Below are positions 1-64,000 of a stretch of 64,000 bases of DNA, piece after piece; positions within the stretch are counted from its first letter, which is position 1, and every line of letters starts with the position of its first letter. A model generated the notes under the pieces. The model had not been told where the DNA came from and made no database searches. It saw only the letters and a program-made list of their open reading frames with translations. The stretch lies in NCBI GenBank assembly GCA_024711295.1, contig JANJTB010000039.1, forward strand, positions 8,319 through 72,318, written 5' to 3'. A program made the position numbers and the translations under genes. The DNA comes from a bacterium. GTDB taxonomy: Bacteria; Bacteroidota; Ignavibacteria; Kapaibacteriales; UBA2268.

Positions 1-2678
1 GTGGTCGTAAATCTATCTTAGGCTCATCTGAACCATTGTATGTTGTTGATGGCGTTATTATTGATAACTCATCATTATATGATGGCAGTGGAGTCGTTCA
101 GTTTTCAAACCGTGCTGTTGATATTAACCCTCAGGATATTGAGTCAATGGAAATTCTTAAGGGTGCATCTGCAGCGGCAATTTATGGTTCGCAGGCTGCT
201 AACGGTGTTATTTTGATAACAACCAAGAAAGGTAAACTGTCAAGTTTTGACAAGCCTGCCCAAATTACATACAATTCATCGCTGACCGTTGATGAAAAAA
301 TTGGAGAGGTTCCTCTTCAGACTAAATACGGTCAAAGAGTTCCCTGGACACCTGCAAGAGTAGGTTCCAATGATTCTTGGGGCGCTGAATTACCAGCCGG
401 AACTGCTGTTTACAACCATGCCGAGGAGCCATTCCGCACAGCTTTGTCTCATGAGCAATCTCTTACTATTTCCGGTGGTGTACCACAGTTTGACTATATG
501 ATCAATGGAACTTATACAGATATGCAGGGTTTTGTTGAGGGCTCAGATCTTACTCGCTCTAGTATTCGTGCTAATTTAGGTGCATCAATATTGCCCGGAT
601 TGTCCCTGCAAATGAATAATAACTTTGTATCTACCGACAATAGTTTACCTCAGGACGGATCGAATACTTCCGGTATTTTGCTGGGTGCTTTACGCTCACC
701 ACCAGAATTTAACAATAAAGATTATCTAAAACCTGATGGTGCTCAACGTAGATTTGGTACTTATGATAATCCGATCTGGACTCAAAAAGTGAACACTTTT
801 AACCAAAAGATTGAACGTATCATCCATAGCAGTGAATTAAAGTGGATGGTTTTAGACGGTCTTTCTTTGAATGGACGTCTAGGTATCGACCGTTATGAAT
901 ATACTACTTATGAGAGGTTAGCACTAGATGCTGCCGGTTCGCCTAATAGAGAAGGTTCAATAGGTACCGGTAGAATCACCAATAGGCAACTAAATCTTGA
1001 CTTTACGGCTAATTATCAGACAAGTTTCTTTGATGATGCTTTAAGAACTACATTTGTACTTGGCAGCCAAAATATTTGGTCAACAAGAAGTACTATAGGT
1101 GCTGATGCAGAAAGAACATTACCTTTCTATGACATGATTTCAGCAGGTGCTGTACGTGACGGTTCATCAGGTCTTACTGAAATCGAGAGAGGAGGTATTT
1201 TTACTCAGGTAACGGGAACTTACCTGAATAGATTCTCTCTTACTTTAGGTGTTAGACGTGACGGTAGTTCTACATACAATCAAGACCAAAATTACTTCTA
1301 TTTCCCTCGTATAAGTATGTCTTATACAGTTTCAGACGAACCATTCTGGGATGATTTACGTGGATTTGTTAGCAACTTCCGTATCCGTGGAGCATGGGGC
1401 GAAGCAGGTTCTCCAAGTTTACCTGATGCTTACGCTACTAACTTCTTGTATGGTACAGCAGGATTTTTTGACCCATGGGGAAGAAGTACTCTTGTTACTC
1501 GTAATGGATTTAGCGGTATTCGTCCCGGTGGTGGTACAACTAGCGATTCTTACACTGTAGCTGGCGCTTTGGATATTCTTCCTGAATTAACAATTGAGAA
1601 GGAAGTCGGTTTTGATATGGGCTTCTTTGACAATATGTTTAACTTAGAATTGACATATTATCATCAGGCTATTTTTGATATGATATTATTGGTTCCTGTG
1701 CCAACTTCAACAGGCTTTGACCGTAAACTTAGCAATGCTGCTGAAATGTGGAACTCAGGTCTCGAAGTTGCATTAAGAGCTACTCCTTACAGTTCAGAAA
1801 ATTTCACTTGGACAACTATTCTTAATTACTCTACATTTGATAACTTAGTTACCAAATTAAACGTAAGCCCAATGAATAATCCTGGTGAATTTGTTACTTT
1901 GGGTGGTGGATTTGTTGGTATCCAAAATATCGCCATGAAAGGCAAGAGACTAGGTACATTCTTTGGTTATGGCTGGCTCAGAGATAACAATGGAGATATT
2001 CTTTACTCTGGTGATAAGATCAGAACTGAAACTGCTCCTGATGGTTCAACCATATATATTAAAGATGAAAATGGTACTGAACTTCTTGATGATTGGGGAA
2101 TCGGACTTAAGGGTGCTCCGATGCAAAATACTGACCAAATAGTTATCGGTGATGCTAACCCTGATTTCCAACTTAGCTGGAGAAACGATTTTACCTTATT
2201 CAAAGACTTTACTATCGGATTCCTCTGGGATATGGTATGGGGATTTGATGTTTGGAATGGTACACGCGGTGCTCTTTACAACTTTGGTACTCACGGAGAT
2301 ACCGAAGACCGTAACGACCCATGGTTCAACTTTGCAGGCAATCCTGTTGTTGACCCCGATGGTAATCAGGCAACCAAAGAGTATTATTACAGATACTACG
2401 GCAATGGTTTCTATATTAACGAACCACATGTTCAGGATGGTTCATACATTAAATTGCGTGAGCTAACCTTTGAATATCGCTGGAGAGGACTCGAAGACTG
2501 GAAGATTAACTCCATAGTATTTAATTTCTCAGCACGTAACCTTTTTGTTTATGCTCCTAATTACACTGGTTACGACCCTGAAGTTAATACTTTCTCAGCT
2601 GCTGAGGGACGTGGATTTGACTACTTTACTCTTCCTCAGGTTCGTTCTTATCGTTTTGGTATTTCCCTAATTTATTAA
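1..2678 (+). CDS. SusC/RagA-family TonB-dependent outer-membrane transporter, C-terminal ~890 aa. The 5' end is cut by the window edge: the frame is open from nt 3 ([18 protein letters not shown]...) before the first Met at 36.
   Basis: Plug-domain motifs ([39 protein letters not shown]). Long Gly/Tyr/Asn-rich beta-barrel region. C-terminal ...[11 protein letters not shown] ending in an aromatic residue, typical of TonB-dependent barrels. Immediately followed by a SusD-like gene. Confidence 0.85.
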
Positions 2679-2694
2679 TCAAGAGGTGTGCAAT

Positions 2695-4056
2695 ATGAAA
2701 TCGAATAAAGAAAATAAAATAATGAGAATCCCATTTATTGCCATCCTTGCTGCGTTTATGGTTGTAATACTTGCTTCATGCGAAATTGACTCAAGTATTA
2801 ATAATTCTCCCAATGCCATTAACGAAGAGAAAGTGAAATCTGTAGATGGAATAAATGGTTTAATGATTGGTATGCAAGTTGCCTGCGGCGATTTTTACTC
2901 AGGTGACAGATCAAGAATCGGCTCTATGTGGGCGCAGCAAATGTGTGCTCCCGAAGGTCTTGGACGTCCACAACCTGTAAGCTGGAATAACTATCAAATG
3001 CAGACTGACGGGTTTGTTGATGATATGTGGCTGCTTGGTTTCCGTGGTGTACGTTTGGCTAATGACGTTATTCGTTATGCACCGGACGTTAAGCTGGGAG
3101 ATCCTGCAGAAACTTATTCAAATGTTTATGTTGGTATAGCTAAAGTTTACAAAGCTTTGATGCTTGGTGAATTAGCTGCTTACTACGGTTCAATTCCGAT
3201 TGACATCCCACGCGATCTTACTCCTCCGCAGTTTGTTACTCAAGCTGCTGCTTATGATGAAGTTCAAAAACTTTTGACTGAAGCACTTGGTCATTTGGAA
3301 ACTTCTGCTACTGTAACTCGCGACCTTAATTTCCAAGGTAATGTTGATAAATGGAAACCTGTTATCCATTCTTTGAAGGCAAGATATTATCTGCATGTCA
3401 AGAACTATGCTCAAGCACTTTCTGAAGCTGAGCTTGGTGTTAATGACCCTACTGTGAAACTACTGTCATTCTACAATGAAACCGCAGGTGAGTATTCTCC
3501 TTGGGGACATTGGGCACTGACTGAAGTTGGACAGCCTTTGCGTGCTACAAATACTTTTGTTAACGCTCTCAAAACTACAGGCGATACTCGTTTGACTACT
3601 TATTTCAATCCTGATGCAAATGGTGATTTCTGGGGTTATGCTTACTTTGTTAAAGAAGGTGCAGACACTATGGAAACCAAAAACACTAATTTGGTTACTT
3701 TGAATAAGTATGGCAAGTATGGAGATGATTTCCCACTTATTTCTTACGAAGAAACTATGTTCATCAAAGCGGAAGCTAAACAGCGTACAAGTGGCTCGGG
3801 ACTTGCTGAGCTAAATGCTATGCGCGGTACTTTCGGTATTGGTGATTATTCAGGAACTGATGTTTTAGGTGAAATTCTAAAGCAAAAATTCCTCACTCTG
3901 TTTCTCGAAGGTCAGAGTTATACTGATATGAGAAGAAGTGGTACTTTGCCAAACGCTAATGTTCCTAAGAGATTCATCTATCCTCAGTCAGAAAAGAACG
4001 CTAATCCTAACGTTCCTGCTGATGGCGATGGTTTGGTAGGCGCTATTCTTCCATAA
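2695..4056 (+). CDS. SusD/RagB-family nutrient-binding outer-membrane lipoprotein
   Basis: Lipoprotein signal (…ILASCEIDSS) directly after a SusC-like gene, 8-nt gap. ~450 aa helical/TPR-like composition typical of SusD. AGAGG Shine-Dalgarno before the ATG at 2695, so the second Met is preferred over 2686. Confidence 0.8.
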   Translation: MKSNKENKIMRIPFIAILAAFMVVILASCEIDSSINNSPNAINEEKVKSVDGINGLMIGMQVACGDFYSGDRSRIGSMWAQQMCAPEGLGRPQPVSWNNYQMQTDGFVDDMWLLGFRGVRLANDVIRYAPDVKLGDPAETYSNVYVGIAKVYKALMLGELAAYYGSIPIDIPRDLTPPQFVTQAAAYDEVQKLLTEALGHLETSATVTRDLNFQGNVDKWKPVIHSLKARYYLHVKNYAQALSEAELGVNDPTVKLLSFYNETAGEYSPWGHWALTEVGQPLRATNTFVNALKTTGDTRLTTYFNPDANGDFWGYAYFVKEGADTMETKNTNLVTLNKYGKYGDDFPLISYEETMFIKAEAKQRTSGSGLAELNAMRGTFGIGDYSGTDVLGEILKQKFLTLFLEGQSYTDMRRSGTLPNANVPKRFIYPQSEKNANPNVPADGDGLVGAILP

Positions 4057-4079
4057 GATTCATCTGAATCATTACAAAG

Positions 4080-4115
4080 TGGGCCCGATTTATCGTCGGG
4101 TCCATTTTTGTTTTT
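4080..4115 (+). terminator. Rho-independent terminator after the SusD-like gene
   Basis: tgggcccga / tcgggtcca stem (9 bp, 1 mismatch), loop tttatcg, followed by tttttgttttt. Lies between convergent genes. Confidence 0.5.
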
Positions 4116-4572
4116 ACTCAGGATGTGAATATTGATTTTTCTCTAATTCTTCTCTGTCGTATTTTCCGAATGTAGCTTCCAAGCCTCTTATGAACTCCGC
4201 ACTTTCAGTTTCGGATAAAACTGCTTCACTGTGCATAATTGTATATATCCACATGGGCATTTCTCCTGTTTTGAACTCATGGGCTGACTTCACTCCATCA
4301 TCGGCAACATATTCAGAGATATTAAAATGCTCGCGCCCCTCCTTTACGTCATATTCTACAAGGAACGATACCGGAGGTATGTGGCTGTACCAGGGCCACT
4401 TTGTTTCATTGCTGTGACAATCGCCGCAGACACGCATAAATGTAGCTTTTGTTTCGGGTGAGTCCCAGTTTGGTGAATTTTTTACCGCGGGATTCTCGTG
4501 CTTTACGAGTATTAGCTGTAAAACAAACAAAATCGCAACTGCCGATAATCCGATAATATACTTCTTATTCAT
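4114..4572 (-). CDS. Small secreted/membrane-anchored haem-binding-domain protein (CxxCH)
   Basis: N-terminal hydrophobic anchor, then CGDCHS (CxxCH haem c attachment motif) and the ETKWPWY..VSFLVEYDVKEGREHFNISEY pattern of the 'haem-binding domain' family (PF14376-like). Confidence 0.55.
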   Translation of the reverse strand: MNKKYIIGLSAVAILFVLQLILVKHENPAVKNSPNWDSPETKATFMRVCGDCHSNETKWPWYSHIPPVSFLVEYDVKEGREHFNISEYVADDGVKSAHEFKTGEMPMWIYTIMHSEAVLSETESAEFIRGLEATFGKYDREELEKNQYSHPE

Positions 4573-4590
4573 ATATATATACTCCTACAA

Positions 4591-5391
4591 TTAAAATTCC
4601 AATACAATAGGGCAGTGATCAGAGCCCTCTACATCAGGAAGGTGATAGGAATTTTTGATATTATTCACCAGAGAGCCGTTAACAAAATGGTAGTCTATAC
4701 GCCAGCCCACATTATTCTCACGTGCACGCGCTCTGTTGCTCCACCATGTGTAATTATCCGGCTCCTTATTGAATATTCTGAATGTATCAACGTAGCCCTG
4801 CCGCTCTATGAAGTCAAGCTTCTCGCGCTCGACTGGCATAAATCCCGATGTCTCGATATTCTCCTTCGGGCGTGCCAAATCTATCTCGTGGTGAGCTGTA
4901 TTGTAGTCACCGCATACTATTATATTACGTCCATCTTTGCGATATGGTTCAAGGAAGGAGAATAATGCATCGTAAAACTCAAGTTTGTACTCTACGCGAT
5001 GCATTCCTGATGTTCCATTGGGGAAATATACATTAAAGAGTATGAAATCATCAAAATCTGTGGCTACAACTCGTCCCTCGATGTCGAATTTTTCCACCCC
5101 AATATCTGTGAAGCTGCTTTTTGCCTCCCTACGGGAATAAGTTACAACTCCGCTGTAGCCTTTCTTAGCTTTGGAATGATTGAAATAACCGCTATATCCC
5201 TCGGGATAGCGTAATTCGGGGAGTATTTGCTCTGCCTCTGCTTTGGTTTCCTGTATGCAAATTATGTCCGGTTGCTCTGATTCTATAAAATCAAACAGTT
5301 TGTTGTCTTTGGAAACTGTGTTAAATTTCTTCGATGGATTTTGCCCAAGTATCGAGCGGATGCCATTTACATTCCAAGATATTATTTTCAT
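4591..5391 (-). CDS. xth: Exodeoxyribonuclease III (AP endonuclease, ExoIII/APE1 family)
   Basis: MKIISWNVNGIRS N-terminus, ...QETK..., GDYN, and C-terminal SDHCP catalytic motifs of the EEP-fold ExoIII family. Full-length at 266 aa. Confidence 0.9.
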   Translation of the reverse strand: MKIISWNVNGIRSILGQNPSKKFNTVSKDNKLFDFIESEQPDIICIQETKAEAEQILPELRYPEGYSGYFNHSKAKKGYSGVVTYSRREAKSSFTDIGVEKFDIEGRVVATDFDDFILFNVYFPNGTSGMHRVEYKLEFYDALFSFLEPYRKDGRNIIVCGDYNTAHHEIDLARPKENIETSGFMPVEREKLDFIERQGYVDTFRIFNKEPDNYTWWSNRARARENNVGWRIDYHFVNGSLVNNIKNSYHLPDVEGSDHCPIVLEF

Positions 5392-5661
5392 ACTTAATTT
5401 ATATTTATTTATAACAAAACTTGCTTAACGAAAGATATACAATTTTGTTATCTTTGCTAAAGTTTTTAAATTATGTGACGATAAGAGATTAACAAAAAAT
5501 TCATCAATTTTTAACACTCAATTGCCGACTGAATATTATTTTTACTACATAGCTGTTTTTTTCTTGCTATTAACTTTATTTTTTATATATTTGAATAAGC
5601 ATAGAAAGGTAATGACAAATTGATTTTTTTATTAGGTAGTTAATATTGATAATATTGCTGG

Positions 5662-6735
5662 GTGTTAATATTGAGTAAGTTTTTGTTTTATATATGTTTA
5701 TCGCTTTTATGCTGTTTGACGGTTATTAGCTATGAAGCCAAATCTAATGTAATTGTCAACGAAAAGTCCCACAATTTTGCAGTTTTGTCGGTGAATACCG
5801 ATACTAAATTTTCGAAAGACATTCTGGTTATCTTGCGAGAAAAAAAATCTCCCCCACCTAAAATTAAAACAGACTATAAGTACAATTTTATACATAATCT
5901 TAACAATTTAGATTCATCTGCTATGGCGGGTGATGGCAACTACGTAATTTTCAACAAAGACTCCGAAACAAATATCCGAATCGAGTCACTGAAGCCCGAT
6001 ACCTATTATATCCTTGATACTTACAAAGCTTCGGGCAATTCAAAGATTGCCGAGAAAATTGCTTCGCTCGAGTTCACTACTCTGGCAGAGCAACCTCTGC
6101 GTCAGGTTCAGATGATTCTTTGGGCTGATGTTACAAAAAACAGCTTCAAGCTGTTATCCGAGGGGGCACAAAGCCAAAACGTTATGTATGTGGTAAGCAA
6201 GGGCGAAAACGATTTCGTTCCGGTTGATGCTACATCGTACAAGGCAAATGCCACTTTCGGAAAAGGTTTTGAAGCCGCTAACGGTGTCTATGTTGTTAAG
6301 TCTGATGCTGATACTTCAAAGATTTTTTCCGTAAACGGTTTAGAGCCGGGAACTGCTTATTACGTAAGGGCTTATGCTCTGAATGGTAAAGGGCAGTCTG
6401 TGAATTATCACGAAGAAGTGGTGAAAAAAAGAAATTCTGTTAAAATTATCACAAAACTCGAAACTCCTGTCATCAAAAGCTTTAATTGTCCTCAGACTGG
6501 GGCTTGCAGAGTGGAGTGGGCTAAAGTTAAAGGAGCTGATACTTATATCCTTGAGCTTTCGAATGATGACAAATTCGAAACTCTACACGAAATTTACAAC
6601 GCTCTCGATGTCGGTGATGTGGATTCTTATGTTTTTGACGAATTAGAGAGTAATCGTACTTACTTCATTAGAATCAAAGCGTTAGGCAAAGTTGCCGAAT
6701 CCGACTATTCTAATCATCTAAGTAAAAAACTGTAA
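5662..6735 (+). CDS. Hypothetical exported protein with fibronectin-III-like segments
   Basis: N-terminal hydrophobic signal/anchor. Repeated FN3-like signatures (LKPDTYYILDTYKASGNS; LEPGTAYYVRAYALNGKGQS; RTYFIRIKALGK). No recognisable enzymatic motif. Confidence 0.45.
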   Translation: MLILSKFLFYICLSLLCCLTVISYEAKSNVIVNEKSHNFAVLSVNTDTKFSKDILVILREKKSPPPKIKTDYKYNFIHNLNNLDSSAMAGDGNYVIFNKDSETNIRIESLKPDTYYILDTYKASGNSKIAEKIASLEFTTLAEQPLRQVQMILWADVTKNSFKLLSEGAQSQNVMYVVSKGENDFVPVDATSYKANATFGKGFEAANGVYVVKSDADTSKIFSVNGLEPGTAYYVRAYALNGKGQSVNYHEEVVKKRNSVKIITKLETPVIKSFNCPQTGACRVEWAKVKGADTYILELSNDDKFETLHEIYNALDVGDVDSYVFDELESNRTYFIRIKALGKVAESDYSNHLSKKL

Positions 6736-6905
6736 ATTTTTTTGCTTGTTTATTGTTTTTATTTATGTTATTTTCATAATGACATATTTTGCCGATTTTG
6801 AATTTCAATTTTCAAAATTGCATTTTTTGTTCTTTTAAAAACTTGTTTTGTATATGTGAAAAAACTAAGTAATTACTAATTGTTCTATTTTTTAAAGGTT
6901 TTATT

Positions 6906-9900
6906 ATGAAACGTTTTATCTCGTTTTTGATAGTGGGAGTGCTTGCTACTCTGCTTTCTATCAATGAGGTATTCGCTCTGCCACCTTCTACGCAGGCATA
7001 TAACGTTACGTTTACCACTTTGGCAAACGGAAAGTTAAGAGTCATTGCGACGAAGGGTAACGGAACACATCGTGCTATAGCGATTGAGCAAGGTGCTACT
7101 GTTACCGGCTTGCCATCCGGTACTTATACCGGCGATGCGGATTACTTGAATGCTCCTGACATAGATGGTGCCGGAGCTGGGCTTGCACGCATTGTATATT
7201 TTGGTACAGACAGAAGAGTGGATATCGAAAACCTCACACCGGGTACTCAATATACCGTTAAGGTATTTGAGTATAATGTTGACGGATATAATGTAGCCGA
7301 TGCTACAAATAACCCCCGGTCTTATACCACATTGCCGGCAGCACCTGCTTTAACAGCTGCTACCGCAATTACTTCTTCCGGCTTTACAATTAACTGGAAT
7401 GACCCTGCCGGTACTTGGGATGGATTCGAAATTACTGTCGGTCTGACAAGTAATTTCTCCTCTTGGGCAGCGGGTTGGAATCCATACAGTGTTGGAGCAG
7501 CTGTAAATTCTCAGGCATTTACAGGCAATACAAATACTACATATTTCTACAGAATAAGGTCAACACTTGGTAGTGCTCGCAGTGCTTGGAATACTGCGGC
7601 TACTTCTGTTACTACTTATCCTGTAACTGCTACATTAGCTGAAGCAAGTGGCGCAGTATGTTTGGGTAATTCCTACTATCTTACTCCAACCGGTCCAACT
7701 CCGGGTGATGGCACTAACGAACATAAATTTAAAGTTTATGATAGTGGCAATAACTTAGTTAATCTTGGTGGATTTGCATATACTGTAATTCCACTTACTC
7801 CTTTATCAGTTGGTACTTATACCTATACTGTTGCTACTGTAAGCAACAAAACAGGTGAAGAAACTCCTGAAAGGACTACATTTATATTATATGTTAATGA
7901 GCCCGGTACTACTGCTGTAGTTGGTGACATTGCTGATATTTGTGCACTTGGCACTTATACACTAACTCTTACAGGTATCCAACCTGTAAACGGCGAAGGT
8001 ACATGGACTTATTCAGGTCCTGAAGGTGCAATTATCGCTGATGATAATTTGTTCAACTCAGAAGTTGAATTAGTTAATTACGGTGTATATTCTTTCACAT
8101 GGACTATTACATCCGAAGGTTGTAATACTACTTCTGACGAAGTAACATTTAATTACTATGCTACTCCTGATCTTGCAGTTGCAGGCGATGATGACTACTA
8201 TTGTGGTCTCACTGGTTTGCTTGATGGTAATGATCCCGTAAACGGTGAAGGTACTTGGACTTATTCAGGTCCCGGCACTATAACTTTTGTTGACGATAAT
8301 CTTTATAATACAGAATTTACTGCATCAACCTATGGAATTTACACATTTACATGGACAATTGCAAACGGTACCTGTACTCCAAATTCTGATGAAGTTGTAT
8401 TAACAATAGACCAGGAACCTACCGAAGCTGTTGCTGGTGAAGATGATGGTATATGCGTACCGACAGGTACAACTACAATCACTTATACTTTAGCAGCTAC
8501 TCCTGTAACTGTTGGTTCAGGTGAATGGACTGCTGTAGGTGGAGCAACATTTGATGATGAAACAAGTCCAAATGCAGTTGTTACAGTTCCTACTGTTGGT
8601 ACTTATACATTGACTTGGACAACATATTCACCATATTATGATGATGAAAGTGAGTCATCATGTCAACCAAGTTCAAGTGAAGTAGTTTTAGTATTCAGCC
8701 CTGCTATTGACCAGGCTGAAATTAATGAAACTACTGTGCTTGAAAGCATTGAATGTGGTGATTTAGATGTTCAGTTAATAGCTAATGACCCTGCTGTAGG
8801 TAATGGCTTGTGGACTGTATCAGGTCCTCAGGGTGCAACATATGAACTCTTCTTCGAAGATTTCAGCGATGCAATCTTTGTTACCGATACTTATGGCACA
8901 TATACTTTAACTTGGACAATTTCTGACCCGAACGGTGTTTGCGAAGATACTTACGAAGCAATCACTTTTGAGTTGGCTCCTGTTCCTGACCCTGCCATTA
9001 TTCCTAACAAAACTGAAGTTAACTTTGCTTGTGGCAAAACTACTACTTTAGTTGCTCAAGAGGTTAATGTCGGTACTGGTACATGGACAGTTAATGAAGA
9101 AACAGCTCCCGAAGGTGCTCAATTCTCATTTACAACCAACATTAATGCCAATACAGTAACATTTGTCACTGATACTTATGGTGCTTACAACTTTACATGG
9201 ACTGTCGTAGGTTGTACTCCTAATAACTCTGACAATATCACTGTAACATTCTATAATGAAATGGCTGGTTGGACTGCAGGCGAAGACCAGACAGCATGTT
9301 TGGGTGTTGACTTACCTATGACAGGTTCTACTAATCCGACAGTTTATACTGAAGGTATTGGCAATCCTGTTCCTAATGGTGAGTGGATAAAGGTTTCCGG
9401 ACCTTTTGGTGTTGTTGACTTCACTCCTGACAGATTTACATATAATGCCACTGCAGATTTCCCTGCTATAGGTACTTATGTATTGGAATGGAGAGGTTAC
9501 AACGGTCCTTGCGTTGTTAGCGACACTAAAACTGTTGTTGTTGTTGAGTCCGAAGTTGTTACATTCAACGATTTAGAGTTCAGCTACTGTAACAATGAAT
9601 CAAACTTAACTGCTTCATTATCAGCTACACCAACAGGTGGTACTTTTAGTGGTTCAGGTGTTTCAGGTGATATATTTAGCCCATTCGGACTAAATGCAGG
9701 TACTTATACTTTAACATATACATACAATCAACCTGCAGGTTGTACTTTGTATGACTATGCTTCTGTTGTTGTTACTGCTCCTACTGTAATCACTTGGACT
9801 AATACTTATGAACTTTGTGAAAATGAAGGAATTAACTTAACTGAAGCTTCACCATCAGGTGGTGTTTATTCAGGTGATGGTATAATGGAAATTGGAGGTC

Positions 9901-12900
9901 AATATGGTATTTATCCTACAGGACCAGGTACATATACTATAACATATTCTTATGAAAATGTAGATGGTTGTACTTCGGTTGCGGAAAATACTTATGTTGT
10001 TTATCCTTTACCTGTAGTTTCATTTGATCCTGAAACTCCAACAATAGTTTGCCAAAACAGTGGTGTGATTGACTTTACTGAATTTGTTAGCCCAATGGGT
10101 GATGCGACTTGTGCTCAAAGTGACATCCTACAGCTAATTAATGATACTGAAGTTTATGCTTTTACTGTTTATGATGGTAGTACACTTAGTAATCAAAATT
10201 GTGGTACTTTTGATCCTAATTTTGAAGGACCGGGTACATACACAATCACTTACTATTATCGTGATGTGAATACTTGTATTAACACTGCTACTCACGTTAT
10301 TGAAGTTCAAGCTACACCAGATGTTTATTTTAATATTGGTAATGAAGAATATTGTGTGAATGACGACACAAATGTTGACTTGATGACTTATATCTCGAAT
10401 TATGATTTATGTACTGGTGGTACTTGGACATTCGGTGGACCAGGCGTTGACGCTCAGGCAGGCACATTCAATCCAAGTATGACCGGACTTACCGAGAGCG
10501 GACCTGTTACAATCAATTATACCTATGAATGCGGTTTTTGTACAGTTGAGGGTTATGCAGAAGTATTTATTGAAGTTCCGACAGCAATTGAATTCGGTGA
10601 TCCAATATTTGTATGTAATACTGCTGACGATATAGTACCATTAACTGGTTATGCAACGCCAACAGACGGTGAATTTATTGGCGAAGGTATTGTATTGGAA
10701 GAAGGTAATTACTCATTTGACCCATCATTGGTTCAACCGGGTATTCATACAATAACTTATACATACACTACATTTAAAAATGAGAGTGAAATTGTATTAT
10801 GTACAGTATCGTCAACATTCGAAATAGAAGTATATGCATTACCTGTTGTTGAGTTTGTAGAAGCTCCAACAATAGTTTGCGGTAATACAGATTACTTCTC
10901 ATTCGAAACTTACGTTTCACCAGAGCCAAACTGTATGCCGGTAGGTCACGAACAAGAAATCCCAGGCGGAAATGGTGAGTTTACATATAGCGGTGAGTTT
11001 GGCGGCTATTGTGGAGAATTTAACCCAAGTCAAGTTGGAGTTGGTACTTATACTGTAACATATACATATACTAATGAAAACAATTGTACAGACTTTGCAA
11101 CACACGAATTCGAAGTTGTTGCACCACCGGTAGTTACTTTCGATGGAGAAGGTACACCTACATTCTGTACTACATATTCAGATGGTATTGACCTTACTAT
11201 ATTTGCATCTCCGGTAGGTGGTACATTTAGTGGTTCGGGCGTGCAGGGCGACTTCTTTACACCTTCAAGTGTAGGCGTTGCAGGTACATACACATTAACT
11301 TATACAGTTACAGATCAACTAACAGGTTGTACAAACTTTGATGAAATGGAATTTGTATTAGTTGCTCCTACTCCTATCACATGGACAAACACTTACGAAG
11401 TATGTGCTAACGGTTCAGTTATTGAACTTTCAGGTGATGCGTTACCTGTAGGTGGTACTTACAGTGGTACAAATGTATCAGGTGGCAACTTTGACCCAAC
11501 AGGCTTGAGCGTAGGTCAATATACAATAACTTACACTTATGATAATGATTACTGCGTAACAACAGCAACTAAGATTGTTTATGTACGTCAAAATCCTGAT
11601 ATTTCATGGCCCGACTATCCAAACAATAACACATTCTGTGTACAAAGCACAAGTGTAGATATCAGAAATGCAACACCATCAGGTGGTTCATTCACTATCA
11701 TACCTAACCTTGGTCTTGAAATCACAGGTAACCCATTCGACCCATCAGCGGTTGGTGTCGGTACATACACACTTACTTATACCTATATCAATGTATTTGG
11801 TTGTGTTGATGTCGAAACTAAAGTTATCAGCATTATTGATGAGCCAACTTCAGTTGCATTCAGCAATCCTGAAGGTTCATTCTGTAATGATGATGAAACA
11901 GGTTTTGATTTGACAACTTTGGCAAGCCCTGCCGGCGGTACATTCGCAGGCGCAGGTGTTGAAGGCACTACATTTAGCCCATTTGGATTAAATGCAGGAA
12001 CTTATACATTGACATACTCATTAACTCATGCATGTGGCGATTATTTCGATACAGCAGAGTTTATCGTAGTTGCTCCTGCAACAATAGTATGGGAACTTAA
12101 CACAGCAACAGTATGCGCAACAGAAACATCATTTGATATCGGTGGCGCTACCCCTACAGGTGGTACTTACAACGGTGGTTCAATCATTCTTGACGGAACT
12201 ACATTCAACCCATCTACAGCAAGTGTTGGTCTTCATGTATTTACATACACTTATGTTGATGGTCCTTGCGAATCAGTAGCAACATTAGAAGTAGAAGTTG
12301 TTCCTGCTCCGGTTGTAACATGGACACAAACATTTGCAGATTACTATTGTGCTAATGACAATAGTGGAATCGCTCTTACAGGCGCTCCTGCAAACGGTCA
12401 GTACACAGTAGAACCATCTACAAATGCACTGTCATTAGGTACATTTACTCCTTCAATGGCAGAAGCCGGTACTTACACAATTACTTATACAGTAACAATC
12501 GGCTCATGTTCTGACTATGCAACTCAGACAATCGTTGTAGCTCCACTTCCTGAAGTATCAGCAGGCGTTTATGAAAATGTTTGTATAACAGCTTCTTCAT
12601 TCACACTTACAGCAGGTACACCTGAAGGTGGCAATTACTCAGGTAACGGTGTATTATCAAATGTATTCAACCCGGCTTCTGCAGGCGTTGGTATCCATAC
12701 ATTGACATATACATACCAAGATCCTGTAACATTGTGCTACAACAGTGCAACAACTACAATTCAGGTAGATGAACAACCAGTTATCTCCTGGACAGCAACA
12801 TACGGTCCATACTGCGAAAGTGACGAGTCAACTTATCAATTCAATGCTCAGGCATCAATTGGTATCGGCGAGTACTCAGGTCCTGGTGTTGATGGTGGAT

Positions 12901-15203
12901 ACTTCTCACCAAGCTTAGTAGGTGCAGGTACTTACACAGTTACTTACACAGTTACTAACGGTACATGTATGGCTTACGAAACTAAGACAATCGTAGTTGA
13001 TGAGCAACCAGTTATCTCCTGGACAGCTACATACGGTCCATACTGTGAAAGTGATGAAAATTCATACGAACTTTCAGCTTATCATACAGTAGGATTCGGC
13101 GAGTACTTAGGTGCAGGTGTATCCGGTGGATACTTCTATCCTGGCGAAGCGGGTGCAGGTACACACGTAATTACTTACACAGTAACTAACGGTACATGCT
13201 CAGTTTACGAAACTAAGACAATCGTAGTTGACGCGCAACCAGTTATTTCCTGGACAGCTACATACGGTCCATACTGCGAAAGTGACGAGTCAATGTATCA
13301 ATTCAATGCTCAGGCATCAATTGGTACTGGCGAGTACACAGGTACAGGCGTATCCGGTGGATACTTCTCACCAAGCGTAGCAGGTGCAGGTACTTACACA
13401 GTTACTTACACAGTAACTAACGGTACATGTATGGCTTACGAAACTAAGACAATCGTAGTTGACGAGCAACCAGTTATTTCCTGGACAGCTACATACGGTC
13501 CATACTGTATTGACGACACCGATGGTTATACTCTTGGTGCATCAGCAACAGTAGGCATTGGAGCATATTCAGGAAATGGCGGAGTATCAGGTGGTACATT
13601 CACTCCAAGTATTGCGGGTGTTGGTACTCATACCATTACTTACACAGTAACTAATGGTACATGCTCTGATTACGAAACTAAGACAATCGTTGTTAATCCA
13701 TTACCAACAGTAAGTGCAGGAACTTATGCTGCAGTTTGTCAAAACACAGCAACATTCACACTTACAGCAGGTACACCTTCCGGTGGTACTTACTCAGGTA
13801 ACGGCGTAGTATCGAATACATTCAACCCGGCTTCTGCAGGCGTTGGTGTACATACATTAACTTACGTTTACACAGATGAAGCAACAGGTTGTACAAACTC
13901 TGCAACAACAACAATCACTGTAAATGCTCTAATTACAGCAAATGCAGGTGCAGATGATGATGCAGAACCGAACGAACTTACATTTACATTGAACGCGAAT
14001 GTTCCTACTCCTGGCACTGGTTTGTGGACAGTTGTTTCTAGCCCTGCTAACTCAAATGTTAACTTTACCGATGCAACACTCTACAACACATTCGTTGAAG
14101 TAGATAAGTCAGGTGATTACACATTCCGTTGGACAATTACAAATGGTGCTTGTTCAAGCTTTGATGATGTAGTAATTAGCTTTGATGCCGGTGCAGTACC
14201 AACTAAATTGGCATTCAACTTTATACCTACACAGGTATCAGGACAAACATTCAGTCTTAATGTAAGAGTTCTCGACCAAAACGACAACATGATTAATACT
14301 CCAAATGCTGTTACATTTACAGTTACAGTTTATGAAGGTGATGCTACATTCTCAAGTACAGTTACAGGTGTTATTGCTGCAAATACAAGCAATAAGTCAG
14401 TTTCAGTTACTTTGAATGCAGATAATCCTAACGTAGGTGCAGCTGATATTCAATTGTTGGCAACAGACGACGCTAACTTACTTGAAGATGGATTCAGCAA
14501 TTGGTTTAACCTTGTTGCTACAATACCAACAACACAAGCTTCAAGTCTTACAATAGTCAGAGGTAGTACTTCATTTGATCTATCATGGTTAAGAGGTAAC
14601 GGTGACGGTGTAATCGTACTTGCTCAGAAGAGTGCATTCACAGTTGCAAATAATCAACCTCAACAGGGTATTTCATATAATAACGAATCTAACTATGGTG
14701 TGGCTGGTAATCTTGTTACAACCGGTATTTATGCAACTTACAGCGGCACAGGTACATCATTCACTTTGGGTAACCTACAAAATGACGGTGTTCGTTATGC
14801 TGTTAAAGTTATGGAATATAAGAGCAGTGGTGTATTGAGATCATACAACCGTACAAATGCTGCAAGTAATTCAAACAACCGTTCTTCAACTACATTGAAG
14901 GGTGGCGTAAATGAGGAATTACCATTTGTTGGTGAAAATATCTTAAGTTCATCATTCATTACTCCTAACCCTGCACGTGACTATATCTCTCTTACAGTTG
15001 ACCTTACTCAGGAAGCTGAATTGAGAATAGCTGTTTACACTGCAGATGGTAAAGAAGTATTGTTACCTGTTAACAACCTCAACTACAACTCAGGTCGTCA
15101 TAACTTCAATATACCGCTTAAGGGCTTGGCAGCAGGTGTTTACTCTGTTGTAATCACTACCGGTAACGAACTTATCATGGACAACGTTGTGGTAATGCCA
15201 TAA
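6906..15203 (+). CDS. Giant (2765 aa) cell-surface adhesin-like protein. It has a signal peptide, FN3-like N- and C-terminal modules, ~30 tandem SprB/Ig-like ~80-aa repeats, and a T9SS C-terminal sorting domain.
   Basis: Signal peptide MKRFISFLIVGVLATLLSINEVFA. FN3-like motifs (NLTPGTQYTVKVFEYNVDGYN at the N-terminus; GVRYAVKVMEYKSSG near the C-terminus). Dozens of repeats carrying GTYT(L/I)TYTY...C signatures reminiscent of SprB/PKD-like Ig repeats. C-terminus ...ITPNPARDYISLTVDL...GVYSVVITTGNELIMDNVVVMP is typical of a type-A T9SS CTD. Confidence 0.85.
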   Translation: MKRFISFLIVGVLATLLSINEVFALPPSTQAYNVTFTTLANGKLRVIATKGNGTHRAIAIEQGATVTGLPSGTYTGDADYLNAPDIDGAGAGLARIVYFGTDRRVDIENLTPGTQYTVKVFEYNVDGYNVADATNNPRSYTTLPAAPALTAATAITSSGFTINWNDPAGTWDGFEITVGLTSNFSSWAAGWNPYSVGAAVNSQAFTGNTNTTYFYRIRSTLGSARSAWNTAATSVTTYPVTATLAEASGAVCLGNSYYLTPTGPTPGDGTNEHKFKVYDSGNNLVNLGGFAYTVIPLTPLSVGTYTYTVATVSNKTGEETPERTTFILYVNEPGTTAVVGDIADICALGTYTLTLTGIQPVNGEGTWTYSGPEGAIIADDNLFNSEVELVNYGVYSFTWTITSEGCNTTSDEVTFNYYATPDLAVAGDDDYYCGLTGLLDGNDPVNGEGTWTYSGPGTITFVDDNLYNTEFTASTYGIYTFTWTIANGTCTPNSDEVVLTIDQEPTEAVAGEDDGICVPTGTTTITYTLAATPVTVGSGEWTAVGGATFDDETSPNAVVTVPTVGTYTLTWTTYSPYYDDESESSCQPSSSEVVLVFSPAIDQAEINETTVLESIECGDLDVQLIANDPAVGNGLWTVSGPQGATYELFFEDFSDAIFVTDTYGTYTLTWTISDPNGVCEDTYEAITFELAPVPDPAIIPNKTEVNFACGKTTTLVAQEVNVGTGTWTVNEETAPEGAQFSFTTNINANTVTFVTDTYGAYNFTWTVVGCTPNNSDNITVTFYNEMAGWTAGEDQTACLGVDLPMTGSTNPTVYTEGIGNPVPNGEWIKVSGPFGVVDFTPDRFTYNATADFPAIGTYVLEWRGYNGPCVVSDTKTVVVVESEVVTFNDLEFSYCNNESNLTASLSATPTGGTFSGSGVSGDIFSPFGLNAGTYTLTYTYNQPAGCTLYDYASVVVTAPTVITWTNTYELCENEGINLTEASPSGGVYSGDGIMEIGGQYGIYPTGPGTYTITYSYENVDGCTSVAENTYVVYPLPVVSFDPETPTIVCQNSGVIDFTEFVSPMGDATCAQSDILQLINDTEVYAFTVYDGSTLSNQNCGTFDPNFEGPGTYTITYYYRDVNTCINTATHVIEVQATPDVYFNIGNEEYCVNDDTNVDLMTYISNYDLCTGGTWTFGGPGVDAQAGTFNPSMTGLTESGPVTINYTYECGFCTVEGYAEVFIEVPTAIEFGDPIFVCNTADDIVPLTGYATPTDGEFIGEGIVLEEGNYSFDPSLVQPGIHTITYTYTTFKNESEIVLCTVSSTFEIEVYALPVVEFVEAPTIVCGNTDYFSFETYVSPEPNCMPVGHEQEIPGGNGEFTYSGEFGGYCGEFNPSQVGVGTYTVTYTYTNENNCTDFATHEFEVVAPPVVTFDGEGTPTFCTTYSDGIDLTIFASPVGGTFSGSGVQGDFFTPSSVGVAGTYTLTYTVTDQLTGCTNFDEMEFVLVAPTPITWTNTYEVCANGSVIELSGDALPVGGTYSGTNVSGGNFDPTGLSVGQYTITYTYDNDYCVTTATKIVYVRQNPDISWPDYPNNNTFCVQSTSVDIRNATPSGGSFTIIPNLGLEITGNPFDPSAVGVGTYTLTYTYINVFGCVDVETKVISIIDEPTSVAFSNPEGSFCNDDETGFDLTTLASPAGGTFAGAGVEGTTFSPFGLNAGTYTLTYSLTHACGDYFDTAEFIVVAPATIVWELNTATVCATETSFDIGGATPTGGTYNGGSIILDGTTFNPSTASVGLHVFTYTYVDGPCESVATLEVEVVPAPVVTWTQTFADYYCANDNSGIALTGAPANGQYTVEPSTNALSLGTFTPSMAEAGTYTITYTVTIGSCSDYATQTIVVAPLPEVSAGVYENVCITASSFTLTAGTPEGGNYSGNGVLSNVFNPASAGVGIHTLTYTYQDPVTLCYNSATTTIQVDEQPVISWTATYGPYCESDESTYQFNAQASIGIGEYSGPGVDGGYFSPSLVGAGTYTVTYTVTNGTCMAYETKTIVVDEQPVISWTATYGPYCESDENSYELSAYHTVGFGEYLGAGVSGGYFYPGEAGAGTHVITYTVTNGTCSVYETKTIVVDAQPVISWTATYGPYCESDESMYQFNAQASIGTGEYTGTGVSGGYFSPSVAGAGTYTVTYTVTNGTCMAYETKTIVVDEQPVISWTATYGPYCIDDTDGYTLGASATVGIGAYSGNGGVSGGTFTPSIAGVGTHTITYTVTNGTCSDYETKTIVVNPLPTVSAGTYAAVCQNTATFTLTAGTPSGGTYSGNGVVSNTFNPASAGVGVHTLTYVYTDEATGCTNSATTTITVNALITANAGADDDAEPNELTFTLNANVPTPGTGLWTVVSSPANSNVNFTDATLYNTFVEVDKSGDYTFRWTITNGACSSFDDVVISFDAGAVPTKLAFNFIPTQVSGQTFSLNVRVLDQNDNMINTPNAVTFTVTVYEGDATFSSTVTGVIAANTSNKSVSVTLNADNPNVGAADIQLLATDDANLLEDGFSNWFNLVATIPTTQASSLTIVRGSTSFDLSWLRGNGDGVIVLAQKSAFTVANNQPQQGISYNNESNYGVAGNLVTTGIYATYSGTGTSFTLGNLQNDGVRYAVKVMEYKSSGVLRSYNRTNAASNSNNRSSTTLKGGVNEELPFVGENILSSSFITPNPARDYISLTVDLTQEAELRIAVYTADGKEVLLPVNNLNYNSGRHNFNIPLKGLAAGVYSVVITTGNELIMDNVVVMP
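12765..13695 (+). repeat. Four in-frame tandem copies of a 231-nt (77-aa) unit inside the giant adhesin gene. Copies 1 and 3 are ~90% identical at DNA level, with >100-nt near-identical stretches at the copy boundaries.
   Basis: Copies begin near 12768, 12998, 13228 and 13458 (gatgaRcaaccagttatYtcctggacagcNacatacggtccatactg...). The protein repeat is VDEQPVISWTATYGPYCESDE...GAGTYTVTYTVTNGTCMAYETKTIVV. Flanking ~70-aa blocks at 12541-12760 and 13690-13910 are also related (APLPEVSAG... / NPLPTVSAG...). Confidence 0.85.
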
Positions 15204-15240
15204 TTTCCGAATCAGTTTAACTGATTAGTCAACAACAATT

Positions 15241-15281
15241 GCGGGCTTTACTCATTGAGTAGAGCCCGCTTTTATTTTTGG
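15241..15281 (+). terminator. Rho-independent terminator after the giant adhesin gene
   Basis: gcgggctttactc / gagtagagcccgc stem (13 bp, 1 mismatch), 3-nt loop, followed by ttttatttttgg. Confidence 0.55.
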
Positions 15282-15347
15282 GAAAATCAAATAAAAAAAA
15301 GTTATAATATTCTATAACTTTTGAATTATTCATATATAAAAATTCTT

Positions 15348-16934
15348 ATGATGAAGAAAATCACTTTTATCATAGCTCTCTTTATTTGCTTTATCTCCTT
15401 TGCTTACTCAAGTGATAAGGATAAATTAATCGAGTTTCAGGCACAGAAATTTAAGTATATGCTCGAGGTTGCAAGTCAGAATTATCCGGATTCTCTTGAT
15501 ATAACTGCTATCAGTGATAAAGCTTTTGCTGCATTAATGCAGGCAGTTGACAAGGAATCTTTCTATTACAACAAACCAAACATGAAACTTGTCACAGAAA
15601 GCAATAAAGGTGTAAGCTACGGAATAGGTGCGGAGCTGGTCAGTGTAAGGGATTCACTTTATATTATTCAGATATTCCCTAATACACCTGCGTACGAAGC
15701 AAATCTTGAAGTAGGAGATATAGTATTGTCTGTTGACGGCAGGTCAACATTAAAGATGATGAAAGTTGATGCAGATAAACTTGTATCCGGAGACTCAGCC
15801 ACGAGCGTAACTCTGGAAATAAAGAATGTAATAAGCGAAAAAATAAGAAAAGTAAAGCTTATCCGAAAAGATGTACCCAACAGAAGCTTGACTACAGCAT
15901 ATTTTTATCCGAAGTCTGATATAGGTATTTTTGTTCTGAACAGATTTTCAGCAAAGGCCGCTGAGGAATTTCGACAGAAAGCAGAATTGTTTATAAGTCT
16001 AGGAATGAAACGACTAATTATTGATGTCAGGAATAATCCTGGTGGTTTCATGGTGATGGTAGATGAGATACTTGATATGCTGATTTCCGGTAACAGATTA
16101 TTGACAAAAGTAGTTTCTGGGAATAAAGAGTTTAACTCGGAAGTTTACTCGATGAATGGTGGGTTTCTCGAAAAAATTCCTGTTGTTGTGATTGTCGACG
16201 AGAACTCTGCATCAGGTAGTGAATTGTTGGCAGGTGTTGTACAGGATTACGACCGTGGAATAGTTGTTGGTAAAAGGTCTTACGGCAAAGGTTCAATCCA
16301 AAGGATATGGTCTATGAACGACTCTACAGGATTTAAGCTAACCGTAGGTAAATATTTAACTCCATCAGGCAGAGATATTCAGAAGAAAGCCGGAGAAAAT
16401 ATATCAATAGAGCCAACACTTGACACAAATATTAAGTTTGATGATATTCAAAATCAGATTAACAAATTAGGAGGTATTGCTGAAGTAAAAATATATAAAT
16501 CTACTTCAGGAAGACCGATTATCGGTGGGGGAGGAGTAACTCCTGATTATTTTGTAGATGCAGATACTCTTACTCAGTTAACCAATTTGTTGATTCGAAA
16601 AGGACTTTATTTTGAGTGGGCAATAAGCTACAAAAAAAAGCATGGAAAAGAACTAAAAGAAAAATATGGCAATGATTATTCGAAATTTAATTTAGATTTT
16701 CAGATTAATGATGAAATGTTGCGAGAATTTGCTAATTTTGCACTTCAAAATAAGGTATGGAATAATGAAATGTTTACGGCAGACAAATCTTATTTCATAA
16801 ATTATATGAAAGCGAGCATAGCAAATGTAATTTGGGGATATGATGCATTTTCGGAAGTTATGTGTATCGTGGATAAGCAAATTACAGCAGCAATAAAAAA
16901 GTTACCCGAAGCAGAACAAATGATTTACAAATAA
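15348..16934 (+). CDS. ctp: S41-family C-terminal processing peptidase (tail-specific protease) with a PDZ domain
   Basis: Signal/anchor KKITFIIALFICFISFA. PDZ-like GDIVLSVDG. S41 motifs IIDVRNNPGG, ...ENSASGSELLAG, RSYGKGSIQ (catalytic Ser/Lys regions). ATG at 15348 is preferred over the upstream in-frame Met at 15321. Confidence 0.85.
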   Translation: MMKKITFIIALFICFISFAYSSDKDKLIEFQAQKFKYMLEVASQNYPDSLDITAISDKAFAALMQAVDKESFYYNKPNMKLVTESNKGVSYGIGAELVSVRDSLYIIQIFPNTPAYEANLEVGDIVLSVDGRSTLKMMKVDADKLVSGDSATSVTLEIKNVISEKIRKVKLIRKDVPNRSLTTAYFYPKSDIGIFVLNRFSAKAAEEFRQKAELFISLGMKRLIIDVRNNPGGFMVMVDEILDMLISGNRLLTKVVSGNKEFNSEVYSMNGGFLEKIPVVVIVDENSASGSELLAGVVQDYDRGIVVGKRSYGKGSIQRIWSMNDSTGFKLTVGKYLTPSGRDIQKKAGENISIEPTLDTNIKFDDIQNQINKLGGIAEVKIYKSTSGRPIIGGGGVTPDYFVDADTLTQLTNLLIRKGLYFEWAISYKKKHGKELKEKYGNDYSKFNLDFQINDEMLREFANFALQNKVWNNEMFTADKSYFINYMKASIANVIWGYDAFSEVMCIVDKQITAAIKKLPEAEQMIYK

Positions 16935-16953
16935 AGATATTTTGGAGAATATA

Positions 16954-17796
16954 ATGAGTACAACAAAAAAAATTATATTATGGGTTGCAGCAATTGTTTT
17001 AATGGTAGTCATAGTGATATATCAGCGAGCAACTGGCCCGACATACCCGCAAAAAGGTTCAATGGAACTTAGTGGATCGGAGATAAATTATAAATTGCTT
17101 CGGTCCCACGAAATAGGAATGAATGCACCTGTAGAGGTTGTTGCTCCTGATAAAGCGGTTATTGGCAAAATTAAAATTAAAAGGTATAAAAGCCATGATG
17201 AATGGTCAGAACTTGATATGATTCGCGAAGGTGATTTGTTGAAATCTGAACTTCCTGAGCAGTTGCCTGCAGGTAAAGTAATGTACCACATTTTTGTTGG
17301 CAAGGATGATAATAACTTAACAGCACTTACCCCTGAGCCTATAGTTCTAAGATACAAAGGTGTTGTACCGTTATGGATTTTGTACCCTCACATTGGATTT
17401 ATGATTTTATCATTTGCTTTTGCTATGCGTGTTGCTTTGGAAGCTGCATTCAAAGGCAGTGAGGTGCTAAAAATGTCTTATATTACATTGGGATTATTTG
17501 CATTTGGTGGATTAGTTCTCGGACCATTGGTACAGTGGTACGCATTTGGTGCTTTTTGGACTGGTTGGCCATTTGGAAAAACTATCTTACATTTTGGTGA
17601 TTTGACTGATAACAAAACACTTGCTTCAATTTTAATCTGGATATTTGCAATTATTCGTATCAAAAAGCATCCTAATCAAACATGGTGGGCTTGGTTGGCT
17701 ACACTTGTAATGATAGCAGTATATCTTATCCCGCATAGCATGTTAGGCTCGGAAATTGATTTCAGAGAAGTTGAAGCTCAAACAGGAGTAAACTAA
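16954..17796 (+). CDS. Integral membrane protein of unknown function, with an N-terminal anchor, a ~130-aa extracytoplasmic segment and a multi-pass C-terminal region
   Basis: GGAG Shine-Dalgarno 7 nt before the ATG at 16954 (MSTTKKIILWVAAIVLMVVIVIY). Several hydrophobic helices in the C-terminal half. 19-nt gap from ctp and 2-nt gap to the next gene suggest an operon. Confidence 0.5.
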   Translation: MSTTKKIILWVAAIVLMVVIVIYQRATGPTYPQKGSMELSGSEINYKLLRSHEIGMNAPVEVVAPDKAVIGKIKIKRYKSHDEWSELDMIREGDLLKSELPEQLPAGKVMYHIFVGKDDNNLTALTPEPIVLRYKGVVPLWILYPHIGFMILSFAFAMRVALEAAFKGSEVLKMSYITLGLFAFGGLVLGPLVQWYAFGAFWTGWPFGKTILHFGDLTDNKTLASILIWIFAIIRIKKHPNQTWWAWLATLVMIAVYLIPHSMLGSEIDFREVEAQTGVN

Positions 17797-17798
17797 TA

Positions 17799-18941
17799 AT
17801 GGAATTCTTCAAATATTATAATCCAACCAGAATAATTTTCGGTAAAAATACTATTTCTGAAATTGGAGAATACATCAAAGAGTATGGATATAATAAAGTA
17901 CTTATTCTATATGGTGGCGGCTCAATTTTTAGTAATGGAGTATATTCTGAAGTGTCAAAGTCCTTGCAACTCAATGATATTATTTCTGTCGAATTCGGGG
18001 GAGTACAGCCAAATCCTACTCTCGATCATGCAAGAGCAGCAATCAGAATTATTAAGGATAATAATATACAGGCAATTTTAGCTGTTGGAGGTGGTTCTGT
18101 AATTGATGAGGCTAAATCTATTGCTGCAGGTTGTTATGTTGATGATGTTTGGAATATCTTTGAGAAAACTGAATCAGTAAAGAAAGCTTTACCTTTATTT
18201 ACCGTTCTGACATTATCTGCAACCGGTACCGAAATGAATTCATTTGCAGTATTGTCTAATACTGAACAAAAGAAGAAATGGGCGTTTGGATCACCATTCT
18301 CATATCCACTTGTATCAATCATTGATCCTCAGGTTCAGATGACGCTCCCATGGCGTCAGACTGTGAATGGTGGTGTGGATGCTTTATCTCATATTATGGA
18401 ATTGTATTTCGCCGGTGATTCGGCAGAGGCAACACTTTCTATCAATGAAGCGCTTATGCGAACTGTAATCAAGTCAGTTGACGAACTTCAAAAGGACCCA
18501 AATGATTATGATTCAAGAGCAAATCTTGCATGGTCAGCTTCTCTGGCTCTTTCTGGATTAACTGCTGTCGGGATGAATGGTGGTGAGTGGAGCGTACACA
18601 GAATTGAACATTCAATAAGTGCTTATTACCCAAATGTTGCTCACGCCGAAGGTTTAGCTGTAATTTTTCCGGCATGGATGAAATACGTTAATAAACAAAA
18701 CTCAGAAAGATTTGAAAGATGGGCTAAGAATGTTTTTGGAGTAGATTCAATAAATGAAGGAATTGATGCCTTGATAAATACATTCAAAAGGTGGGGTGCT
18801 CCTACATCACTTGCCGATCTCAATGTACCATCTGAAATGATCGAACAAATCGCTCAAAATTCAATGCTTCTTGGAATAGTTGGGAATAAACATAAAATCG
18901 ATCTTGATGCCTCCAGAAGTATTCTTAACCTTGCATTATAA
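17799..18941 (+). CDS. Iron-containing (group III) alcohol dehydrogenase family protein
   Basis: Fe-ADH signatures: ILYGGGS, GGGSVIDEAKSIAAG (NAD(P)-binding GGGS motif). Conserved His-rich metal site region (...HIMELYF..., EWSVHRIEHS). Confidence 0.85.
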   Translation: MEFFKYYNPTRIIFGKNTISEIGEYIKEYGYNKVLILYGGGSIFSNGVYSEVSKSLQLNDIISVEFGGVQPNPTLDHARAAIRIIKDNNIQAILAVGGGSVIDEAKSIAAGCYVDDVWNIFEKTESVKKALPLFTVLTLSATGTEMNSFAVLSNTEQKKKWAFGSPFSYPLVSIIDPQVQMTLPWRQTVNGGVDALSHIMELYFAGDSAEATLSINEALMRTVIKSVDELQKDPNDYDSRANLAWSASLALSGLTAVGMNGGEWSVHRIEHSISAYYPNVAHAEGLAVIFPAWMKYVNKQNSERFERWAKNVFGVDSINEGIDALINTFKRWGAPTSLADLNVPSEMIEQIAQNSMLLGIVGNKHKIDLDASRSILNLAL

Positions 18942-18962
18942 TTTGATCAAAGGGCTGATTTT

Positions 18963-19778
18963 TCAGCCCTTTTTCTTATCGTTCCAATCTTTTATAATTT
19001 TACTGATTATATCTAATCCATCAGTCAAACTCGCAGGACCTGGTTGTAAAATGATTGCAGAGTCAATTTCATGAATCTCGTTGTGAATTACTGCAGTAAG
19101 ATCTTCCCATTTTTCTCTTTTAAGCATGGTTTTTTTTCTGAATGGCTTACCACACCATGATACAAAAATTATGTCAGGATTATGTTTTACAATTTCATTA
19201 CTATTTTCAATAATTCTATCCTTTGCAGCCTGATGAATTCTGTTCTCAGCAAAAATATCGTCTCCACCGCATACTTCAATTATTTCGCTAACCCAACAAA
19301 TACCTGAAATAATTGGATTAAACCATTCCTCAAAATATACTTTAGGTCTATAAAGGTTTTTATCGCTTAACATTTTAGTATGACTTATTTTATTGATTAA
19401 TTCCTCAACTAACATTTCTGCCTCGTTTAATTTTCCTACAACAGCTCCTAGCCTTAATATCATTGAAAGAATTCCATTGATATCCCTGTGATTAAAATTG
19501 TAATATTCAATTCCACTCTTAATCAAATCCTTAGCTATATCAGCCTGTAAGTCTGACCATCCCAAAACGATATCTGGTTTTAGATTTATGATGTTTTCAA
19601 TATTTGCATCTAAAAATCTGGATACTATTGGCTTTTCTGCTCTTGCCTGAGGAGGTCTTACAGTATATTCGGTAATTCCCACAATCAGGTCTGAAGCACC
19701 AATTGTGTAAAGAGTTTCGGTTGTCTCTTCAGTTAGGCAAACTATTCTTTTCGGCAAAGATGGTTTCAAATTAATCAT
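18963..19778 (-). CDS. TroA-like / cobalamin-type ABC substrate-binding-fold protein (helical-backbone metal/B12 receptor family). No signal peptide is evident.
   Basis: IVCLTEETTETLYTIGASDLIVGIT...NIENIINLKPDIVLGW...DLIKSGIEYYNF pattern of BtuF/FecB-like class III binding proteins. The N-terminus MINLKPSLPKRIV is not hydrophobic. Confidence 0.55.
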   Translation of the reverse strand: MINLKPSLPKRIVCLTEETTETLYTIGASDLIVGITEYTVRPPQARAEKPIVSRFLDANIENIINLKPDIVLGWSDLQADIAKDLIKSGIEYYNFNHRDINGILSMILRLGAVVGKLNEAEMLVEELINKISHTKMLSDKNLYRPKVYFEEWFNPIISGICWVSEIIEVCGGDDIFAENRIHQAAKDRIIENSNEIVKHNPDIIFVSWCGKPFRKKTMLKREKWEDLTAVIHNEIHEIDSAIILQPGPASLTDGLDIISKIIKDWNDKKKG

Positions 19779-19789
19779 TTTAAATGCTT

Positions 19790-21016
19790 CTATTTAATTA
19801 ACTCTTTTATTTTAGATTGAGCTTGGTTTAATGCTTCTTGAGGTGATAGCTTGCCAAACAGCACAGTAACAGCAGCATCTTCAATTATTGCTTCAATATC
19901 AAGCCATTTAGGGTGAACAGGGGTCATTTTTGCAGACTCAAGCTGTTTTGCAAAAACAAGCCTATTCGGTTGTGATTGGTAAAATTCATCATTGAAAAAG
20001 CTTTTATCAGCAGGGAATCCTGCCTCGATTACTTCTTTACAGAATCTAAGAGAATTTTTACCATCAGTCATATATTTTACAAATTTCTTTGCTAATTCTG
20101 CGTTTTTTGATTTGCTGTTTACAGCCAAGTATTCACCACCTGCAAATGAAATACCTCTTGAGTTTGTAGAAGAAGGAACCATTGTAACAGCAAAATTCAA
20201 TTTAGGATTTTCGTTTTTAATTTTTTCCAACAACCAACCACCCGAAACCCACAAGGCAACTCTTCCTTCTACAAAAGAAGCGTCAATTTGCCTTTGTGTT
20301 TCGATTAAACCATATCTGCTAAGTTCAGCGTATTTATCGAGTGCTGCTGCATTTGCAGAACTATTTAATTGTGGAATACCAGCACTATCGAGTATTTTAC
20401 CACCAAAAGACCAGAACATTGATACTATTTTTTTATAAAGTCTGTGACGGTCAGAACCATTTGCTCCCCACCCATAAGTATTATTATTGTTTGCCAATCT
20501 TGCTAATTCAACTACATCGTCATAGCTTATATTACCAGATTCAATTTTCTTTAGACCATTTTCATTTATAAGAGATTTATTGTAGAATAATACTCTGGTA
20601 TCAACTACCCATGGTACGCAATAATACTTATTATTCCAAATTGTTGGTTCAATAGAAAAATCAACAAACTTATCAAAATGAATATCCTGGTTTGTCCATT
20701 CAGAAAGCACACCTGCAGAGCTGAATTGTGCTACCCAATCCGAACCTAATTCGATAACATCAGGAGCATTGCCTGCATTGAATGCGGCAAATAGTTTTGT
20801 CTTTCCATCATTCCAACTAAGTTCAGAAAGTTCAACTTTGCAGTTATTTTCCTTTTCGAACTCCTCTACCAATGATTTGATGATACCTTTCTGATTTGGC
20901 TCACTCCAAAAATGCCAAAATTTAATTGTTTTATCGGAAACCGACTCATCTTTTTTGTCGCATGAGTTAAGAAAAATCAATAATATCATACCAAGATATT
21001 GAAAATATCTATTCAT
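19790..21016 (-). CDS. Extracellular solute-binding lipoprotein (ABC transporter family-1 sugar-binding protein)
   Basis: Lipoprotein signal LLIFLNSCDKK. SBP_bac_1-like composition (FWHFWSEPNQ..., ...GNAPDVIELGSDW...). No permease or ATPase gene is adjacent. Confidence 0.7.
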   Translation of the reverse strand: MNRYFQYLGMILLIFLNSCDKKDESVSDKTIKFWHFWSEPNQKGIIKSLVEEFEKENNCKVELSELSWNDGKTKLFAAFNAGNAPDVIELGSDWVAQFSSAGVLSEWTNQDIHFDKFVDFSIEPTIWNNKYYCVPWVVDTRVLFYNKSLINENGLKKIESGNISYDDVVELARLANNNNTYGWGANGSDRHRLYKKIVSMFWSFGGKILDSAGIPQLNSSANAAALDKYAELSRYGLIETQRQIDASFVEGRVALWVSGGWLLEKIKNENPKLNFAVTMVPSSTNSRGISFAGGEYLAVNSKSKNAELAKKFVKYMTDGKNSLRFCKEVIEAGFPADKSFFNDEFYQSQPNRLVFAKQLESAKMTPVHPKWLDIEAIIEDAAVTVLFGKLSPQEALNQAQSKIKELIK

Positions 21017-21125
21017 AATTTTGACACTCCATAAAGAAAAATGTGGATTTTTAAGCTTAAATTAACTAAAAACAAATTTTTTTGATTATTTTTCGATTAT
21101 CGTTTTATATGTTTATAATAATAAG

Positions 21126-21133
21126 TATCTTTG
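21126..21133 (+). promoter_or_regulatory. Candidate Bacteroidetes-type -7 promoter element (TAnnTTTG) upstream of pyrG
   Basis: TATCTTTG ~40 nt upstream of the pyrG ATG in an AT-rich divergent intergenic region. Consensus known for Bacteroidetes sigma-A; applicability to this organism is unproven. Confidence 0.25.
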
Positions 21134-21173
21134 CTCTTTATATTTAATCAAAAATAAAAATAAATTTTTTAAA

Positions 21174-22811
21174 ATGCCGAAAAAACAAATAAATTCTAAG
21201 AGCACTAAATATATTTTTATTACCGGCGGTGTTTTGTCATCATTAGGTAAAGGTATAGCCTCTGCATCAATCAGTTTGATCCTTAAGCAGATGGGTTTTA
21301 GTGTTACAATCATGAAACTTGATCCTTATATTAATGTTGACCCGGGTACAATGAACCCTTTCCAGCATGGTGAAGTTTTTGTTACAGACGATGGTGCAGA
21401 AACTGACCTTGATTTAGGTCATTATGAAAGATTTCTGGGTCATTCTTTGAACAAAAATAATAATCATACTACCGGACAGGTTTATTTTGAGGTGATTTCT
21501 AAGGAAAGACGGGGACATTATCTTGGAAAAACTGTGCAGGTTATTCCTCATATAACTGACGAAATTAAGCATAGAATAAAAATATTTGATGGTGAGTACG
21601 ACTTTGTCCTTATCGAAATTGGGGGTACTGTAGGCGATATCGAATCATTACCTTTTTTAGAATCTCAAAGACAAATGAATCTTGAGTTGGGATATAAAAG
21701 AGTTTTGAATATTCACCTTACCTACGTGCCATACATAAGATCAGCCGGTGAAGTAAAAACAAAACCAACCCAGCATTCAGTTAAAACTCTTATGGAGTAT
21801 GGAATTAAGCCTGATATACTTTTGTGTCGTTCCGAATCAAAATTACCTAAGGATGTTCGCCAAAAGATAGCATTATTCTGTAGTGTTGAAGAAAATTCAG
21901 TTATTGAAGTCCCGGATGTTGACCATACAATATACGAAGTACCTATAGCATTTGCCAAAAGAGAGCTTGCAAATATTATCTTAGGCAAATTAGGTATGCC
22001 AATACCATCTTTAGAACTTGAAACATGGATTAAATTTGTTAATAGAATAAAATATCCCAAAAATGAAGTTAAGATAGCTCTGGTAGGAAAATATACCAAA
22101 TATCGTGACTCTTATAAAAGTATCATTGAAGCGTTTATTCATGCCGGTTCGATAAACAATGCAAAAATAAATCTGGAGCTAATAAATTCTGAAAATTTAA
22201 ACGAAGACAATATTGAAGAAATGCTTGCCGGAGTAGAAGGTGTGCTGGTAGGACCCGGTTTCGGAAACAGAGGTATTGAAGGCAAAATTGCTGCTATCAA
22301 ATATATTCGTGAAAACAACATTCCTTTTTTCGGCATTTGTTTAGGTATGCAATGTGCAGTAATTGAATTTGCACGTAATGTTTGCGGTTTGCCAAATGCT
22401 AATTCTTCAGAATTTGAAAAGAATGATTTCAATGTTATTGATTTGATGGATGAGCAAAAGAAAATTAAAGATAAAGGCGGTACAATGCGTCTTGGTGCCT
22501 ATCCATGCAAAATTAAAACTGAAACCAAAGCTTTTGAAGCTTACAAAGAGGAAAATATTTCTGAGCGACACAGACATCGCTATGAACTTAATAATTCCTT
22601 CAGAGATGTGTTAGAGAGTAAAGGAATGATCCTTAGTGGTCTGTCACCTGACGAAAAACTGGTTGAAATCGTTGAGCTAAAAGATCACCCATGGTTTGTT
22701 GGAGTGCAATTTCATCCTGAGTTGAAGTCTAGAGCTGTAACCGGACATCCTTTGTTTATAAACTTTATTAAAGCTGTTCTTAATAAAAAGAAAATTGAAC
22801 ATAAAGATTAA
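21174..22811 (+). CDS. pyrG: CTP synthase
   Basis: Canonical N-terminus [22 protein letters not shown] (synthetase domain). C-terminal class-I glutamine amidotransferase motifs ([10 protein letters not shown], ...GVQFHPE...). Full length at 545 aa. Confidence 0.95.
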
Positions 22812-22834
22812 TTAATTAAAATTTCGGAGTATTT

Positions 22835-23266
22835 ATGAAATTATTATTTGCATTATTTATTACTGTTGCAATTATATCTGCTTGTAGCAGTAGCAAAGAA
22901 ACTACTAAAAATGATAACCCTAATTTAGTTACCACTGCTTCAGGTCTTCAATACGAAGATATGTTGGTTGGAACCGGCGATACACCACAAAAGGGTCAAA
23001 CGTGTGTTGTTCATTATCATGGAACTTTACTTGATGGCACCGTTTTTGACAGTTCAAAAGAAAGAGGCAAACCTTTCGAGTTCAGCATAGGTGAAGGCAG
23101 AGTAATCAAAGGGTGGGATGAAGGAGTTATGACCATGAAAGTTGGCGGCAAGCGCAAACTGATTATTCCTGCTGATTTAGGCTATGGCTCAAGATCAATG
23201 GGAAAAATTCCTTCAAACGCTACTTTAGTATTTGAAGTTGAATTACTTGAAATCAAATCAAGGTAA
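22835..23266 (+). CDS. FKBP-type peptidyl-prolyl cis-trans isomerase (lipoprotein)
   Basis: Lipobox ISACSS. FKBP core VVHYHGTLLDGTVFDSS...PFEFSIGEGRVIKGWDEGV..M.VGGKRKLIIPADLGYG. Confidence 0.85.
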   Translation: MKLLFALFITVAIISACSSSKETTKNDNPNLVTTASGLQYEDMLVGTGDTPQKGQTCVVHYHGTLLDGTVFDSSKERGKPFEFSIGEGRVIKGWDEGVMTMKVGGKRKLIIPADLGYGSRSMGKIPSNATLVFEVELLEIKSR

Positions 23267-23270
23267 AAAA

Positions 23271-24521
23271 ATGAAAAATATCGTGTTATTCGATAATTCA
23301 CGGGTAGATGACCTCTACCCGTTTTCTGTAAATCATTGTTCATGGGAATTGAGATGTGGAGCTTTTAGGGTATTTGAAAGAATGAGGATTCAATATCCAA
23401 AAGCAAATTTACTCTTTCATTCTAGAAAATTATGGCTTGATTCTTTTCTAAAGAGATTTGAGCTAAATAATGATACTGCATTTTCTGATGATACTCTTTT
23501 CTTATCAGGAAATATAATTGTCGGACTAGGTTTTGACAATGATTTACGAGAATTAATCAAGCAATACGATAGTTTTACGATTTCAGTAAACGATGTAATT
23601 TATGGATTTTATTTGAAAAACGTTGACAATAATATTATGTCAATTTTTGAAAGAAATGAGTTGATTGACCTCGGAAGTGAAGTATTGAGCAAACTCCCCA
23701 AGATTAACGTCAAAAGTATCAAACCTATAAATTATTTATGGGAATCCTTATTTATAAATGGAGAAACCATTAATAATGATTTTGAACTATGTAATTCTTA
23801 CCAAAGGTATTTCCTTTCAGGTCATCATGGTGTGTTTGCATTAGAGCCCTCAAATATTTTGTTAGGCAAGAATGTTAAAATTGCCCCTTCAGTAGTCTTG
23901 GATGCGACAGGGGGAAAAATAATCATTGGTGATAATGTAAAAATTATGCCCCAATCTACTATTATAGGACCTTGTTTCATAGGTGATAATTCTGTTATTA
24001 AAATTGGTGCAAAAATTTATCAGGACAATTCGTTCGGTGAATGGTGTAAAATCGGCGGAGAAATCGAAAATAGCATAATACATGCATTTACCAATAAACA
24101 GCATGAAGGATTTTTAGGACATTCATATTTGGGAGAATGGGTCAACCTTGGAGCTGACACTAACAATTCTGATCTCAAAAACACATATTCTGAAATTGAT
24201 ATACAATTACCTGACAAGATTGTTAAAACCGGGAAAATGTTCGTTGGCTTGATGTGTGGCGACCATACCAAGTCCGGAATAAACTCAATGTTTACTACTG
24301 GAACTGTTGCTGGAGTATGTGGTATTATCGTTAAAGATTGGTTTATGCCAAACTTCATTAAATCTTTCAGTTGGGGTGGAAAAAACAATTCGCCTCAATA
24401 TAAGTTTGATAAAGCTATCGAAACAGCAAAAATTGTAATGGCTCGAAGAAACCGTAATTTGATTGATGAAGAAGTCGAATTGCTGAGAATTGAGTACAAT
24501 AAAGTAACAAGCCAAAGTTAG
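23271..24521 (+). CDS. Putative sugar-nucleotidyltransferase-like protein with a C-terminal left-handed beta-helix of hexapeptide repeats
   Basis: Runs of [LIV]-G-x-x-x-x-I hexapeptides (VKIAPSVVLDATGGKIIIGDNVKIMPQSTIIGPCFIGDNSVIKIGAKI...). The architecture resembles the Bacteroidetes 'putative sugar nucleotidyl transferase' family. The ATG at 23271 avoids an overlap with the FKBP gene. Confidence 0.55.
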   Translation: MKNIVLFDNSRVDDLYPFSVNHCSWELRCGAFRVFERMRIQYPKANLLFHSRKLWLDSFLKRFELNNDTAFSDDTLFLSGNIIVGLGFDNDLRELIKQYDSFTISVNDVIYGFYLKNVDNNIMSIFERNELIDLGSEVLSKLPKINVKSIKPINYLWESLFINGETINNDFELCNSYQRYFLSGHHGVFALEPSNILLGKNVKIAPSVVLDATGGKIIIGDNVKIMPQSTIIGPCFIGDNSVIKIGAKIYQDNSFGEWCKIGGEIENSIIHAFTNKQHEGFLGHSYLGEWVNLGADTNNSDLKNTYSEIDIQLPDKIVKTGKMFVGLMCGDHTKSGINSMFTTGTVAGVCGIIVKDWFMPNFIKSFSWGGKNNSPQYKFDKAIETAKIVMARRNRNLIDEEVELLRIEYNKVTSQS

Positions 24522-24539
24522 CTTTTATTACTACATCTA

Positions 24540-26417
24540 TCAGGATTTGTATTTATTTTTTTTCACCGCAGGCTCATTAATAGGTAATGTAAAACTAATT
24601 GTTGACCCTTTGTTAACTTCAGTTTCAACCAACATTTTCCCGTTGTTCTTCTCTACAAATTCTTTTACAATCACCATTCCCAATCCTGTACCTTTTTCTC
24701 CCTGCGTTCCTAATCTTGAAACTTTGGATGAAAAATCAAACATTTTATCCAGAGTGTCTTCGCTTATACCAGTTCCGAAGTCAATAACAGATATTTTTAT
24801 TTTTGACATATTGTCTTCTATTACTTTTTCGGAGTCTATAATAATTTTAGAGTCAGAAAAAGAGAATTTGATAGAATTAGATATTAGGTTTCTGAGGATT
24901 GTATATACCATATTAATATCGCAATAAGCAAAATCTCCATCAGGAATATTATTAATAATTTCAATTCTTTTTTTATCCGCAGATAGCTTATTTACTGATA
25001 TGACCTGATTTGATAGGAATTTTATATCATGAATGGCAGGTTCGAAGTCTATCCTGTTACTTTGGTTGCGTGACCAGGTGAGCAAGTTTTCCAAAAGTTC
25101 AAGGATTGAATTAGAAGAATCTGACATAAGTTTAGCAAAATTTTTTCGCTCAAAATCGTCAAGAGTATCATATTCATTTTTTAACAAATCTGCCAAATTT
25201 CTGAAAGCTCCGATAGGATTTTTAAGATCGTGAGCAATAATTGAAAAGAAAGTATCTTTCGACATGTTTATTTGCTCAAGTTTCTCATTTGCTAATTTTT
25301 GAATTTTATTCTTTTTAAAATAGTAGAAGAATGCAAAGAATAAAACAATTAAAATCGATAGGAAAATTACTGTATGACTTAGTATTTTGTTATCTCTTTC
25401 AATGATTTCCTTTTCTTTTCTGCTTATCTCATCTCGTATTTGGCTTTCAGTAATACTCCTGATTTTTTCTTCATCATAGATTTTTTCCATCTGCTGAATT
25501 GAAATCAATATGTAATGAATTGCTGAGTCAGGTTGATTGAAGCGATTTTTAAACAATTCAAACAGAAGGTAGGATGTTGAATAAATAAATGCACTGACTT
25601 TTAGTCTTGATGCTTCATTGTATGATAATCTGGCATAATATAAAGATGAATCGTTCATATTCATTTTATAGTAAACTCTTGCCAAATTTCCCAACACATT
25701 TGCCCTTTCCGAAAATTTATCGTCATTTTCAAAATATTCAAGGCACATTTTGTATGTCGGTATTGATAATGAATCTTGTCCTATGCCCGAATAATAAGTA
25801 CCTAATATATTAAGATTATTTGAGATAACTTCATTAAATCCTATCTTGTAAGCAATTTCGTTAGATAGATTTGCATAGTAAATAACCGAATCGCATTCTT
25901 TGTAAATAAATTTTTCAAGATAAATTGATGATAACCGGTTGTATGTTCGAGACAGTCCTATTTGATGATTCAGTTTATTAAATAAATTTCTGGCTTCAAA
26001 CAGATATTCCAAACCTTTGTCATAGTCTTTAGTTGCTCGGCAAATCTCACCAAGGTATCTTGTAGATTCAGCTTTTAAATCGAGTAAGGACTCGTCTTGC
26101 AGTTCATCTACAAGTTTGATAGACTGTAGTAAATAATATATTGAACGATCATAATCTGCACTTATAGAGTGGTTAATTGCAAGGGAATAGAGGGATAAAA
26201 TTTTTCCTCTGTTAAATTTAATACTTTCAGCAAGATGAAAAGCTTCGTTAGCCAAAACAATGTTCGAGTCTGTTGTCTTGAGTAAGCTTTGCTCAATCAT
26301 CAGATTCACTTTATTGCTATCGTTCGGTAGTTGCTGATAATCAGTATCAGTTTTGATTTCTTTCGGAAAAACGACAGACAGAAATAGTAGTGACAGTATT
26401 TTTAAATAAGTTTTCAA
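24540..26417 (-). CDS. Sensor histidine kinase with a periplasmic TPR-repeat sensor region, one transmembrane segment, and a HisKA + HATPase_c core
   Basis: N-terminal signal, then TPR-like repeats (YYLLQSIKLVD..., YYMKMNM...). TM segment LSHTVIFLSILIVLFFAFFYYF. H-box FFSIIAHDLKNPIGAF. ATPase motifs NLISNSIKFS, DFGTGIS, GTGLGM. Confidence 0.8.
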   Translation of the reverse strand: MKTYLKILSLLFLSVVFPKEIKTDTDYQQLPNDSNKVNLMIEQSLLKTTDSNIVLANEAFHLAESIKFNRGKILSLYSLAINHSISADYDRSIYYLLQSIKLVDELQDESLLDLKAESTRYLGEICRATKDYDKGLEYLFEARNLFNKLNHQIGLSRTYNRLSSIYLEKFIYKECDSVIYYANLSNEIAYKIGFNEVISNNLNILGTYYSGIGQDSLSIPTYKMCLEYFENDDKFSERANVLGNLARVYYKMNMNDSSLYYARLSYNEASRLKVSAFIYSTSYLLFELFKNRFNQPDSAIHYILISIQQMEKIYDEEKIRSITESQIRDEISRKEKEIIERDNKILSHTVIFLSILIVLFFAFFYYFKKNKIQKLANEKLEQINMSKDTFFSIIAHDLKNPIGAFRNLADLLKNEYDTLDDFERKNFAKLMSDSSNSILELLENLLTWSRNQSNRIDFEPAIHDIKFLSNQVISVNKLSADKKRIEIINNIPDGDFAYCDINMVYTILRNLISNSIKFSFSDSKIIIDSEKVIEDNMSKIKISVIDFGTGISEDTLDKMFDFSSKVSRLGTQGEKGTGLGMVIVKEFVEKNNGKMLVETEVNKGSTISFTLPINEPAVKKNKYKS

Positions 26418-26590
26418 ATATCAATTTTCTCATTTTACTCCAAAAGTAATCAATAACATATAAAAAAAAAATAAAAATCATCAATTTGGAAATAATCAAA
26501 AAAAAATATACAAATATGATTCGTTTTTTGTAACTTTTAAGCTATTTTAGTAATATTGGATAAAACAAATAATTTATTTTTAGGTGATTT

Positions 26591-29500
26591 ATGAAAATTG
26601 CTAAGAAATTTCATTCTTTTGCATTTATAATTTTATTAACGCTGACCTTAGGATGGGTTGAGGGCTACTCACAAGATTTGTTCGGTACATTGTCAAATCT
26701 TCCAACCAGCTATATCACCAAGGGAAAAGTCACTTTATCCGGGGATATTTTTATTACAGTTTGGGGTGGTGGTGTATATAAAAGCGGAAACAATGGTGAC
26801 ACATGGTCTCTTCAAAGTACAGGCCTCAATCACTTCTTGCTTACAGATATTGAATTTATTGGTTCAAGTGAAGCAATCGTTTCAACTATGGGTGGTGGAA
26901 TTTACAAAACTACATCCATGACGAATATTAATTGGAAGCAATCCAATTCAGGTTTAACCAATATGAATGTAAAAACAATCAAAACATACCCTAATGGTTG
27001 GATTATGATTGGCACTTATGGTGGTGGTATCTTCTTATCTAAAGATAAAGGTAATAATTGGATTAATGTTTCACAGGGGCTTTTGTATAGAGATATTACA
27101 TCTATAGAGGTTGCTGATAATGGATGGGTACTAGCAGGAACATACGGTGGTGGGATATTCCAGTCGAGGGACACTACAAAATCATGGACACGCCAAAATT
27201 CCGGTTTAAAGAATTTGTTTATAAATGACATCAAAAGAAGTGATAAAAATTATTTGTATGCTGCTACTAATGGTAGAGGTGTTTACATTTCTGTAAATGA
27301 TGGTATAGTATGGTCCGAACTTGATACTTTTATGACTCGACCTTTGAAAGTTAATCCTGTGCCATTACCGGACTTGAATACTACATGTATCACATTCAAC
27401 AGTTTGAGTTCACCTGTATTTGGCTCAAGATATGGGGGCATTTATGCTGAGGACTTAGTTGAAGATATGACATGGGTACCTACAAATCAACGCGGTATCG
27501 GAGTCAATTCATTAGCTAAATGGAAAGCTTATATGTATTCTTTCTTCCCATTCAGAGATCCATACAAAACAGATGGTAACGGGGAATCATGGACAGCTAT
27601 GAAAGGTGAAACAATAACAAATATGGGTTTAATCCCAAAAATATTTGCTAGAAATGACAGAGAGATAATTGCTTATTATCAAAATTATGTTAAAAAAACT
27701 ACTGATGATGGTGCAACATGGACTGTCTTAGGTGCTACACCAACGCCAATCAATAAAATAGCAATGGATTCCATCGGTAATTATTATGCAGCAACCGAAA
27801 AAGGATTATTTCGATCAGATGGATCATTACAAAGTTGGTCACTCGTGAAATGCCTTGATACAAATGTTTATGATGTAGAAGTATCACCAAGGGGCTCAAT
27901 TTTCATAATTACCAGATATTTTAAAATGCCCGAGCCACCTGCAACACCAATAGATGTTAGGATTGCATGGTTTACTACTGATGGTACTACATGGCAGAAA
28001 GCACCGATTGACTTTGATTTAAGAGAAATTCCTCCTACGGAAGTTTCCATAAATTACAATGCAAATGTTTATATCTCTTCAAACAAAGCAATTTATTATT
28101 CTTTAAATAACGGTGTAAACTGGATTGTATCTCAAACCAAGTTTGACAAAGATGTTAATAGTATTTCATTTTTGAGGGATAATACTGTTATTGTAGGGAC
28201 GGGCGGTGCAGGACTCTGGAAGTCAACTCTTCCGGGTACATTTGAGAGAATATGGTCTTATCCTGCAAATTCTGTTGAAATTGTTCATGTAACAAGAGAT
28301 AATAAAATATTTGCTTCAGGAACAAACATACTAATAGATGATGCTTATTCTTCATATCAGGCAACTTATGCTTCATTTGATACTTTGCTAACATTTGTAA
28401 ACATTAATAATAATTTTAATGCCGAACCTATCACATCTTTTACATCTTCAAAAAGTAGTGATTTTTATATGGCAACAAATTCAGGTATGATTTACCGAGC
28501 TATAAATCCTGCTAACCTGAAAACTCCTATATTACTTACTTTGCCTGATAAAGCTGTTGATATTGGAACAGGTTCAGTATTCTCGTGGACTGCCGACCCA
28601 AGAGCTGATTTATATCAGTTGGAAATTTCTTATAATGATGATTTTTCATATGTTTGGGAATCAGTAACACTAAGTGATACTACATATCAAAATACCATCG
28701 TTCCTGCTTCATACCATAAGTATTATTGGAGAGTACGTTCAAAAAATCATTCAGCAGTTAGTAACTGGTCGCCAGTTAGAACTTTTATATCAAAACTTGA
28801 GACACCAAAACTACACTTACCTGCTGATAAGTCTTTAAACATTCCTGTGTATGCAGTTTTGAATTGGTATTTGGTCGAAGGTTCTCAAAAGTATAAAATT
28901 CAGATTTCAGAGAAATCAGATTTTTCTTCCATAAGCTTTGAATGGGAATCAAATGATACTTCAACAACTTCTCCGCTTTTAAAAGGTAGAACGAAGTATT
29001 ATTGGAGAGTTATGGCATTGAATAATGATGTTACCAGTAATTGGTCAGGTTCATGGTCATTTGAGACTGTTTTTGGTCCGCCATTATTACTTAGTCCGCC
29101 AGATAATTCATTTGGTAATGAAATTTATACAATAATGACATGGGAAAAAGCTTCCGAAGTTGATGAGTATGATATTCAAATTGCAAGTGACACAGAATTT
29201 AAAAATATTGTTTATGAAAAGAACGGTATTCTTTCTTTGAGTACTAACCTGATTGAACCTCTTGAATTCAATAAGTTATACTATTGGAGAGTAAGGTCTA
29301 GAAATGGTCAGGTTACAAGTGAATGGTCCCTGATTTCGAAATTTTTAACAGCATATTCTTTCGTCACTTTAGAATCACCTCCTCATGAAAGCTTAAACAT
29401 ACCTGTGAATACTGAGTTTACTTGGAAAGAGCATGAATCAGTGAATAGCTTTGAAATTGAAATTTCTAAAGTGCATAATTTCTCTAATAATGTTGATTTA

Positions 29501-30469
29501 TCTTACGTAAAAGACATCCAAAATTATACTACCGATAAGTTAGAACCCTACCAGGAGTATTTTTGGAGAGTACGTGCTAAATCTGAAGAAAATTTTGGAT
29601 TATGGAACCAACCATTTAAATTTAAAACCAGAGTTGCAAAAATTGGTCTGAGATTCCCTGATAACAACACTGAAAACCATCCGGTATCAATTGGATTTAT
29701 ATGGTATCAAACAAAAGGGGCAATTACTTATCACCTCCAGATTGCCAATGATTCGGAGTTTAATGATTTGATTTTTAGTCAAGATACAATCAGGGGCACT
29801 ACGCACATTTTTTCACAGCTTAATCCGGGTTCAGATTATTTTTGGAGAGTACGAGCTGTTTCCCCCGAAGGTGTAGGTGAGTGGTCAGAGGTATGGACTT
29901 TTTCCACAGGTAGTAATATTCCTGTATTGTTAGCACCGCTTAATGAAAAAGCCGATGTTGTAATTCCTGTCAAATTTGAATGGGTATCAGTTGCAGGCGA
30001 TGTTAAGTATGAACTTCAAGTTTCTGAGTTAACAACTTTTACAAATTATGCCTACAAAAAGGATGACTTAACCGAAAGCCAGGTAACAATTAGTTCGTTG
30101 GAGTTTCCAAAAGTGTATTATTGGCGTGTACGAGCATTATCAAAAGATGGCACTTCACCATGGTCGCAAGTTTGGAGATTTGGAACTGTTGACCCTGTAT
30201 CTGTAAGCGAAATTATCAATTTAAATCCTGCTAATTTGTATCCAAACCCTGCTACTGATATGTTGAATGTAATTTTAGGTGAACTCGAAAGCCAAGATAT
30301 AAAAGTAAGCATCTCAGATATAAATGGTAATGAATTGTTAAATTATAATACTTTTCTGAACGGTCATTTGTTGAAAGTTGATTGTTCGAAGCTAAACTCA
30401 GGCATTTATCACATAAATATAATCAGTAGTAAAAAAATGTATATTTGTGAGTTTATAATAGTTAGATAA
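26591..30469 (+). CDS. Large (1292 aa) secreted protein with an N-terminal BNR/Asp-box beta-propeller, eight tandem FN3-like domains sharing a YYWRVRA motif, and a T9SS C-terminal sorting domain
   Basis: Signal peptide. Repeated GGG(I/V)Y(K/L)S plus S-x-D/N-x-G-x-(T/S)-W BNR motifs (SGNNGDTWS, SKDKGNNWI, TTDDGATWT, SLNNGVNWI...). Eight ~95-aa units each ending (Y)YWRVR(A/S)..N..S.WS..W.F.T. C-terminus LYPNPATDMLNVIL...GIYHINIIS...FIIVR is CTD-like. Confidence 0.75.
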   Translation: MKIAKKFHSFAFIILLTLTLGWVEGYSQDLFGTLSNLPTSYITKGKVTLSGDIFITVWGGGVYKSGNNGDTWSLQSTGLNHFLLTDIEFIGSSEAIVSTMGGGIYKTTSMTNINWKQSNSGLTNMNVKTIKTYPNGWIMIGTYGGGIFLSKDKGNNWINVSQGLLYRDITSIEVADNGWVLAGTYGGGIFQSRDTTKSWTRQNSGLKNLFINDIKRSDKNYLYAATNGRGVYISVNDGIVWSELDTFMTRPLKVNPVPLPDLNTTCITFNSLSSPVFGSRYGGIYAEDLVEDMTWVPTNQRGIGVNSLAKWKAYMYSFFPFRDPYKTDGNGESWTAMKGETITNMGLIPKIFARNDREIIAYYQNYVKKTTDDGATWTVLGATPTPINKIAMDSIGNYYAATEKGLFRSDGSLQSWSLVKCLDTNVYDVEVSPRGSIFIITRYFKMPEPPATPIDVRIAWFTTDGTTWQKAPIDFDLREIPPTEVSINYNANVYISSNKAIYYSLNNGVNWIVSQTKFDKDVNSISFLRDNTVIVGTGGAGLWKSTLPGTFERIWSYPANSVEIVHVTRDNKIFASGTNILIDDAYSSYQATYASFDTLLTFVNINNNFNAEPITSFTSSKSSDFYMATNSGMIYRAINPANLKTPILLTLPDKAVDIGTGSVFSWTADPRADLYQLEISYNDDFSYVWESVTLSDTTYQNTIVPASYHKYYWRVRSKNHSAVSNWSPVRTFISKLETPKLHLPADKSLNIPVYAVLNWYLVEGSQKYKIQISEKSDFSSISFEWESNDTSTTSPLLKGRTKYYWRVMALNNDVTSNWSGSWSFETVFGPPLLLSPPDNSFGNEIYTIMTWEKASEVDEYDIQIASDTEFKNIVYEKNGILSLSTNLIEPLEFNKLYYWRVRSRNGQVTSEWSLISKFLTAYSFVTLESPPHESLNIPVNTEFTWKEHESVNSFEIEISKVHNFSNNVDLSYVKDIQNYTTDKLEPYQEYFWRVRAKSEENFGLWNQPFKFKTRVAKIGLRFPDNNTENHPVSIGFIWYQTKGAITYHLQIANDSEFNDLIFSQDTIRGTTHIFSQLNPGSDYFWRVRAVSPEGVGEWSEVWTFSTGSNIPVLLAPLNEKADVVIPVKFEWVSVAGDVKYELQVSELTTFTNYAYKKDDLTESQVTISSLEFPKVYYWRVRALSKDGTSPWSQVWRFGTVDPVSVSEIINLNPANLYPNPATDMLNVILGELESQDIKVSISDINGNELLNYNTFLNGHLLKVDCSKLNSGIYHINIISSKKMYICEFIIVR

Positions 30470-30627
30470 CTTCCTGAAAAATATTTGAAGAATATCAAAA
30501 GTGTTGTATTTGTAAAGGTACAACACTTTTTTTATAAAGAACTGTACATCTTTGGTAACAAAAAGCTGAAAATATTGTTTTTCTTGTAAAAAAGTGTTAA
30601 ATTAGTGAATTATTGTGGGGAATAGAT

Positions 30628-33600
30628 ATGAAAAGAATTCTTACTTTTTTAATTATATTTTTTATTCAGATTACAGTATCCAACTCTCAGTATTGGAAAG
30701 AGATTAAATCTATTCCACCACCGTTTAATACTAATTATTGGCTTGATGTCTTTTTTCATCCCTCAAACTCCAGTTTTGGGTGGGTTTGCGGATTCAATGG
30801 TATGGTTATCCGAACAACCGATGGTGGTAACTCCTGGTTGGGATCTACAGTTCCGAATGCCTATCATCTTGAGCATATACATTTTCCGACTCTTACAGTA
30901 GGATATACTTCCGGACCTGAAGGTATTTTCAAGACAACAAATGGTGGACAAAATTGGTTCGATATAACACCGGATCTTACCAAAAACTATTGGGGGTGCT
31001 ATTTTATTGATGCTAATATCGGGTTAGTTTTGGCAGAAGGATGCAACGGTACCCAAAATTTCTACAAGACTACTAATGGTGGTACAAATTGGACAAATTT
31101 TCCGGGAAGCGAGGCAAATAGTGGCTTGACAGATCTGATTTTGTATGATGCAAACGGTCTGGGATATGCAGTATCAAGCGGGAAAATCTGGCAGACAAAT
31201 AATGGAGGTAGTTCCTGGGCAGTAATTGCTTCATCAGGTACTAATGTTTGGAATGAAGAAATAGCTCATTCAGGCTCATCTTTTTTAGTACCTTATGCCG
31301 GAACAACCTGCAGCGGCCAGGGCGGAGACGGTGGTATGAGATTCTCAAATGATATGGGTGCTAATTGGAGATCTTTTCAAACAGGTTTTTCTATGTTCGG
31401 GACTTACCTTATTGATGGATCAAAAGGATGGGCTTGTGGCGATAACAGAGGTGTTTATTACACATCTGACGCAGGACAGAGCTGGGTTTTACGAAATTGC
31501 GGAATCCCGGATGAAACTAATCTTGATGATGTTTGGTTTGTAAACGAAAATTTAGGTTATGTAGTAGGGCATGGAGTTTATAGACTCTCCGGTGCTGAAC
31601 AATTTGTTTCCAAAGATACACTGAAGTTTGACAATCTTTGCAAAAATGAAAATTTAACTGATAGTTTACTTATATCAAATTTATCATTTTCGCAAGCAAA
31701 TGTAGAACTTGCACTAGTAAACAATACAGGCAATCATTTCAGATTGATAAGCCCAAATCCAAATATCGTTCTAAATTCCTGCGAAGAGAAAGTCGTCACT
31801 ATTATGTTTGCTCCAACTGACGAAAATTCTCATGAAGCAAAGCTAAGGATAACATTTAACCCTGGTACAGGAAACGAAAAAATATATTTTATTGAATTGA
31901 TTGGAATTGTAAGAAAATCTACAGCATTCCCCCAGGATACTCTGATTGTTGTAAATAACCTAAATTGTAGTGTCACAAGAGTTATAAATTTACCCTGGTT
32001 TAGCGAAACATTAGGTGAGCAAATAATTGGCGTTGATAATTTAAATAAATCTTCAAACATTCTCCTAACAAGCCCCATACCACTTAAGTTGATTCCACCA
32101 GTTACAAATACAGCATTTACGATTACTCTTATTGATACAGGCTGGTATGAGGCAAGATATAAATTTACACTTTTCCCTTGTAACCGCGATACTTTTGTTA
32201 CTGTAAGGGCTTATGGTGCATCTCCAATTATTTCTCATAGAGCAAAACAGCAGTTAAATTCAACATGCCGTTCAATTATTTACGACACAATAAGAGTATT
32301 TAACACCGGTAATGATGTCCTGAATATATCTGATGTTTGGTTAAGTCCTGAAATTAATGAGTTCGAAATTATTGGATGGGTAAATGTTAGTTTGCCCATG
32401 AAAATTGATAGAGGTGGTTTTGAAGACCTCATAATAAGTTATCGACCAGTAACATCTGGTACACATATCACCCGACTTGCTATCGCCAATAATGATTCGA
32501 CAAGAATTTTTGGTTTCAAAAATCCTTATTACATTGATTTGAGAGGAGTTTCATCAATTACTAATCTCACGGACACGATTAGAATTGATTTTGGCAATTT
32601 ATGTATTGGTGAAACTAAATCAGATGTCAAAATAATCAGGAATACAGGTAATTTAGACGCAGAAGTAAATATTGAAAGTACTCCTGAAGAATTGAAACTT
32701 ACTATAAGTGATATTAATTCAATTATCAAGAAAAATGATTTAACAAGATTGACTGCTGTTTTTACGGCATCTAAGGTTGGAAAATTTAACTACGAAATCC
32801 AAATGAGTTCAAAACCTTGTGATGAAAAGACACTAATACTAATATCGGCTAATGTCATAAAAAATGATCTGGAGGTTACGCCTGATAAGATTTCAGGATT
32901 AGTCAAGGTTGGTGAAAGTATCGAAAAGGTCGTCAGAGTTCAGTCATTGAGTAGTTTTGATGTAAATATTAAGTCTGTAACCATTACTCCAGGCAGCAGT
33001 GATTGGCAATATTCCGTAAAACCCTTGTTGCCAATGGTTTTACTTTCCGGACAGGGTACTGATTTTACAATGACTTTTAATCCAACCAATGCAGGAAAAT
33101 TTCAGGGTAAAGTTGTTATAGAAACTGAAGGGCTTTGTAATGAGACTTATTATGTTGATATTGATTTATCCAGTTTCAGTAAATTTGTAGATATCAACCC
33201 GACAAGTATAGACTATGGAAATTTTTTCTGCGAATATAATTATCAAGATAAAGAAATTAAAATCAGCAACTTGGGATTTTCTCAAGACACTATTTCTAAA
33301 ATTGAGTTAATTCAGGATTCTGATGTGTTCGAAATAATAAATTTGCCTGAAATTCCTTTATTAATCGATGCAAAAGATGAATTTACCCTTCAGGTTAGAT
33401 TTAAGAAGCAGGATTTAGAGGGAATATTTACAGGAAATATTATAATTGAAACAATTGGTGATGATGGCCAGAATTTTATTATTCCTCTAAAGGCAAATTA
33501 TTCAAAATCAATTATTAATCCCGAATCACACTCGATTAATATGGGCGAATTTGAGTTATGCTCTGAGCCTAGGTCAGTAGAATTTAAGTTCAAGAACTTA

Positions 33601-34848
33601 GGGCTTCTTGGCGATAAGATTATCCTCAAGTCCAACAATAATTCTGATTTATTTAGGCTGCTACAAACTGAGGCTTCAATAGCACCTGATGAAGAAGTAA
33701 TATTTAAAGTTACATTTGACCCAATATTTGCAAATAACACAGGGAATTACAAGTGTGAAATTACTTTCATTACTGAAACATGCTTTCGGGAACTCAAGAT
33801 ATTTTTTGAAGCAGACATAATTAAGTCTAAGCTTTCGGTATTACCTGATAAAGTTGATTTTGGATCAAAATGGAGTGAAGAAACCATTACAAAAAATATC
33901 AAACTGATTCACAACGGTGGACGAGAAATTACCATAAATGATGTTCTATTAGATAATAGTACTGATTACAAAATTATTGACACACCTATAGATAAGAAGC
34001 TAAAAAATGGTGAATTTATTGATTTTTCTGTTTCTTATATTTCGACTGACACAAATAATCACCAAGGTGAAATTATTGTTCATTATAGTTCCGATTGCCC
34101 GGACTCTGCAAAAATAGAATTGAATGGTTCGGTGCGTTCTGAGAGATATGATATTATCTTAAGTATTGACAGATATGAAGCACTTGCAGGTGATTTGATT
34201 GATATTTATGTTAAATTATCTGGTGGAAGTGATAGGTTAATTCCTGATGAAATTAGGCTTGAAATCAGTTTCGATAAGCAACTTTTTTACCCCAATAAAG
34301 TGTCTATTCTCGACAATGGAGTATTCTCTGACTTTTCTTACTCTTACTCAAGTGGAGTTATTTATGGGTTGATAAGCAAAGCAGCAGCTTCAAAAATATT
34401 ACAAAAGTCAGCTGAAATCGTTAAAATTCAAGGTATAGTTTTAGCTTCAATACCTGATTCAACCTTATTGAAAATATCGAAATTTGATGTTCTAAGTGAT
34501 AAGATTATTGATATTCAGAAGAAAGATGGTTTACTTAAAATTATTGACTATTGTATCGGAACTACTCAACTAAATCAGTTCAGGTATATTCCAAAATTCA
34601 CTGTATCATCCGGCTCTATCGCAAATAATGGTAAATTGAGCTATAGTATTCTATCCAGTACTGACTTAGATATATTTATTAATATCAAAGACCTTAATGG
34701 TAATGTTTGTGTAAATAATATTATTAAATCTTATACTTCTAATAATAGTTATGAACTTGATTTTAGCCTATTACCTTCTGGATTGTATTTTGTTGAATTC
34801 GAGTCACAATATCAAAAAGAAACCCTAAAGATTATAAACATAAAGTGA
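30628..34848 (+). CDS. Large (≈1406 aa from the ATG at 30628) secreted protein with an N-terminal BNR/Ycf48-like beta-propeller, ~9 choice-of-anchor-D-type Ig-like domains, and a probable T9SS CTD
   Basis: Signal MKRILTFLIIFFIQITVS. BNR motifs TTDGGNSW, TTNGGQNW, TTNGGTNW, TNNGGSSW, SDAGQSW. Repeated (I/V)DFGN..(I/C)GE...V.I.N.GN..L.I Ig-like units (e.g. IDFGNLCIGETKSDVKIIRNTGNLDAEVNI). C-terminal ...GLYFVEFESQYQKETLKIINIK beta-sandwich tail. Confidence 0.75.
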   Translation: MKRILTFLIIFFIQITVSNSQYWKEIKSIPPPFNTNYWLDVFFHPSNSSFGWVCGFNGMVIRTTDGGNSWLGSTVPNAYHLEHIHFPTLTVGYTSGPEGIFKTTNGGQNWFDITPDLTKNYWGCYFIDANIGLVLAEGCNGTQNFYKTTNGGTNWTNFPGSEANSGLTDLILYDANGLGYAVSSGKIWQTNNGGSSWAVIASSGTNVWNEEIAHSGSSFLVPYAGTTCSGQGGDGGMRFSNDMGANWRSFQTGFSMFGTYLIDGSKGWACGDNRGVYYTSDAGQSWVLRNCGIPDETNLDDVWFVNENLGYVVGHGVYRLSGAEQFVSKDTLKFDNLCKNENLTDSLLISNLSFSQANVELALVNNTGNHFRLISPNPNIVLNSCEEKVVTIMFAPTDENSHEAKLRITFNPGTGNEKIYFIELIGIVRKSTAFPQDTLIVVNNLNCSVTRVINLPWFSETLGEQIIGVDNLNKSSNILLTSPIPLKLIPPVTNTAFTITLIDTGWYEARYKFTLFPCNRDTFVTVRAYGASPIISHRAKQQLNSTCRSIIYDTIRVFNTGNDVLNISDVWLSPEINEFEIIGWVNVSLPMKIDRGGFEDLIISYRPVTSGTHITRLAIANNDSTRIFGFKNPYYIDLRGVSSITNLTDTIRIDFGNLCIGETKSDVKIIRNTGNLDAEVNIESTPEELKLTISDINSIIKKNDLTRLTAVFTASKVGKFNYEIQMSSKPCDEKTLILISANVIKNDLEVTPDKISGLVKVGESIEKVVRVQSLSSFDVNIKSVTITPGSSDWQYSVKPLLPMVLLSGQGTDFTMTFNPTNAGKFQGKVVIETEGLCNETYYVDIDLSSFSKFVDINPTSIDYGNFFCEYNYQDKEIKISNLGFSQDTISKIELIQDSDVFEIINLPEIPLLIDAKDEFTLQVRFKKQDLEGIFTGNIIIETIGDDGQNFIIPLKANYSKSIINPESHSINMGEFELCSEPRSVEFKFKNLGLLGDKIILKSNNNSDLFRLLQTEASIAPDEEVIFKVTFDPIFANNTGNYKCEITFITETCFRELKIFFEADIIKSKLSVLPDKVDFGSKWSEETITKNIKLIHNGGREITINDVLLDNSTDYKIIDTPIDKKLKNGEFIDFSVSYISTDTNNHQGEIIVHYSSDCPDSAKIELNGSVRSERYDIILSIDRYEALAGDLIDIYVKLSGGSDRLIPDEIRLEISFDKQLFYPNKVSILDNGVFSDFSYSYSSGVIYGLISKAAASKILQKSAEIVKIQGIVLASIPDSTLLKISKFDVLSDKIIDIQKKDGLLKIIDYCIGTTQLNQFRYIPKFTVSSGSIANNGKLSYSILSSTDLDIFINIKDLNGNVCVNNIIKSYTSNNSYELDFSLLPSGLYFVEFESQYQKETLKIINIK

Positions 34849-34855
34849 GATAAAA

Positions 34856-35455
34856 TTGTCCGTAGAATTTTGGGATGAAAGATTTGCTGCGAATGAATAT
34901 ATTTATGGAAAAAGCCCAAATAGTTACTTCAAATCAAAATTAGATAAGTTAAATTCAGGCAAGATTTTGCTGCCTGCCGAAGGAGAAGGTAGAAATGCTG
35001 TATATGCTGCTATTAATGGCTGGGATGTTTATTGTTTTGACCAAAGCATATCGGCAATGGAAAAAGCCGAAATTCTTGCCTCCGAAAACATGGTTAACAT
35101 TAACTACTTGATTGCAGATGCAGACGAAGTATATTACAAACATGATTTTGATGTCGTAGCATTCATTTTTTCTCATTTTCCAAATCACAATACATTACGT
35201 AAAATTTCAAATTTCACAAAAGAAAATGGTCATGTGATTTTTGAGTGTTTTTCCAAAAAACAAATTAAGTACCAGTTGGAGTTCAACTCCGGTGGTCCTA
35301 ACAATATTGATTTACTTTTCTCTTTAAACGATGTTGGTAAAATATTCAGAGATTTCGAAATTCTTGAGTTGTCAGAAGTGGAAGTCAATCTGAACGAAGG
35401 CAATTATCATAATGGTCCGGCATCGGTAATCAGATTTAATGGAGTTAAAAAATAA
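34856..35455 (+). CDS. Class-I SAM-dependent methyltransferase (TTG start as called in the ORF track)
   Basis: Rossmann motif I region ILLPAEGEGRNAVYAA and downstream acidic motif II (VYCFDQS), consistent with small-molecule methyltransferases of TPMT/TehB type. Substrate not assignable. Confidence 0.6.
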   Translation: MSVEFWDERFAANEYIYGKSPNSYFKSKLDKLNSGKILLPAEGEGRNAVYAAINGWDVYCFDQSISAMEKAEILASENMVNINYLIADADEVYYKHDFDVVAFIFSHFPNHNTLRKISNFTKENGHVIFECFSKKQIKYQLEFNSGGPNNIDLLFSLNDVGKIFRDFEILELSEVEVNLNEGNYHNGPASVIRFNGVKK

Positions 35456-35570
35456 CACTTGAAAATATATTCATATTTTCATATATTTTGTTTTAATTCG
35501 TCTTATAATTGAATTACAAATAAATTCACAAGAATAATTGTTTATAGAAAAATTTAAAAAGGAGATTAAA

Positions 35571-36512
35571 ATGCCTATTCATCATCAAGTTCTAATCATT
35601 GGAACAGGTCCTGCAGGATTTACCGCTGCACTTTATGCCAGCCGTGCAAACCTTGATGTAGCTATTTTTGAAGGTCAGCAGCCAGGTGGACAATTGACAA
35701 TTACTACCGAAGTTGAAAATTATCCAGGGTTTGAGCATGGTATTCAAGGTCCGGAAATGATGGAAGTTTTTAGAAAACAAGCTCAAAGATTCGGAGCTAA
35801 GTCAATTTACGAAACTATAACAAAGGTTGATTTTTCTGAGAGACCTTTTAAACTTTGGAGTGATAACAATGAATATACTGCTGATTCAGTAATTATTGCT
35901 ACCGGTGCTACAGCAAAGCTTCTTGATGTACCAAGCATGAAAACTTACTGGGGTTCAGGAATCTCTGCTTGTGCTACTTGTGATGGCTTCTTTTTCAGAG
36001 GTGAAAAGATATTTGTTATAGGTGGGGGTGACACAGCCATGGAAGAAGCAAATTATCTGACACATTTTGGGGAAAGTGTTACATTGGTGCATCGAAGAGA
36101 TGAATTCCGTGCTTCTAGAATTATGGTTGAAAGAACGAAGAAGAATCCTAAAGTTAAAATTATTACAAACGCTGTTGTTGACGAATTTATTGGTGAAGAA
36201 AAAATGGGTATTAAAAAAATGACCCATATTAAATTGAAAGATACCGTAACAGGTGAAACGACAATTCATGAAGCAGGTGGGTGTTTTATTGCAATTGGCC
36301 ATACACCTTCTTCAAAACTTTTTGAAGGTATGCTTGACATGGATGAAAACGGCTACTTAATTACAAAAGGTAAATCAACATATACAAATATTCCCGGTGT
36401 TTTTGCTTGTGGTGATGTTCAGGATCATGTTTACAGACAAGCAGTAACAGCTGCTGGATCTGGTTGTGCTGCAGCTATAGACGCAGAAAGATGGCTTGCT
36501 GAGCAAGAATAA
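35571..36512 (+). CDS. trxB: Thioredoxin-disulfide reductase
   Basis: FAD motif VLIIGTGPAGFTAALYA. Redox-active CATCDG. NADPH motif IGGGDTAMEEANYL. Perfect AAGGAG Shine-Dalgarno 7 nt before the ATG at 35571 (MPIHH). Confidence 0.9.
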   Translation: MPIHHQVLIIGTGPAGFTAALYASRANLDVAIFEGQQPGGQLTITTEVENYPGFEHGIQGPEMMEVFRKQAQRFGAKSIYETITKVDFSERPFKLWSDNNEYTADSVIIATGATAKLLDVPSMKTYWGSGISACATCDGFFFRGEKIFVIGGGDTAMEEANYLTHFGESVTLVHRRDEFRASRIMVERTKKNPKVKIITNAVVDEFIGEEKMGIKKMTHIKLKDTVTGETTIHEAGGCFIAIGHTPSSKLFEGMLDMDENGYLITKGKSTYTNIPGVFACGDVQDHVYRQAVTAAGSGCAAAIDAERWLAEQE

Positions 36513-36686
36513 TTATTAATAATGAACGAACTAAATGAACTCCGGTATCTTTATAGTGTCGGAGTTTTTTTATTTGAGACTAATAAATTATGTATAAAAA
36601 CTAAACAATTTGTTGAACAAAAAATAATTTATTATATTGCATTGCTTAATTTTAACATGTTGTAATATTGTTTTTGAGGTAGTTAT

Positions 36687-37682
36687 ATGAACAAAGTTGG
36701 AAAGATCATTCTATTCATTTTTTTGGGTATAGTCGGATTATTGGCTATCGCCTTCACCTATTTCATGATTGAATTCCCTAAAGTTGGAGATGCCCCTGAG
36801 CTAAAGGTTGATATTACCGAAGCGAGATTAGAAAGGGGAAAATATTTATTCCATAACGTTTCATTATGTGTGGATTGTCATTCACCTCGCGACTGGTCAA
36901 AATTTTCAGCACCACCGGATGAGTCAAAAATTGGAATTGGAAATAATGAGGATTTTTTAGAATCTACTATTGGGCTACCAGGTGATTTTTATGCTGCTAA
37001 CCTTACTCCTCATCATTTAAAAGATTGGAGTGATGGTGAGCTTTTCAGGGCAATTACATCCGGTGTAAGTAAGGATGGAAGGCCACTTTTCCCAATTATG
37101 CCTTATATGAACTATGGACAAATGAGTAAAGAAGATATTTATTCTATTATTGCATACATCCGAACTTTACCGGAATTAAAATCTGAAACTCCAGAACCAA
37201 AACCAAAGTTTCCTATGCAGTTTATTATGAAACTCATGCCAAAGGAGGCAACTTTTTCAGATATTCCACCAAAAACAGATAATGTTGCCTACGGAAAATA
37301 TATGATTACAGCTGCTGCTTGTTCCGATTGTCATACTCCACTAACAAAAGGGCAGCCAGTCTTGGACTCAGCTTTTTCAGGTGGTAGAGAATTTCCAATT
37401 CCAACCGGTGGAACTGTAGCATCAGCAAACATTTCACCCGATAAAAATACCGGAATCGGAACCTGGACAAAAGAACAGTTCATCAGCAGGTTTAAATCTT
37501 ATGCCGACTCGGGATTTGTATTCAAAGATATTGATAAAAATGAGTTCAATACTATTATGCCCTGGAAAAAATACGCAGGTATGAATGATGAAGATTTGGG
37601 AGCAATTTATGATTATTTAATGAGCATAAAGCCCATTAATAAGCGTGTTACCAGATTTGTTCCTTCTGTAGCAACTAAATAA
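36687..37682 (+). CDS. Membrane-anchored di-haem c-type cytochrome
   Basis: N-terminal TM helix ILFIFLGIVGLLAIAFTYFMI. Two CxxCH motifs (CVDCHS; CSDCHT), each followed by the usual distal Met/His-containing segments. Confidence 0.7.
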   Translation: MNKVGKIILFIFLGIVGLLAIAFTYFMIEFPKVGDAPELKVDITEARLERGKYLFHNVSLCVDCHSPRDWSKFSAPPDESKIGIGNNEDFLESTIGLPGDFYAANLTPHHLKDWSDGELFRAITSGVSKDGRPLFPIMPYMNYGQMSKEDIYSIIAYIRTLPELKSETPEPKPKFPMQFIMKLMPKEATFSDIPPKTDNVAYGKYMITAAACSDCHTPLTKGQPVLDSAFSGGREFPIPTGGTVASANISPDKNTGIGTWTKEQFISRFKSYADSGFVFKDIDKNEFNTIMPWKKYAGMNDEDLGAIYDYLMSIKPINKRVTRFVPSVATK

Positions 37683-37693
37683 TTTTTTATAAG

Positions 37694-37757
37694 TTGTGGG
37701 GTAACTAATTTCAATGTGATATTAAGATATTGTTAATTGAATTTAGTTACCCCACAT
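37694..37757. terminator. Perfect 14-bp inverted repeat (gttgtggggtaact / agttaccccacatt region) with a ~36-nt spacer between convergent cytochrome c and hppD genes. Possible bidirectional terminator or protein-binding site.
   Basis: tgtggggtaactaa ... ttagttaccccaca read directly from the sequence. Preceded on the plus strand by an ttttttat stretch. Confidence 0.4.
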
Positions 37758-37769
37758 TATTAATGAAAA

Positions 37770-38939
37770 TTATAGATTTCCTCTTCTTTCTTGGTCTCTT
37801 TCGATAGCTTCGAAAAGTGCAAGAAAATTACCTTGTCCAAATCCACTTGCACCCTTTCTGCGCTGGATTATCTCATAAAAGAAAGTTGGTCTGTCGAAAA
37901 GTGGTTTAGTAAATAACTGAAGTAAATAACCGCCGCTGTCTAATTCAACATCACATAAAATTCCCAGTCTTTCCAATTCTGAAATATCTTCTGTAACCAA
38001 ACCACCTCTTTCCTCACTTCTTTTGCGAATATCATCGTAATAAGTAGATGGAGGTGCATCCAAAAACTCAACTCCATTTTCCTTCATATTTGCTACAGTT
38101 TCGATAATGTTATTGGTTACAAGTGCCACATGTTGAATTCCGGATCCGTTATACTGCTCTGTAAATTCATCGATCTGCGATTTACGAGCTGCTTCAAGCG
38201 GCTCATTAATTGGATTTTTTATTACACTATCTTTAGAGCGAACTACTTTTGAAAGAAGTGCTGAGTATTTTGTTGAAATGTCTCCGGGACCAAAATATAT
38301 AAATGTTTCGAAATCAAGAGCTGAGTTTATATAACTTGCCCAATAATCCATTTCATTTACATATACATTACCAACAATGTGGTCAACAATCTTTAGGTTG
38401 GTTTCTTTTCTGCTTACCTGAATGTTCATTACAGGTTTTTCATATCCTGGTTTGAACAAGCCTTTATAATTATCATAATTGATGAAATTAATTTCTGTGT
38501 CATCATACAACCTGATTGCTGCCTGCTCAACAAAACCATCCTTATCCTCAAGTCTGTAAGGTTTTTTGATTGGAACCGCACCATTTTTAACTGCTTTTGA
38601 AAATGTTTCATTAACATTGACAACTTCAACACACCAACGTTTTACACCATCACCGTGCTTCTGAACAAATGAACTTATTTCGTACGTTCCGGGTTGTAAA
38701 GCTGATGTAATAACAATCTTCAAATTTGTTTTGGTAGCCAAAAGATAAGATACTCTGTCGCGGTGACCAGTTTCAGGTCCCAAATATCCAACCAAATCGA
38801 GACCTAATGCTTTCATGTGCCAAAAAGCAACTTGCTTGGCTGACCCAACATAAAATTCTACATAATCATAACCTCTAATTCCCATTGAATTTTGGGGAAT
38901 TTTTGATGGTACCCCACCATAACAAATATCCATATACAT
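37770..38939 (-). CDS. hppD: 4-hydroxyphenylpyruvate dioxygenase
   Basis: Two VOC/glyoxalase-like modules. N-terminal ...GYDYVEFYVGSAKQVAFWH... C-terminal GIQHVAL..., ...FGQGNFLALFEAIERDQ..RG (conserved HPPD C-terminal tail and iron-ligand region). GGAG Shine-Dalgarno upstream. Confidence 0.9.
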   Translation of the reverse strand: MYMDICYGGVPSKIPQNSMGIRGYDYVEFYVGSAKQVAFWHMKALGLDLVGYLGPETGHRDRVSYLLATKTNLKIVITSALQPGTYEISSFVQKHGDGVKRWCVEVVNVNETFSKAVKNGAVPIKKPYRLEDKDGFVEQAAIRLYDDTEINFINYDNYKGLFKPGYEKPVMNIQVSRKETNLKIVDHIVGNVYVNEMDYWASYINSALDFETFIYFGPGDISTKYSALLSKVVRSKDSVIKNPINEPLEAARKSQIDEFTEQYNGSGIQHVALVTNNIIETVANMKENGVEFLDAPPSTYYDDIRKRSEERGGLVTEDISELERLGILCDVELDSGGYLLQLFTKPLFDRPTFFYEIIQRRKGASGFGQGNFLALFEAIERDQERRGNL

Positions 38940-39199
38940 AATGAAAAGCTCCGGAAAATCTGAAAAATGTTACTTGATACTAAATAATATTATAACTTAG
39001 ACAAATAAATTTACTTTTAATTGCATTTAAATTTATTTTATTTACATAGGAAATTGAATAATTGTAAAAAGCAGATGTAATAAAGCACAAAAGAAATATA
39101 ATCTTTATAAAAAAGTTAATTATTTCGTAATTTTGTAATTCAGATTGAATTAAAAAAAAGAAAATAATTAATTGATATATTTAGAATTGGAGTTTGTTT

Positions 39200-42100
39200 A
39201 TGAAGTATTTGCTTACAATACTGTTATTAGGTGTTATTACATTAAGCTCATTATTATCTGCACCCAGATATTCAGAAAATAATAAAAATACAATTGGAAA
39301 GGACTATCTATACGAAATCAACATTCCCTCAAAGACAGTAAATGGTAGATATATTCCTGCCAAGAAAGTTCAAATCGAAAGGGTTGATGCTAATTTCGTT
39401 GAAAAAAATATTATTGAGGTAAAATTTAAACAGCATGTCCAGCACAAGAATAACAAGTTTGATGAACCTACTTTGCAAAGTGCATTCAACTCATTAAGTA
39501 TTTCAAGCATTACAACTCCATACTCAAACTATATCAACGATGAGAATCTTTTATCTAATAATAAAATTGGTATCGACAGAATATACCAAATTCGTTATTC
39601 AGATAATATTGACCCTTATGATGCTTGTGCCAATTTAATGAAAAATTCAGATGTAGAATACGCAACGCCTGTTTTTAAAAGACAAACGTATTTTACACCG
39701 AATGACGCTTGGTATTCACTCCAATATCATTTACCAAAGATTAGTATGCCCGAAGCATGGGATATTACCCAAGGTGATGGTAGTGTAGTAATCGCAATTG
39801 TTGATAGCGGAACTGATATTGAGCACGAAGATTTGAAAGAAAATATATGGACTAATCCGGGAGAAATACCAAATAATGGTATTGATGATGATAAGAATGG
39901 CAAAATTGATGATGTTAACGGTTGGGATTTAATTGGCTCAATTACAGCACAACAACTTGCAAGTGGAGCATATAAGGAAGATAATAATCCTATTAATATG
40001 ATTGGTACTCACGGCACGCATACTGCGGGCTGTGCTTCAGCATCAACAAACAATTCTAAAGGTGTTGCTGCTCCTGGTTTTAAAATAAAATTATTACCGG
40101 TTAAATGCGCATCCGATGCATATAATTCTCCAGGTATATCAAGAGGTTACGAAGGTATATTGTATGCTGCCAGAACTGGTGCTAAAGTAATAAACTGCAG
40201 TTGGGGGGGACCCGGTTGGAGTCCTGTTGAAGAAGATATCGTAAATCAAGCCATTGCAATGGGCAGTCTGATTGTTACAGCTTCCGGCAACTCTGCAAAA
40301 AATATTGATGTTGATCCTGATTATCCCGCTGCTTTCAAAGGTGTACTAAGTGTGGGTTCTTCCGGTAATACAGATAGATATTCAAATTTTTCCAGTTATG
40401 GAAATTTGGTGAGAGTTTATGCGCCAGGTGAAGGTATTTGGTCAACACTTCCTGGTAATAAATACGAAGCTCAATCAGGTACTTCTATGGCATCTCCTGT
40501 TGCTGCCGGTGTTGCAGCATTATTGATGACTTTGCACAAAGACTGGACTACCGAGCAGATTATTCATCAGCTTAGAGGAACTTCTGATAATGTATTGGTT
40601 GCTGCCAATCCAAATCTTCGACCACTTTATTTTGGAAGATTAAATGCTTTTAAAGCATTACAATATAATTATGTACAGGGTAAGACAATTGCCGGCATAG
40701 GACTTGAGAATATTGAAGTTAAGGGTAATGCTAATGCTTTGACAAATTACGAATTGAATGATGTCACAATAAGCCTTAAGAATTATCTTGCCCGTGACAA
40801 CAGTATCAAAGTCCGTTTAATTCCTATGGATAATTTTATTGAATTCGATAAGAGTATTTATGATGTTGGTATGATGGATACTTTTGATGAAAAGGAACTA
40901 TCTGTAAAAGCCAGATTGTTAGAAAATAATCCATGGTACAAAGGCACAGCAGATGTATTGCTCGAAATTACAGGTACAGACTACATAAATTATGAAATTG
41001 CAAAAATTAATGTACAGGTTCCATCTAATAACAAGCTGACTCTTCTAACAAGTATACCTTCAGCTTATGGTATTCAATGGCACAGCAATGCTTTTTTAGG
41101 TAACGATATTGCCTATATTGTTGGTGCAGGCCAATTTGTAGGTGGGGTTGCTGTTAAAATGGGTAAAGCAAGTGCTAACGTAATTCAGATTAATCAACAA
41201 CCTGTGTATTGCATGTATGCTTTTAACGAGAGCAACTTAATAGCAGGCGATGGACCAACAAATGGTATGGCAAGAGTACACTATTCCAATAATGGTGGAC
41301 AAACCTGGTCAACCAAACCTGTGAACAATATTACAGGATTTGTAAACTCCTTCAATTTTTTCAACAATTTCGAAGGGATTTTATTAGGTGATCCTTTAGG
41401 TACTTCATGGGGTGTCGGAAAAACAAATGATGGCGGCAATACCTGGACTTTGGCATCTGGTTTGCCTGCTCCAATTGGTACTGAGACTGGATTGGTCGGT
41501 TCAGTCACCCAAAGGGGCAATACGGTTTGGTTTGGTACTACTGCCGGAAGAATATTCAAAACCAACGATAAAGGAGAAACCTGGGACCAGGTAACTGTTG
41601 CAAGCGGTGGGGTTGTTTCAAGTCTGTCGTTTAATGAGTCCTTAGCTGCATGCCTTTATTCACCAACTAATACTCAGGGTGCAAACAGGTTATTAGCTGT
41701 TTCGACTGATGGTGGTAAAACTTGGAAAACTTCAGTATATAATTTTACTGCAAACTCACAGATTCCACTAAATGTTTATGTTATTGAAGATTCTAAATCT
41801 ATAGTTGTTCAGCTATATAGCGGATATGTAATAGCTTCGGATAATGAAGGTGTTAGTTGGTATCCTGTGTTGAGCGAAAAGAGAAATTACTATACTTTTG
41901 CTGCAACAAATCAAATTGGCAACAAAGTCAGTATTTATTCCGGTGGTACTGATATGACAAGATTAGATTATACATTTACTCCATCAGTTATAAAAAAAGC
42001 AATAAGTTTTGTTGGTGGAAGTCTTGCTATATTTGACTCTGTAGCTGTAAATTCTACTAAAGATATGACAGTAGAAATCAGGAATGTCGGAAATATGGAT

Positions 42101-42589
42101 GTAGCTATATCCAATATCAACATAATACCTGACGAAGGCACTGATGTAAATGAATTCAGAGTTTTATTACCATCACCTACTTCGGTAATTCCAGGGCAAA
42201 ACACAAATTTAAGACTTAGATTTACTCCAAAATCATCAGGTTTGAAAACAGCCAGACTTACAATAACCTCGGATGCAGAAATAAATCAAATGCATTTAGA
42301 TTTAATCGGTTATGGTGCAACAGGTACATCTATTGATGATTTAAATGCTATGGACAAAATCATTTTAGCTCCAAATCCTGCAGACAAGTTTATTACTGTA
42401 TTTTCAGACCAGGAATTAAATAATTCTGTGATAAAAATTTATGATATACTTGGAAATGAAATACTAAAATTAGAAAATGTAGGACAAAATTCTTTGATTA
42501 ACTTACAGAATTTTGCTCCGGGTGTTTATAATTTAATTTTAAATGATGGCAAGAATATTTATCAAAAACAGTTTATTATAAACAGATAA
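39200..42589 (+). CDS. S8-family subtilisin-like serine peptidase fused to a C-terminal BNR beta-propeller, one Ig-like (choice-of-anchor-D-type) domain and a T9SS C-terminal sorting domain
   Basis: Catalytic triad regions AIVDSGTD (Asp), HGTHTAG (His), GTSMASP (Ser). BNR motifs SNNGGQTW, TNDGGNTW, TNDKGETW, STDGGKTW. Ig-like LAIFDSVAVNSTKDMTVEIRNVGNMDVAIS. CTD ILAPNPADKFITVF...GVYNLILNDGKN...FIINR. TGGAG Shine-Dalgarno before the ATG at 39200. Confidence 0.85.
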   Translation: MKYLLTILLLGVITLSSLLSAPRYSENNKNTIGKDYLYEINIPSKTVNGRYIPAKKVQIERVDANFVEKNIIEVKFKQHVQHKNNKFDEPTLQSAFNSLSISSITTPYSNYINDENLLSNNKIGIDRIYQIRYSDNIDPYDACANLMKNSDVEYATPVFKRQTYFTPNDAWYSLQYHLPKISMPEAWDITQGDGSVVIAIVDSGTDIEHEDLKENIWTNPGEIPNNGIDDDKNGKIDDVNGWDLIGSITAQQLASGAYKEDNNPINMIGTHGTHTAGCASASTNNSKGVAAPGFKIKLLPVKCASDAYNSPGISRGYEGILYAARTGAKVINCSWGGPGWSPVEEDIVNQAIAMGSLIVTASGNSAKNIDVDPDYPAAFKGVLSVGSSGNTDRYSNFSSYGNLVRVYAPGEGIWSTLPGNKYEAQSGTSMASPVAAGVAALLMTLHKDWTTEQIIHQLRGTSDNVLVAANPNLRPLYFGRLNAFKALQYNYVQGKTIAGIGLENIEVKGNANALTNYELNDVTISLKNYLARDNSIKVRLIPMDNFIEFDKSIYDVGMMDTFDEKELSVKARLLENNPWYKGTADVLLEITGTDYINYEIAKINVQVPSNNKLTLLTSIPSAYGIQWHSNAFLGNDIAYIVGAGQFVGGVAVKMGKASANVIQINQQPVYCMYAFNESNLIAGDGPTNGMARVHYSNNGGQTWSTKPVNNITGFVNSFNFFNNFEGILLGDPLGTSWGVGKTNDGGNTWTLASGLPAPIGTETGLVGSVTQRGNTVWFGTTAGRIFKTNDKGETWDQVTVASGGVVSSLSFNESLAACLYSPTNTQGANRLLAVSTDGGKTWKTSVYNFTANSQIPLNVYVIEDSKSIVVQLYSGYVIASDNEGVSWYPVLSEKRNYYTFAATNQIGNKVSIYSGGTDMTRLDYTFTPSVIKKAISFVGGSLAIFDSVAVNSTKDMTVEIRNVGNMDVAISNINIIPDEGTDVNEFRVLLPSPTSVIPGQNTNLRLRFTPKSSGLKTARLTITSDAEINQMHLDLIGYGATGTSIDDLNAMDKIILAPNPADKFITVFSDQELNNSVIKIYDILGNEILKLENVGQNSLINLQNFAPGVYNLILNDGKNIYQKQFIINR

Positions 42590-42611
42590 AATAAATCACT
42601 TAGTTAACACA

Positions 42612-42643
42612 ATAGTGACAAAATCGTTGGGTTTTGTCACTAT
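42612..42643 (+). terminator. Hairpin (12-bp perfect stem atagtgacaaaa / ttttgtcactat, 8-nt loop) after the S8 peptidase gene
   Basis: Read directly from the sequence. Weak 3' T-run, so terminator function is uncertain. Confidence 0.35.
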
Positions 42644-42693
42644 TAAGTGTTTAATGACAATATGACAATTGTCCAACTAATAGGTATAGATAT

Positions 42694-43206
42694 ATGGGAG
42701 TTGCTGTTTTTTTCGGAAGCGGTAAACTGTCCGATTCGGATAATATTTATCAGGCTACTTGCTTAGCTGCAAAGCAAATTGCAGCTAAAGGGTATGACAT
42801 TGCTTCCGGTGGCTATGGAGGGGTAATGGAAGCTTCATTACGTGGCGCATTGGATTTTCCGGTTAAGCGAATTGGAGTTACATGTGACTTATTTTCAAGT
42901 CGAGTTCCTAATGACTTTTTGTCAGATGAAATTAAAACAAAAAACTATTTTGAACGTTTGGAGATATTAATTGATTTAGGAGATATTTTTATTGCAATGG
43001 AGGGCGAAAGTGGTACACTACTCGAAGTTGCAGCAATAATGGCTTTTTCAGAAAGAGAGTTTATCGAAGATCGGAAGTTGATTCTTTTTGGAAATAGGTG
43101 GCAAAGTATTTTTAATGACTTTGCTATGTACTCAAATATGCAGGGAGTATATTATTGTGAGAATATTCTAGGTTTTAACGAAATTTTAAGTGATATTATC
43201 AATTAA
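42694..43206 (+). CDS. LOG/TIGR00730-family Rossmann-fold protein (short form)
   Basis: VFFGSG..., SGGYGGVMEA (GGGxGxMxA-like motif) and MEGESGTLLE (PGGxGTxxE-like motif) characteristic of the LOG / lysine-decarboxylase-like family. Confidence 0.6.
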   Translation: MGVAVFFGSGKLSDSDNIYQATCLAAKQIAAKGYDIASGGYGGVMEASLRGALDFPVKRIGVTCDLFSSRVPNDFLSDEIKTKNYFERLEILIDLGDIFIAMEGESGTLLEVAAIMAFSEREFIEDRKLILFGNRWQSIFNDFAMYSNMQGVYYCENILGFNEILSDIIN

Positions 43207-43214
43207 ATAATAAT

Positions 43215-43625
43215 ATGCAGATTTTTGACAGAATTTCTCGGATTATCAAATCGAATTTCGACAGTAACAGATTCGATGCTCAGAGTTATTTAGATGAAGA
43301 AGAAGATGAGCTGAAAAGAATTATTGACGAACTGAATAATCCCAAAAAGTCAAGTAGTGATAACAAAGCTAGAAGTAACAACAGCGGTAGTAACAACAAA
43401 GAATATTCTAATGTTAGCTCTGATATAGCTGATGCTTTTTATACTCTAGGACTGAAACCGGATGCTGATATCGAAACTATTAAGGCAGTTTACAAAAAGA
43501 AAATGAAGGAGTTTCATCCGGATAAAGTTGCACATTTGAGTGAAGAGATAAAACTTAGAGCAGAATCCAGAGCGAAAGATATTAATCAAGCTTACAACAA
43601 AATTAAAAAGTTCAAAGGTTTTTAG
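43215..43625 (+). CDS. J-domain (DnaJ-like) protein with an acidic/Ser-rich N-terminal half
   Basis: C-terminal J domain FYTLGLKPDADIETIKAVYKKKMKEFHPDKV with an HPD tripeptide. No zinc-finger or C-terminal DnaJ domains. Confidence 0.7.
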   Translation: MQIFDRISRIIKSNFDSNRFDAQSYLDEEEDELKRIIDELNNPKKSSSDNKARSNNSGSNNKEYSNVSSDIADAFYTLGLKPDADIETIKAVYKKKMKEFHPDKVAHLSEEIKLRAESRAKDINQAYNKIKKFKGF

Positions 43626-43644
43626 TAATTAAGGGTATAAGAAT

Positions 43645-44148
43645 TTGAAATCATATATAAAAGAAGTAATTATTATTTTGATTTTTTCTGTTTTGCTGGC
43701 TTTGGTTTATAATTATAATCAACCTAAGCCTCTACCATTGCTATACGCTAAGAAAGAATTAGGTGTTTATGATGATAAATTGCTTTTTGATAAGGCGAAG
43801 GAATCAGATAATTTAAAACAAGATGACAAAACCGTATCTTATGATCAAATGCTTAAAATTTTGGAAAATGAGAATGATTTTATAATAGTAGATGCCAGAA
43901 ATCATGACGACTGGAGTAAATCCCATATCGGAAATTCAATAAACATTTTTCCGTATGAGGAAGAAGCTGTTATGATGAATAAAATTCTTGATTTACCCCA
44001 GGATAAAAAGATAATTGTTTACTGTGATGGTGGAAATTGTGATTCAAGCCATAAGATTGCCGAAATTATGAATAATTTCGGGTATATTGATGTCTTTATT
44101 TATAGTGGTGGCTGGGATGAATGGTCTAAAAAAAGAGGAATTCAATAG
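43645..44148 (+). CDS. Membrane-anchored rhodanese-like (sulfurtransferase/phosphatase-fold) domain protein (TTG start as in the ORF track)
   Basis: N-terminal TM VIIILIFSVLLALVY. Rhodanese core FIIVDARNHDDWSKSHIGNSINI... and active-site loop IVYCDGGNCDSS (Cys in CxGGxxxS context). Confidence 0.65.
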   Translation: MKSYIKEVIIILIFSVLLALVYNYNQPKPLPLLYAKKELGVYDDKLLFDKAKESDNLKQDDKTVSYDQMLKILENENDFIIVDARNHDDWSKSHIGNSINIFPYEEEAVMMNKILDLPQDKKIIVYCDGGNCDSSHKIAEIMNNFGYIDVFIYSGGWDEWSKKRGIQ

Positions 44149-44154
44149 TAGAAT

Positions 44155-45360
44155 ATGGAAAATCTTCAATTTGATAGATATTTTTTTGAGGAAGTAAAGA
44201 AAAGATATGGTATAATTGGGAATTCCGACCATATTAATGCTGCTGTCCATACTTTGATGCAAGCAGCACCTACAGACCTTTCTGTACTAATTACAGGTGA
44301 AACGGGAACCGGCAAAGAAGTATTTGCCAATGCTGTTCACAGATTAAGTAAAAGAAGTAAATTCCCATTTGTTAGTGTTAATTGTGGTGCTATACCTGAG
44401 ACTTTACTTGAAAGTGAACTCTTTGGTAATGAAAAGGGTGCTTTTACGGGTGCTGTTGAGCAACGTATCGGCTTTTTTGAAACAGCCAATAAAGGTACGA
44501 TATTCTTGGACGAAATTGGTGAAATGCCTATTGGAACTCAGGTCAAATTACTAAGGGTGCTTGAGTCAGGTGAGTTCTCAAGACTAGGTTCATCAATGGT
44601 GCACAAAGTTGATGTGCGTGTTATAGCAGCAACTAACAGAGATTTAGAGCTTTTTGTAGAACAGCGGAAGTTTAGAAGGGATTTGTATTATCGTTTAAAT
44701 CAAGTACAAATCAAATTGCCTGAACTTCGAAATCACCCTCAGGATATTCCTTTATTGGTTGAACATTTCGGAGTAAAAGTAGCTGAGAAGCTAAATTTAA
44801 AATACTCAGGTATTAGCAGTGATGCCTTGAGTATTCTTAAAAGTTTGCCATGGACGGGAAATGTAAGAGAATTAAAAAATATGATAGATACAGTAATCAC
44901 ACTTGAAAAAGGTGCTTACATCACTCCCGAGAATTTAAGAAAATATATTCCACCTGCACTCCCGGCTTATCATTCAAAAATAATGCATAGTGATGAATCT
45001 CTGGTTCAATTACCAAAAGATGAAGTTGGGACAAATGAGTTATTCCTGATTTTTAAAAGTCTGTTGGATATTAAATCCGAAATCAACGAAGTCAAGAGAG
45101 CTATCTTTGATATTTCGCTTAACATGGACAGATTGAGCGATTCATTCGAAAACAGTAATATTCAGACCGCACAGGAGATCAAAACGCCTGATGAAATTCT
45201 TGATGGATTCGATAGTCTAAACCTTGACCAACTCGAAAAGAAAATGATAATTCTTGCATTGAACCGTTCGAATGGAAACAGAAGACAAGCTGCTGATTTA
45301 TTAGGCATCAGCGAACGAACATTATACAGAAAATTTGCAGAATATGGTATTGATAATTAA
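44155..45360 (+). CDS. Sigma-54-dependent transcriptional activator (bacterial enhancer-binding protein) lacking a receiver or other sensory domain
   Basis: Walker [22 protein letters not shown] sigma-54-contact motif ([10 protein letters not shown]). Walker B/arginine finger region. C-terminal Fis-type HTH ([19 protein letters not shown]). Only ~35 residues precede the AAA+ core. Confidence 0.85.
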
Positions 45361-45481
45361 TACTTTTCCACAAAAAACAAATAAAATTTGATTATCTACG
45401 AAAAACATCATAATTTTGTAGTTCTGTAAAAATACATTTCAAAGAAAGTAAAATTATTGATGTTAATATCGGAGTATTTAA

Positions 45482-47599
45482 TTGAAAAATAATTGGGGTA
45501 AATTGCTGCTGGTGTTATTGCCGGTAGTTGCGGCAATTGCTGTCATGATCCCTACATATCAGGCAGGACAGCTTGAAACCAAAGAGAAAGAAGCAAGGCT
45601 CAGAGCCAAGCAAGCGGGTAATTCCGAAGATTCTCTCAAAATTATTGAAGAGTTTAAAAACAAATACGGTCAGGATTTAATTGATTACAAAAAAAATCAG
45701 TTAAAATTAGGCTTGGACTTACGTGGCGGGATGTATGTTACTCTTGAAGTAGATATCATTAAATTGATTGAAGAAAGTGCTCAAAGCGAATCAGTTGATG
45801 AATACTTTAATGCGGTCATAAACAAAACCAAAGAAGAAGTTGCAAAATCAGATCAGGATGCTTTAGACATATTCCTCAAAAATTTCAATGAAATAGCACG
45901 TCCTAAGGGTAAGTCGCTTATTTCTTACTTCGATATAGGTGATTTTAGGGATGCGTCAGAAGAGAAAATCATCGAAAAACTACGTAAAAATGCAGATGAC
46001 GCTATCGATCAGGCACAAGAAGTAATCAGACAACGTATTGACCAATTTGGTGTATCAGAACCAAATATTCAGAAAGTCGGTACAAGCAGAATTATTCTTG
46101 AACTTCCCGGTGTTGAAAATCAAGACCAAATGAGAAGTTTGCTGCAAACTACTGCCAGATTGGAATTCCATTTGGTAAAGAACAATGCTGATATCGTTAG
46201 AGCATTTACAAGAATTGATAAATATTTATCTGAAATCTTAAAAAAACGCCGTGGTATTGAAGTATCAGAACCTGTTAAAGATTCAGTTAGTGTTGCTGTT
46301 GATTCTGCCAAAGCCCAGGCTGATGTAGTCGCGGACACAACAAAAACTGCTTCTGATTCAACAATGGCTGCTGATACAACTAAGAAACAAAAAGATACAA
46401 ACAATCCTTATGAGGGAATGAGCGAAGATCAAATTCGTAAAAAGCACCTCGAAGATCATCCATTTACAACTTTATTTGCAACATATTACGTACCACCTCA
46501 GGAAAATGCACGTTGGATTGAATACTACTATACAACTGATAATGTGCCACAAGAAGGTGAGTTCTCATTTAGAATATTGAAAGACTCAATGGACAAGTTT
46601 TATGAAATTCTTAACAGACCAGAAATAAAACCATTTATTCCATTGGATTACAAAATTACTGTTGAAGCTAAACCTGATAAAAGAATGCTTGAACAGTCAC
46701 AAATTGAAGTTTACGAATTCTATTGCTTGAAAAGAGAGCCAGAACTTACAGGTGAAGTTATTACTGACGCTATGCAGTCATTTGACCCAACATCTAACGC
46801 TCCTATAGTAAATATGGCTATGAATGATGACGGAGCTGAAAGATGGGCAAGAATTACCGGTGCTAACCTAAAGAAAAGAATTGCTATTGTTCTTGATGAC
46901 AGAGTTTATTCTGCTCCTGTTGTTCAAGCCAAAATTACCGGTGGTCGTTCTCAAATTTCAGGTATGTCGAACTCAGAAGAAGCTAGATTATTAGAAGTTG
47001 TATTAAAAGCAGGTGCCTTGAAAGCTCCTGTACAAATCATTGAAGAGAGAATCGTAGGTCCATCACTCGGTCAAGATTCTATTAATGCCGGATTTACTGC
47101 CTCATTAGCAGCATTCTTGCTTGTGATAATATACATGATTTTATACTACAACAAAGGTGGTTTGGTAGCTGATTTTGCAGTATTGCTTAATATTACATTG
47201 ATAATTTCTGCATTAGCTGCATTGAAAGGAACTTTAACTTTGCCTGGTATCGCAGGTATTGTGTTGACAATGGGTATGGCTGTGGATGCGAACGTGTTGA
47301 TATTTGAGCGTATCCGTGAAGAACTTGCAAAAGGCCGTTCATTACGATCTGCAATTGATGAAGGTTTTAGCAAAGCTCTAAGTGCAATTGTGGATGGTAA
47401 CATAACTACAGGTATTACTGCGTTTATTTTACTTGTATTTGGCAGTGGCCCAATCCAAGGTTTTGCTACTACATTACTTATTGGTATTTTGACTACTTTG
47501 TTTACTGGTATTTTAATAACACGTGCACTTATTGAAATCGTTCTTTCTAAAGGTGCTACAGAATTTAGTTTCGGTCAACCAAAAGCTGAGCAAGCTTAA
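45482..47599 (+). CDS. secD: Protein translocase subunit SecD (TTG start)
   Basis: N-terminal TM, large periplasmic domain (LGLDLRGGMYVTLEVD), C-terminal six-TM SecD/SecF domain (…DANVLIFERIREE…). Followed by secF. Confidence 0.9.
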   Translation: MKNNWGKLLLVLLPVVAAIAVMIPTYQAGQLETKEKEARLRAKQAGNSEDSLKIIEEFKNKYGQDLIDYKKNQLKLGLDLRGGMYVTLEVDIIKLIEESAQSESVDEYFNAVINKTKEEVAKSDQDALDIFLKNFNEIARPKGKSLISYFDIGDFRDASEEKIIEKLRKNADDAIDQAQEVIRQRIDQFGVSEPNIQKVGTSRIILELPGVENQDQMRSLLQTTARLEFHLVKNNADIVRAFTRIDKYLSEILKKRRGIEVSEPVKDSVSVAVDSAKAQADVVADTTKTASDSTMAADTTKKQKDTNNPYEGMSEDQIRKKHLEDHPFTTLFATYYVPPQENARWIEYYYTTDNVPQEGEFSFRILKDSMDKFYEILNRPEIKPFIPLDYKITVEAKPDKRMLEQSQIEVYEFYCLKREPELTGEVITDAMQSFDPTSNAPIVNMAMNDDGAERWARITGANLKKRIAIVLDDRVYSAPVVQAKITGGRSQISGMSNSEEARLLEVVLKAGALKAPVQIIEERIVGPSLGQDSINAGFTASLAAFLLVIIYMILYYNKGGLVADFAVLLNITLIISALAALKGTLTLPGIAGIVLTMGMAVDANVLIFERIREELAKGRSLRSAIDEGFSKALSAIVDGNITTGITAFILLVFGSGPIQGFATTLLIGILTTLFTGILITRALIEIVLSKGATEFSFGQPKAEQA

Positions 47600-47630
47600 T
47601 TAGGTTCATTAAAGGAAGGAATATAAAACT

Positions 47631-48572
47631 ATGCAATATTTTAGTAAAACTGATATTAACTTTGTAGGATTGAGACATTTCTTTACAAAATTCTCTCTTG
47701 CTTTAACAATTTTGGGATTGGCTGCAACCTTCATTCTCAAACCTGTCTTGGGTATTGATTTCAAGGGTGGTGCAGAGGTTGCTGTCGAGATTTCTGGAAA
47801 TCCTTCAATTTCTGACATTCGTAATGTTATTAATAAAGCAGGAATTAAAGGTACAGAAATTAAATCGTTTGGTGAAGCCGACCAGTTCTTAATTCGTATT
47901 ATGGATGCCACTAATGGACCTGATTTGATTAACAATGCTTTAAAATCAGGCTTCCCAAATAATAACATTACTATGCTAAAAGTTGATAAAATTGGTCCGA
48001 AGATCGGCGCTGAGTTATTTATTGAAGCCATTTGGGCTGTAATTCTTGCTGTCATTGCTATACTTATTTATATAGCATTCAGATTTGAGTTTAATTTTGG
48101 TATAGGTGCGATTATTGCTTTGGTACATGACGTTGTTGTTACTTTTTCTTTAATTGTGGTAGTTCACCATTTAGGTTTAGTTGACCTAGAATTAAATCAG
48201 TCCATTTTAGCTGGTTTGCTTACGGTTGTTGGTTATTCTATCAATGATACGGTAATTATTTTTGACCGTATTCGTGAGAATAAAGAAAAACATAAAGGTA
48301 TGAATTTTGTGAAAATGGTAAATATGAGTCTAAATGAAACTCTCAGCCGTACAGTAAATACTACTACAACTACAATTTTAGTATTGTTGATATTATTTGT
48401 CTTTGGTGGTCCAGTATTGCAAGGATTTGCATTTACCATGTTATTTGGTATTATATTCGGTACATACTCATCAATTTATATTGCAAGTAATTTTGTAATT
48501 TGGAGACATGAGCAAATTGAGAAAAATAATACAGATGCAGGCAAAGCAACTAAAAAATTAGCAACTGCTTAA
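47631..48572 (+). CDS. secF: Protein translocase subunit SecF
   Basis: LGIDFKGGAEV periplasmic segment, then a six-TM domain with NDTVIIFDRIREN. Directly downstream of secD, separated by 31 nt (not fused). Confidence 0.9.
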   Translation: MQYFSKTDINFVGLRHFFTKFSLALTILGLAATFILKPVLGIDFKGGAEVAVEISGNPSISDIRNVINKAGIKGTEIKSFGEADQFLIRIMDATNGPDLINNALKSGFPNNNITMLKVDKIGPKIGAELFIEAIWAVILAVIAILIYIAFRFEFNFGIGAIIALVHDVVVTFSLIVVVHHLGLVDLELNQSILAGLLTVVGYSINDTVIIFDRIRENKEKHKGMNFVKMVNMSLNETLSRTVNTTTTTILVLLILFVFGGPVLQGFAFTMLFGIIFGTYSSIYIASNFVIWRHEQIEKNNTDAGKATKKLATA

Positions 48573-48586
48573 TAAAAAAATCAAAT

Positions 48587-48937
48587 ATGAACAATTCCGA
48601 ATATACATATAATAAAATTTCTGAGACTTTATATTCAATTAAGCTTAAGAAATCTGTTTTAGGCGGAAATGATGCTCTTGAATTTACTAATATTGTACAT
48701 CATTTGATTGACAATAACGTAAAGTACTTTGTTATAGACCTTTTTGAAGTAGAAATAATGAATAGTGCAGGTATAGGCATGATTGCAAATGCTCTTTCTA
48801 TTTCTCAAAAGCATAATTTGGAAATGTTTCTGATTAATGTTCCTGATAAAATACTAAAACTATTTGGGATTACACACTTAGATAAGGTTTTTAAGATATA
48901 TTCCAATATAGACGAAGTTTTGAGTCAGATAAAATAA
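48587..48937 (+). CDS. STAS-domain protein (anti-sigma-factor antagonist-like)
   Basis: 116 aa. The ...FVIDLFEVEIMNSAGIGMIANAL... pattern resembles the SpoIIAA/STAS fold. Confidence 0.55.
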   Translation: MNNSEYTYNKISETLYSIKLKKSVLGGNDALEFTNIVHHLIDNNVKYFVIDLFEVEIMNSAGIGMIANALSISQKHNLEMFLINVPDKILKLFGITHLDKVFKIYSNIDEVLSQIK

Positions 48938-48988
48938 TTCTAACAACAATTATCAGGGCTTGATCATTAGTACTGTACTCATTTTTGA

Positions 48989-50338
<1,350 letters not shown>

Positions 50339-50479
50339 AATGTTGATAAAAAATCAGAAAAATTAAGCAATAAATTTTTATCAATTCGTTAAAGTATGTT
50401 TTATACTTTGTAGTAACATTATTTTTTTCGAAAATAGAAACTACATTTTAGCTACATTTATTTAAGAGCGGAGCTTATT

Positions 50480-51172
50480 ATGGCAAAGAAAGTTACAAAA
50501 AAGGAATCAGACGAAGCAGAAGTAAAAGCTACTGCAAAGAAAACCGGTGATAAAAAGGAAGTAAAACCTAAATCTTCACCAGTTAAAGATAATGTTAAAG
50601 TTATGGAAAAGTCCGCTGATTCTTTAGAGTCCACAGCTAAGAAAAGCTCTGGTACTAAGAAAAAAGCTGAAACTACCGTTAATGAAGTTATATCTGCACC
50701 TGACGTTAAAAAAGTAGAGAAACCTGCAGAATCTGTTGCCGCTCCATCAGGTGCTCCTATCAGATATTCTGATGAAGATTTGGATATGTTTGCAGGCGTC
50801 ATAAACGAAGCTAAAACCGAAGCACTCGAAGAATTAAGAATGCTAAAAGAAAGACTCGAGGATTTGACCAGCTTTGATGCAGGCGAAGAGTCTATGATTT
50901 ATTCTATGCACATGGCAGAGCAAGGTTCTGAAGCACAAGAGAAAGAAAAAACCTATGCTCAGATTCAACGTATCAGCGAGCATATCAAAAAACTTGATGA
51001 TGCTATGGATAGAATTCGAAACAAAACTTATGGTATTTGTAGGGTTTGCGGCTGTTTGATTGCAAAAGAAAGATTATTAGCAGTTCCAATCACTACATTA
51101 TCTGCTGCTTACAAGATACATTCAAAATGTCCTGATGACGGAATTGATAAAATTGAGCCTGTAAAAATATAA
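50480..51172 (+). CDS. DksA/TraR-family C4 zinc-finger protein with a long Lys/Ala-rich (histone-H1-like) N-terminal extension
   Basis: C-terminal ...RIRNKTYGICRVCGCLIAKERLLAVPITTLSAAYKIHSKC (Cys cluster plus the coiled-coil region typical of the DksA/TraR family). N-terminal ~100 aa of KKxxK/A/E low-complexity. AGCGGAG Shine-Dalgarno upstream. Confidence 0.65.
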   Translation: MAKKVTKKESDEAEVKATAKKTGDKKEVKPKSSPVKDNVKVMEKSADSLESTAKKSSGTKKKAETTVNEVISAPDVKKVEKPAESVAAPSGAPIRYSDEDLDMFAGVINEAKTEALEELRMLKERLEDLTSFDAGEESMIYSMHMAEQGSEAQEKEKTYAQIQRISEHIKKLDDAMDRIRNKTYGICRVCGCLIAKERLLAVPITTLSAAYKIHSKCPDDGIDKIEPVKI

Positions 51173-51245
51173 TTTTTTTGCTATTTCAATTTTTTTTCAT
51201 ATTTTTGTAGTTCGTAAAATTAGTAATTAATAAATTTGGTGCAAC

Positions 51246-51419
51246 ATGGCAAAAGCACAAACCTTTGGTGATAAGCTTAAGAAGAAAAAAGAAGAAATTA
51301 AACCAGTTGTTAAGGTTATTAAAGGGTTTAAGGGTAATGACGGCTCTGTGAAATTTGTAGAGCAGTTCATGAAATTAGACGACCTAAATCAAGTTGACAA
51401 AATAGATATTAATAGGTAA
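51246..51419 (+). CDS. Small (57 aa) Lys-rich conserved-looking ORF, possibly the DUF4295-type small protein found next to ribosomal-protein genes in Bacteroidota
   Basis: ATG...TAA frame read by hand: MAKAQTFGDKLKKKKEEIKPVVKVIKGFKGNDGSVKFVEQFMKLDDLNQVDKIDINR. Below the 60-aa cutoff of the ORF track. 6 nt upstream of rpmE. Preceded by a TAnnTTTG-like element (tatttttg, 51211-51218). Confidence 0.4.
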   Translation: MAKAQTFGDKLKKKKEEIKPVVKVIKGFKGNDGSVKFVEQFMKLDDLNQVDKIDINR

Positions 51420-51425
51420 AATAAA

Positions 51426-51668
51426 ATGAAAAAAGGTATTCATCCATATTATCACACTGTTGATGTTGTAATGACTGATGGTACAACATTCAAGACTCGT
51501 TCTTGCTACAAAAGTGAAAAAATGGTGCTTGAAATTGACTCCAAATCACATCCTTTCTTTACCGGCAAGCAAGTACTTGTTGATACTGCAGGTAGAGTTG
51601 ACAGATTTAATAAGAGATTTGCAAAAGCTCAGGAAATGATGGATTCAAGAAAAAAGGAGAGTAAATAA
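51426..51668 (+). CDS. rpmE: 50S ribosomal protein L31, Cys-less (type-B-like, zinc-independent form)
   Basis: [12 protein letters not shown]...HPFFTGKQ...[14 protein letters not shown] matches L31. Only one Cys is present and no CxxC pairs, so the Zn-ribbon is absent. Confidence 0.9.
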
Positions 51669-51937
51669 TGAACAACGCTATTCACCCAATGCAAACCGGA
51701 AATACTTTCAAACCTAATAAGAAAACCGGTAAGAAAAAGCAAAATCCTCTTAAAAAACAGCGTTTTGTTGATTACTTAGATGCTAAATATTTGGGTAGGT
51801 TTACTAATGACCAAGGTAAAATTCTTCCAAGAAGAATTACTGGTGTTACTGCTTATCAGCAAAGACTAATATCTAGAGCTGTTAAATATGCAAGACATCT
51901 TGCATTAATGCCATTTGTTGCTCAAGATATAAACTAA
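51668..51937 (+). CDS. rpsR: 30S ribosomal protein S18-like (no Cys, divergent basic N-terminus). Its stop/start overlaps rpmE.
   Basis: C-terminal GKILPRRITGVTAYQQRLISRAVKYARHLALMPF matches the conserved S18 core (…P.RITG…QR.L..AIKRAR.L.LLPY). AAGGAG Shine-Dalgarno upstream. Confidence 0.7.
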   Translation: MNNAIHPMQTGNTFKPNKKTGKKKQNPLKKQRFVDYLDAKYLGRFTNDQGKILPRRITGVTAYQQRLISRAVKYARHLALMPFVAQDIN

Positions 51938-51960
51938 AAGTAAACACAAATTTTATATAA

Positions 51961-51998
51961 AAGGATTGATAAATGTCAATCCTTTTTTTTTATTTTGG
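51961..51998. terminator. Rho-independent terminator between convergent rpsR (+) and the histidine kinase gene (-)
   Basis: aaggattga / tcaatcctt perfect 9-bp stem, 6-nt loop, followed by a T9 run. AT-rich on the other side, so it could serve both directions. Confidence 0.6.
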
Positions 51999-53171
51999 TA
52001 CAGTAATGTAAAAAGTAGTACCTTCTCCTTGTTTACTTGTAGCATAAATTTCGCCTTTCATTTTGTCAATAAATTCCTTGCATAAGATTAGGCCAAGCCC
52101 GGTTCCCATTTCTTTGTCTGTACCTTCAGTTGAAATATTTTGGTCTATCCTGAATAAATTTAACAATTGAAATTCACTCATACCTACACCATTGTCAGCT
52201 ACTCGGATCATGATTTTGTCGCCGACAATATCATCTGAAATTGTAATCAATCCACCAAAGTTTGTAAATTTAATAGCGTTTGAAATTAAGTTTCTGATTA
52301 CTGTGGTAAGCAAGTTTACATCTGCATTCACAAAAACGTTGCTGTTTACCTTATTTTCAATTTGTATGGACTTTTTATCTGCATTAATTTGCTTTGATCT
52401 GATTACTTCGCTAATAAATGGTTTGATATCAATCCTTGTAATGTTCACTTTTATAGCACCTCTTTGTGAGCGTGACCAATCAAGTAGATTTCTTAATAAA
52501 TTATAGGAATTCTCGGAATAAGCCAAGATTCTTTTAATCCAGGAAAGACGCTCATCTTCAGTAAAATCCTCATAACTATCAGCCATTAGGCTAAGTATTT
52601 CTTTAAAACTGCCGATTGGATTTATTAAGTCATGTGCTATGATTGAGAAAAATTTATCTTTTGTAGCATTTGATAACTGTAATTGCTTCTGTGATTCTAA
52701 CAAAGATGCTTCAGATATTTTAAGAGCATTTTTCTCTTGAATTAGTTGCCGTGTCAAATTACTATTTTCAATATTTAGATTTCTTATTATTCTATTTTGT
52801 TCTACTAATTCACTTATGTCAAGTTCGCCCAATAACAAAACACTATCATTTTTCCGAAATAATTTTCCCATTATCGAAATATTATCAATAGAATGAATTG
52901 AGCCCATAGTAATGATACCTTCAAAAAAGTTTCCATTATGCTCATCTGAGAGAATATATTTCAAACTTGGATTAATAAAGAAGTCTTTAAGGTGATCATC
53001 CTTCAAATAACTTAAGGATTGATTTGTATAAAGGAGTTCACCTTTGTTTGAAATGCAAGCTACAAAAATGGCATTACCATTTTCTATATATGGCAAGATT
53101 TCATCTTTCCAATTTTTTATGATATCATCAATTTTTAGCATTTTTTTATCAATGTAAAGAGTTTGGGGCAC
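51990..53171 (-). CDS. Soluble sensor histidine kinase (PAS-like N-terminal region, coiled coil, HisKA + HATPase_c). No TM segments and no cognate response regulator nearby.
   Basis: H-box FFSIIAHDLINPIGSF. ATPase motifs NLISNAIKFT, DNGVGMS, GTGLGL. Its start overlaps the upstream small ORF by 23 nt. Confidence 0.8.
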   Translation of the reverse strand: MPQTLYIDKKMLKIDDIIKNWKDEILPYIENGNAIFVACISNKGELLYTNQSLSYLKDDHLKDFFINPSLKYILSDEHNGNFFEGIITMGSIHSIDNISIMGKLFRKNDSVLLLGELDISELVEQNRIIRNLNIENSNLTRQLIQEKNALKISEASLLESQKQLQLSNATKDKFFSIIAHDLINPIGSFKEILSLMADSYEDFTEDERLSWIKRILAYSENSYNLLRNLLDWSRSQRGAIKVNITRIDIKPFISEVIRSKQINADKKSIQIENKVNSNVFVNADVNLLTTVIRNLISNAIKFTNFGGLITISDDIVGDKIMIRVADNGVGMSEFQLLNLFRIDQNISTEGTDKEMGTGLGLILCKEFIDKMKGEIYATSKQGEGTTFYITVPK

Positions 53172-53610
53172 TAATTTCAGTATCTGACAATTTTACAAAT
53201 GTTGGTATATTAACTTGAATCCACTCATAAAAAGGATAAATTTCCAAATATGCTTTTTCAGATAATTGATTCTTGAGAATAGACATCCATGAATTCATTT
53301 GTACTGCCCAGTAGTTCGAAGTAAATCCATGATTCCGGTAGGCTCTGAATACCCATGCCACAGTATCAACAAACACTTCAGGAATATAATATCTGAATAG
53401 TGAGCTCATAAATCTAATATGATTGGCATGGTTATCTTTCATCATCGAAACATTATCATCACCAACGATTTTAGAAATTTCATCTCTTTTTAACATACCA
53501 TTGTTTATTTCAGCCAACAAAATTTCAAAATTGGAATGATACTCTAAGTACGAAGTTTGTGAGGGTGATTTAATTTTTGAAGCTGTTTCTATTAAATAAT
53601 CTCTATTCAA
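53149..53610 (-). CDS. Hypothetical 153-aa aromatic-rich (Trp/Tyr/Phe/His) helical protein, translationally coupled between the B12-binding protein and histidine kinase genes
   Basis: The ORF is flush with the B12-binding gene (2-nt gap) and overlaps the kinase start. No recognisable family motif. Confidence 0.5.
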   Translation of the reverse strand: MNRDYLIETASKIKSPSQTSYLEYHSNFEILLAEINNGMLKRDEISKIVGDDNVSMMKDNHANHIRFMSSLFRYYIPEVFVDTVAWVFRAYRNHGFTSNYWAVQMNSWMSILKNQLSEKAYLEIYPFYEWIQVNIPTFVKLSDTEISAPNSLH

Positions 53611-53612
53611 GT

Positions 53613-54260
53613 CTAAGACTCCTTTTTAATAAATTCTTCTATTTCAAATAGATTGTTTAGATACGCAACATTTTTGTGTCGCATTAACAATTCAAATCCA
53701 CCCCTGGTAAACGCTTGTCCTCCAACCATTATTTGAAGGTTAGGTATCTCACTGTTTATCTTTTCAATCATGTTATCTAATGTTGGAATATTGAAAAATA
53801 TCGTTACTGAGAGTGCAAGCAAATCAGGTTTAGAGAGTTTGACGATATTTATTATATCTCGTGTAGGGGTGTTTGCACCAAGAATCATTGAATCCCAACC
53901 ATTTCGTTCAAAGACATCTGCAACCATTTTTAACCCAATCTGATGCTGTTCGTTTTCTACACATGCAAGGATAATCTTCTTACCAATACGAGAAGTTGTA
54001 TTAATTTCAAGAAATACTTTGTTAATTACTGATTCAGTAATCATAGAGGCCAAATGCTCTGTTGCAACGCTAATCTTGTTTTGCTCCCACAATAGTCCAA
54101 TTTGGTAAAGTGACTTCTTCATCACTTCTTCATATAATATAAACGGGTCAAGTTTAGCGTCAAGATAGGATTGCACGATATCCTTGCATTCAGCCCAATT
54201 GCCTGATAGCAATGCTTTCAAATATTTTTCGTAATAACTTGATATTTCTTCTTTATTCAA
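53613..54260 (-). CDS. Stand-alone cobalamin-binding protein (B12-binding_2 helical bundle + Rossmann-like B12-binding domain), with AerR/CarH-light-sensor-like architecture and no DNA-binding domain
   Basis: N-terminal four-helix-bundle-like region (...LYEEVMKKSLYQIGLLWEQNKISVATEHLAS...). C-terminal KIILACVENEQHQIGLKMVADVFERNGWD, containing an E-x-H-x-x-G variant of the DxHxxG lower-axial-ligand motif, then MVGGQAF... Gly-rich segment. Confidence 0.7.
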   Translation of the reverse strand: MNKEEISSYYEKYLKALLSGNWAECKDIVQSYLDAKLDPFILYEEVMKKSLYQIGLLWEQNKISVATEHLASMITESVINKVFLEINTTSRIGKKIILACVENEQHQIGLKMVADVFERNGWDSMILGANTPTRDIINIVKLSKPDLLALSVTIFFNIPTLDNMIEKINSEIPNLQIMVGGQAFTRGGFELLMRHKNVAYLNNLFEIEEFIKKES

Positions 54261-54423
54261 TTTCTTGTATAATTATATGTAAAAAATATTAAACAAAATT
54301 AAAGAAGAAAATTGTCAATACCAAATATTATTGCATTATAAATTCAGGTATATCTTTTTTCATGTATCATTTTGACAAATTTATCGTCTTTAGGATAGAA
54401 TTTATCGTATTAATGAGGTTTTT

Positions 54424-55215
54424 GTGTTTAAGTACAAATATATATTAGTTATCAGCATAGTAATATTAACTTTTTTTTCGAATGGGTTATACTCTCAAAC
54501 AAAAGTATTTTTCCCTGGCGAGGTTATTGAGTATGAAGTTTCGTTTATGGGTATCAAACTTGGAAATATAACTATTACATCTGAAAATGTTATTGATTTC
54601 AAAGGTAAAAAGGTTGCAAAAGCCAAAGCTGAAATGAAGTCTAATCCTGGCATACCATTTGTAAGTCTTCACGCATTTTTTGACAGTTGGATGGACACCA
54701 GACTTACTCACTCATACGAATTTGTAGGATCAACAAAAGGTGATGAAAATATATGGGAAAAAGAGACATTCTATATGGATTACGATAACAAAATGATTAC
54801 ATATGAAAAGAAAGTATCGAACGTTGTTCAGGAAACTAAGCCAATTCCATTTGATAAGAAAGTTGTTGATGGATGCGCTTTGTTCTTTTTGGCCCGACAG
54901 TTTACTGATTTGAAGAAAACAATTAAAGTACCTACTGTTATAGCAACCGGTTTGTCGTACACCAATTTAAACTTTCATGGTACAAAGTCAGAAGTAAAAA
55001 TCCCTTCTGTTAAATACCCCGTTAAAACTTTGTACTTTGACGGTAAAGCTGAATGGGAAGGTGTTTACGGATTAAAGGGATATTTCAAAGGCTGGTTTTC
55101 TGATGATGAAGCAAGAGTTCCGATCAAAGCTCAAATGAATGTATATGTCGGTAACGTTGATATTGAGTTGGTAAAATGGAAAAGGGGTTCATGGCAGCCT
55201 CCTAAGGCAAATTAA
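54424..55215 (+). CDS. Exported DUF3108-like protein
   Basis: Signal peptide. Early FPGEVIEYEVSFMGIKLGNITITSE segment resembles the DUF3108 N-terminal signature. No catalytic motifs. Its stop overlaps the crcB start (ATTAATG). Confidence 0.45.
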   Translation: MFKYKYILVISIVILTFFSNGLYSQTKVFFPGEVIEYEVSFMGIKLGNITITSENVIDFKGKKVAKAKAEMKSNPGIPFVSLHAFFDSWMDTRLTHSYEFVGSTKGDENIWEKETFYMDYDNKMITYEKKVSNVVQETKPIPFDKKVVDGCALFFLARQFTDLKKTIKVPTVIATGLSYTNLNFHGTKSEVKIPSVKYPVKTLYFDGKAEWEGVYGLKGYFKGWFSDDEARVPIKAQMNVYVGNVDIELVKWKRGSWQPPKAN

Positions 55216-55610
55216 TGTTAAAAAATGAAATACTAAATATTATAATTGTTGGTACAGGCGGCTTTGTTGGTTCGGCTTTAAGATATATTACAGCAAAAGT
55301 TTTTCAACATATTAATTTAGTATTTTTACCGTACTCAACATTTACAGTCAATATTGCTGGAAGTTTGATATTGGGATTTATCAGCTTTCTGATATTAGAA
55401 TCAAGTTTTTTAAGTCCCAGATTTGGATTATTTCTTACTGTTGGTTTTTGTGGTGGTTTTACAACATTTTCTACATTCTCTTACGAAAACATGACTTTAA
55501 TACGTGATGGACTTTACTTTCACAGTTTGATTTATTCTTTGCTAAGTATTCTGGTTAGTCTGGCATTTGTATTTTTGGGTTATTATTTAGCAAAAATCAT
55601 AATGAGGTAA
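55215..55610 (+). CDS. crcB: Fluoride ion channel CrcB/FluC
   Basis: IVGTGGFVGSALRY N-terminal motif and the ...GFCGGFTTFSTFS... motif, both signatures of the CrcB family. Four TM segments in 131 aa. Confidence 0.85.
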   Translation: MLKNEILNIIIVGTGGFVGSALRYITAKVFQHINLVFLPYSTFTVNIAGSLILGFISFLILESSFLSPRFGLFLTVGFCGGFTTFSTFSYENMTLIRDGLYFHSLIYSLLSILVSLAFVFLGYYLAKIIMR

Positions 55611-55615
55611 ATAAT

Positions 55616-55969
55616 ATGAGTTCGATAATTGAAGCAAAGCTCTTGAGAGTTTACATCGAGGAATTAGATAAAATTCACGGTAAACCTCTCTATGAGCAAA
55701 TAGTAATGGAGGCAAAAAATAGAAATCTTGCAGGTGCCTCTGTTTTCAAGGGAATTTTATCCTATGGTTCTGCCAGTTTGATTCATTCTCAAAAAATGTT
55801 GGCTTTGTCAAGCGACATGCCAATATTGATTGAGATTATTGATGAAGTTTCAAAAATAAATGATTTTATTCCTATCCTGAATCAAATGTTCGAAAAAGCT
55901 GAGTGCGGCGGTATTATCACTCTCGAGAATCTTGAAGTGATTAAATATACTGCCGGTTCAAAAAGATAG
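55616..55969 (+). CDS. DUF190-family (PII-like fold) protein commonly encoded next to crcB
   Basis: ~117 aa, KLLRVYIEE...HGKPLYE...AGASVFKGILSYG pattern. 5-nt gap after crcB. Confidence 0.65.
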   Translation: MSSIIEAKLLRVYIEELDKIHGKPLYEQIVMEAKNRNLAGASVFKGILSYGSASLIHSQKMLALSSDMPILIEIIDEVSKINDFIPILNQMFEKAECGGIITLENLEVIKYTAGSKR

Positions 55970-56108
55970 GGAACATAAAATATCGCTATGTTGAAAACTT
56001 CTTTTAGAATAATTGCCCGGAAAAGTATTATTTTTGTAGGGCATCTGTAACTATTTTGCTTTTTATTTGTCTATATATTAAGTATTTACAGCATAAAGTG
56101 TATTAATT

Positions 56109-57089
56109 GTGATTACAAAGAGTAAATATATTATAACAATTATAATAGCAGTAATGATGGTAACTTCATCATCTGATATCTCTTTGTCATCCGATGACTC
56201 AGAAATTCCTAAGAATAAAATTGACTTTTTCAAACCGGTAATTGACAGACTGATATCATTAAATGCTGATACTTCGTATATTTACGATTTAATAAATGAT
56301 AATGACACAGAGTTTGACGAGCGTTTTGTGAGAATAAATGTAACCGGTTATCTCAAAGCAACTGATTATTCAGGCCACTACAATGCCAAGTCAGTCAATA
56401 AAACTAAAGAATTCATAAGAAATAACTATGGAATCCTTGCATTGGCTGAATCAAAATTTGGTGTACCTAAAGAAGTAATTGCTTCTGTACTTTGGGTGGA
56501 AACCAGGCATGGCAGTTATTTAGGTAATAATCATGTGGCAAGTGTATATTTAAGTACAGCTATGTGCAACGAACCGGTTTACTTAAATATGAACATACAA
56601 AATCTGAAAGATAAATTTAATGGTTCTGAAAATGAATTAAACAATTTAATCGAGAAAATTAAACAGCGCTCAATCAAAAAATCTAATTGGGCTTTGGAAC
56701 AACTATTAGCTTTAGAAAAAATTGATAAGTTACCTTATCTTAGTTCAAATGAAATCAGAGGTTCGTGGGCAGGTGCTTTCGGTATTTCTCAGTTCATTCC
56801 TACAAGTTATGTTACCTGGGCTGTAGATGGTAATGGTGATGGTAAAATTGATTTATTTAATGTAACAGATGCTGTTTTTTCAGTTGCTAATTATCTTAAA
56901 TCAAATGGGTGGGATTTAAATGATGAGTCCAGAAGAGCTGCCGTCTTTCATTACAACAACTCTAATGCCTATGTTGATGCTGTACTGAAATTAGCTGAAT
57001 TTTCGCAAATTACCAACGATTCTTTAGATAATCAATATCTTCCCCTTAATGTAATCCAAGCCCAAAGCGGCAGTGACGAGTCAAAATAA
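56109..57089 (+). CDS. Lytic murein transglycosylase (MltB/SLT-domain-2 family), GTG start
   Basis: ESKFGVPKEVIASVLWVETRHG (catalytic Glu region), GSWAGAFGISQFIPTSY and AVDGNGDGKIDL (EF-hand-like Ca loop) typical of MltB-type enzymes. Confidence 0.8.
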   Translation: MITKSKYIITIIIAVMMVTSSSDISLSSDDSEIPKNKIDFFKPVIDRLISLNADTSYIYDLINDNDTEFDERFVRINVTGYLKATDYSGHYNAKSVNKTKEFIRNNYGILALAESKFGVPKEVIASVLWVETRHGSYLGNNHVASVYLSTAMCNEPVYLNMNIQNLKDKFNGSENELNNLIEKIKQRSIKKSNWALEQLLALEKIDKLPYLSSNEIRGSWAGAFGISQFIPTSYVTWAVDGNGDGKIDLFNVTDAVFSVANYLKSNGWDLNDESRRAAVFHYNNSNAYVDAVLKLAEFSQITNDSLDNQYLPLNVIQAQSGSDESK

Positions 57090-57330
57090 TTCAATGTATT
57101 TTTTATTAATTAGTCGCCTTGTACTTCATTAATATAAAATCAATTCCTTAGATTATATTAATAATTAAAATTAAGTTTTGTTCTAATTTATTATCTAATT
57201 CATCAAATAATTGAAAAACTTGATGATGTTATTAACAAGATTTGATTAATTTTGATATACCCCTTCTTAGATATAAACTGCTTTTACTTGCATTTCTTAT
57301 ATTATGATTAGATACTTTTATTATAGATTA

Positions 57331-57367
57331 AATAAAAAACTCCTCTGAAGAATTATTACAGAGGAGT
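57331..57367 (-). terminator. Rho-independent terminator for the minus-strand T9SS cargo gene ending at 57393
   Basis: actcctctg / cagaggagt 9-bp stem with an 11-nt loop. On the minus strand it is followed by a U-run (plus-strand aataaaaaa). Confidence 0.5.
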
Positions 57368-57392
57368 CTGTTCTATTTAGTCAACGGAAATA

Positions 57393-59600
57393 TTATTTAG
57401 TAACTACAAAAGGTAATTGAACTGATTTTCCGTTAAAGTTTATTACAAGGAAGTATGTGCCATTGGCAAATGTATTCGCATTAAGATCAAATGTGCTAAT
57501 GCCTGCATTAATTTGTGAAGTGTTTACATTTCGAACAACTCTGCCACTTATGTCCATGATATTCATGTCTAAATTACCATTTATTGAAGCATTTAATTCA
57601 ATTTTTGATAATTCATTAACAGGGCTAGGATTAATAGTTACACTTAATCCATCAATTGACGCTACGCCGTCTCTAACTGATGATGGATCGAATCCTGCAC
57701 CTGAAACAGGAACTTCAATCAATCCTTCATTAATAGGATCATTTGTCAAAATTTGAATTCTAACTGCATATTCTTTTGATTTTTCCGGAGTAAATTCAAT
57801 TTTTAAATCATGAGATTCGCCGGGTGCCAAAATTGGAATATTTTTGTCTGAACCATCAGCAAACTTAAATTGAGCAAGGTTTTCACCACCCGAGAATTTG
57901 TCAAATATTATACTCCAAACTCTAAGGTTATTACCACCTACATTAGAAATTTTAAGAGTGTATAATTTTGGTTTATTTATTTCTGCTGTTCCAAAGTCAA
58001 CACTTGTAGCTGATAATTGAATACCTGATTCAAGATTTTTACCTGCAGCACGAGCTTTGAGGTCAACATGACCATTACCCATATTATTCAAGCCATTACT
58101 TGTTACTTCAATTTTACCTGTAAAATTAGCAGCTTCTTCGTCAGAAGAAGTAAATCTAACTTTTACATAATGAGTTTGACCAGGCGGAATTGTTATAGGG
58201 GTTTTGACAATTTCAGGGAAAGTAAATCTTTTACCAGCGTCTTCTGTAAGTTTGAAAGTTTCTACGACTAAGGATACATTCCCTGCGTTTGTGATTCCGA
58301 TATTCTTTTCGGAATACAAGCCAAATGGAACTGTTCCAAAATCTACAGGTAAGGTAGTTAGGCTTAGTTTTGGACCATTAAACACTTGCTCACCACCTTG
58401 GCCTTTAAGACTCATTTCAATGTTACCATTTACACCATTTGATAGAATCGTTACATATTCTTCGTATAACCTTTCTTCTTTTGGTGAGAATTTTAAATTT
58501 AAAATATGAATGTCGCCGGGTCCTAATTCAACTGCTCCATTACCTTCAATAATTTCAAATGAGCCTTCAGGTTCGTCTCCGGCTATTTGAAATCCTGAAA
58601 TTTTGATTTTTTCTCTACCGTTATTTTGCATTACTGCAGTTTGATATCCGCTTTGATTTGGCTCAATTACTCCAAAATCAATTGCTTCATTTTCTAACTG
58701 TAAAAAACCTTCGGGGTGAGGTAAGTCTCTGATAGCCCAACGAATACCTCTTGTTAAGGAGTTTTTGTAATGAATTAAATGTGTACCTGAACAAATATCA
58801 AAATTATGAGCATAGAAAATCACTCTTGCCTTATTGTCTTCTGATCTTACACCTGATACCAATACATCAGTAATGTCCTGGTCAGCAATTTCCTTAACAT
58901 AGTCAAAAGCTTTAGCATTTTTTCCACCACTAACTTCAAACACTGGAGACATACTATACCAACGTATTGGTGCCTGAAGTCCTGAATTATTCTCTTCGAA
59001 ATATCTGTTACACTGTTTTTTGTAGCCTGCAGATACAGGGTCACCTTCAACTCCATCAGTACGGAAGCCATAAATAGTGTTGTTAATTATGTGATTAATC
59101 ACTTTAACATTTTTAATTCCAAGAGTTTGCTCAAGCCACTGCTTGCTTGCAGCATCGCCCCCTTGAGCAAATGCAGCAGGAATTACAGCATGTCCTACAA
59201 TCACAACTGATTTATTTGCTGCAATCATCTGTTTGATTTTGTCTAAAACCTTAATGCCATCAACTGATGAACCAAGGTGGTTCTGAGTACCCATGATAAA
59301 AATTGCAACATCATAGTCGGTGATATCTTTATTCATTAATGTAGCAGCGTTGAAAGGCTTTCTTTCTGCATATTTGCCGAGTATGGGGTCATCTCTTAGG
59401 TGTTCCCAATAGCATAAATCGAATAGGTTAGTAATTGTTGTGCCGTCACCGGTCTTTTGGTCTTCGAAATTATCGAAGATAATGTAGTACTTTTTTTGGC
59501 TTAATGCATTATTCGGAAGCAGTAATGTTATACCAAATATTGCAACAAGAAAAAGTAAAAATTTTGATTTCATTTTATCCTCCAAAAATTTAAAATCCAC
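57393..59600 (-). CDS. Secreted multi-domain T9SS cargo protein with an N-terminal ~300-aa globular domain of unknown function, three choice-of-anchor-D-type Ig-like domains, and a T9SS CTD
   Basis: Signal KFLLFLVAIFGITLLLP. Ig-like units IDFGVIEPNQSGYQTAVMQNNGREKIKIS, VDFGTVPFGLYSEKNIGITNAGNVSLVV, VDFGTAEINKPKLYTLKISNVGGNNLRVW. CTD INPSPVNELSKIELNAS...GTYFLVINFNGKSVQLPFVVTK. Confidence 0.7.
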   Translation of the reverse strand: MDFKFLEDKMKSKFLLFLVAIFGITLLLPNNALSQKKYYIIFDNFEDQKTGDGTTITNLFDLCYWEHLRDDPILGKYAERKPFNAATLMNKDITDYDVAIFIMGTQNHLGSSVDGIKVLDKIKQMIAANKSVVIVGHAVIPAAFAQGGDAASKQWLEQTLGIKNVKVINHIINNTIYGFRTDGVEGDPVSAGYKKQCNRYFEENNSGLQAPIRWYSMSPVFEVSGGKNAKAFDYVKEIADQDITDVLVSGVRSEDNKARVIFYAHNFDICSGTHLIHYKNSLTRGIRWAIRDLPHPEGFLQLENEAIDFGVIEPNQSGYQTAVMQNNGREKIKISGFQIAGDEPEGSFEIIEGNGAVELGPGDIHILNLKFSPKEERLYEEYVTILSNGVNGNIEMSLKGQGGEQVFNGPKLSLTTLPVDFGTVPFGLYSEKNIGITNAGNVSLVVETFKLTEDAGKRFTFPEIVKTPITIPPGQTHYVKVRFTSSDEEAANFTGKIEVTSNGLNNMGNGHVDLKARAAGKNLESGIQLSATSVDFGTAEINKPKLYTLKISNVGGNNLRVWSIIFDKFSGGENLAQFKFADGSDKNIPILAPGESHDLKIEFTPEKSKEYAVRIQILTNDPINEGLIEVPVSGAGFDPSSVRDGVASIDGLSVTINPSPVNELSKIELNASINGNLDMNIMDISGRVVRNVNTSQINAGISTFDLNANTFANGTYFLVINFNGKSVQLPFVVTK

Positions 59601-59664
59601 TTTTTAGCAAAACAGCCGAAATAACCAATATTCCGGCTGTTTTAGATACGAAAAACAACAAAAA

Positions 59665-62010
59665 TTATTTAGCTATTACAACAGGAATTTGTGCCTGTAA
59701 GCCATTAATTTCTGCCATTACAAAATAAGTTCCGTTAGCATAGTTTGTTGAAGAGAAATTCAAACTGTATGAGCCGGTCGATAAGTTTGAATTTACTAAT
59801 TCGCTAACAACTTTACCAGAAATATCCATTACATAAATACGAACATTGCTGTTATCTGCTTTTACTTCGTAGTTAAATACTGAGTTGTCAACAACAGGGT
59901 TAGGAGTCATTGACATTGATAATGAACCATCAATTGTAGTGCCATAAGCAACACTGCCTGCAGGGTTGCCTGTGCCAGTAAGGTTAACAGTAGTAGTAGC
60001 ACCATTAGTTGCATTTGTGTTGATTTCTAATGCACCATTAAAGTTGCCGCCTGCATTTGGAGCAAATTTTACAACTATCTTGCTGTTTTGACCGGGCATA
60101 ATGATTTTAACTGAGCCACCACCGCTAACGATTGTAAAAGCGTTTTTTGCATCAATTTTGTTAATTGATAATACAGTAAGTTCCTCATCGCCGGTGTTGT
60201 TGATTGTCAATTCCATTTCTTTAGATTTATCTGTATCAACAGTACCAAAAGCTAGTGTATTTGTACTTACAGATATTTTAGGACCTTGAGCAACTGCAGA
60301 AGTAGTAACTGTAAGCTCGTCAAACCACAATGCATTTCCTGAGCTACCTGGAGTAGCGCCGACTCTAATCAGAACAGATTTTCCATTATAAGCGCTCATG
60401 TCAACTTCTACTAACTTATAGTCTGTAGATATCGGAACATAGAGGTTCTGAGGATTAGAAGGATTTCCTGTTTGTTGGCAAGTTGTTGAGTTTACATCTT
60501 TCCAAGAAGCACCCCAGTCGTCAGAAATTTGAGTTTTGATTGTTGGAGCAGTTCCACCTTGCTGACCATCTGAATAAGCATAATAGTATGATAATTTTGT
60601 TGAGCTGCTGCTAGTAAAGTCAGCTTCGCCAAACATATACCATGCAGTTTTGTTAGCAATATTCCAGCTTGAATGTAAATAGAATAAAGTTGCACCGGTT
60701 GTATTGTTTGCACCATATCTGTTAGAAGCATTACCTGGAACTACCTGAACAGCAGAATTTTGGGCAATGTCCAAAACAGTATTTGTTAAATTGGTTTCGA
60801 ACCCTGCTTTGTAGCTAGTGAATGCTTTTTCTTTGAATGCAATAAAATTGATTGTTACACCATTGTTTGAAACATCCATATCAGCTGTATTAGGTGATCC
60901 GTTGATGCTTGTGAAACCTTGAATTGCCAATGTGTTCACACCATTTGGAACAAATGAAATATCACCAAAATCAACAACAGTTTTTGCACCTGCAGCAAGT
61001 GATTGAGTCACTGTTTTAGCATTTTCAACACCATTAACAACTGCTTTAACCTGGAATTGTGATATAGCAAAACCTGAGTTGTTAGTAACCTCGATTTTAG
61101 GGTTGATGCTGGTTAATTTATATGTGTTTGGTAAAGTAGTCATATTTGTCATACCTAAGTCAACAAATTTGCTTGGGTCAAATTCAACCTTAGCACCGTG
61201 ACCAGCCCAAATGTTATTTCTTGTTTCAGAGACAAAAGCTACTACTTCAAGATTATGCATTTCTACAGGAATACCGGTAATGTTTGCAGGTAAATCTGTA
61301 ACAAATGTTTTGGTGAAAAGTGTTCCACTTTTAGTTTCAGGAATTTTTTCACCCCAAGCACCACCACCTGTGATTGCCATACGTAACATATGATTGTGTC
61401 TGTACAGTCCATTAACCCAGTTAGTAGGATTAGCGTTAGAGCCATCAATTTGTGGTCCTAAAATATTACTTTGTGTCAAGAAAATTGTGATATAGTTGTC
61501 AACACTAACATCAGCAGTATAAAAAACTTCAACTTCTGTTGTAAGTTTACGTGTATCAAAGTCAACTACAGATTTAACAGCTACGTTAACTGGTGATTGC
61601 TGAGCCATTATCTGAGCTGCTGTTTGAGCCCAGGTTCCGCGACCTTCTGCCCAGGGACTTTTTGCTCTGTTTACGCTACCGGCAGGATAACCTGTTACGC
61701 CAGCAGCTTGGTCAATTGCTGTTCCAACTTGAGTTCTGTAATCAGGTTGGTTAGCACCTGGAGTTGCAAAGCTACCGGAATGGATATTTACTAAAAATAC
61801 TTTGCCCGGGTTTGCTTTTGCTAAATCGTTAGCTCTCTTGTGGCCATCAGGACACCATGTACAATTTATGCCTGTAAACTCTTCCAAAACCACAGTTCTA
61901 TTTTGGGGAGTTGTTTTTACGTATTTTTGTGCTGACAAAAATACAGGAGATACAGCAAATACTAGAAGAGTGGCTACTAATACTCTACTGATTTGGAAAA
62001 AAGAATTCAT
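59665..62010 (-). CDS. Secreted T9SS cargo protein with an N-terminal Omp28-related/thioredoxin-like CxxC region, a central beta-rich region, Ig-like domains and a T9SS CTD
   Basis: Signal peptide. LEEFTGINCTWCPDGHK...KVFLVNIHSG motif (resembles the EEFTG.WC..CP signature recalled for the Omp28-related family). Ig-like LAFGTVDTDKSKEMELTINNTGDEELTV. CTD MTPNPVVDNSVFNYEV...GTYFVMAEINGLQAQIPVVIAK. Confidence 0.6.
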   Translation of the reverse strand: MNSFFQISRVLVATLLVFAVSPVFLSAQKYVKTTPQNRTVVLEEFTGINCTWCPDGHKRANDLAKANPGKVFLVNIHSGSFATPGANQPDYRTQVGTAIDQAAGVTGYPAGSVNRAKSPWAEGRGTWAQTAAQIMAQQSPVNVAVKSVVDFDTRKLTTEVEVFYTADVSVDNYITIFLTQSNILGPQIDGSNANPTNWVNGLYRHNHMLRMAITGGGAWGEKIPETKSGTLFTKTFVTDLPANITGIPVEMHNLEVVAFVSETRNNIWAGHGAKVEFDPSKFVDLGMTNMTTLPNTYKLTSINPKIEVTNNSGFAISQFQVKAVVNGVENAKTVTQSLAAGAKTVVDFGDISFVPNGVNTLAIQGFTSINGSPNTADMDVSNNGVTINFIAFKEKAFTSYKAGFETNLTNTVLDIAQNSAVQVVPGNASNRYGANNTTGATLFYLHSSWNIANKTAWYMFGEADFTSSSSTKLSYYYAYSDGQQGGTAPTIKTQISDDWGASWKDVNSTTCQQTGNPSNPQNLYVPISTDYKLVEVDMSAYNGKSVLIRVGATPGSSGNALWFDELTVTTSAVAQGPKISVSTNTLAFGTVDTDKSKEMELTINNTGDEELTVLSINKIDAKNAFTIVSGGGSVKIIMPGQNSKIVVKFAPNAGGNFNGALEINTNATNGATTTVNLTGTGNPAGSVAYGTTIDGSLSMSMTPNPVVDNSVFNYEVKADNSNVRIYVMDISGKVVSELVNSNLSTGSYSLNFSSTNYANGTYFVMAEINGLQAQIPVVIAK

Positions 62011-62342
62011 AATGACTCCAAATTTTATAAAAATATGAATATATATAGTTTAAAACAATTACAATCATAAAAAAGTTACATTTAGATGCAATTTATTTGA
62101 ATTTAATCCACGTAATTGACAATCAAAATTAACTAATTATTAACATTAACAATTTCAATTTTTAAAATTAGCATTTTTTTTTCTAATAATCAAATTTTTA
62201 TTCAAACAAAATGTGTTTTATTTATTTTTTTTCAATAAAATTAACTTTGTGCTTAACATCTTAGTTAGACTTAGTTTTATATGAATTTTTAGTCTGTCAT
62301 AAATCAATAATTTGTAACCAATTCCGTAAATATTTAATTATC

Positions 62343-64000
62343 ATGTCTAATTATAATAATATGCTACAATTAATGCTAAAAAGAATATTTGCAATATTTT
62401 TATTTTGCTTATTTATAACCAATTTCTCTTTTTCAAAAGAAAATAAAGTTTTGTTTGATGCTTTGGATAAGGAACTAAAAAGGTCAATGAATGAGCTGTC
62501 AAAAGAAGATAAGCCACCTTATTACATATCTCTCAACGTTACAGATGTGTCTAATTTAAGTATTACATCGAGATTTGGAAAGCTAATAAATTCAAACGAT
62601 TCTAAATCAAGAATTTTGGATATTGACCTAAGAGTCGGTAATCATCAATTTGATAATACACACATAATCAGAGGGAATCCATTTAATTTCGGTAGTGGTG
62701 CAGGTGTAGTAAATCTTCCTCTGGAAGATGATGAAAGTGCAATAAGAAATGCTGTGTGGTTTTCAATTGATAAAAAATTCAGGGCTGCAGTTGAGAGATA
62801 CGACAAGGCATTGACTAATCAGGCTGTAAAAGTTGCTGAAGAAGATTCCAGCGCTGATTTTTCTAGGGAATTACCTGTCAAATTTTCTGGTGATATTAAA
62901 AATGTAACTACATCAAAAAGTAAATGGGAAGATTTTACTAAGAGAGTCTCTCTTGAATTCTCAAAACATCCCTTTATTTATACAAGTAGTGTTAGCTTTA
63001 CTGCCGAAAATAGAATAAAATACTTTTTAAATTCTGAAGGAAGCAAATTACAGTGGCAGGAAGTTGGTTACAGAATTTTCGTAAATGCATCAACTAAAGC
63101 TGATGACGGTATGTCGTTACCATTGTATCGCTCTTATTTTTCCTTTACCGAAGAAGGATTACCTAATGAGAAGGACATCATAAAAGACATTCAAAAAATG
63201 GTTGAATTATTGTCAGAATTAAGAAATGCACCTATGGCAGAGACATTCTCAGGTCCTGCGATATTATCAGGTGAAGCATCTGGTGTATTCTTTCACGAAA
63301 TTTTTGGGCACAGGGTAGAGGGCCATAGAGAGAAAGACCCTAACTCGAGTCAAACTTTCAAGAAGTCAATAAATAAGAAAATTCTACCTGAATTTATGAA
63401 TGTTTATTTCGATCCTACCAAAAATAAATTACGTGGTGTAGATCTCTCCGGATATTACAAATACGACGACGAGGGCGTTCTAGGTTCTAGAGTAAATACT
63501 GTAGAGAATGGTATTTTCAGAAACTTTTTGATGTCACGTTCTCCAATCGAAGGTTTCAGCAATTCCAACGGTCATGGTAGAAGGCAGGCAGGTTATTCTG
63601 TGGTATCGAGGCAATCAAACTTAATTGTTGAATCTGACAAAGTTGTCAGTAAGCAAAAGTTAATCCAAATGCTAAAAGAGGAAATTAAAAAGCAAAACAA
63701 AGAATATGGGCTATTTTTTGAGGAAGTGTCAGGTGGCTTCACTTTTACTTCAAGAACTATTCCCAATGCTTTTAACGTTACTCCGCTTGTTGTTTATAAA
63801 GTATATGCTGATGATAGAAAAGAAGAGCTTGTTCGTGGCGTAGATTTAATAGGTACTCCTTTAATGACTTTTGCAAATATTATTGCAGCTGCAGATGATA
63901 TGGGGATTTTTAACGGTATTTGCGGTGCCGAGTCAGGCGGTGTTCCTGTATCGGCTTGTTCACCCAGCATATTAGTCTCGACTATTGAAGTTCAGAAGAA
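62343..64000 (+). CDS. Exported TldD/PmbA-family metallopeptidase (3' end cut by the window edge)
   Basis: Signal/anchor IFAIFLFCLFITNFSFS. HExxxH-type motif HEIFGHRVEGH matching the TldD HEAVGH..EG signature. C-terminal Gly-rich GIFNGICGAESGGVPV region. The ORF is still open at nt 64000. Confidence 0.6.
   Translation, partial: MSNYNNMLQLMLKRIFAIFLFCLFITNFSFSKENKVLFDALDKELKRSMNELSKEDKPPYYISLNVTDVSNLSITSRFGKLINSNDSKSRILDIDLRVGNHQFDNTHIIRGNPFNFGSGAGVVNLPLEDDESAIRNAVWFSIDKKFRAAVERYDKALTNQAVKVAEEDSSADFSRELPVKFSGDIKNVTTSKSKWEDFTKRVSLEFSKHPFIYTSSVSFTAENRIKYFLNSEGSKLQWQEVGYRIFVNASTKADDGMSLPLYRSYFSFTEEGLPNEKDIIKDIQKMVELLSELRNAPMAETFSGPAILSGEASGVFFHEIFGHRVEGHREKDPNSSQTFKKSINKKILPEFMNVYFDPTKNKLRGVDLSGYYKYDDEGVLGSRVNTVENGIFRNFLMSRSPIEGFSNSNGHGRRQAGYSVVSRQSNLIVESDKVVSKQKLIQMLKEEIKKQNKEYGLFFEEVSGGFTFTSRTIPNAFNVTPLVVYKVYADDRKEELVRGVDLIGTPLMTFANIIAAADDMGIFNGICGAESGGVPVSACSPSILVSTIEVQK

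Follow-up and report, generated by a model that had tools for sequence, protein, structure and literature searches.

A giant T9SS cargo protein of Kapaibacterium-like Bacteroidota with a probably disulfide-stapled array of Ig-like units and divergent distal alleles

Results

The giant gene and its neighbours

The window, by which we mean the whole stretch of 64,000 nucleotides that was analysed, contains a giant gene on the forward strand at 6906–15203. It is a single uninterrupted open reading frame of 2765 aa, exactly as the original prediction had placed and sized it. Its N-terminus, MKRFISFLIVGVLATLLSINEVFA|LP, reads by eye as a Sec signal peptide (aa 1–24, 6906–6977), in which MKR is followed by a hydrophobic core and then by VFA|LP, and thus fits the signal peptide that had been proposed. 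At the other end, aa 2685–2765 with the stop codon (14958–15203) make up a type IX secretion system (T9SS) C-terminal sorting domain (CTD) of type A. Residues 2685–2763 matched both PF18962 (34.2 bits, cut-off 27) and TIGR04183 (30.1 bits, cut-off 23), so that the HMM match on which the predicted type A CTD was to stand or fall is present above both curated cut-offs. At least three further proteins in the window bear a CTD (26591–30469, 39194–42589 and, on the reverse strand, 57393–59600), and more are found at the orthologous locus L001. This additional cargo would imply, indirectly, an active T9SS. Genes for the T9SS machinery (SprA/Sov, PorV, PorU and others) were not found within the window. 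With a pI of 4.05 and 288 D+E versus 54 K+R, the mature protein is very acidic; Ser and Thr together make up 22% of it, and profile searches returned no catalytic or known ligand-binding domain.

Directly 3' of the gene lies an intrinsic terminator on the same strand (15241–15279), with a 13-bp stem containing 8 G-C pairs followed by TTTTATTTTT. A scan for sigma-70 promoters was uninformative (44 sites, 43.9 expected). The upstream partner gene (5662–6735, forward strand) encodes 357 aa with a signal peptide, three FN3-like modules and no CTD; its fn3 match of 44.5 bits bears out the FN3-like motifs noted in it before. In L001, L003 and L016, too, an orthologue of this gene stands directly 5' of the giant gene; the one in L001 is 40% identical and has a clear cleavable signal peptide. 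The 170-nt spacer between the two genes in the window contains no terminator-like site. Besides the gene for the FN3 protein, the neighbourhood of the giant gene contains genes for an S41 peptidase, for a multi-pass membrane protein and for an Fe-ADH. Despite the conserved synteny we claim no functional link to the downstream S41 peptidase, because the strong terminator separates the two genes. Orthologues of the giant protein are confined to Kapaibacterium-like MAGs, and three Kapaibacterium-like genomes keep the synteny around its gene, at identities as low as 44%. The description of the gene as the dominant accessory feature of the window is therefore not supported: the gene sits in conserved synteny, and its variable part is the distal two-thirds.

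Ig-like units between terminal modules

The predicted distal tip consists of two tandem FN3 modules (6978–7631), one at aa 25–145 with a loop insertion and one at aa 146–242. Pfam fn3 (PF00041) matched the N-terminal FN3 in a whole-protein search with 25.6 bits (cut-off 25) and the second module with E = 5.9e-4, and an orthologue profile (A4) matched solved FN3 pairs of fibronectin and integrin beta4 (E = 1e-13). An AF2 model of the tip (aa 27–420, five-sequence alignment) was too poor for use or for a fold search (pLDDT 58.5, pTM 0.37). A large protein search with the tip only gave 0 matches and missed even P0001–P0004, which must match, so it is uninformative on absence.

On the CTD side of the repeats, aa 2433–2537 (14202–14516) form an unassigned beta-sandwich-like module that is kept in orthologues and has weak matches only, to Invasin_D3 (E = 0.015) and to the DEX1 beta-sandwich (E = 0.0098). 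It is followed by a proximal FN3 with a loop insertion (aa 2538–2665) and a linker (aa 2666–2684), together at 14517–14957. Over 128 aa this proximal FN3 shares 28% identity with the N-terminal module. The window's own copy has no Pfam match; fn3 matches the orthologous proximal copies in three of four cases (best E = 7.7e-6). The FN3-like modules that had been proposed for both ends are thus found, at the N-terminus by direct matches and at the C-terminus by homology and through the orthologues. In the linker, the motif E-[ED]-L-P-[LF]-V-G-[DE]-N is invariant across orthologues.

Between these modules our own iterated HMM placed 25 tandem units with a period of 76–102 aa, tiling aa 334–2432, and one further degenerate unit at aa 243–333. 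The predicted tandem Cys-containing repeats are therefore real and their length of ~80 aa is about right, but there are 25–26 of them rather than ~30. Each regular unit has two conserved cysteines, C1 and C2, at profile positions 13 and 66 and a hairpin motif G-x-[YH]-T-x-T-[YW]-T. The degenerate first unit, Ig0 (7632–7904), has only the C1 cysteine (C252) and matches the unit HMM weakly. Six A-type units follow (aa 334–882, 7905–9551; G-x-G-x-W-T ... T-W-T ... C), then eighteen B-type units (aa 883–2342, 9552–13931; GG-x-[FY]-S-G-x-G-V ... F-x-P ... G-T-Y-T-x-T-Y-T ... C) and a terminal A-type unit with only the C2 cysteine (aa 2343–2432, 13932–14201; C2416). An AF2 model of three B-type units (pLDDT 96.2, pTM 0.80) shows tandem Ig-like sandwiches, in agreement with the beta-sandwich fold that had been proposed.

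The B-type block contains a recent tandem duplication at 12774–13713 (231-nt unit, 462-nt two-unit period, 81% matches in Tandem Repeats Finder), in which the units at aa 1958–2034 and 2112–2188 are near-identical. Among orthologues, the numbers of Ig units are 25, at least 24, 21, 17 and 15, and those of B-type units 18, 18, 14, 10 and 8. As judged from these counts, rod length is apparently adjusted between species through gain or loss of B-type units (8 to 18).

The protein also appeared depleted of the O-glycosylation sequon D-[ST]-[AILVMT] (1 observed, 13.1 ± 3.3 expected), with a similar depletion in all orthologues. Control motifs with other lead residues were equally dispersed (z = −3.1 for G, −3.5 for T, +7.2 for W and +4.1 for Y). 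We dropped this lead because a null made by shuffling is over-dispersed when the protein consists of repeats.

Cysteine pairing between neighbouring units

The cysteine pattern is the same in all four full-length orthologues: Ig0 has C1 only, a single Cys ahead of the array, the last unit has C2 only, and every interior unit has two or four cysteines. Twenty-five C1(i)–C2(i+1) staples and three extra loop disulfides would probably account for all 56 cysteines.

We then looked at the loss of cysteines in 245 other proteins of the family. Loss of C1 in unit i was coupled to loss of C2 in unit i+1 (odds ratio 933, phi 0.67, p = 8e-58; the cases are spread over 16 proteins). C1 and C2 of the same unit were lost independently (phi 0.012), and the control, positions i and i+2, was likewise independent (phi 0.018). 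A first test of correlated loss, made on stringent HMM matches, was without power, as both cysteines were present in nearly all units. At the array ends, last units were without C1 only in 19 cases and without C2 only in 4 (p = 0.0026), as predicted; first units showed no asymmetry (14 versus 13), probably since the HMM misses degenerate units at the start of an array.

In the cryo-EM structure of GhpA, neighbouring Ig-like domains are joined by disulfides, Cys2988–Cys3140 (bioRxiv 10.1101/2024.01.29.577165). In the coordinates of our unit HMM these two residues fall at the C1 position of one unit and at the C2 position of the unit that follows. The bookkeeping and the family-wide correlated loss thus suggest that each Ig-like unit is probably disulfide-stapled to the next, and such unit-to-unit staples would imply a rigid rod.

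A divergent distal segment between near-identical flanks

Comparison with the MAG L003 showed that the DNA encoding aa 27 to ~1660 (6984–11885) is 69–86% identical, with all flanking DNA at 97–100%. In this segment dS is 0.575 and dN 0.240, so that dN/dS is about 0.4, with no excess of non-synonymous change; over aa 1651–2370 dS is 0.030. The DNA of the signal peptide is 98% identical in the divergent L003 allele. L016, an assembly from a separate metagenome run, matches the allele of the window at 100% over 3211–12827. No further allele was found in a close-relative scan of genome contigs or in scans of metagenome contigs, and exact-protein look-ups returned the same allele only.

The sharp distal divergence between near-identical flanks suggests that recombination has replaced the distal part. 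As judged from these two known alleles, one of which comes from the frameshift-rich MAG L003, the tip and the distal ~15 units would be old divergent alleles, exchanged by homologous recombination within the species. The conservation of the signal peptide, the CTD and the proximal rod presumably reflects constraints from secretion and anchoring. A diversity-generating retroelement as the source of the variability was rejected because synonymous sites are equally diverged (dS 0.58) and there is no reverse transcriptase in the window.

The L003 assembly could raise the suspicion that the cassette is no biological polymorphism but an assembly artefact, in the form of a chimeric contig, since in this MAG the giant gene is split into 2370 + 368 aa, susC is in pieces and many genes are frameshifted. 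Yet both junctions lie within one 500-kb contig whose DNA is 97–100% identical on either side, and the L016 assembly spans both and reproduces the allele of the window at 100%. Moreover, the frame of the divergent segment is open, its number of units is unchanged and it is under purifying selection; and even if an assembly 'bubble' had been collapsed, the two alleles would both have to be present between identical flanks. We therefore regard an artefact as very improbable.

A common repeat unit related to the GhpA stem

The unit had been taken for a distinct repeat family. On the contrary, it is common: our unit profile found it in 21,354 representative proteins at E ≤ 1e-3, and it is poorly modelled by Pfam. 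No Pfam or NCBIfam entry covers the unit in full, with its two staple cysteines. The nearest Pfam model, PF16403 (Bact_surface_Ig-like), matches through the last hairpin only, with 14.4 bits for the whole protein (cut-off 27) and six of 24 single units (best E = 0.0086); in proteins richer in repeats the summed score passes, only via profile positions 43–71. The suggested PKD and HYR relationships came down to sub-threshold matches of single units: four of the 24 with the K319L-like PKD (PF22352; best E = 0.03), one with PKD_4 (E = 0.068) and one with HYR (PF02494; E = 0.0068, and no match for the whole protein). None of the PKD models PF00801, PF18911 and PF22352 scored above its gathering score. 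B-type units resemble the last hairpin of PF16403 and of HYR (PF02494, PF23237), and A-type units weakly resemble PF22352, all below the curated cut-offs.

Among proteins of solved structure, All3314 of Anabaena (PDB 7b5h) has four B-type-like units at residues 915–1259 (profile E = 2.4e-13) with the pattern GG-x-F ... F-N-P-S ... Y-T ... G-C. Unlike the giant protein, it lacks a T9SS CTD and contains only a few units, and its phylum is another one. The closest solved relative by sequence is the stem and base of GhpA from Aureispira sp. CCB-QB1 (PDB 9flp; phmmer 2.9e-45, unit profile 1.5e-19). Its fragments (9flx, 9fly) also gave the best three-domain fold fit, with TMq 0.56 and 0.44 and the lowest rmsd among the matches. 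The best-matching part is formed by the A-type units (aa 334–882), which align to GhpA residues 4669–5723, and all significant alignments fall inside the GhpA repeat region, residues 3815–5723.

Discussion

Giant adhesin-like fibrils exported by the T9SS are a kind of protein that is already known, and the giant protein probably belongs there. We consider it reasonably likely that it is a cell-surface fibril, most likely an adhesin, of Kapaibacterium-like Bacteroidota, and that the following route holds as a whole. Sec would export the protein by means of the N-terminal signal peptide that is read from the sequence. The 26 Ig-like domains would then fold in the periplasm, where C1(i)–C2(i+1) disulfides would staple neighbours. 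By analogy with established T9SS biology, the T9SS would recognise the type A CTD, with PorV as the shuttle; the CTD would be taken off, and the C-terminus that this leaves would be joined to the outer surface. PMC12618676 states that PorV handles type A CTDs, and PMC8545088 that type A cargo is attached to A-LPS. The product would be a rod that is stiff and, at ~4 nm per domain, roughly 100 nm in length; it may hold the N-terminal FN3-FN3 tip away from the cell for putative ligand binding.

How such a protein would be used can be read in other ways. The original prediction had called it SprB-like and had suggested a role in gliding or attachment. In an SprB-type reading it would be a mobile adhesin carried along the surface by the gliding motor. 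The two proteins share a general likeness, as SprB of Flavobacterium johnsoniae is also a giant, repetitive, T9SS-exported surface filament of a Bacteroidota lineage. However, SprB has 6,497 aa as against 2,765, and its hallmarks are missing. The SprB repeat PF13573 matched neither the whole protein (E ≤ 0.1) nor any of 24 single units (E ≤ 1), the type B CTD models PF13585 (CHU_C) and TIGR04131 did not match the giant protein, no sprF/PorP-like shuttle gene adjoins its gene, and no gld genes lie within the window. The SprB-like assignment does not hold, a gliding role is without support in the window, and we regard this reading as extremely improbable. The relationship to GhpA is closer. GhpA is likewise T9SS cargo: it has a Sec signal peptide, many homologous Ig-like units in series that contain Cys, a distal N-terminus and a proximal C-terminus, and disulfides between neighbouring Ig domains (bioRxiv 10.1101/2024.01.29.577165). 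This disulfide scheme the giant protein would share, as judged from its sequence, and fragments of GhpA give the best three-domain structural fit. The giant protein could therefore be a grappling hook of the GhpA type, in which copies bundle into a hollow multistranded stem that catches cells or flagella. The GhpA stem is heptameric and hollow. Against such a function, the similarity to GhpA is confined to the repeats: the ~1,400-aa adhesin-like hook module of GhpA (residues 26–1402) has no counterpart in the giant protein, where an FN3-FN3 tip takes its place. The protein also has less than half the length of GhpA, and 26 Ig units where GhpA has 52. The ghpB/ghpC genes (PorP-/PorE-like), which lie downstream of ghpA, do not adjoin the giant gene, which is followed by those for the S41 peptidase, the membrane protein and Fe-ADH instead. 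Finally, its CTD is of type A, whereas the CTD of GhpA is PorP-dependent, GhpA being cited in PMC12998431 as type B, PorP-anchored cargo. A grappling hook of this type thus seems quite improbable to us.

A further question is whether the protein stays on the cell. Type A cargo can be either released or anchored. If released, the giant protein could be a scaffold of an extracellular matrix or biofilm, or a protective coat, and its distal variability would then reflect escape from phages or grazers and not ligand specificity. Such a role would suit the strong acidity and the Ser and Thr content of the mature protein, the lack of a catalytic or known ligand-binding domain in profile searches and the divergence without excess non-synonymous change; more generally, T9SS substrates go either into the environment or onto the surface, as stated in PMC12618676. 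But the combination of a conserved CTD-proximal third with a variable distal part, and the strict conservation of the linker before the CTD, fit C-terminal attachment better, and release is in our view rather unlikely. The surface-anchored fibril thus remains our preferred reading. An extension of it, which we put forward as speculation and think unlikely to hold in full, would be a second grappling-hook design: a stapled rod of the GhpA type, possibly multistranded, with an exchangeable FN3 tip, type A anchoring through PorV and lipopolysaccharide, strain-specific recognition by distal alleles and a staple rule that would apply to more than 20,000 giant proteins.

For the family, these results tie an Ig-like repeat that is very common (>21,000 representative proteins) and lacks a Pfam model to its only solved example, the GhpA stem. 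The statistics for stapling, which need sequences only, help to predict which giant 'beads-on-a-string' proteins are stiff rods. In addition, a rod of the GhpA type can go together with a small FN3 tip and a CTD of type A. The lineage, Kapaibacteriaceae, is little studied, and so are its surface structures. The replacement of the distal two-thirds between strains that are ~99% identical elsewhere is a clean natural case of what appears to be cassette-like exchange in a surface fibril, for which phages, grazers and attachment targets are candidate selectors. If the second-design reading is true, the recombining distal alleles would define strain-specific recognition of targets or partners.

The giant gene product and its end modules

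The giant gene at 6906-15203 is a single ORF on the + strand. Its 2765-aa product is rich in Thr (15%), Gly (10%) and Tyr (6%) and contains 56 Cys; for the mature protein we computed a mass of ~281 kDa and a pI of 4.05. A Sec signal peptide (MKR, a hydrophobic core and VFA/LP) was read by eye at the N-terminus. Only two curated models in Pfam and NCBIfam matched the protein: a type A T9SS sorting domain (CTD) at aa 2685-2763 (PF18962, 34.2 bits, cut-off 27; TIGR04183, 30.1 bits, cut-off 23) and a marginal N-terminal fn3 (25.6 bits, Pfam cut-off 25). The ~2,100 central residues matched no curated model in either collection.

A 394-aa N-terminal profile built from five orthologues matched the solved FN3 domains of fibronectin, titin and integrin-beta4 (best E=1e-13) over a span of two tandem modules. 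At the other end, the module at aa 2538-2665, which is present in only two of 185,579 species-representative genomes, is 28% identical to the first N-terminal module over 128 aa and gave a Pfam fn3 match in three of four orthologues. The ~105-aa module before it (aa 2433-2537) has weak invasin-like matches only. Domain searches of the giant protein found neither a catalytic nor a known ligand-binding domain, and the AlphaFold2 model of its tip was of poor quality. The original prediction of a giant T9SS repeat protein at this locus, with a signal peptide, FN3 modules at both ends, a repeat array and a type A CTD, was thus borne out.

The Bacteroidota O-glycosylation sequon D-[ST]-[AILVMT] was observed 0-2 times, against 10-13 expected, in the giant protein and its orthologues P0001-P0004; because control motifs were equally dispersed, we rejected this depletion as specific evidence.

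The repeat unit

Four near-identical units served as the seed of an HMM, which was then iterated on the giant protein itself and resolved 25 tandem units over aa 334-2432 (period 76-102 aa), preceded by a degenerate unit (Ig0, aa 243-333); this count of 25-26 is lower than the ~30 first proposed. Positions 1-6 and 25 of the array are of A-type (G-x-G-x-W-T ... T-W-T ... C), positions 7-24 are of B-type (GG-x-[FY]-S-G-x-G-V ... F-x-P ... G-T-Y-T-x-T-Y-T ... C), and each unit has a near-invariant Cys pair (C1 and C2, profile positions 13 and 66). When the units were scanned one by one against Pfam, all matches were sub-threshold, including those to the PKD and HYR models suggested as a check: Bact_surface_Ig-like in six units (best E 0.0086), K319L-like PKD in four (best E 0.03), Big_9 in four and HYR in one. 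The SprB model, to which the repeats had been likened, matched no unit; as there is no SprF-like neighbour either, we rejected membership of the SprB family.

Among solved proteins, the unit profile matched GhpA, the Aureispira grappling-hook protein (E=1.5e-19), and Anabaena All3314 (E=2.4e-13). Many stretches along the stem of GhpA (5,898 aa) match the profile, and the whole giant protein matched GhpA alone (E=2.9e-45), within the GhpA repeat region. Residues 915-1259 of All3314 (PDB 7b5h) form four B-type-like units (GG-x-F ... F-N-P-S ... Y-T ... G-C); since this protein is cyanobacterial, the domain is not confined to Bacteroidota or to T9SS cargo. AlphaFold2, given three B-type units and 29 aligned three-unit segments of the giant protein and its orthologues, returned a very confident model (pLDDT 96.2, pTM 0.80) of three Ig-like sandwiches, each closed by a long beta-hairpin. 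With this model Foldseek retrieved generic multi-Ig proteins from the PDB with E-values that were alike, and the best three-domain superpositions were on GhpA fragments (9flx, TMq 0.56, rmsd 6.9; 9fly, TMq 0.44) at 17-19% identity.

The unit profile detected 21,354 of 1.84 billion representative proteins at E<=1e-3, of which 3,424 also passed E<=1e-30; the largest number of units in one protein was 75. Because Pfam detects only the final hairpin in proteins with many units, as PF16403 or HYR-like, the repeat unit is an abundant Ig-like domain without a Pfam model, and not the distinct family that had been supposed.

Predicted disulfide staples between adjacent units

In the giant protein and the three other full-length orthologues, interior units carry 2 or 4 Cys each, and at the array ends Ig0 has C1 only and the last unit C2 only. 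If Cys paired within units, two conserved residues would have no partner. If C1 of each unit is instead joined to C2 of the following one (i to i+1), every Cys has a partner, and the 56 are made up of 25 staples and 3 loop pairs. A correlated-loss test covered ~5,300 pairs of adjacent units from 245 family members that are not orthologues: where C1(i) was missing, there was a very strong tendency for C2(i+1) to be missing too (odds ratio 933, phi 0.67, p=8e-58), and the 30 joint losses were spread over 16 proteins. The same proteins showed no coupling between C1 and C2 of one unit (phi 0.012, p=0.28) or between positions i and i+2 (phi 0.018). The coupled partners are separated by more than one repeat period and are therefore not in the same domain. 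Furthermore, GhpA Cys2988 and Cys3140, which form an inter-domain disulfide in the cryo-EM structure (bioRxiv 10.1101/2024.01.29.577165), map in HMM coordinates to the C1 position of a unit and the C2 position of its successor. The Cys bookkeeping and coupled loss, the GhpA disulfide positions and the high pTM together argue that the giant protein would be a stiff, covalently stapled rod and not flexible beads on a string.

Orthologues and gene neighborhood

The closest proteins come from Candidatus Kapaibacterium and Kapabacteria MAGs (Bacteroidota, Kapaibacteriaceae), with identities to the giant protein over aligned regions of 76% (P0001) and 43-49% (P0002-P0004). The proposed comparison of orthologue lengths was run: all share the same architecture, with 25, at least 24, 21, 17 and 15 units, and the differences lie entirely in the B-type block (18, 18, 14, 10 and 8 units). 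A recent duplication of two units (462 nt) is visible at 12774-13713. P0001 seemed ~400 aa shorter, which we rejected as a real length difference, the protein being a frameshifted gene call from a MAG. The close-strain MAG with locus L003 (GCA_054685795.1, contig BAAFTP010000052.1) has many broken genes; at 544-3775 and 8001-16167, susC falls into four calls and the giant gene into two, of 2370 and 368 aa. Indel-type sequencing errors are a likely cause, and protein lengths from this assembly are untrustworthy.

The genes lie in the order small FN3 protein (5662-6735), giant protein, S41/PDZ peptidase and multi-pass membrane protein of ~280 aa. Synteny from the giant gene onward is kept in three species, with an Fe-ADH gene next in two of the three; genes farther upstream differ between genomes. 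The small FN3 gene, whose product carries a cleavable signal peptide and lacks a CTD, was seen only in L003, L001 (another Kapaibacterium-like species) and L016 (a Logan assembly of metagenome run SRR19748635); the contig of the third species, L004, ends inside the giant gene. A strong intrinsic terminator (15241-15279) lies directly 3' of the giant gene, and no terminator-like site was found between it and the small FN3 gene. The neighborhood in the window holds no PorP/PorE/SprF-like gene. The membrane protein (284 aa, 16942-17796, +) has no Pfam match, invariably follows the S41 peptidase and is 74-75% identical in two other species. Within the conserved block, comparison with L001 shows the two surface proteins to be evolving fastest (small FN3 protein 40%, giant protein 40-48% identity), while the peptidase, membrane protein and Fe-ADH (15321-18941) keep 61-74%.

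At least three other type A CTD cargo proteins are encoded in the window, a 1292-aa FN3/Ig_Rha78A_N protein (26591-30469, +), an S8 subtilase with BNR/sortilin repeats (39194-42589, +) and a 735-aa protein with HYDIN/ASH-type Ig domains (57393-59600, -), and the giant gene is therefore not the sole T9SS substrate there. Two large proteins with ASH/HYDIN/DUF1573-type Ig domains (30613-34848, +; 59665-62010, -), one with BNR repeats and the other with an Omp28 domain, gave no CTD match at E<=1e-5. No T9SS machinery gene was found within the 64-kb window. The first 16 kb (susC/susD, giant gene) has a G+C content of 0.37-0.43, versus 0.31-0.36 over most of 16000-64000; the higher value of the giant gene reflects, at least partly, its Thr/Gly-rich composition.

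A divergent segment in the giant gene

Window positions 1-22053 are colinear with the L003 contig at 97-100% identity in every flanking gene and spacer. Within the giant gene, identity is 69-86% from just past the signal peptide to ~aa 1660 and returns to 96-99% beyond. The divergent segment has dS 0.575 and dN 0.240, compared with dS 0.030 for aa 1651-2370, and its dN/dS of 0.42 points to maintained purifying selection. An adaptive burst or a DGR could be considered as its source; we rejected both, because synonymous divergence is ~20 times background, purifying selection is kept and the unit count is the same in both alleles. The same three points indicate that the segment is probably an old allele, brought in through homologous recombination or held by balancing selection. 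The separate assembly L016 is 100% identical to the window allele along 9.6 kb, both junctions included. No third allele was found in genome and metagenome contig scans or protein look-ups, which means little because metagenome assemblies usually fragment giant genes and the protein index seems to lack partial products.

Discussion

These sequences are best read as encoding a disulfide-stapled Ig rod that would be exported by the T9SS, attached through its C-terminus and tipped by a small FN3 region, probably an adhesin-like fibril. The original interpretation is partly supported: it holds as to an exported beta-sandwich repeat protein with FN3 modules at both ends and a type A CTD, and fails as to the SprB family and a distinct repeat family. 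PMC12618676 assigns the handling of type A CTDs to the PorV shuttle, and PMC8545088 describes P. gingivalis type A cargo as attached to A-LPS. We propose that the giant protein works like the GhpA stem; however, the hook module and the PorP/PorE partners are missing, the CTD is of type A and the length is half that of GhpA, and on these grounds we rejected it as a GhpA orthologue. The length of the rod would be tuned by gain and loss of units, and its distal part would be under diversifying population-level dynamics. Two additions are worth recording, the proposed C1(i)-C2(i+1) staple rule and the allelic cassette.

Follow-up and report, generated by a model that had tools for sequence, protein, structure and literature searches.

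Probable lineage-specific and partly decayed tandem amplification of an Ig-like domain in a giant surface protein secreted via the T9SS by a Candidatus Kapaibacterium species

The nested repeats described here lie within a single, very large gene of a Candidatus Kapaibacterium species, in a stretch of DNA of 64,000 nt, the whole of which was analysed and is referred to below as "the window". The gene is an open reading frame of 2765 aa on the forward strand (positions 6906–15203 of the window), which hosts the entire array and whose frame is intact across 8.3 kb. According to its translation and to domain searches it encodes a giant secreted surface protein. The N-terminus (MKRFISFLIVGVLATLLSINEVFA) is hydrophobic and, judged by eye from the translation, resembles a signal peptide; it is followed by an fn3-like region, then by PKD-like repeats, and then by some 20 Ig-like units, each of about 77 aa, which display the pattern Cys...G.G...F.P...G.Y..TYT...C. 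A non-repeat region of 350 aa separates the Ig-like units from a T9SS type-A C-terminal sorting domain (CTD; Por_Secre_tail/TIGR04183, aa about 2685–2763, positions 14964–15194, forward strand), which scores above the curated cut-offs of both Pfam PF18962 (34.2 bits, cut-off 27) and TIGR04183 (30.1 bits, cut-off 23), i.e. the feature by which T9SS type-A cargo is recognized. The array sits in the membrane-proximal part of a T9SS-secreted protein. Such architecture suggests that the units likely serve as a structural spacer or stalk, which would set the distance between the N-terminal two-thirds of the protein and the outer membrane; that the protein is an adhesin is a reasonable guess from the same architecture.

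The units follow each other in the order B0, A, B1, B2, B3, B4, A', all in frame and on the forward strand. B0 (12303–12539, 79 aa) is an older B-like Ig unit with 51–60% nucleotide identity to B1–B4. It is followed by the Ig-like unit A (12540–12767; 228 nt, 76 aa), by B1 (12768–12998), B2 (12999–13229) and B3 (13230–13460, the nearest copy of B1), each of 231 nt or 77 aa, by B4 (13461–13694; 234 nt or 78 aa due to one extra codon), which is the most diverged of the B units, and finally by the Ig-like unit A' (13695–13922; 228 nt, 76 aa), of which A is a duplicate (163 of 228 nt identical, i.e. 71%, and 71% in amino acids). The array with the period of 231 nt was recovered both by a repeat search and by TRF (TRF score 1037), and nowhere else in the 64 kb does a 24-mer recur on the forward strand, which excludes chance as the source of the repeats. 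An earlier note on this DNA had described four in-frame units of 231 nt between two related flanking blocks. The layout, the frame, the start at 12768 and the presence of the flanking blocks agree with our analysis, but the starts of the later units, the length of B4, and the coordinates and size of both flanking blocks had to be corrected to the values given above. The nesting of four B units between A and A' is real, and it is larger than was claimed, as it reaches back into B0: the similarity between A and A' already sets in some 100 nt before A, within the final third of B0, and therefore the duplicated block is not exactly bounded by domains. This last third of B0 is identical to the end of B4 at 76 of 102 nt.

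In gapped alignments, B1 and B3, which are not adjacent, are 91% identical at the nucleotide level and 90% at the amino acid level, while B2 is 77% identical to B1 and 78% to B3, and B4 exhibits only 69–72% nucleotide identity to the other B units (69% to B1, about 72% to B2). Adjacent B units share 69–78% of nucleotides and 70–73% of amino acids. "Near-identical", the term used in the earlier note, hence describes the B1/B3 pair only; five of the six B pairs, as well as A/A', fall below the identity of about 80% that the note itself had set as the lower limit for its reading. The long stretch shared by B1 and B3 is there as reported: the string quoted for it matches exactly at 12921–13045 and 13383–13507, inside the longest tract of high identity on the forward strand (12920–13046, spanning the B1|B2 junction), in which 124 of 127 nt are identical to positions 13382–13508 at the B3|B4 junction (offset 462 nt). 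The longest perfect repeat comprises 47 nt (B1/B3, 12954–13000, offset 462), the second-longest 42 nt (starts of B3 and B4, 13235/13466, offset 231; part of it lies in the tract at 13382–13508) and the third 34 nt. The dS values between the units of the window are 0.22 for B1–B3, 0.47–0.56 for B2 against B1 or B3, and 0.81–1.17 for B4 against the rest, and dN/dS (about 0.25–0.4) is below 1 for all unit pairs.

Complete Ig-like domains of 77–78 aa are predicted for the repeats because the AlphaFold (AF2) model of B1, the one unit covered by structure prediction (with 16 units of the window protein as the alignment), is a confident small Ig-like beta-sandwich (mean pLDDT 90.6). Foldseek comparison of this model with the PDB returned generic Ig, cadherin, PKD and phage-decoration domains (TM 0.5–0.7, E at least 0.1), and the profile of 16 units matches one domain of a solved 1476-aa protein from Anabaena (7b5h, All3314) with E = 1.8e-12. 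The positions conserved in the units are structural: the Cys pair, the G/Y/T strand motifs and the unit ends. No curated model of Pfam or NCBIfam reached its cut-off on the repeat unit among the 16 units scanned; HYR (PF02494), Big_9 (PF17963) and Bact_surface_Ig-like (PF16403) gave only weak matches to a few of the 16 units (best E 0.001–0.008, below the cut-offs). Homologs of the repeat number in the hundreds in metagenomic proteins of Bacteroidota.

The best homolog of the window protein (P0001) is encoded by a Candidatus Kapaibacterium MAG (GCA_054685795.1), in a locus (L001) colinear with positions 1–24053 of the window. Except for the big gene, the sequences are 98–100% identical per 500 nt, which places them in the same species, and the flanks of the array are 99–100% identical. 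This was the only same-species genome found by whole-protein, C-terminal and array-segment searches of a set of 5.8 billion proteins. An exact-sequence look-up of the window protein returned no match, scans of genome and metagenome contigs with the C-terminal non-repeat part (426 aa) yielded no relative, and the same kind of scans with the alignment of B units found only distant relatives, together with second copies of two of the orthologs discussed below (L005 and L006 for P0003 and P0004, respectively).

In L001 the array comprises four units in the same order as in the window and without any indel. Each unit is most similar to the one in its own position; the positional identities are 97.0% for B1, 95.7% for B2, 99.6% for B3 and 98.3% for B4, so orthologous units are 95.7–99.6% identical, compared to 69–93% for paralogous ones. 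Between the two strains dS is 0.04 in the array part of the gene and 0 downstream, and the dS of the youngest pair of units (B1–B3, 0.22) exceeds the divergence of the strains by a factor of at least five. With the dS between units this far above the dS between strains, the four-unit array must long predate the split of the strains, and the number of units has been stable since then in this one comparison of two consensus assemblies. L001 contains many scattered 1-nt indels next to substitutions, and several of its genes are split, including the big gene (2370 + 368 aa); judged from these indels it is very probably an unpolished long-read assembly, which makes its repeat count more trustworthy.

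The same pair of strains differs strongly in another part of the gene. In codons 28–1678 (about 6990–11940 of the window) dS is 0.5–0.6 and dN 0.23–0.25, with sharp boundaries and near-identical flanks, which indicates that the N-terminal 5 kb was replaced by a deeply divergent allele and that the strain-level variation of this gene sits there.

Within the window array, synonymous differences (counted at codons that encode the same residue) are less frequent at the unit ends than in the middle. For B2–B4 they affect 7 of 39 codons at the ends against 11 of 17 in the middle (Fisher p = 0.001), and the contrast is also seen for B3–B4 (p = 0.007) and B1–B4 (p = 0.04). At 12 of the 22 positions at which the B units of the window and L001 carry substitutions, both alleles are found in other units. 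For instance, the window has a GCG codon at the start of B3, and L001 has it at the start of B4; likewise, TCAGTT is present in B2 of the window and in B4 of L001. The excess of shared alleles is significant against a null of uniform mutation (15.5%, p = 3e-5), but not against a conservative null based on sites that already vary between paralogs (39%, p about 0.13 by our own estimate). A GENECONV-like permutation test of run lengths in the four window units yielded uncorrected p-values of 0.02–0.09, which are not significant if six comparisons are allowed for. These observations are suggestive of occasional gene conversion of short tracts within the window array.

Four further proteins, from other genomes of Kapabacteria/Bacteroidota, have a similar architecture, and we counted their B-type units with an HMM of the B units. 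P0002 possesses seven (80–89% nucleotide identity), P0003 four (another assembly of this strain, L005, is 99.96% identical), P0004 one, and P0122 at least three (at least 3.3), as its contig starts inside the array. The number of B units thus does differ, but only between distant orthologs. Shared neighbors argue for positional orthology of three of the four: P0003, P0004 and P0122 have in common with the window the downstream genes for a Peptidase_S41, a protein of ~275 aa and an Fe-ADH, and on the upstream side the fn3-like gene is also found in P0003 and P0004 (the contig of P0122 starts within the big gene). For P0002 the downstream genes differ from those in the window and the contig ends shortly upstream. 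One A'-type unit follows the B array in all four distant orthologs, whereas an A-type unit before the array is absent from P0002 and P0003, the orthologs with upstream sequence, and for this reason A is regarded as a duplicate that arose in the lineage of the window.

In a codon-based alignment the B units are 69–93% identical within a genome, compared to 53–69% between genomes. Such grouping by genome may be due to amplification in each lineage independently or to concerted evolution. In P0003 the first 127 nt of B1 and B3 are identical and all 17 differences fall into the last third, while B4 contains a block of 64 columns identical to B1/B3 with dense differences on both sides; both are mosaics. 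Perfect repeats are longer in the relatives (81, 127 and 98 nt) than in the window, where the maximum is 47 nt, and the contigs of two of these relatives end in or beside the array. Since the units group by genome and exhibit mosaic tracts, and since the copy numbers differ, we conclude that, over evolutionary time, the array is remodeled by unequal recombination and gene conversion.

Based on these results, we propose that the array is very likely the product of a lineage-specific, partly decayed tandem amplification of one Ig-like domain, i.e. of the usual evolution of repeat proteins, and not a device for fast switching of length. The history outlined here is read, step by step, from the levels of identity. 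An ancestral gene with a B-like unit, A' and the C-terminal region would have gained a second A'-type unit, the present A; several B copies would then have been generated by unequal recombination between B-type units, and the most recent event would have been a duplication or gene conversion that made B1 and B3 alike. Afterwards the copies would have diverged under purifying selection into four distinguishable domains. The hierarchy of identities suggests that B4 may be the oldest of them, followed by B2, with the B1/B3 event as the last. The underlying process could be unequal homologous recombination or replication slippage, patched by gene conversion.

A crossover in the 124/127-nt tract would lead to the loss or gain of two units (462 nt), and a crossover in the perfect matches of 29–42 nt around the junctions (offset 231) would change the count by one. 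As the units are in-frame domains of 77–78 aa, recombination between them would add or remove whole domains without a frameshift, and on this point we agree with the earlier note. In E. coli, deletion of tandem repeats and homologous recombination require perfect matches over some tens of bases, and they are strongly depressed by mismatch repair and a divergence of a few percent. In-frame loss or gain of units by homologous or slipped-strand recombination may thus still be possible in principle, but it should be rare because adjacent units are only 69–78% identical and the perfect tracts do not exceed 47 nt. The outcome is a copy number that changes from one species to the next rather than one that switches within a population.

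The two most similar units of the window are separated by a diverged one (B1 and B3 with B2 in between), and this alternation is found, apparently independently, in P0003 (B1/B3 93%, B2/B4 79%); non-adjacent units also share the longest perfect matches in P0002. It is conceivable, albeit improbable, that the alternation is itself selected as a "damped" periscope design. If so, adjacent domains would be too dissimilar to misfold together, and length would change in rare steps of two units.

The interpretation given in the earlier note was that of a built-in cassette for length or antigenic variation, in which domains are gained and lost by RecA-dependent or slipped-strand recombination. As an active, periscope-like device, it would undergo such events frequently within populations. 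The domain-sized units in a common frame would suit such a device, and so would the 124/127-nt tract with its 42–47-nt perfect matches, the range of copy numbers among the orthologs (1, 4, 7 and at least 3), the contigs of relatives that break at the array, and the polymorphisms (GCG, TCAGTT) shifted between units in the two strains. However, the only pair at 91% identity is a non-adjacent one, and the divergence between neighbors is far greater than the few percent that impede recombination of repeats in E. coli. The only same-species genome retains the number and order of units, and even the youngest pair has a dS at least five times that of the strains. A published screen for proteins of variable length used a repeat identity of at least 80% (PMC8201768), which the adjacent units of the window do not reach. 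With the same four units in L001, dS above the strain split and low identity between units, an actively varying cassette appears unlikely.

The array had also been considered a likely hotspot of assembly collapse, and the four units or the likeness of B1 and B3 could in theory be due to collapse, expansion or a chimera. Repeats are classic sites of mis-assembly, and the contigs of two relatives do break at the array, yet such an artefact is extremely improbable here because the same structure was obtained in two independent assemblies, L001 having the same order, lengths and unit-specific substitutions; in addition, the frame is intact over the whole gene, and the longest perfect repeat, at 47 nt, is exceeded in length by short reads and by the larger k-mers that common assemblers use. 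An opposite extreme would be a static array, i.e. old duplicates that have not recombined since their origin and whose likeness is maintained solely by purifying selection on the fold. This would agree with dN/dS below 1 for all pairs, with the structural character of the conserved positions and with the non-significant run test in the window, but it is at odds with the clustering of units across the orthologs, which follows the genome and not the position, with the different copy numbers of the orthologs, with the similarity of unit ends that extends to synonymous sites, and with the unambiguous mosaics in P0003; we regard it as very unlikely.

Some other candidates were rejected. A simple duplication of two units ([B1B2] to [B1B2][B3B4]) does not account for the whole array, as B2 and B4 are 72% identical while B1 and B3 are 91% identical. 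A function on the minus strand, or non-coding repeats, does not agree with the period being a multiple of 3, the intact 8.3-kb ORF and dN/dS below 1. Phase variation by simple sequences relies on perfect repeats of 1–9 nt whose changes in number shift the frame or the promoter spacing at a high rate; here the period is 231 nt, the copies are imperfect and any change would remain in frame.

Comparison with known systems places the array that results from the proposed decayed amplification in a broader context. Periscope Proteins are bacterial surface proteins of variable length, such as SasG/Aap, Rib/alpha C, Sgo_0707 (SHIRT), Esp and CdrA (PMC8201768, PMC9704523); they were collected by a screen with the above threshold of at least 80%, and their length varies between similar strains, most where the identity of the repeat DNA is highest (PMC8201768, PMC9704523). 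The window protein is similar to them in that it is a single surface-targeted chain with tandem, independently folding domains of more than 50 aa (77–78 aa here), in which the array is placed between a long N-terminal region and a cell-anchoring C-terminus, with in-frame repeats, length steps of whole domains and a copy number that differs between orthologs. It is dissimilar in that its adjacent repeats (70–73% in amino acids) are below the threshold of the class and far below the 82–100% of SHIRT, in that the two close genomes do not differ in copy number (one comparison), and in that it belongs to an environmental Kapaibacterium and is anchored via the T9SS, as opposed to a sortase-anchored or type I-secreted protein of a pathogen. 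Because neither the identity of adjacent repeats nor the variation between strains agrees with the class, the window array is outside the Periscope class as defined, and is a very slow periscope at best. The orthologs P0002 and P0122 are nearer to this class than the window array.

The protein also resembles large T9SS cargo of Bacteroidota, for example proteins annotated as "T9SS type A sorting domain-containing protein" or gliding-motility-associated repeat proteins, with a putative signal peptide, long runs of Ig-like repeats of ~75–85 aa with a conserved Cys pair, and a Por_Secre_tail CTD. Unlike the Ig/PKD/HYR cargo of this phylum, its repeat is below the cut-off of any curated model, and its CTD is of type A, compared to type B (CHU_C) in many homologs listed as gliding-motility-associated. 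With arrays that undergo concerted evolution or unequal crossing-over it shares the greater similarity of units within than between genomes, as well as mosaic tracts and multi-unit (period-2) patterns, which are found in the window and in P0003. In contrast to such arrays, the homogenization is weak or old, and orthologous units are far more alike than paralogous ones.

For database annotation, the unit may be described as an Ig-like repeat of Kapabacteria/Bacteroidota T9SS proteins that is outside every curated family, and assemblies of relatives are prone to contig breaks at arrays of this kind. In-frame repeats of domain size are by themselves no sign of a variation device; the identity of the repeats and a comparison of strains are needed first. 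The locus provides a quantified example of the growth and decay of domain arrays in giant bacterial surface proteins, in which the copy number depends on the species (1, 4, 7), the array is stable between strains once its units are at about 70–80% identity, and the units are homogenized within lineages.

The neighbours of the large gene (ORF 6906-15203, plus strand), which codes for the 2765-aa surface protein, are conserved at the loci L003, L004 and L046 of more distant orthologues, as far as their contigs extend. Upstream lies a fn3/Pur_ac_phosph_N-like protein of ~355 aa (5662-6735), whose conservation refers to L003 and L004 only, as the L046 contig starts within the large gene. Downstream (15321-18941), genes for a Peptidase_S41 member (tail-specific protease-like), a ~280-aa protein and Fe-ADH are kept at all three loci. 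The G+C content is 43.5% in the array (12540-13922), 40% in the gene and 35% in the 64-kb window.

The period-2 pattern of the B units is common to the window and to the orthologue P0003, whose array (L003 6790-7704, aa 1264-1568 of P0003) shows 93% identity between B1 and B3 and 79% between B2 and B4. This array contains an obvious mosaic: B1 and B3 of P0003 do not differ over their first 127 nt, and the 17 differences between them are confined to the last third. Arrays with units more alike than those of the window do break assembly: contigs end at the array in two relatives, namely in the second assembly of the P0003 strain (L005, JARKQC010000084.1 positions 1-403), where the contig stops 172 nt before the first B unit, and at L046 (Ga0498945_001833 positions 1-760), where the contig starts within the array and the units are up to 92.5% identical and share a perfect match of 98 nt.

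The window protein contains two further kinds of repeats. A 12-nt mini-repeat, CAGTTACTTACA, which codes for the strand motif TYTVTYTVT, occurs in 2.7 copies within B1 (12925-12956) and again within B3 (13387-13418); such a repeat inside a repeat is possibly a small slippage site. A second family, unrelated to the B units (7900-9500, plus strand, aa ~340-880), comprises units of ~85 aa with the motifs G.G.WT....Y.F.WT and weak K319L-like PKD matches, and its members are much more divergent from each other than the B units are.

Comparison with L001, the locus of the same-species genome (GCA_054685795.1, BAAFTP010000052.1), revealed numerous isolated 1-nt indels adjoining substitutions (e.g. 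at window positions 606, 1053, 1265, 14038, 15093 and 15265-15786) and split genes: the orthologue of the large gene is broken into 2370 and 368 aa, and a TonB-dependent receptor gene into four pieces. Such a pattern is characteristic of long-read assemblies that have not been polished, rather than of real pseudogenes. The same nucleotide comparison delineated a divergent segment that takes up the N-terminal two-thirds of this large protein (~6990-11940, plus strand, codons 28-1678), with 67-85% identity, dS 0.53-0.61 and dN 0.23-0.25, between flanks that are 99-100% identical; downstream of these codons dS is <=0.04. Its edges are sharp, one directly past the signal peptide and the other within an Ig unit near 11940. 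The segment looks as though recombination had replaced it with a deeply divergent allele, which implies that strain-level variation of the surface protein resides in ~6990-11940 and not in repeat number.

Follow-up and report, generated by a model that had tools for sequence, protein, structure and literature searches.

Two adjacent T9SS-tailed beta-propeller proteins with unrelated heads and long stalks in a Kapaibacteriales genome

Introduction

Two large genes, here called A and B, are adjacent and co-oriented in a 64-kb stretch of DNA from an uncultured bacterium of the order Kapaibacteriales (FCB group, Ignavibacteria; the window), and their products are alike in overall layout. This raises the question of what such proteins do and whether one arose from the other. 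A preliminary description, made from the sequence alone, suggested that A and B belong to a tandem, recombining family in which one N-terminal module is attached to exchanged stalks, and that the module may be glycan-binding or glycosidase-like. Its fold classes are recovered by our analysis, namely BNR/Ycf48-like propellers, FN3 domains, choice-of-anchor-D Ig domains, and T9SS tails. Its view of kinship is not. We propose, with a probability of roughly 0.6, that A and B are two T9SS-exported, surface-anchored proteins that carry non-catalytic ligand-binding heads on stalks.

Architecture of the two proteins

Both ORFs are present as described earlier. Gene A (26591..30469, + strand) encodes 1292 aa from an ATG start. 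The mechanical ORF of gene B (30613..34848, + strand) begins at a TTG and encodes 1411 aa, but the ATG at 30628 is the likelier start because orthologue N-termini read MKKYFTFLI..., so that gene B spans 30628..34848 and encodes 1406 aa. From the N- to the C-terminus, A consists of a signal peptide, a double 7-bladed Asp-box propeller, six FN3-like domains, and a type-A T9SS C-terminal domain (CTD). B consists of a signal peptide, a Ycf48-like 7-bladed propeller, eight Ig-like domains, a cohesin-like domain, and a type-A T9SS CTD.

The N-termini of both proteins resemble Sec signal peptides, as had been claimed. In A, the signal peptide (aa 1-27, MKIAKKFHSFAFIILLTLTLGWVEGYS followed by QD; 26591..26671, + strand) coincides with an AF2 helix at residues 3-26, and cleavage is predicted between GYS and QD. 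In B, the signal peptide (aa 1-20, MKRILTFLIIFFIQITVSNS followed by QYW; 30628..30687, + strand) is also modelled as a helix, and cleavage is predicted between SNS and QYW, where the family consensus reads ...QYWEK. Both proteins would therefore have Q at +1, in agreement with the Bacteroidetes Q-rule (PMC5837995).

The type-A CTD of A (aa 1216-1292; 30236..30466, + strand) scores 49.5 bits against Por_Secre_tail (PF18962, cut-off 27) and 34.6 bits against TIGR04183 (cut-off 23). That of B (aa 1334-1406; 34627..34845, + strand) scores 24.9 bits against TIGR04183 and is marginal in Pfam (PF18962, 25.6 bits, just short of the cut-off). Members of the B family retain the G-x-Y motif (G1385 and Y1387 in B), and B orthologues bear precomputed PF18962 matches. 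A and B thus share with type-A cargo such as the gingipain RgpB a signal peptide and a CTD of ~75 aa with these signatures (TIGR04183/PF18962, G-x-Y); they differ from it in that their heads are, as judged from the sequence, non-enzymatic propellers. At least six ORFs in the window have T9SS tails; genes for the T9SS machinery were not seen there.

The stalk of A is made of six FN3-like domains with a Y-Y/F-W-R-V motif (28523..30205, + strand; aa 651-732, 744-824, 836-918, 930-1011, 1022-1104, and 1116-1197), as counted by self-HMM iteration and motif positions, and not of eight as first reported. The region matches Ig_Rha78A_N (78 bits) and fn3 (61.8 bits) in Pfam. Pairwise identity among the units is 24-36%, and each unit is nearer to the orthologue in the same position. 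For FN3-5, identity to orthologues is 62/58/51%, compared with 51/31/31% for the second propeller. Conservation in A does not clearly drop from head to stalk, and its stalk may therefore not act purely as a spacer.

The stalk of B contains eight Ig-like domains of the choice-of-anchor-D/ASH/HYDIN type (aa 328-1158; 31609..34101, + strand). They match NF012200 (choice_anch_D, 113.9 bits) as well as PF22544, PF22073, PF15780, and PF07610. Besides HMM matches and self-HMM iteration, hhalign of per-unit family profiles connects all eight units, the weakest of which (Ig2) matches Ig4 at 94% probability. Conserved Cys pairs occur in the family within or between the units. The earlier count of about nine Ig domains becomes eight homologous units and a cohesin-like domain that had been overlooked (aa 1159-1333, core ~1176-1306; 34102..34626, + strand), which shows no relation to the Ig units in hhalign. 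The Pfam Cohesin match of B itself is sub-threshold (E 0.006, 17.2 bits, cut-off 24.1), but the B-family profile aligns with cellulosomal type-I cohesins along the whole domain (1g1k, 2vn5, and 3ul4; E 1.6e-5 to 1.2e-4), and 10 of 29 family members match PF00963 (best E 4.9e-6). B is a Gram-negative T9SS protein and not a scaffoldin, and no dockerin-like motif was found in the window.

Each protein belongs to a family of its own. Full-length orthologues of A (51%, 38%, 38%, and 31% identity) have the same length and FN3 positions as A; the family measures ~1290-1310 aa, and its members are collinear with an equal domain count. The B family comprises 50 other full-length clusters or members of 1384-1476 aa that are collinear end to end, one of which is named Kapabacteria. 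The head is its best-conserved region: among 51 sequences, mean pairwise identity is 49% for the head and 22-30% for the stalk. This roughly twofold difference, together with the constrained length, fits a functional head on a fixed-length spacer.

As large, repetitive T9SS cargo with long stalks, A and B could also be surface filaments with a structural or motility role (SprB/RemA-like gliding adhesins or an S-layer-like coat, for example) and not receptors for specific ligands. The constant length of B-family members would be consistent with a structural layer of defined height. However, the CTDs of A and B are type A (TIGR04183), whereas SprB-type adhesins carry type-B CTDs (PMC9143113); gld and spr genes are absent from the window; and the far better conservation of the B head suggests that the tip takes part in a specific interaction. 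We regard a filament role as unlikely.

The propeller heads

A contains 5 Asp-boxes and B contains 7, compared with 0.25 expected from shuffles (shuffle maximum 3), and this bears out the claim of Asp-box propellers in both proteins. In the AF2 model of the A head (pLDDT 85, pTM 0.83), 14 blades extend across ~600 aa. They form a first 7-bladed propeller (~aa 35-330; 26693..27580, + strand), evident from the strand pattern and from Foldseek, and a second one (~aa 345-640; 27623..28510, + strand). The first is better conserved than any other part of A (61/48/44/41% identity with the orthologues); the second is less conserved (51/31/31/21%).

The A head matches GH74 enzymes, PorZ, and HTCS sensors in Foldseek. 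The top match is NkGH74 (E 3e-21, TMq 0.57), and the A-family profile likewise finds GH74 enzymes best in the PDB (E 9e-37). The GH74 xyloglucanases (Clostridium thermocellum Xgh74A, 2cn2/2cn3; NkGH74, 6p2l) have two tandem 7-bladed Asp-box propellers, as does A, to which A adds six FN3 domains and a T9SS tail. Along with a weak NCBIfam match to 'F510_1955 family glycosylhydrolase' and a SusC/SusD pair ~22 kb away in the window, these similarities could suggest that A, and perhaps B as well, is an active, surface-displayed glycoside hydrolase (a GH74-like xyloglucanase or sialidase-like) that degrades polysaccharides. The details speak against it. The catalytic-Asp motifs of GH74 (RTDIGGAYRW and GDIGGF) have no counterpart in A, and D-x-G-G is found in neither A propeller, nor in B, a third protein (C), five A orthologues, or 38 of 40 wider relatives. 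In the wider A family, G, S, and W are the only residues that are invariant or at least 90% conserved, and they lie mostly at Asp-box positions. The alignment of the A profile with GH74 stems from the blade repeat and is out of register; A alone matches no PDB sequence at E <= 0.01; and the NCBIfam score (61 bits) is far below the cut-off of 175. WD40 double propellers fit the A model about equally well (TMq 0.64-0.66). GH33 sialidases have a six-bladed propeller, and the single 7-bladed propeller of B fits neither these nor the two propellers of GH74. Hydrolase activity is thus very unlikely. Of the functions first proposed, 'glycosidase-like' loses ground with the missing catalytic motifs, while 'glycan-binding' may hold.

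PorZ of Porphyromonas gingivalis (5m11; second-best in Foldseek, E 8e-20, TMq 0.60) and the Bacteroides HTCS sensors BT4663 and BT4673, which are periplasmic domains of hybrid two-component systems, also resemble A: in all of them a beta-sandwich, which in PorZ is the T9SS CTD, comes after the double 7-bladed propeller. Matches to this group range from E 8e-20 to 5e-19, with low TM-scores (0.36) to the HTCS sensors. No significant sequence similarity to A was seen for either, and the HTCS sensors, unlike A, are inner-membrane dimers. These proteins bind glycans, namely A-LPS and heparin disaccharides (PMC5121618, PMC8545088). That A is, like PorZ, an attachment component of the T9SS that brings anionic LPS to the sortase, and not ordinary cargo, seems highly improbable in spite of the shared two propellers and CTD, given that PorZ lacks the six FN3 domains, that it is missing among the 60 listed of 67 PDB matches to the family profile, that unrelated WD40 double propellers score equally, and that the fold is unspecific (465 proteins at E <= 1e-5 among the candidates scored in a search with the A propeller region, many of the 120 listed being ~700 aa long with a T9SS tail).

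The B head forms one 7-bladed propeller of ~300 aa (aa 21-327; 30688..31608, + strand; AF2 pLDDT 93.8, pTM 0.90). Its top 12 Foldseek matches are all Ycf48 (TMt ~0.72), the B-family profile matches Ycf48 at E 2.7e-40, and B scores 54.9 bits against PSII_BNR (PF14870), the Pfam family to which Ycf48 belongs. Ycf48/HCF136 (2xbg, 5oj5, 8am5_S) is a 7-bladed photosystem II assembly factor, and the lineage of B presumably has no photosystem II. B is ~19-20% identical to Ycf48, falls below the NCBIfam equivalog cut-off (58 vs 326), is not a lipoprotein, and has a 1000-aa stalk fused to the head. None of the six D1-binding Arg-patch residues is present in B, where D169, G185, A213, S217, S218, and G233 replace them.

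The same propeller families, with the same CTD, are common in Bacteroidota/Ignavibacteria MAGs as proteins of ~400 and ~700 aa that are annotated as 'YCF48-related' or 'photosystem II stability/assembly factor-like' (of the candidates that were scored, at least 394 and at least 465 passed the E-value threshold). These proteins are all uncharacterised. In most of them the propeller is attached directly to the CTD, whereas A and B insert long stalks.

Proposed role of A and B

We infer the secretion, anchoring, orientation, and binding role of A and B as follows. Both would be exported by Sec and then recognised by the T9SS via the type-A CTD. By analogy with Porphyromonas, the CTD would be cleaved and the new C-terminus joined to surface lipopolysaccharide. 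With such an attachment, the stalk (six FN3 domains in A; eight Ig domains and one cohesin-like domain in B) would have its C-terminus at the outer membrane and would carry the N-terminal propeller tens of nanometres away. To our knowledge, A-LPS anchoring of type-A cargo has been shown in only a few Bacteroidota; in other species, part of such cargo is released and not anchored.

The propellers would serve as non-catalytic ligand-binding heads. The double propeller of A, similar to GH74, PorZ, and HTCS sensors, would most plausibly hold a glycan or polymer in the cleft between the propellers; among proteins of this fold, PorZ binds A-LPS and the sensor BT4663 binds saccharides (PMC5121618, PMC8545088). 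In B, conserved acidic residues occupy Arg-patch positions, and with the patch replaced, B may bind something other than the ligand of Ycf48. The membrane-proximal cohesin-like domain of B may hold a partner protein. Accessory binding modules are usually appended to catalytic domains, and related propellers in the window are indeed joined to a catalytic S8 protease. No ligand, partner, or conserved gene neighbour that would indicate the function of A or B was found.

Relationship between A and B

If A and B were tandem paralogues with a common N-terminal module whose stalks had been exchanged within an actively recombining family, their propellers should be similar; identity above 40% had been suggested as a check. 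It is 22-27%, over partial stretches that are out of register, and the propellers are therefore not a shared module. The 14 blades in ~600 aa of A contrast with the 7 blades in ~300 aa of B, and the two heads fall into distinct profile families, that of A leading to GH74 and that of B to Ycf48. Adjacency, orientation, and similar layout do favour a tandem origin, as do homologue lists in which each propeller type is paired with varied downstream domains. But none of six A-orthologue loci has a B orthologue within 10 kb, no A orthologue lies beside B at six B loci, and the synteny of B with methyltransferase and TrxB genes is retained at one locus (L083) without A. Since each protein has full-length collinear orthologues of fixed domain number, never adjacent at the loci tested, the juxtaposition appears to be due to chance.

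The genes are also separated by an intrinsic-terminator-like hairpin with a U-run (30497..30533, + strand; MFE -17.4 kcal/mol, z = -4.67; 0 of 200 shuffles equally stable), which a consensus scanner overlooked because the stem is A+U-rich. No DNA-level or tandem repeats were found in A and B. The repeat units of the two stalks are 16-36% identical, and from this divergence the repeats are judged to be old. The tandem-paralogue interpretation is already largely refuted, and we give it very little credence.

Neither gene is a duplicate of the other; A and B represent two separate families, both conserved and unstudied. What holds of the earlier proposal is modularity, though not a shared N-terminal module with swapped stalks. 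Both in the window and at related loci, Ig+CTD or FN3+CTD cassettes are joined to other domains as well (an S8 protease, an Omp28-like domain, and a metalloprotease), which could be taken as a sign of stalk exchange. The lineage builds surface proteins from reusable heads and stalks.

Protein families of A and B

Genes A and B are members of two separate, stable, and uncharacterized families of multidomain T9SS surface proteins. The preliminary description of two adjacent propeller genes was largely sound, but its domain counts had to be corrected and a cohesin-like domain in B had been missed.

The B family was recovered through its cohesin-like region. A word-index homolog search with this region found no relatives, whereas an exhaustive HMMER search gave 73 cluster representatives; some 50 of these are 1384–1476 aa long and carry the match in the same place. 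With a single exception, these relatives align end to end with B at 25–49% identity. In a 51-sequence alignment the mean pairwise identity is 49% for the propeller, 22–30% for the Ig units, 25% for the cohesin-like domain, and 21% for the C-terminal T9SS domain (CTD). One member carries the name 'choice-of-anchor D domain-containing protein [Candidatus Kapabacteria bacterium]', and others are labeled 'photosystem II stability/assembly factor-like' or are unnamed.

With A alone as query, neither a GTDB genome scan nor a JGI metagenome scan gave a relative. An alignment-based rescan of the metagenomes recovered full-length, collinear orthologs with 51% (L085), 38% (L086, L087), and 31% (L088/L089) identity. 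Their ORFs are 1293–1309 aa long, with the FN3 motifs at the same positions. The identity of A to the orthologs is 61/48/44% in propeller 1, 51/31/31% in propeller 2, and 62/58/51% in the fifth FN3 unit. Conservation is thus more even in A than in B, and the stalk of A may be more than a spacer.

The named relatives of both proteins belong to MAGs of Kapabacteria, Ignavibacteria, and Bacteroidota; Kapaibacteriota is now treated by NCBI as a synonym of Bacteroidota. The CTP synthase of the window is 74–75% identical to those of two uncultured bacteria, one labeled Bacteroidetes/Chlorobi group, and 60–65% identical to those of Ignavibacteria. Literature searches on Ycf48/T9SS/BNR, 'choice-of-anchor D', and Kapabacteria T9SS yielded no work on either family.

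Domain organization of A

Gene A (26591..30469, + strand) is an ORF of 1292 aa with an ATG start. By inspection, its N-terminus resembles a Sec signal peptide, with a basic n-region, a hydrophobic h-region, and Q at +1 (GYS followed by QD), and there is a helix at this end in the AF2 model. The protein contains five Asp-boxes, against 0.25 expected and a maximum of three in 2000 shuffles.

The head, in the N-terminal 640 aa, is modeled as two 7-bladed propellers (AF2 of aa 1–650 with a 41-sequence alignment; pLDDT 85, pTM 0.83). In Foldseek it matches GH74 xyloglucanases (6p2l, E 3e-21, TMq 0.57) and PorZ (5m11, E 8e-20, TMq 0.60), as well as the sensor domains of Bacteroides hybrid two-component systems. 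Since unrelated WD40 double propellers score up to TMq 0.66, the fold match is generic. A single-sequence search of PDB sequences with A gave no match for the head.

The stalk is recognized by Ig_Rha78A_N (PF25788; 78 bits, cut-off 27.4) and fn3 (PF00041; 61.8 bits, cut-off 25). The eight FN3-like domains first counted reduce to exactly six with a self-built HMM (aa 651–732, 744–824, 836–918, 930–1011, 1022–1104, and 1116–1197), in agreement with the positions of six Y-Y/F-W-R-V motifs, which never arose by chance in the shuffle test. The C-terminal tail, described at first as T9SS-like in both proteins, is in A a clear type-A CTD (PF18962, 49.5 bits, cut-off 27; TIGR04183, 34.6 bits, cut-off 23).

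That A and B might be surface glycosidases, as was suggested at the outset, is disfavored, since direct tests count against it. Like GH74 enzymes, A has two 7-bladed propellers, and its model matches the cleft-forming GH74 fold (TMq 0.57); the A-family profile also matches GH74 with E 9e-37, but the alignments, driven by the blade repeat, are not in register. In contrast to A, GH74 enzymes carry two catalytic Asp residues, one in each propeller, within D-[IVQ]-G-G motifs. The motifs RTDIGGAYRW and GDIGGF are visible in the 6p2o, 6p2m, and 2cn2 sequences of those alignments, whereas the equivalent strands of A read WGGGVY, YGGGIF, and RYGGIY. A motif-level scan for D-x-G-G found none in A, B, a third propeller gene of the window, 38 of 40 relatives, or the five full-length A orthologs, and a GH74 assignment for A was dropped. 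Across the wider A family, only G, S, and W residues reach invariance or a conservation of 90% or more, and most of these occupy Asp-box positions. In GH33 sialidases the propeller is six-bladed and carries an Arg triad together with a Tyr/Glu nucleophile pair. The propellers of A and B are 7-bladed, and sialidases give only weak profile matches to the two families (E 1e-5 to 1e-3), so a sialidase assignment was likewise rejected.

In PorZ the two propellers adjoin the CTD directly, and the protein has a role in A-LPS delivery. Its fold match to A is good, though the fold is generic; in A, however, six FN3 domains intervene between propellers and CTD, and PorZ is not among the PDB matches listed for the A-family profile. 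Orthology to PorZ seems improbable and was set aside.

Domain organization of B

Gene B (30613..34848, + strand) encodes 1411 aa if read from a TTG codon and 1406 aa from the ATG at 30628. Its orthologs start MKK/MKN...FLI, matching the ATG, so the shorter product is more likely; residue numbers of B count from this ATG, and Pfam coordinates are one higher. B also begins with a Sec signal peptide-like segment by inspection (basic n-region, hydrophobic h-region, Q at +1, SNS followed by QYW) and a helix in the AF2 model. Q at +1 of the signal peptides fits the Bacteroidetes Q-rule (PMC5837995). B has seven Asp-boxes (0.25 expected, maximum three in 2000 shuffles).

The head is modeled as a 7-bladed propeller (AF2, pLDDT 93.8). 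Like Ycf48/HCF136, it matches PSII_BNR/Ycf48 (PF14870; 54.9 bits, cut-off 27); its best 12 Foldseek matches are all Ycf48 (TMt ~0.72), and the B-family profile matches Ycf48 with E 2.7e-40. Unlike Ycf48, B scores far below the equivalog cut-off (NF010237, 58.3 bits against 326) and has no Arg patch. In Synechocystis Ycf48 the patch that binds D1 comprises R180, R196, R215, R219, R220, and R237 (PMC10403576). At these positions B has D169, G185, A213, S217, S218, and G233, that is, no Arg at any of the six, in a phmmer alignment to 8am5_S of moderate accuracy. The acidic residues D169, E210, and E211 are each retained by 85% or more of B-family members and are predicted to form a patch on the face that corresponds to the Arg patch of Ycf48. 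With the Arg patch replaced and these acidic residues conserved, B has the Ycf48 fold without the Ycf48 binding surface, and its assignment as a true Ycf48 was abandoned.

The stalk of B is matched by NF012200 (choice-of-anchor D; 113.9 bits over two stretches, cut-off 45) and by related ASH/HYDIN/Cep192 Ig models. It consists of eight Ig-like units, five of them evident from a self-HMM; hhalign of per-unit family profiles links all eight, the weakest, Ig2, matching Ig4 with 94% probability. Instead of the roughly nine Ig domains first reported, there are thus eight and a separate domain of 175 aa between the last Ig unit and the CTD, which is unrelated to the Ig units by hhalign. Alone, this domain matches Cohesin (PF00963) below threshold (E 0.006, 17.2 bits against a cut-off of 24.1), whereas its B-family profile gives full-length matches to cellulosomal cohesins of known structure (1g1k, E 1.6e-5; 2vn5, 2.2e-5; 3ul4, 1.2e-4), and PF00963 is matched by 10 of 29 family members. 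A six-frame scan of the window found no dockerin-like Ca-binding motif. The CTD of B is marginal but acceptable (TIGR04183, 24.9 bits, cut-off 23; PF18962, 25.6 bits, cut-off 27), and PF18962 matches are present in B orthologs.

Conserved Cys of the B family fall within window 30688–34101. The propeller contains four (C54, C139, C228, and C291), the last three invariant. Further conserved Cys are regularly spaced along the stalk (C338, C385, C518, C547, C659, C731, C837, C868, C978, C1052, C1157, and C1309). Such a pattern points to disulfide bonds, with C54–C291 and C139–C228 as predicted pairs; one of the bonds may clasp the first blade to the last.

Relationship and genomic context of A and B

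In the preliminary description, A and B were tandem genes sharing an N-terminal module with swapped stalks, part of a recombining family. Apart from adjacency and the common propeller theme, the direct tests count against this reading. Over 182 aa the heads are 23% identical by BLASTP (E 9e-8), with several further short out-of-register matches; propeller by propeller the identity is 22–27%, well short of the 40% named as a check in the preliminary description. There are 14 blades in A and seven in B, the families are separately collinear, and kinship is limited to fold class. A tandem duplicate pair was therefore rejected, and a recombining tandem family is disfavored. The stalk repeats are old (24–36% identity among FN3 units, 16–34% among Ig units), and across A and B only trivial A+T-rich tandem repeats occur at the DNA level. 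An A+U-rich hairpin followed by a U-run lies between the genes at 30497–30533 (dG −17.4, z −4.7), so they probably form separate transcripts. A sigma-70 promoter scan was uninformative (64 matches against 46 expected).

Adjacency is not conserved either. No B ortholog lies within 10 kb of any A ortholog, and none of the six B loci examined has an A ortholog beside B. L083 (GCA_029974985.1), the closest B locus, shares its downstream genes with the window (TehB-like methyltransferase, 54%; TrxB, 85%); its upstream gene is an aminotransferase instead of A. In the species genome nearest by CTP synthase (75%), the pyrG-FKBP-nucleotidyltransferase synteny is retained, with neither A nor B nearby. 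The flanking genes are housekeeping genes. The A/B pair is a chance juxtaposition.

Several neighboring genes were recorded. B is followed after 7 nt by the TehB-like SAM methyltransferase and then thioredoxin reductase (window 34856–36512, +; L083 10420–12089). This order is absent from the other B loci (L081, L084, and L165–L167); with synteny in one close relative only, a conserved operon partner for A or B was dropped as a candidate. Just upstream of A, and divergent from it, is a TPR-containing histidine kinase (24540–26417, −). In L085 a 517-aa ORF (585–2138, +), 30% identical to the C-terminal 240 aa of the kinase, lies just upstream of the A ortholog and on its strand; the recurrence of a kinase-like ORF may be coincidence. 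In L081 (ENA ERZ21831265, 2823–7006) the B ortholog appears as three consecutive same-strand ORFs (580 + 486 + 342 = 1408 aa), reflecting either assembly frameshift errors or a pseudogene; upstream of it, a T9SS-tailed GH18 chitinase is encoded on the opposite strand.

Other T9SS proteins and reuse of domains

Besides A and B, at least four ORFs of the window have T9SS tails: a 2765-aa protein, an S8 protease, an Ig-array protein, and an Omp28-Ig protein. No T9SS machinery (SprA/Sov, PorU, PorV, PorK-N) was found in the 64-kb window; with at least six CTD-bearing ORFs, a T9SS is likely.

The S8 protease is the third propeller gene (39194–42589, +; 1131 aa). It has a subtilase domain at aa 197–465, one ASH/HYDIN Ig domain, a Por tail, and a BNR/Sortilin-like propeller at about aa 690–930 with five Asp-boxes, which is 24–41% identical to the propellers of A and B over stretches of 44–208 aa. 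The 2765-aa ORF (6906–15203, +) has a T9SS tail (PF18962, 34 bits) and only a weak fn3 match in the remaining ~2600 aa, a predicted giant surface protein without recognizable domains; a 357-aa FN3 protein (5662–6735) lies ahead of it. Two T9SS-tailed proteins (57393–59600 and 59665–62010, both −) carry the ASH/HYDIN/choice-of-anchor-D Ig type of B. One combines an unassigned 300-aa N-terminus with about three Ig units, and the other an Omp28 domain with one. At the window start (36–4056, +) are a truncated SusC-like TonB-dependent receptor and a SusD-like lipoprotein, a pair of the polysaccharide-utilization type; it lies ~22 kb upstream of A and has no evident link to A or B.

In L166 (JGI 3300077522) a divergently transcribed gene adjoining the B ortholog (3304–7692, −) encodes a 1462-aa protein in which HEMFH, a zinc-metalloprotease motif, is combined with ten or more YYWRV-type FN3 motif sites and a T9SS tail. 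It was rejected as an A-type gene for its metalloprotease head; the stalk cassette of A is thus also used with an enzyme head. The cassettes shared among the window ORFs and L166 indicate that heads and stalks have been reused over deep evolutionary time in the lineage. The initial idea of modularity therefore survives at this level, but not for A and B as a recombining pair.

Proposed function

The most likely mechanism, to which we give a probability of about 0.6, is that A and B are T9SS-exported, surface-anchored ligand-binding heads on spacers. Neither head has the catalytic or chaperone signatures of its nearest characterized relatives, the B head is about twice as conserved as the B stalk, and protein length varies little within the B family. 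Some fold relatives bind glycans: PorZ binds A-LPS and BT4663 binds disaccharides, both with the double-propeller fold of A (PMC5121618). Together these points favor binding heads on spacers. A and B would be exported by Sec, and their type-A CTDs recognized by the T9SS. By analogy with the Porphyromonas model (PMC8545088), the CTD would be removed and the proteins attached to surface lipopolysaccharide. Attachment of this kind would place the C-terminal end of the stalk at the membrane and present the N-terminal propeller at the tip; in B, a partner may be held close to the membrane by the cohesin-like domain. A PorZ-like role in the T9SS machinery and a structural or motility filament were rated as separate possibilities.

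A more far-reaching reading, which we consider improbable, is drawn from the B architecture with its length of ~1400 aa across 51 clusters. The B family would form a lineage-wide surface organelle of fixed height in Kapabacteria-like Bacteroidota, its membrane-proximal cohesins docking partners and its acidic-patch tip propeller recognizing a conserved cationic or protein ligand. If true, this would be a T9SS-anchored cohesin scaffold in a Gram-negative, and the fold that cyanobacteria use to chaperone photosystem II D1 would have been repurposed in its tip.

Significance

As it stands, the result is annotation more than discovery: adjacent giants resembling shuffled paralogs are two separate families, with domain maps of two 7-bladed propellers and six FN3 units for A, and seven blades, eight Ig units, and a cohesin-like domain for B. 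The negative results on catalysis should prevent the labels 'glycosyl hydrolase' and 'photosystem II assembly factor' from being attached to them. If the B family is a fixed-length cohesin-bearing spike, it would offer a handle on surface organization and on substrate or partner binding in poorly known relatives of the Bacteroidota.

Follow-up and report, generated by a model that had tools for sequence, protein, structure and literature searches.

A candidate split photocobilin-type photosensor encoded next to a histidine kinase in Candidatus Kapaibacterium

Photocobilins are fused globin/B12 sensors, characterised by Zhang et al. (2024) with SasPcob and AbDPcob (PDB 8J2W, 8J2X and 8J2Y; PMC10979010). 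In these proteins, the photochemistry of B12 regulates an attached enzyme. The globin domain of SasPcob shields the corrin edge, and its Trp296, placed 26 residues after Asp270, packs on the D ring of biliverdin, while AbPcob, which has a His in place of the anchoring Asp, shows poor biliverdin affinity (PMC10979010). Motifs of the Wx9EH and E/DxH types mark light-responsive cobalamin-binding domains (PMC10979010; PMC11796333). [quoted passage not shown] Stand-alone photoglobins adjoin genes for B12-binding_2/B12-binding proteins and two-component kinases, an arrangement predicted bioinformatically by Schneider et al. (2021), who reported 5975 genes, none of these loci having been studied experimentally (PMC8717448). 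The text of that paper names actinobacteria, firmicutes, proteobacteria, chloroflexi and archaea, and leaves Bacteroidetes unmentioned. Split pairs of a globin, known as BBAG-2, and a B12 protein occur in Myxococcota (Rockwell et al., 2023, PMC10151467; PMC13446030), and these globins, split from the adjacent B12 proteins, bind biliverdin (PMC10151467).

The window, that is, the whole 64-kb stretch of DNA analysed here, belongs to a Candidatus Kapaibacterium. An ORF map agreed with the initial annotation on the coordinates of three co-directional minus-strand genes at 51990-54260 and on the 2-nt junction between the first two. The features of the locus, in the direction of transcription, are as follows.

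54261..54423, minus strand: intergenic region upstream of the B12-protein gene, shared with a divergent DUF3108 gene; presumed operon promoter
53613..54260, minus strand: B12-protein gene (215 aa, TTG start), with a four-helix B12-binding_2 cap and a Rossmann B12-binding domain
54054..54089, minus strand: W58-x9-E68-H69 motif, with G55-x-x-W58, read from the sequence as the adenosyl-pocket signature of light-responsive cobalamin-binding domains
53934..53951, minus strand: E104-x-H106-x-x-G109 loop (E104-Q-H106-Q-I-G109), an ExHxxG variant
53619..53624, minus strand: AAGGAG, ribosome-binding site (Shine-Dalgarno) of the globin gene, within the 3' end of the B12-protein gene and 8 nt upstream of TTG 53610
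53149..53610, minus strand: globin-fold gene (photoglobin-like, 153 aa); probable second chromophore or cap subunit
53419..53445, minus strand: M56-M-K-D-N60-H61-A-N63-H64 motif on the long helix 51-73; candidate ligand-pocket helix
53353..53355, minus strand: codon of Trp86, aligned to the Trp that is invariant in the canonical photoglobins fetched
51990..53141, minus strand: histidine kinase gene (383 aa from ATG 53141), with a PAS-like sensor, coiled-coil linker, HisKA and HATPase_c
52827..53141, minus strand: PAS-like N-terminal sensor domain of the kinase (about residues 1-105); presumed docking/receiver domain for the B12-protein/globin complex
52632..52634, minus strand: codon of the predicted phosphoacceptor His170, in an intact H-box (FFSIIAHDL), from the sequence and the HisKA match
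51959..51986, no strand assigned: 12-bp hairpin with flanking A/T runs, from a terminator scan and the sequence

The B12-protein gene ends with the stop codon TAG (53613-53615), which is followed by 2 nt (AC) and the TTG start of the globin gene at 53610. The -23-nt junction initially described between the globin and kinase genes requires a kinase start at GTG 53171, which yields the maximal open reading frame (51990-53171, 393 aa). An in-frame ATG at 53141 sits 7 nt past the globin stop and is probably the actual start, since the conserved region of the kinase homologues begins 8-12 residues ahead of an invariant Trp and the globin-to-kinase gap in other genomes is typically 2-6 nt; the overlap is thus probably a start-codon artefact. 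The tight packing of the three genes holds under either start. Promoter-like hexamers are not enriched in the presumed promoter region (22 found versus 16.1 +/- 4.0 expected from shuffles). On the other side, the hairpin lies between the kinase gene and the gene of ribosomal protein S18, which converge, and is probably an intrinsic terminator for both directions.

The gene order is conserved. Among 80 species-level loci surveyed in related genomes, Bacteroidota for the most part, 77 have the B12 gene immediately upstream of the globin gene, and about 65 have, immediately downstream, a kinase with the same PAS-like N-terminal domain of about 130 aa. Such recurrence across different species is far beyond chance, and the neighbourhood check proposed by the initial annotation reveals one conserved, tightly coupled module. 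The B12 protein, the globin and the kinase are the only gene families conserved in the 80 neighbourhoods, where bilin reductase, bilin-synthesis and methyltransferase genes are not conserved and the module shows no linkage to genes for B12 transport or biosynthesis. A search of the window and the 80 neighbourhoods for a heme oxygenase-like gene found none (best E 0.53), a weak test with an approximate Synechocystis HO1 query. At least 283 species-level genomes, most of them Bacteroidota, carry the module, and the globin family is centred on Bacteroidota and Kapabacteria.

The 215-aa protein matches PF02607 (B12-binding_2, 1.4e-13) and PF02310 (B12-binding, 1.3e-17), both over the gathering cut-offs, and contains, according to Pfam, these two B12 domains only and no DNA-binding domain, as had been proposed. 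It has 286 homologues; among the matches listed, 120 of 120 are stand-alone proteins of about 215 aa. The likening of this protein to AerR and CarH stands for the architecture only, since its closest relatives in the PDB are the photocobilins 8J2X, 8J2W and 8J2Y (E values of 5e-19 to 2e-17, against 5e-7 for CarH). Its identification as a CarH transcription factor was rejected: the MerR-type DNA-binding domain is missing and the NCBIfam CarH model gives 51 bits versus a 400-bit cut-off. With AerR/PpaA it shares the stand-alone architecture; its conserved neighbours in the 80 loci are only the globin and the kinase, with no repressor or photosynthesis genes. Residues G55, W58, E68 and H69 are kept in 120 of the 120 listed homologues, and so are E104, H106 and G109 of the His loop, whose ExHxxG form had been recognised correctly. 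Overall, the protein contains GxxW, Wx9EH, ExHxxG and GxxxP, and 117-120 of these 120 sequences keep them. The GxxH element reads N103 or K103-x-x-H106 (Gly in only 3/120), and three of the four elements of the SignatureFinder light signature (GxxW, EH, GxxH, GxxxP) are found in the family. Aligned with 8J2X, the protein places H106 opposite the His of GEWHALP, the residue named as ligand His108 (PMC10979010), and His106 is predicted to be the lower axial ligand of cobalt in a base-off/His-on state.

The middle 153-aa protein has no match in Pfam, NCBIfam or the PDB sequences. However, its AF2 model (pLDDT 91) displays a globin fold, which structure comparison matches to sensor globins, to allophycocyanins (phycobiliproteins) and to the globin domain of the photocobilin 8J2W; judged from this model, the protein is a globin. 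A family profile search retrieved 559 relatives, many of them proteins of 366-382 aa in which the globin is fused to B12-binding_2 and B12-binding (for example Ilyobacter L089, E 8e-39). The initial annotation, which had seen an unrecognisable protein of possible chromophore-handling or adaptor function, was right in the direction of the former guess; the picture of an unrecognisable adaptor gives way to that of a globin with B12-fused relatives. At the sequence level, the HMMER profiles A1 and A2 gave only chance matches in the PDB and Pfam, and none to 8J2W or 8J2Y. Three hhalign comparisons with canonical photoglobins gave probabilities of 30%, 4% and 51% and the same register each time, with N60 opposite the bilin-anchoring Asp and W86 opposite the invariant Trp; as these probabilities are low to moderate, proven sequence homology to canonical photoglobins is not claimed. 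Trp86, kept in 45 of 46 family sequences, may be the equivalent of SasPcob Trp296, a proposal that is based on the Asp-to-Trp spacing, which in the fetched Streptomyces homologues is 26 residues as in SasPcob, and not on the SasPcob globin sequence. The search for Streptomyces photoglobin-domain homologues retrieved only 37 close relatives and left the profile no deeper.

Several pocket residues of this globin depart from the canonical ones. The bilin motif [C/S/T]-x-x-D, as well as its [C/T]xED form, is not kept: the segment reads M57-K58-D59-N60, with Met at the Cys/Thr position and no Cys in the protein. At the Asp position, Asn is found in 43 of the 46 members of the wide family; on the same helix H61 (36/46), N63 (39/46) and H64 (37/46) are largely maintained and D59 in only 27/46. 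The conserved polar and aromatic set comprises N60, H61, N63, H64, W86, Y91, F96, Y100, W108, Y128 and W130. The helix 77-92, equivalent to helix F, has no His, and Arg replaces H94, at the helix end, in 14 of the 46 family members.

The third gene product is, from its sequence, a soluble HisKA-type histidine kinase. Pfam detects HATPase_c (2.3e-22) and, below threshold, HisKA (9e-4; 19.7 bits versus a cut-off of 26.9), while NCBIfam kinase models match residues 150-392 with values down to 3e-44. These matches agree with the soluble kinase with a weakly PAS-like N-terminus initially proposed, and no REC domain is found anywhere in the 64-kb window, in line with the claimed lack of an adjacent response regulator. 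The window kinase itself yields no PAS match; sub-threshold matches to PAS_4, PAS_8 and PAS_9 appear in 3-4 of 21 kinase homologues (E 0.001-0.008), and the sensor-domain profile finds no PAS match among the PDB sequences. Its matches to de novo TIM barrels in the PDB were discarded as spurious, arising only via a short repeated segment. The single-sequence AF2 model of the kinase is unusable (pLDDT 34.7), so that the PAS assignment derives from weak profile matches only. Elsewhere, the same sensor domain is fused to three core types, namely HisKA, a second HisKA type and HisKA_2; because this domain is retained with different kinase cores, it appears to be the partner of the B12/globin pair, for which it may serve as a docking domain. 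The second kinase of the window (24540-26417) does have, as noted earlier, a near-identical H-box (FFSIIAHDLxNPIG) that aligns with that of the module kinase. Their recent paralogy is not borne out, the two being only 39% identical across the catalytic core, with sensor regions that have nothing in common.

The three genes would, somewhat more probably than otherwise, form a split photosensor of the photocobilin/photoglobin type coupled to a two-component kinase. For such a device we infer the cofactors, the dependence on light, the contacts among the three proteins and the sign of regulation along the following lines. The 215-aa protein would bind adenosylcobalamin base-off/His-on via His106, with the Wx9EH cap holding the adenosyl group. 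The globin would dock on the cobalamin-binding protein like the globin domain of a fused photocobilin and cover the corrin edge; it probably carries a non-covalent, biliverdin-like linear tetrapyrrole, which would extend the sensitivity towards red light. Light would cleave the Co-C bond, and the complex would alter its shape or its oligomeric state; the kinase, co-translated with the pair, would read this change through its PAS-like N-terminal domain, altering autophosphorylation at His170, and the phosphoryl group would pass to a response regulator whose gene lies elsewhere in the genome.

The evidence bearing on the split photosensor runs in both directions. The photocobilin relatives, the motifs, the globin model, the fusions, the synteny, the constant sensor domain, the hhalign register and the literature precedent were counted in its favour. 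On the opposite side were counted the weak photoglobin homology (hhalign 4-51%; no HMMER match to 8J2W or Pfam), the replacement of the anchoring Asp by Asn60 together with the lack of Cys, the change of GxxH to N/KxxH, the heme oxygenase-like gene not found by the weak test, and the several host genomes that are presumably MAGs from habitats with little light. Several host genomes are presumably groundwater or sediment MAGs, where light is scarce, to judge from the titles of their records. Even in darkness, oligomerisation of CarH-type domains depends on AdoCbl. A sensor of cobalamin status, in which the complex forms or changes only with adenosylcobalamin or another corrinoid and the kinase reports corrinoid supply or cobalt redox state instead of light, would draw on this dark oligomerisation, on the many Bacteroidota MAGs carrying the module that we take to be anaerobic or subsurface, and on the lack of a bilin-synthesis gene nearby and of the canonical bilin Asp and Cys. 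It is nonetheless rather unlikely: the photoreceptor-type adenosyl pocket (Wx9EH and GxxW) is invariant in the 120 listed homologues, an AdoCbl-loaded domain of such type is inherently photolabile, and B12 transport and biosynthesis genes are unlinked to the module in the 80 loci. Somewhat less credit is given to a ligand-free globin acting as corrin cap and as bridge to the PAS-like domain of the kinase, which would leave a single-chromophore green/UV B12 photoreceptor. The shielding of the corrin edge in SasPcob, the replaced bilin ligands, the poor biliverdin binding of AbPcob with its His for Asp (PMC10979010) and the heme oxygenase not found nearby (again, a weak test) fit this idea, but the conserved polar and aromatic residues resemble the lining of a putative ligand pocket and not a surface, and biliverdin is bound by the split BBAG-2 globins that accompany B12 proteins (PMC10151467).

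Two further candidates were rejected. A heme-based gas or redox sensor, whose globin would bind heme as in globin-coupled sensors and relay O2, NO or CO to the kinase while the B12 protein has an accessory role, is improbable: the proximal His of helix F expected of a heme globin-coupled sensor is absent from helix 77-92, H94 is not invariant, the globin family is fused to B12-binding domains instead of the typical transmitters of globin-coupled sensors, and the profile register is that of non-heme photoglobins. That the 215-aa protein could be an MtbC/MtaC-like corrinoid methyl carrier of a methyltransferase system is suggested by the JGI name 'methanogenic corrinoid protein MtbC1' of several homologues and by sub-threshold NCBIfam matches to the pyl_corrinoid, MtgC and MtaC families. 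These scores, however, lie far under the curated cut-offs (52 versus 215 bits, for example), the conserved neighbourhood comprises a globin and a kinase but no methyltransferase genes, and the photoreceptor-type Wx9EH is invariant, which makes this reading very improbable indeed. With a small chance, comparable to that of the ligand-free globin, the Bacteroidota/Kapabacteria globin would be a functionally distinct offshoot of the photoglobins that, paired with the PAS-like kinase dedicated to it, senses corrinoid, redox state or some cue other than light in habitats that are mostly dark and anoxic. In such an offshoot, the bilin-anchoring Cys/Asp pair may have been replaced by a conserved Asn-His-x-Asn-His helix face, and therefore a different ligand, or a direct contact with the upper face of the corrin, would be possible; if true, B12 would here feed a two-component system in a way for which no experimental description exists yet.

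Since the survey of Schneider et al. (2021), the proteins characterised have all been fused photocobilins. The module is compact, with three small soluble proteins, and its kinase sensor domain has clear limits and is inherited along with the B12/globin pair. These features, along with its spread over at least 283 genomes, make it a tractable system for B12 photochemistry relayed between proteins to a two-component kinase, and it could serve as an optogenetic part for green or red light. In addition, a likely function is assigned to more than 500 'hypothetical' 153-aa proteins that have no Pfam or NCBIfam model, and annotations such as 'methanogenic corrinoid protein MtbC1' are corrected.

When the module is set beside the known systems, it shares with CarH and AerR the four-helix cap and Rossmann cobalamin-binding domain, Wx9EH and the His-on loop. 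CarH has in addition a MerR DNA-binding domain, absent from the module protein as it is from AerR, and is the more distant relative (5e-7, against 5e-19 for photocobilins). The partner of AerR is the repressor CrtJ/PpsR, whereas those of the module protein are a globin and a kinase. In globin-coupled sensors such as AfGcHK, BpeGReg and DosC, an invariant proximal His ligates heme and the globin is joined to its transmitter in one protein; in the module globin family, in contrast, no helix-F His is invariant, and B12-binding domains are the fusion partners or neighbours. BBAG-2 loci have the split arrangement too, with a stand-alone globin gene adjoining a stand-alone B12-binding protein gene. 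However, BBAG-2 clusters contain a pre-PcyA bilin reductase and often a heme oxygenase, and their globins have an RGMC Cys motif, while neither enzyme was found near the module (the oxygenase test being weak), whose third gene, unlike in BBAG-2, encodes a kinase. The module region that may correspond to RGMC reads [H/R]-G-F-[T/S].

The gene order and fusions of the photoglobin operons match those found here, although the pocket motif [C/S/T]xxD of photoglobins (PMC8717448) is not kept in the module globin (M-K-D-N). The family is centred on Bacteroidota/Kapabacteria, as opposed to the phyla named in that paper, whose 5975 genes may include some of these sequences. The literature searched describes no split photoglobin/B12 sensor that signals to a histidine kinase. 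The signalling arrangement had been called undescribed at first, yet it has precedents in PMC8717448, PMC10979010, PMC10151467 and PMC13446030. The photocobilins, like the module, combine the same two-domain cobalamin-binding build, Wx9EH and E/DxH motifs, a globin-fold partner and a signalling enzyme as output. The differences are that the two chromophore modules are here separate, translationally coupled proteins and not a single chain; that the globin is weakly similar in sequence, with Asn60 replacing the biliverdin-anchoring Asp270 and N/KxxH in place of GxxH; and that the output is a separate PAS-like histidine kinase instead of a fused diguanylate cyclase or a STAS/PP2C partner. The module thus looks like a divergent member of the known photocobilin theme and not like an undescribed arrangement.

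The three-gene module at 51990-54260 belongs to the photoglobin/photocobilin theme, in a split form with a histidine kinase as the third gene. As the initial annotation had it, three packed open reading frames fill this interval on the minus strand, and the ORF map gives the following features:

53613-54260, minus strand, B12 protein gene, 215 aa, TTG start (54260)
53619-53624, minus strand, AAGGAG Shine-Dalgarno sequence of the globin gene, 8 nt upstream of TTG 53610
53613-53615, minus strand, stop codon TAG of the B12 gene, two bases ahead of the globin TTG
53149-53610, minus strand, globin gene, 153 aa, TTG start (53610)
51990-53171, minus strand, kinase gene as the maximal ORF, GTG start, overlapping the globin gene by 23 nt
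53141, minus strand, alternative kinase start ATG, 7 nt after the globin stop
51959-51986, 12-bp hairpin with flanking A/T runs, between the kinase gene and the convergent ribosomal protein S18 gene

The TTG starts of the B12 and globin genes come from ORF calling. A clear Shine-Dalgarno sequence was seen only at the globin gene, and none before the B12 gene or the kinase gene. Given the 2-nt spacer and this internal Shine-Dalgarno sequence, the B12 and globin genes are almost certainly translationally coupled, as judged from the sequence. Of the two junctions originally proposed, the 2-nt gap stands, whereas the 23-nt overlap probably gives way to a 7-nt gap. ATG 53141 fits better than GTG 53171 as the kinase start, since homologous kinases start 8-12 residues ahead of a Trp that is nearly invariant (W11 when numbered from the ATG), most tblastn matches from other genomes have their start at residues 11-21 of the maximal ORF used as query, and the globin-to-kinase gap elsewhere is usually 2-6 nt. 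Around the module lie housekeeping or unrelated genes (PurA, a DksA-like protein, L31, S18, DUF3108, CrcB, DUF190 and a lytic transglycosylase), which makes it a self-contained unit of three genes. Proteins at least 90% identical to those of the window (GAB1371429.1 and GAB1371430.1) are annotated as Candidatus Kapaibacterium sp.

The two-domain composition initially ascribed to the 215-aa protein was recovered by Pfam, with B12-binding_2 at residues 10-80 (1.4e-13) and B12-binding at residues 95-190 (1.3e-17), both above the gathering cut-offs. Among proteins of solved structure, the photocobilins 8J2X, 8J2W and 8J2Y match it best (E 5e-19 to 2e-17), with CarH (5e-7) and methionine synthase far behind. 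All 120 homologues listed are stand-alone proteins of about 215 aa, in which G55-x-x-W58, W58-x9-E68-H69 and E104-x-H106-x-x-G109 are invariant, the last being the His loop (ExHxxG) already taken to be conserved; in a further motif, G128-x-x-x-P132, the Gly is kept in 119/120 and the Pro in 117/120. The W-x-EH and E/DxH motifs occur in light-dependent CarH-like photoreceptors, the His being the lower cobalt ligand (Zhang et al., 2024; PMC10979010). According to the SignatureFinder paper, the light signature consists of GxxW, EH, GxxH, and GxxxP (PMC11796333); the B12 protein carries three of these four elements, the 'G' position of GxxH being Asn or Lys in the family. Many homologues bear the source names 'methanogenic corrinoid protein MtbC1' or 'MerR family light-induced regulator', although they lack a MerR domain, and these names were rejected as a misfit to domain content and gene context.

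For the middle protein, searches of Pfam, NCBIfam and PDB sequences gave no match, and its 182 close homologues are nearly all about 153 aa long and unannotated. It was at first considered unrecognisable, a view overturned by structure prediction, which gives a globin fold. The AF2 model, built from 31 of the 182 close homologues, is confident and all-helical (pLDDT 91.2, pTM 0.85), and a Foldseek search against the PDB places allophycocyanin subunits at the top (TM 0.62-0.64), ahead of other phycobiliproteins and globins. The predicted fold is certainly that of a globin; structure alone does not distinguish the subfamily. Among 46 sequences of the wide family, W86 and Y91 are kept in 45/46 each, N60 in 43/46, H64 in 37/46, H61 in 36/46 and D59 in 27/46, and the family lacks a Cys at the bilin attachment position. 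A heme role is unlikely, because the equivalent of helix F contains no His and the nearest one, H94, is replaced by Arg in 14/46 members. Some source annotations, P0091 and P0127 being among the cases, look wrong, as do the names of the B12-protein homologues above; one globin homologue is named 'CRISPR/Cas system-associated protein Csx1'.

Conservation of the gene neighbourhood, an expectation of the initial annotation, is strong. A globin relative is encoded at 283 loci in species-representative genomes, and the best 80 of them lie mostly in Bacteroidota (Bacteroidales, Marinilabiliales, Paludibacter, Lutibacter, Kapaibacterium, and Ignavibacteriae), with a few in Treponematales, Leptospirales, Desulfobulbaceae, and Thiohalospira. 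In these best 80 loci, the B12 gene is directly upstream of the globin gene in 77 and a homologue of the kinase N-terminal domain directly downstream in about 65; clustering of the neighbouring ORFs yields only three conserved families, namely the globin (80), the B12 protein (77), and the kinase (73). Two Paludibacter MAG contigs (L024:5899-6462 and L013:1030-1491) carry a family globin without an adjoining B12 gene or kinase, next to a peptidase-like gene, a membrane protein and a beta-eliminating lyase; thus, lone globin copies exist.

The window's kinase has a HATPase_c domain (2.3e-22, Pfam) and a sub-threshold HisKA match with an intact H-box, FFSIIAHDL (His170 counted from the ATG), and NCBIfam kinase models match it down to 3e-44. 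What remains constant between loci is the N-terminal domain of roughly 130 aa, which gives weak PAS signals in profile matches, together with the linker LNxE(I/V)NNLQRQLIKEK. The catalytic part varies: one type is the HisKA of the window, and a second HisKA type (GVAHEINNP) is found in 11 of the loci with globin relatives:

about 7300-9000, locus coordinates, GVAHEINNP-type variant of the module: L041, L050, L053, L057, L064, L066, L067, L070, L078, L079, L080

Directly after this kinase, often with a 4-nt overlap, comes a REC-domain gene of about 400 aa, whose product is REC-HisKA-HATPase in the three loci checked by Pfam (L041, L053, L079). This suggests a variant of the module forming a four-gene, two-kinase cascade. 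Three further loci encode hybrid kinase-REC proteins of about 530 aa (one checked by Pfam). In a Leptospirales MAG (L039:6466-7569), the same sensor domain is fused to a HisKA_2-type core, which shows, at the level of domain architecture, that this domain is mobile and goes with the B12/globin pair. The shuffling of kinase cores likewise identifies the N-terminal domain as the component linked to this pair. In the 64-kb window itself no REC domain was found, in agreement with the initial remark that the kinase has no response regulator nearby. The second window kinase (24540-26417; TPR, HisKA, and HATPase) does share the H-box, but the recent paralogy once read from it does not hold, as the catalytic cores are 39% identical and the sensor parts dissimilar. 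By this comparison, both belong to the same kinase class and are not recent paralogues, and a shared regulator for the two is not supported.

Elsewhere in the window there are a sigma-54 activator (44155-45360; 401 aa, AAA+ and HTH_8) with neither a receiver nor any other sensor domain at the N-terminus, a small stand-alone STAS-domain protein (48587-48937) after the secDF genes, a very large ORF (6906-15203; 2765 aa), and two Por_Secre_tail (type IX secretion sorting) proteins (57393-59600 and 59665-62010) with Ig-like, DUF1573, and Omp28 domains. Tetrapyrrole- or metal-related genes unlinked to the module encode a Haem_bd domain protein (4114-4572), a Peripla_BP_2 binding protein (18963-19778), from a family that includes B12, heme, and siderophore binders, and a di-heme cytochrome c (36687-37682).

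The globin-family profile, searched against 1.84 billion representative proteins, retrieved 559 relatives at E <= 1e-3. Among the matches at E 1e-25 to 1e-30, many are 366-382 aa long and begin with the globin, which is followed by B12-binding_2 and B12-binding in 5/5 fusions checked; Wx9EH and ExHxxG are kept in 15-16/16 globin-B12 fusion proteins. For instance, plasmid pILYOP01 of Ilyobacter polytropus (L089:1030-3073) encodes a 373-aa fusion whose N-terminal globin matches the window's family (E 8e-39); a GGDEF-domain gene lies downstream of the fusion gene and overlaps it. Ilyobacter polytropus is in culture and would allow experiments on the globin family. [quoted passage not shown]

Mechanistically, the steps that we infer from the homologous systems, starting with cofactor binding, would be as follows. 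The 215-aa protein would bind AdoCbl through His106 as the lower ligand, the adenosyl moiety being covered by the Wx9EH cap, and the globin would dock on it, probably holding a non-covalent linear tetrapyrrole. Light would split the Co-C bond and change the assembly, the PAS-like domain of the kinase would sense this change and alter autophosphorylation, and the phosphate would pass to a regulator encoded elsewhere. The names of several host MAGs, which we take to indicate groundwater or sediment origin, count against the light and bilin reading. No heme-oxygenase-like gene was found in the window or the 80 neighbourhoods, a weak test with a single query sequence. In the register of the alignments described below, the globin has Asn (N60) at the position of the bilin-binding Asp, and this change may matter, since AbPcob, a photocobilin with His there, binds biliverdin poorly (PMC10979010). 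On these three grounds, two real rivals to the light-driven mechanism are kept, namely a sensor of corrinoid status and a globin acting as a chromophore-free adaptor.

The theme itself has been described before. [quoted passage not shown] The observation of the initial annotation is confirmed and its reading partly right: it missed that the middle protein is a globin of the photoglobin/photocobilin theme, and the wiring of a B12 input into a kinase, which it held to be undescribed for this lineage, was already in the literature. The window's module is a divergent member of the theme. The split B12/globin-to-kinase module is very compact, widely distributed and experimentally untouched. In fused photocobilins, AdoCbl and biliverdin are bound next to each other; the proteins react to light of the whole visible range, and changes in their quaternary structure control enzymes that are attached to them or act as partners (Zhang et al., 2024; PMC10979010). 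In Myxococcota, separate genes for the globin and the B12 protein have been described (Rockwell et al., 2023, PMC10151467; 2026 follow-up, PMC13446030), and the BBAG-2 globins bind biliverdin (PMC10151467).

Canonical photocobilin homologues were taken from plasmid records. In four Streptomyces proteins the globin is C-terminal, and the neighbouring genes encode phosphatases of the PP2C or SpoIIE type, plus STAS in two of the four, which resembles the described context of the fused photocobilin SasPcob; in Skermanella and Azospirillum proteins the globin is N-terminal, with a C-V-E-D motif. Profile-profile comparison links the window's globin family weakly to the canonical globins (probability 30%, 4%, and 51%), and the register is the same in 3/3 alignments: M57-K58-D59-N60 aligns with [C/T]-x-E-D, F67 and F81 with conserved Phe, and W86 with the invariant Trp. 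The 153-aa globin lacks the bilin motif in its literal form; it agrees with the definition of photoglobin in its fold, in the domains to which its relatives are fused and in its gene context, and by sequence it is a putative member. D270 and W296 of SasPcob lie 26 residues apart, and the Streptomyces homologues show the same spacing from Asp to Trp. In this register, N60 would stand where SasPcob has the Asp holding biliverdin rings A-C, and W86 would take the position of a Trp whose spacing matches that of the SasPcob Trp packing on ring D (PMC10979010). We conclude that the 153-aa globin is a divergent photoglobin relative with an altered pocket.
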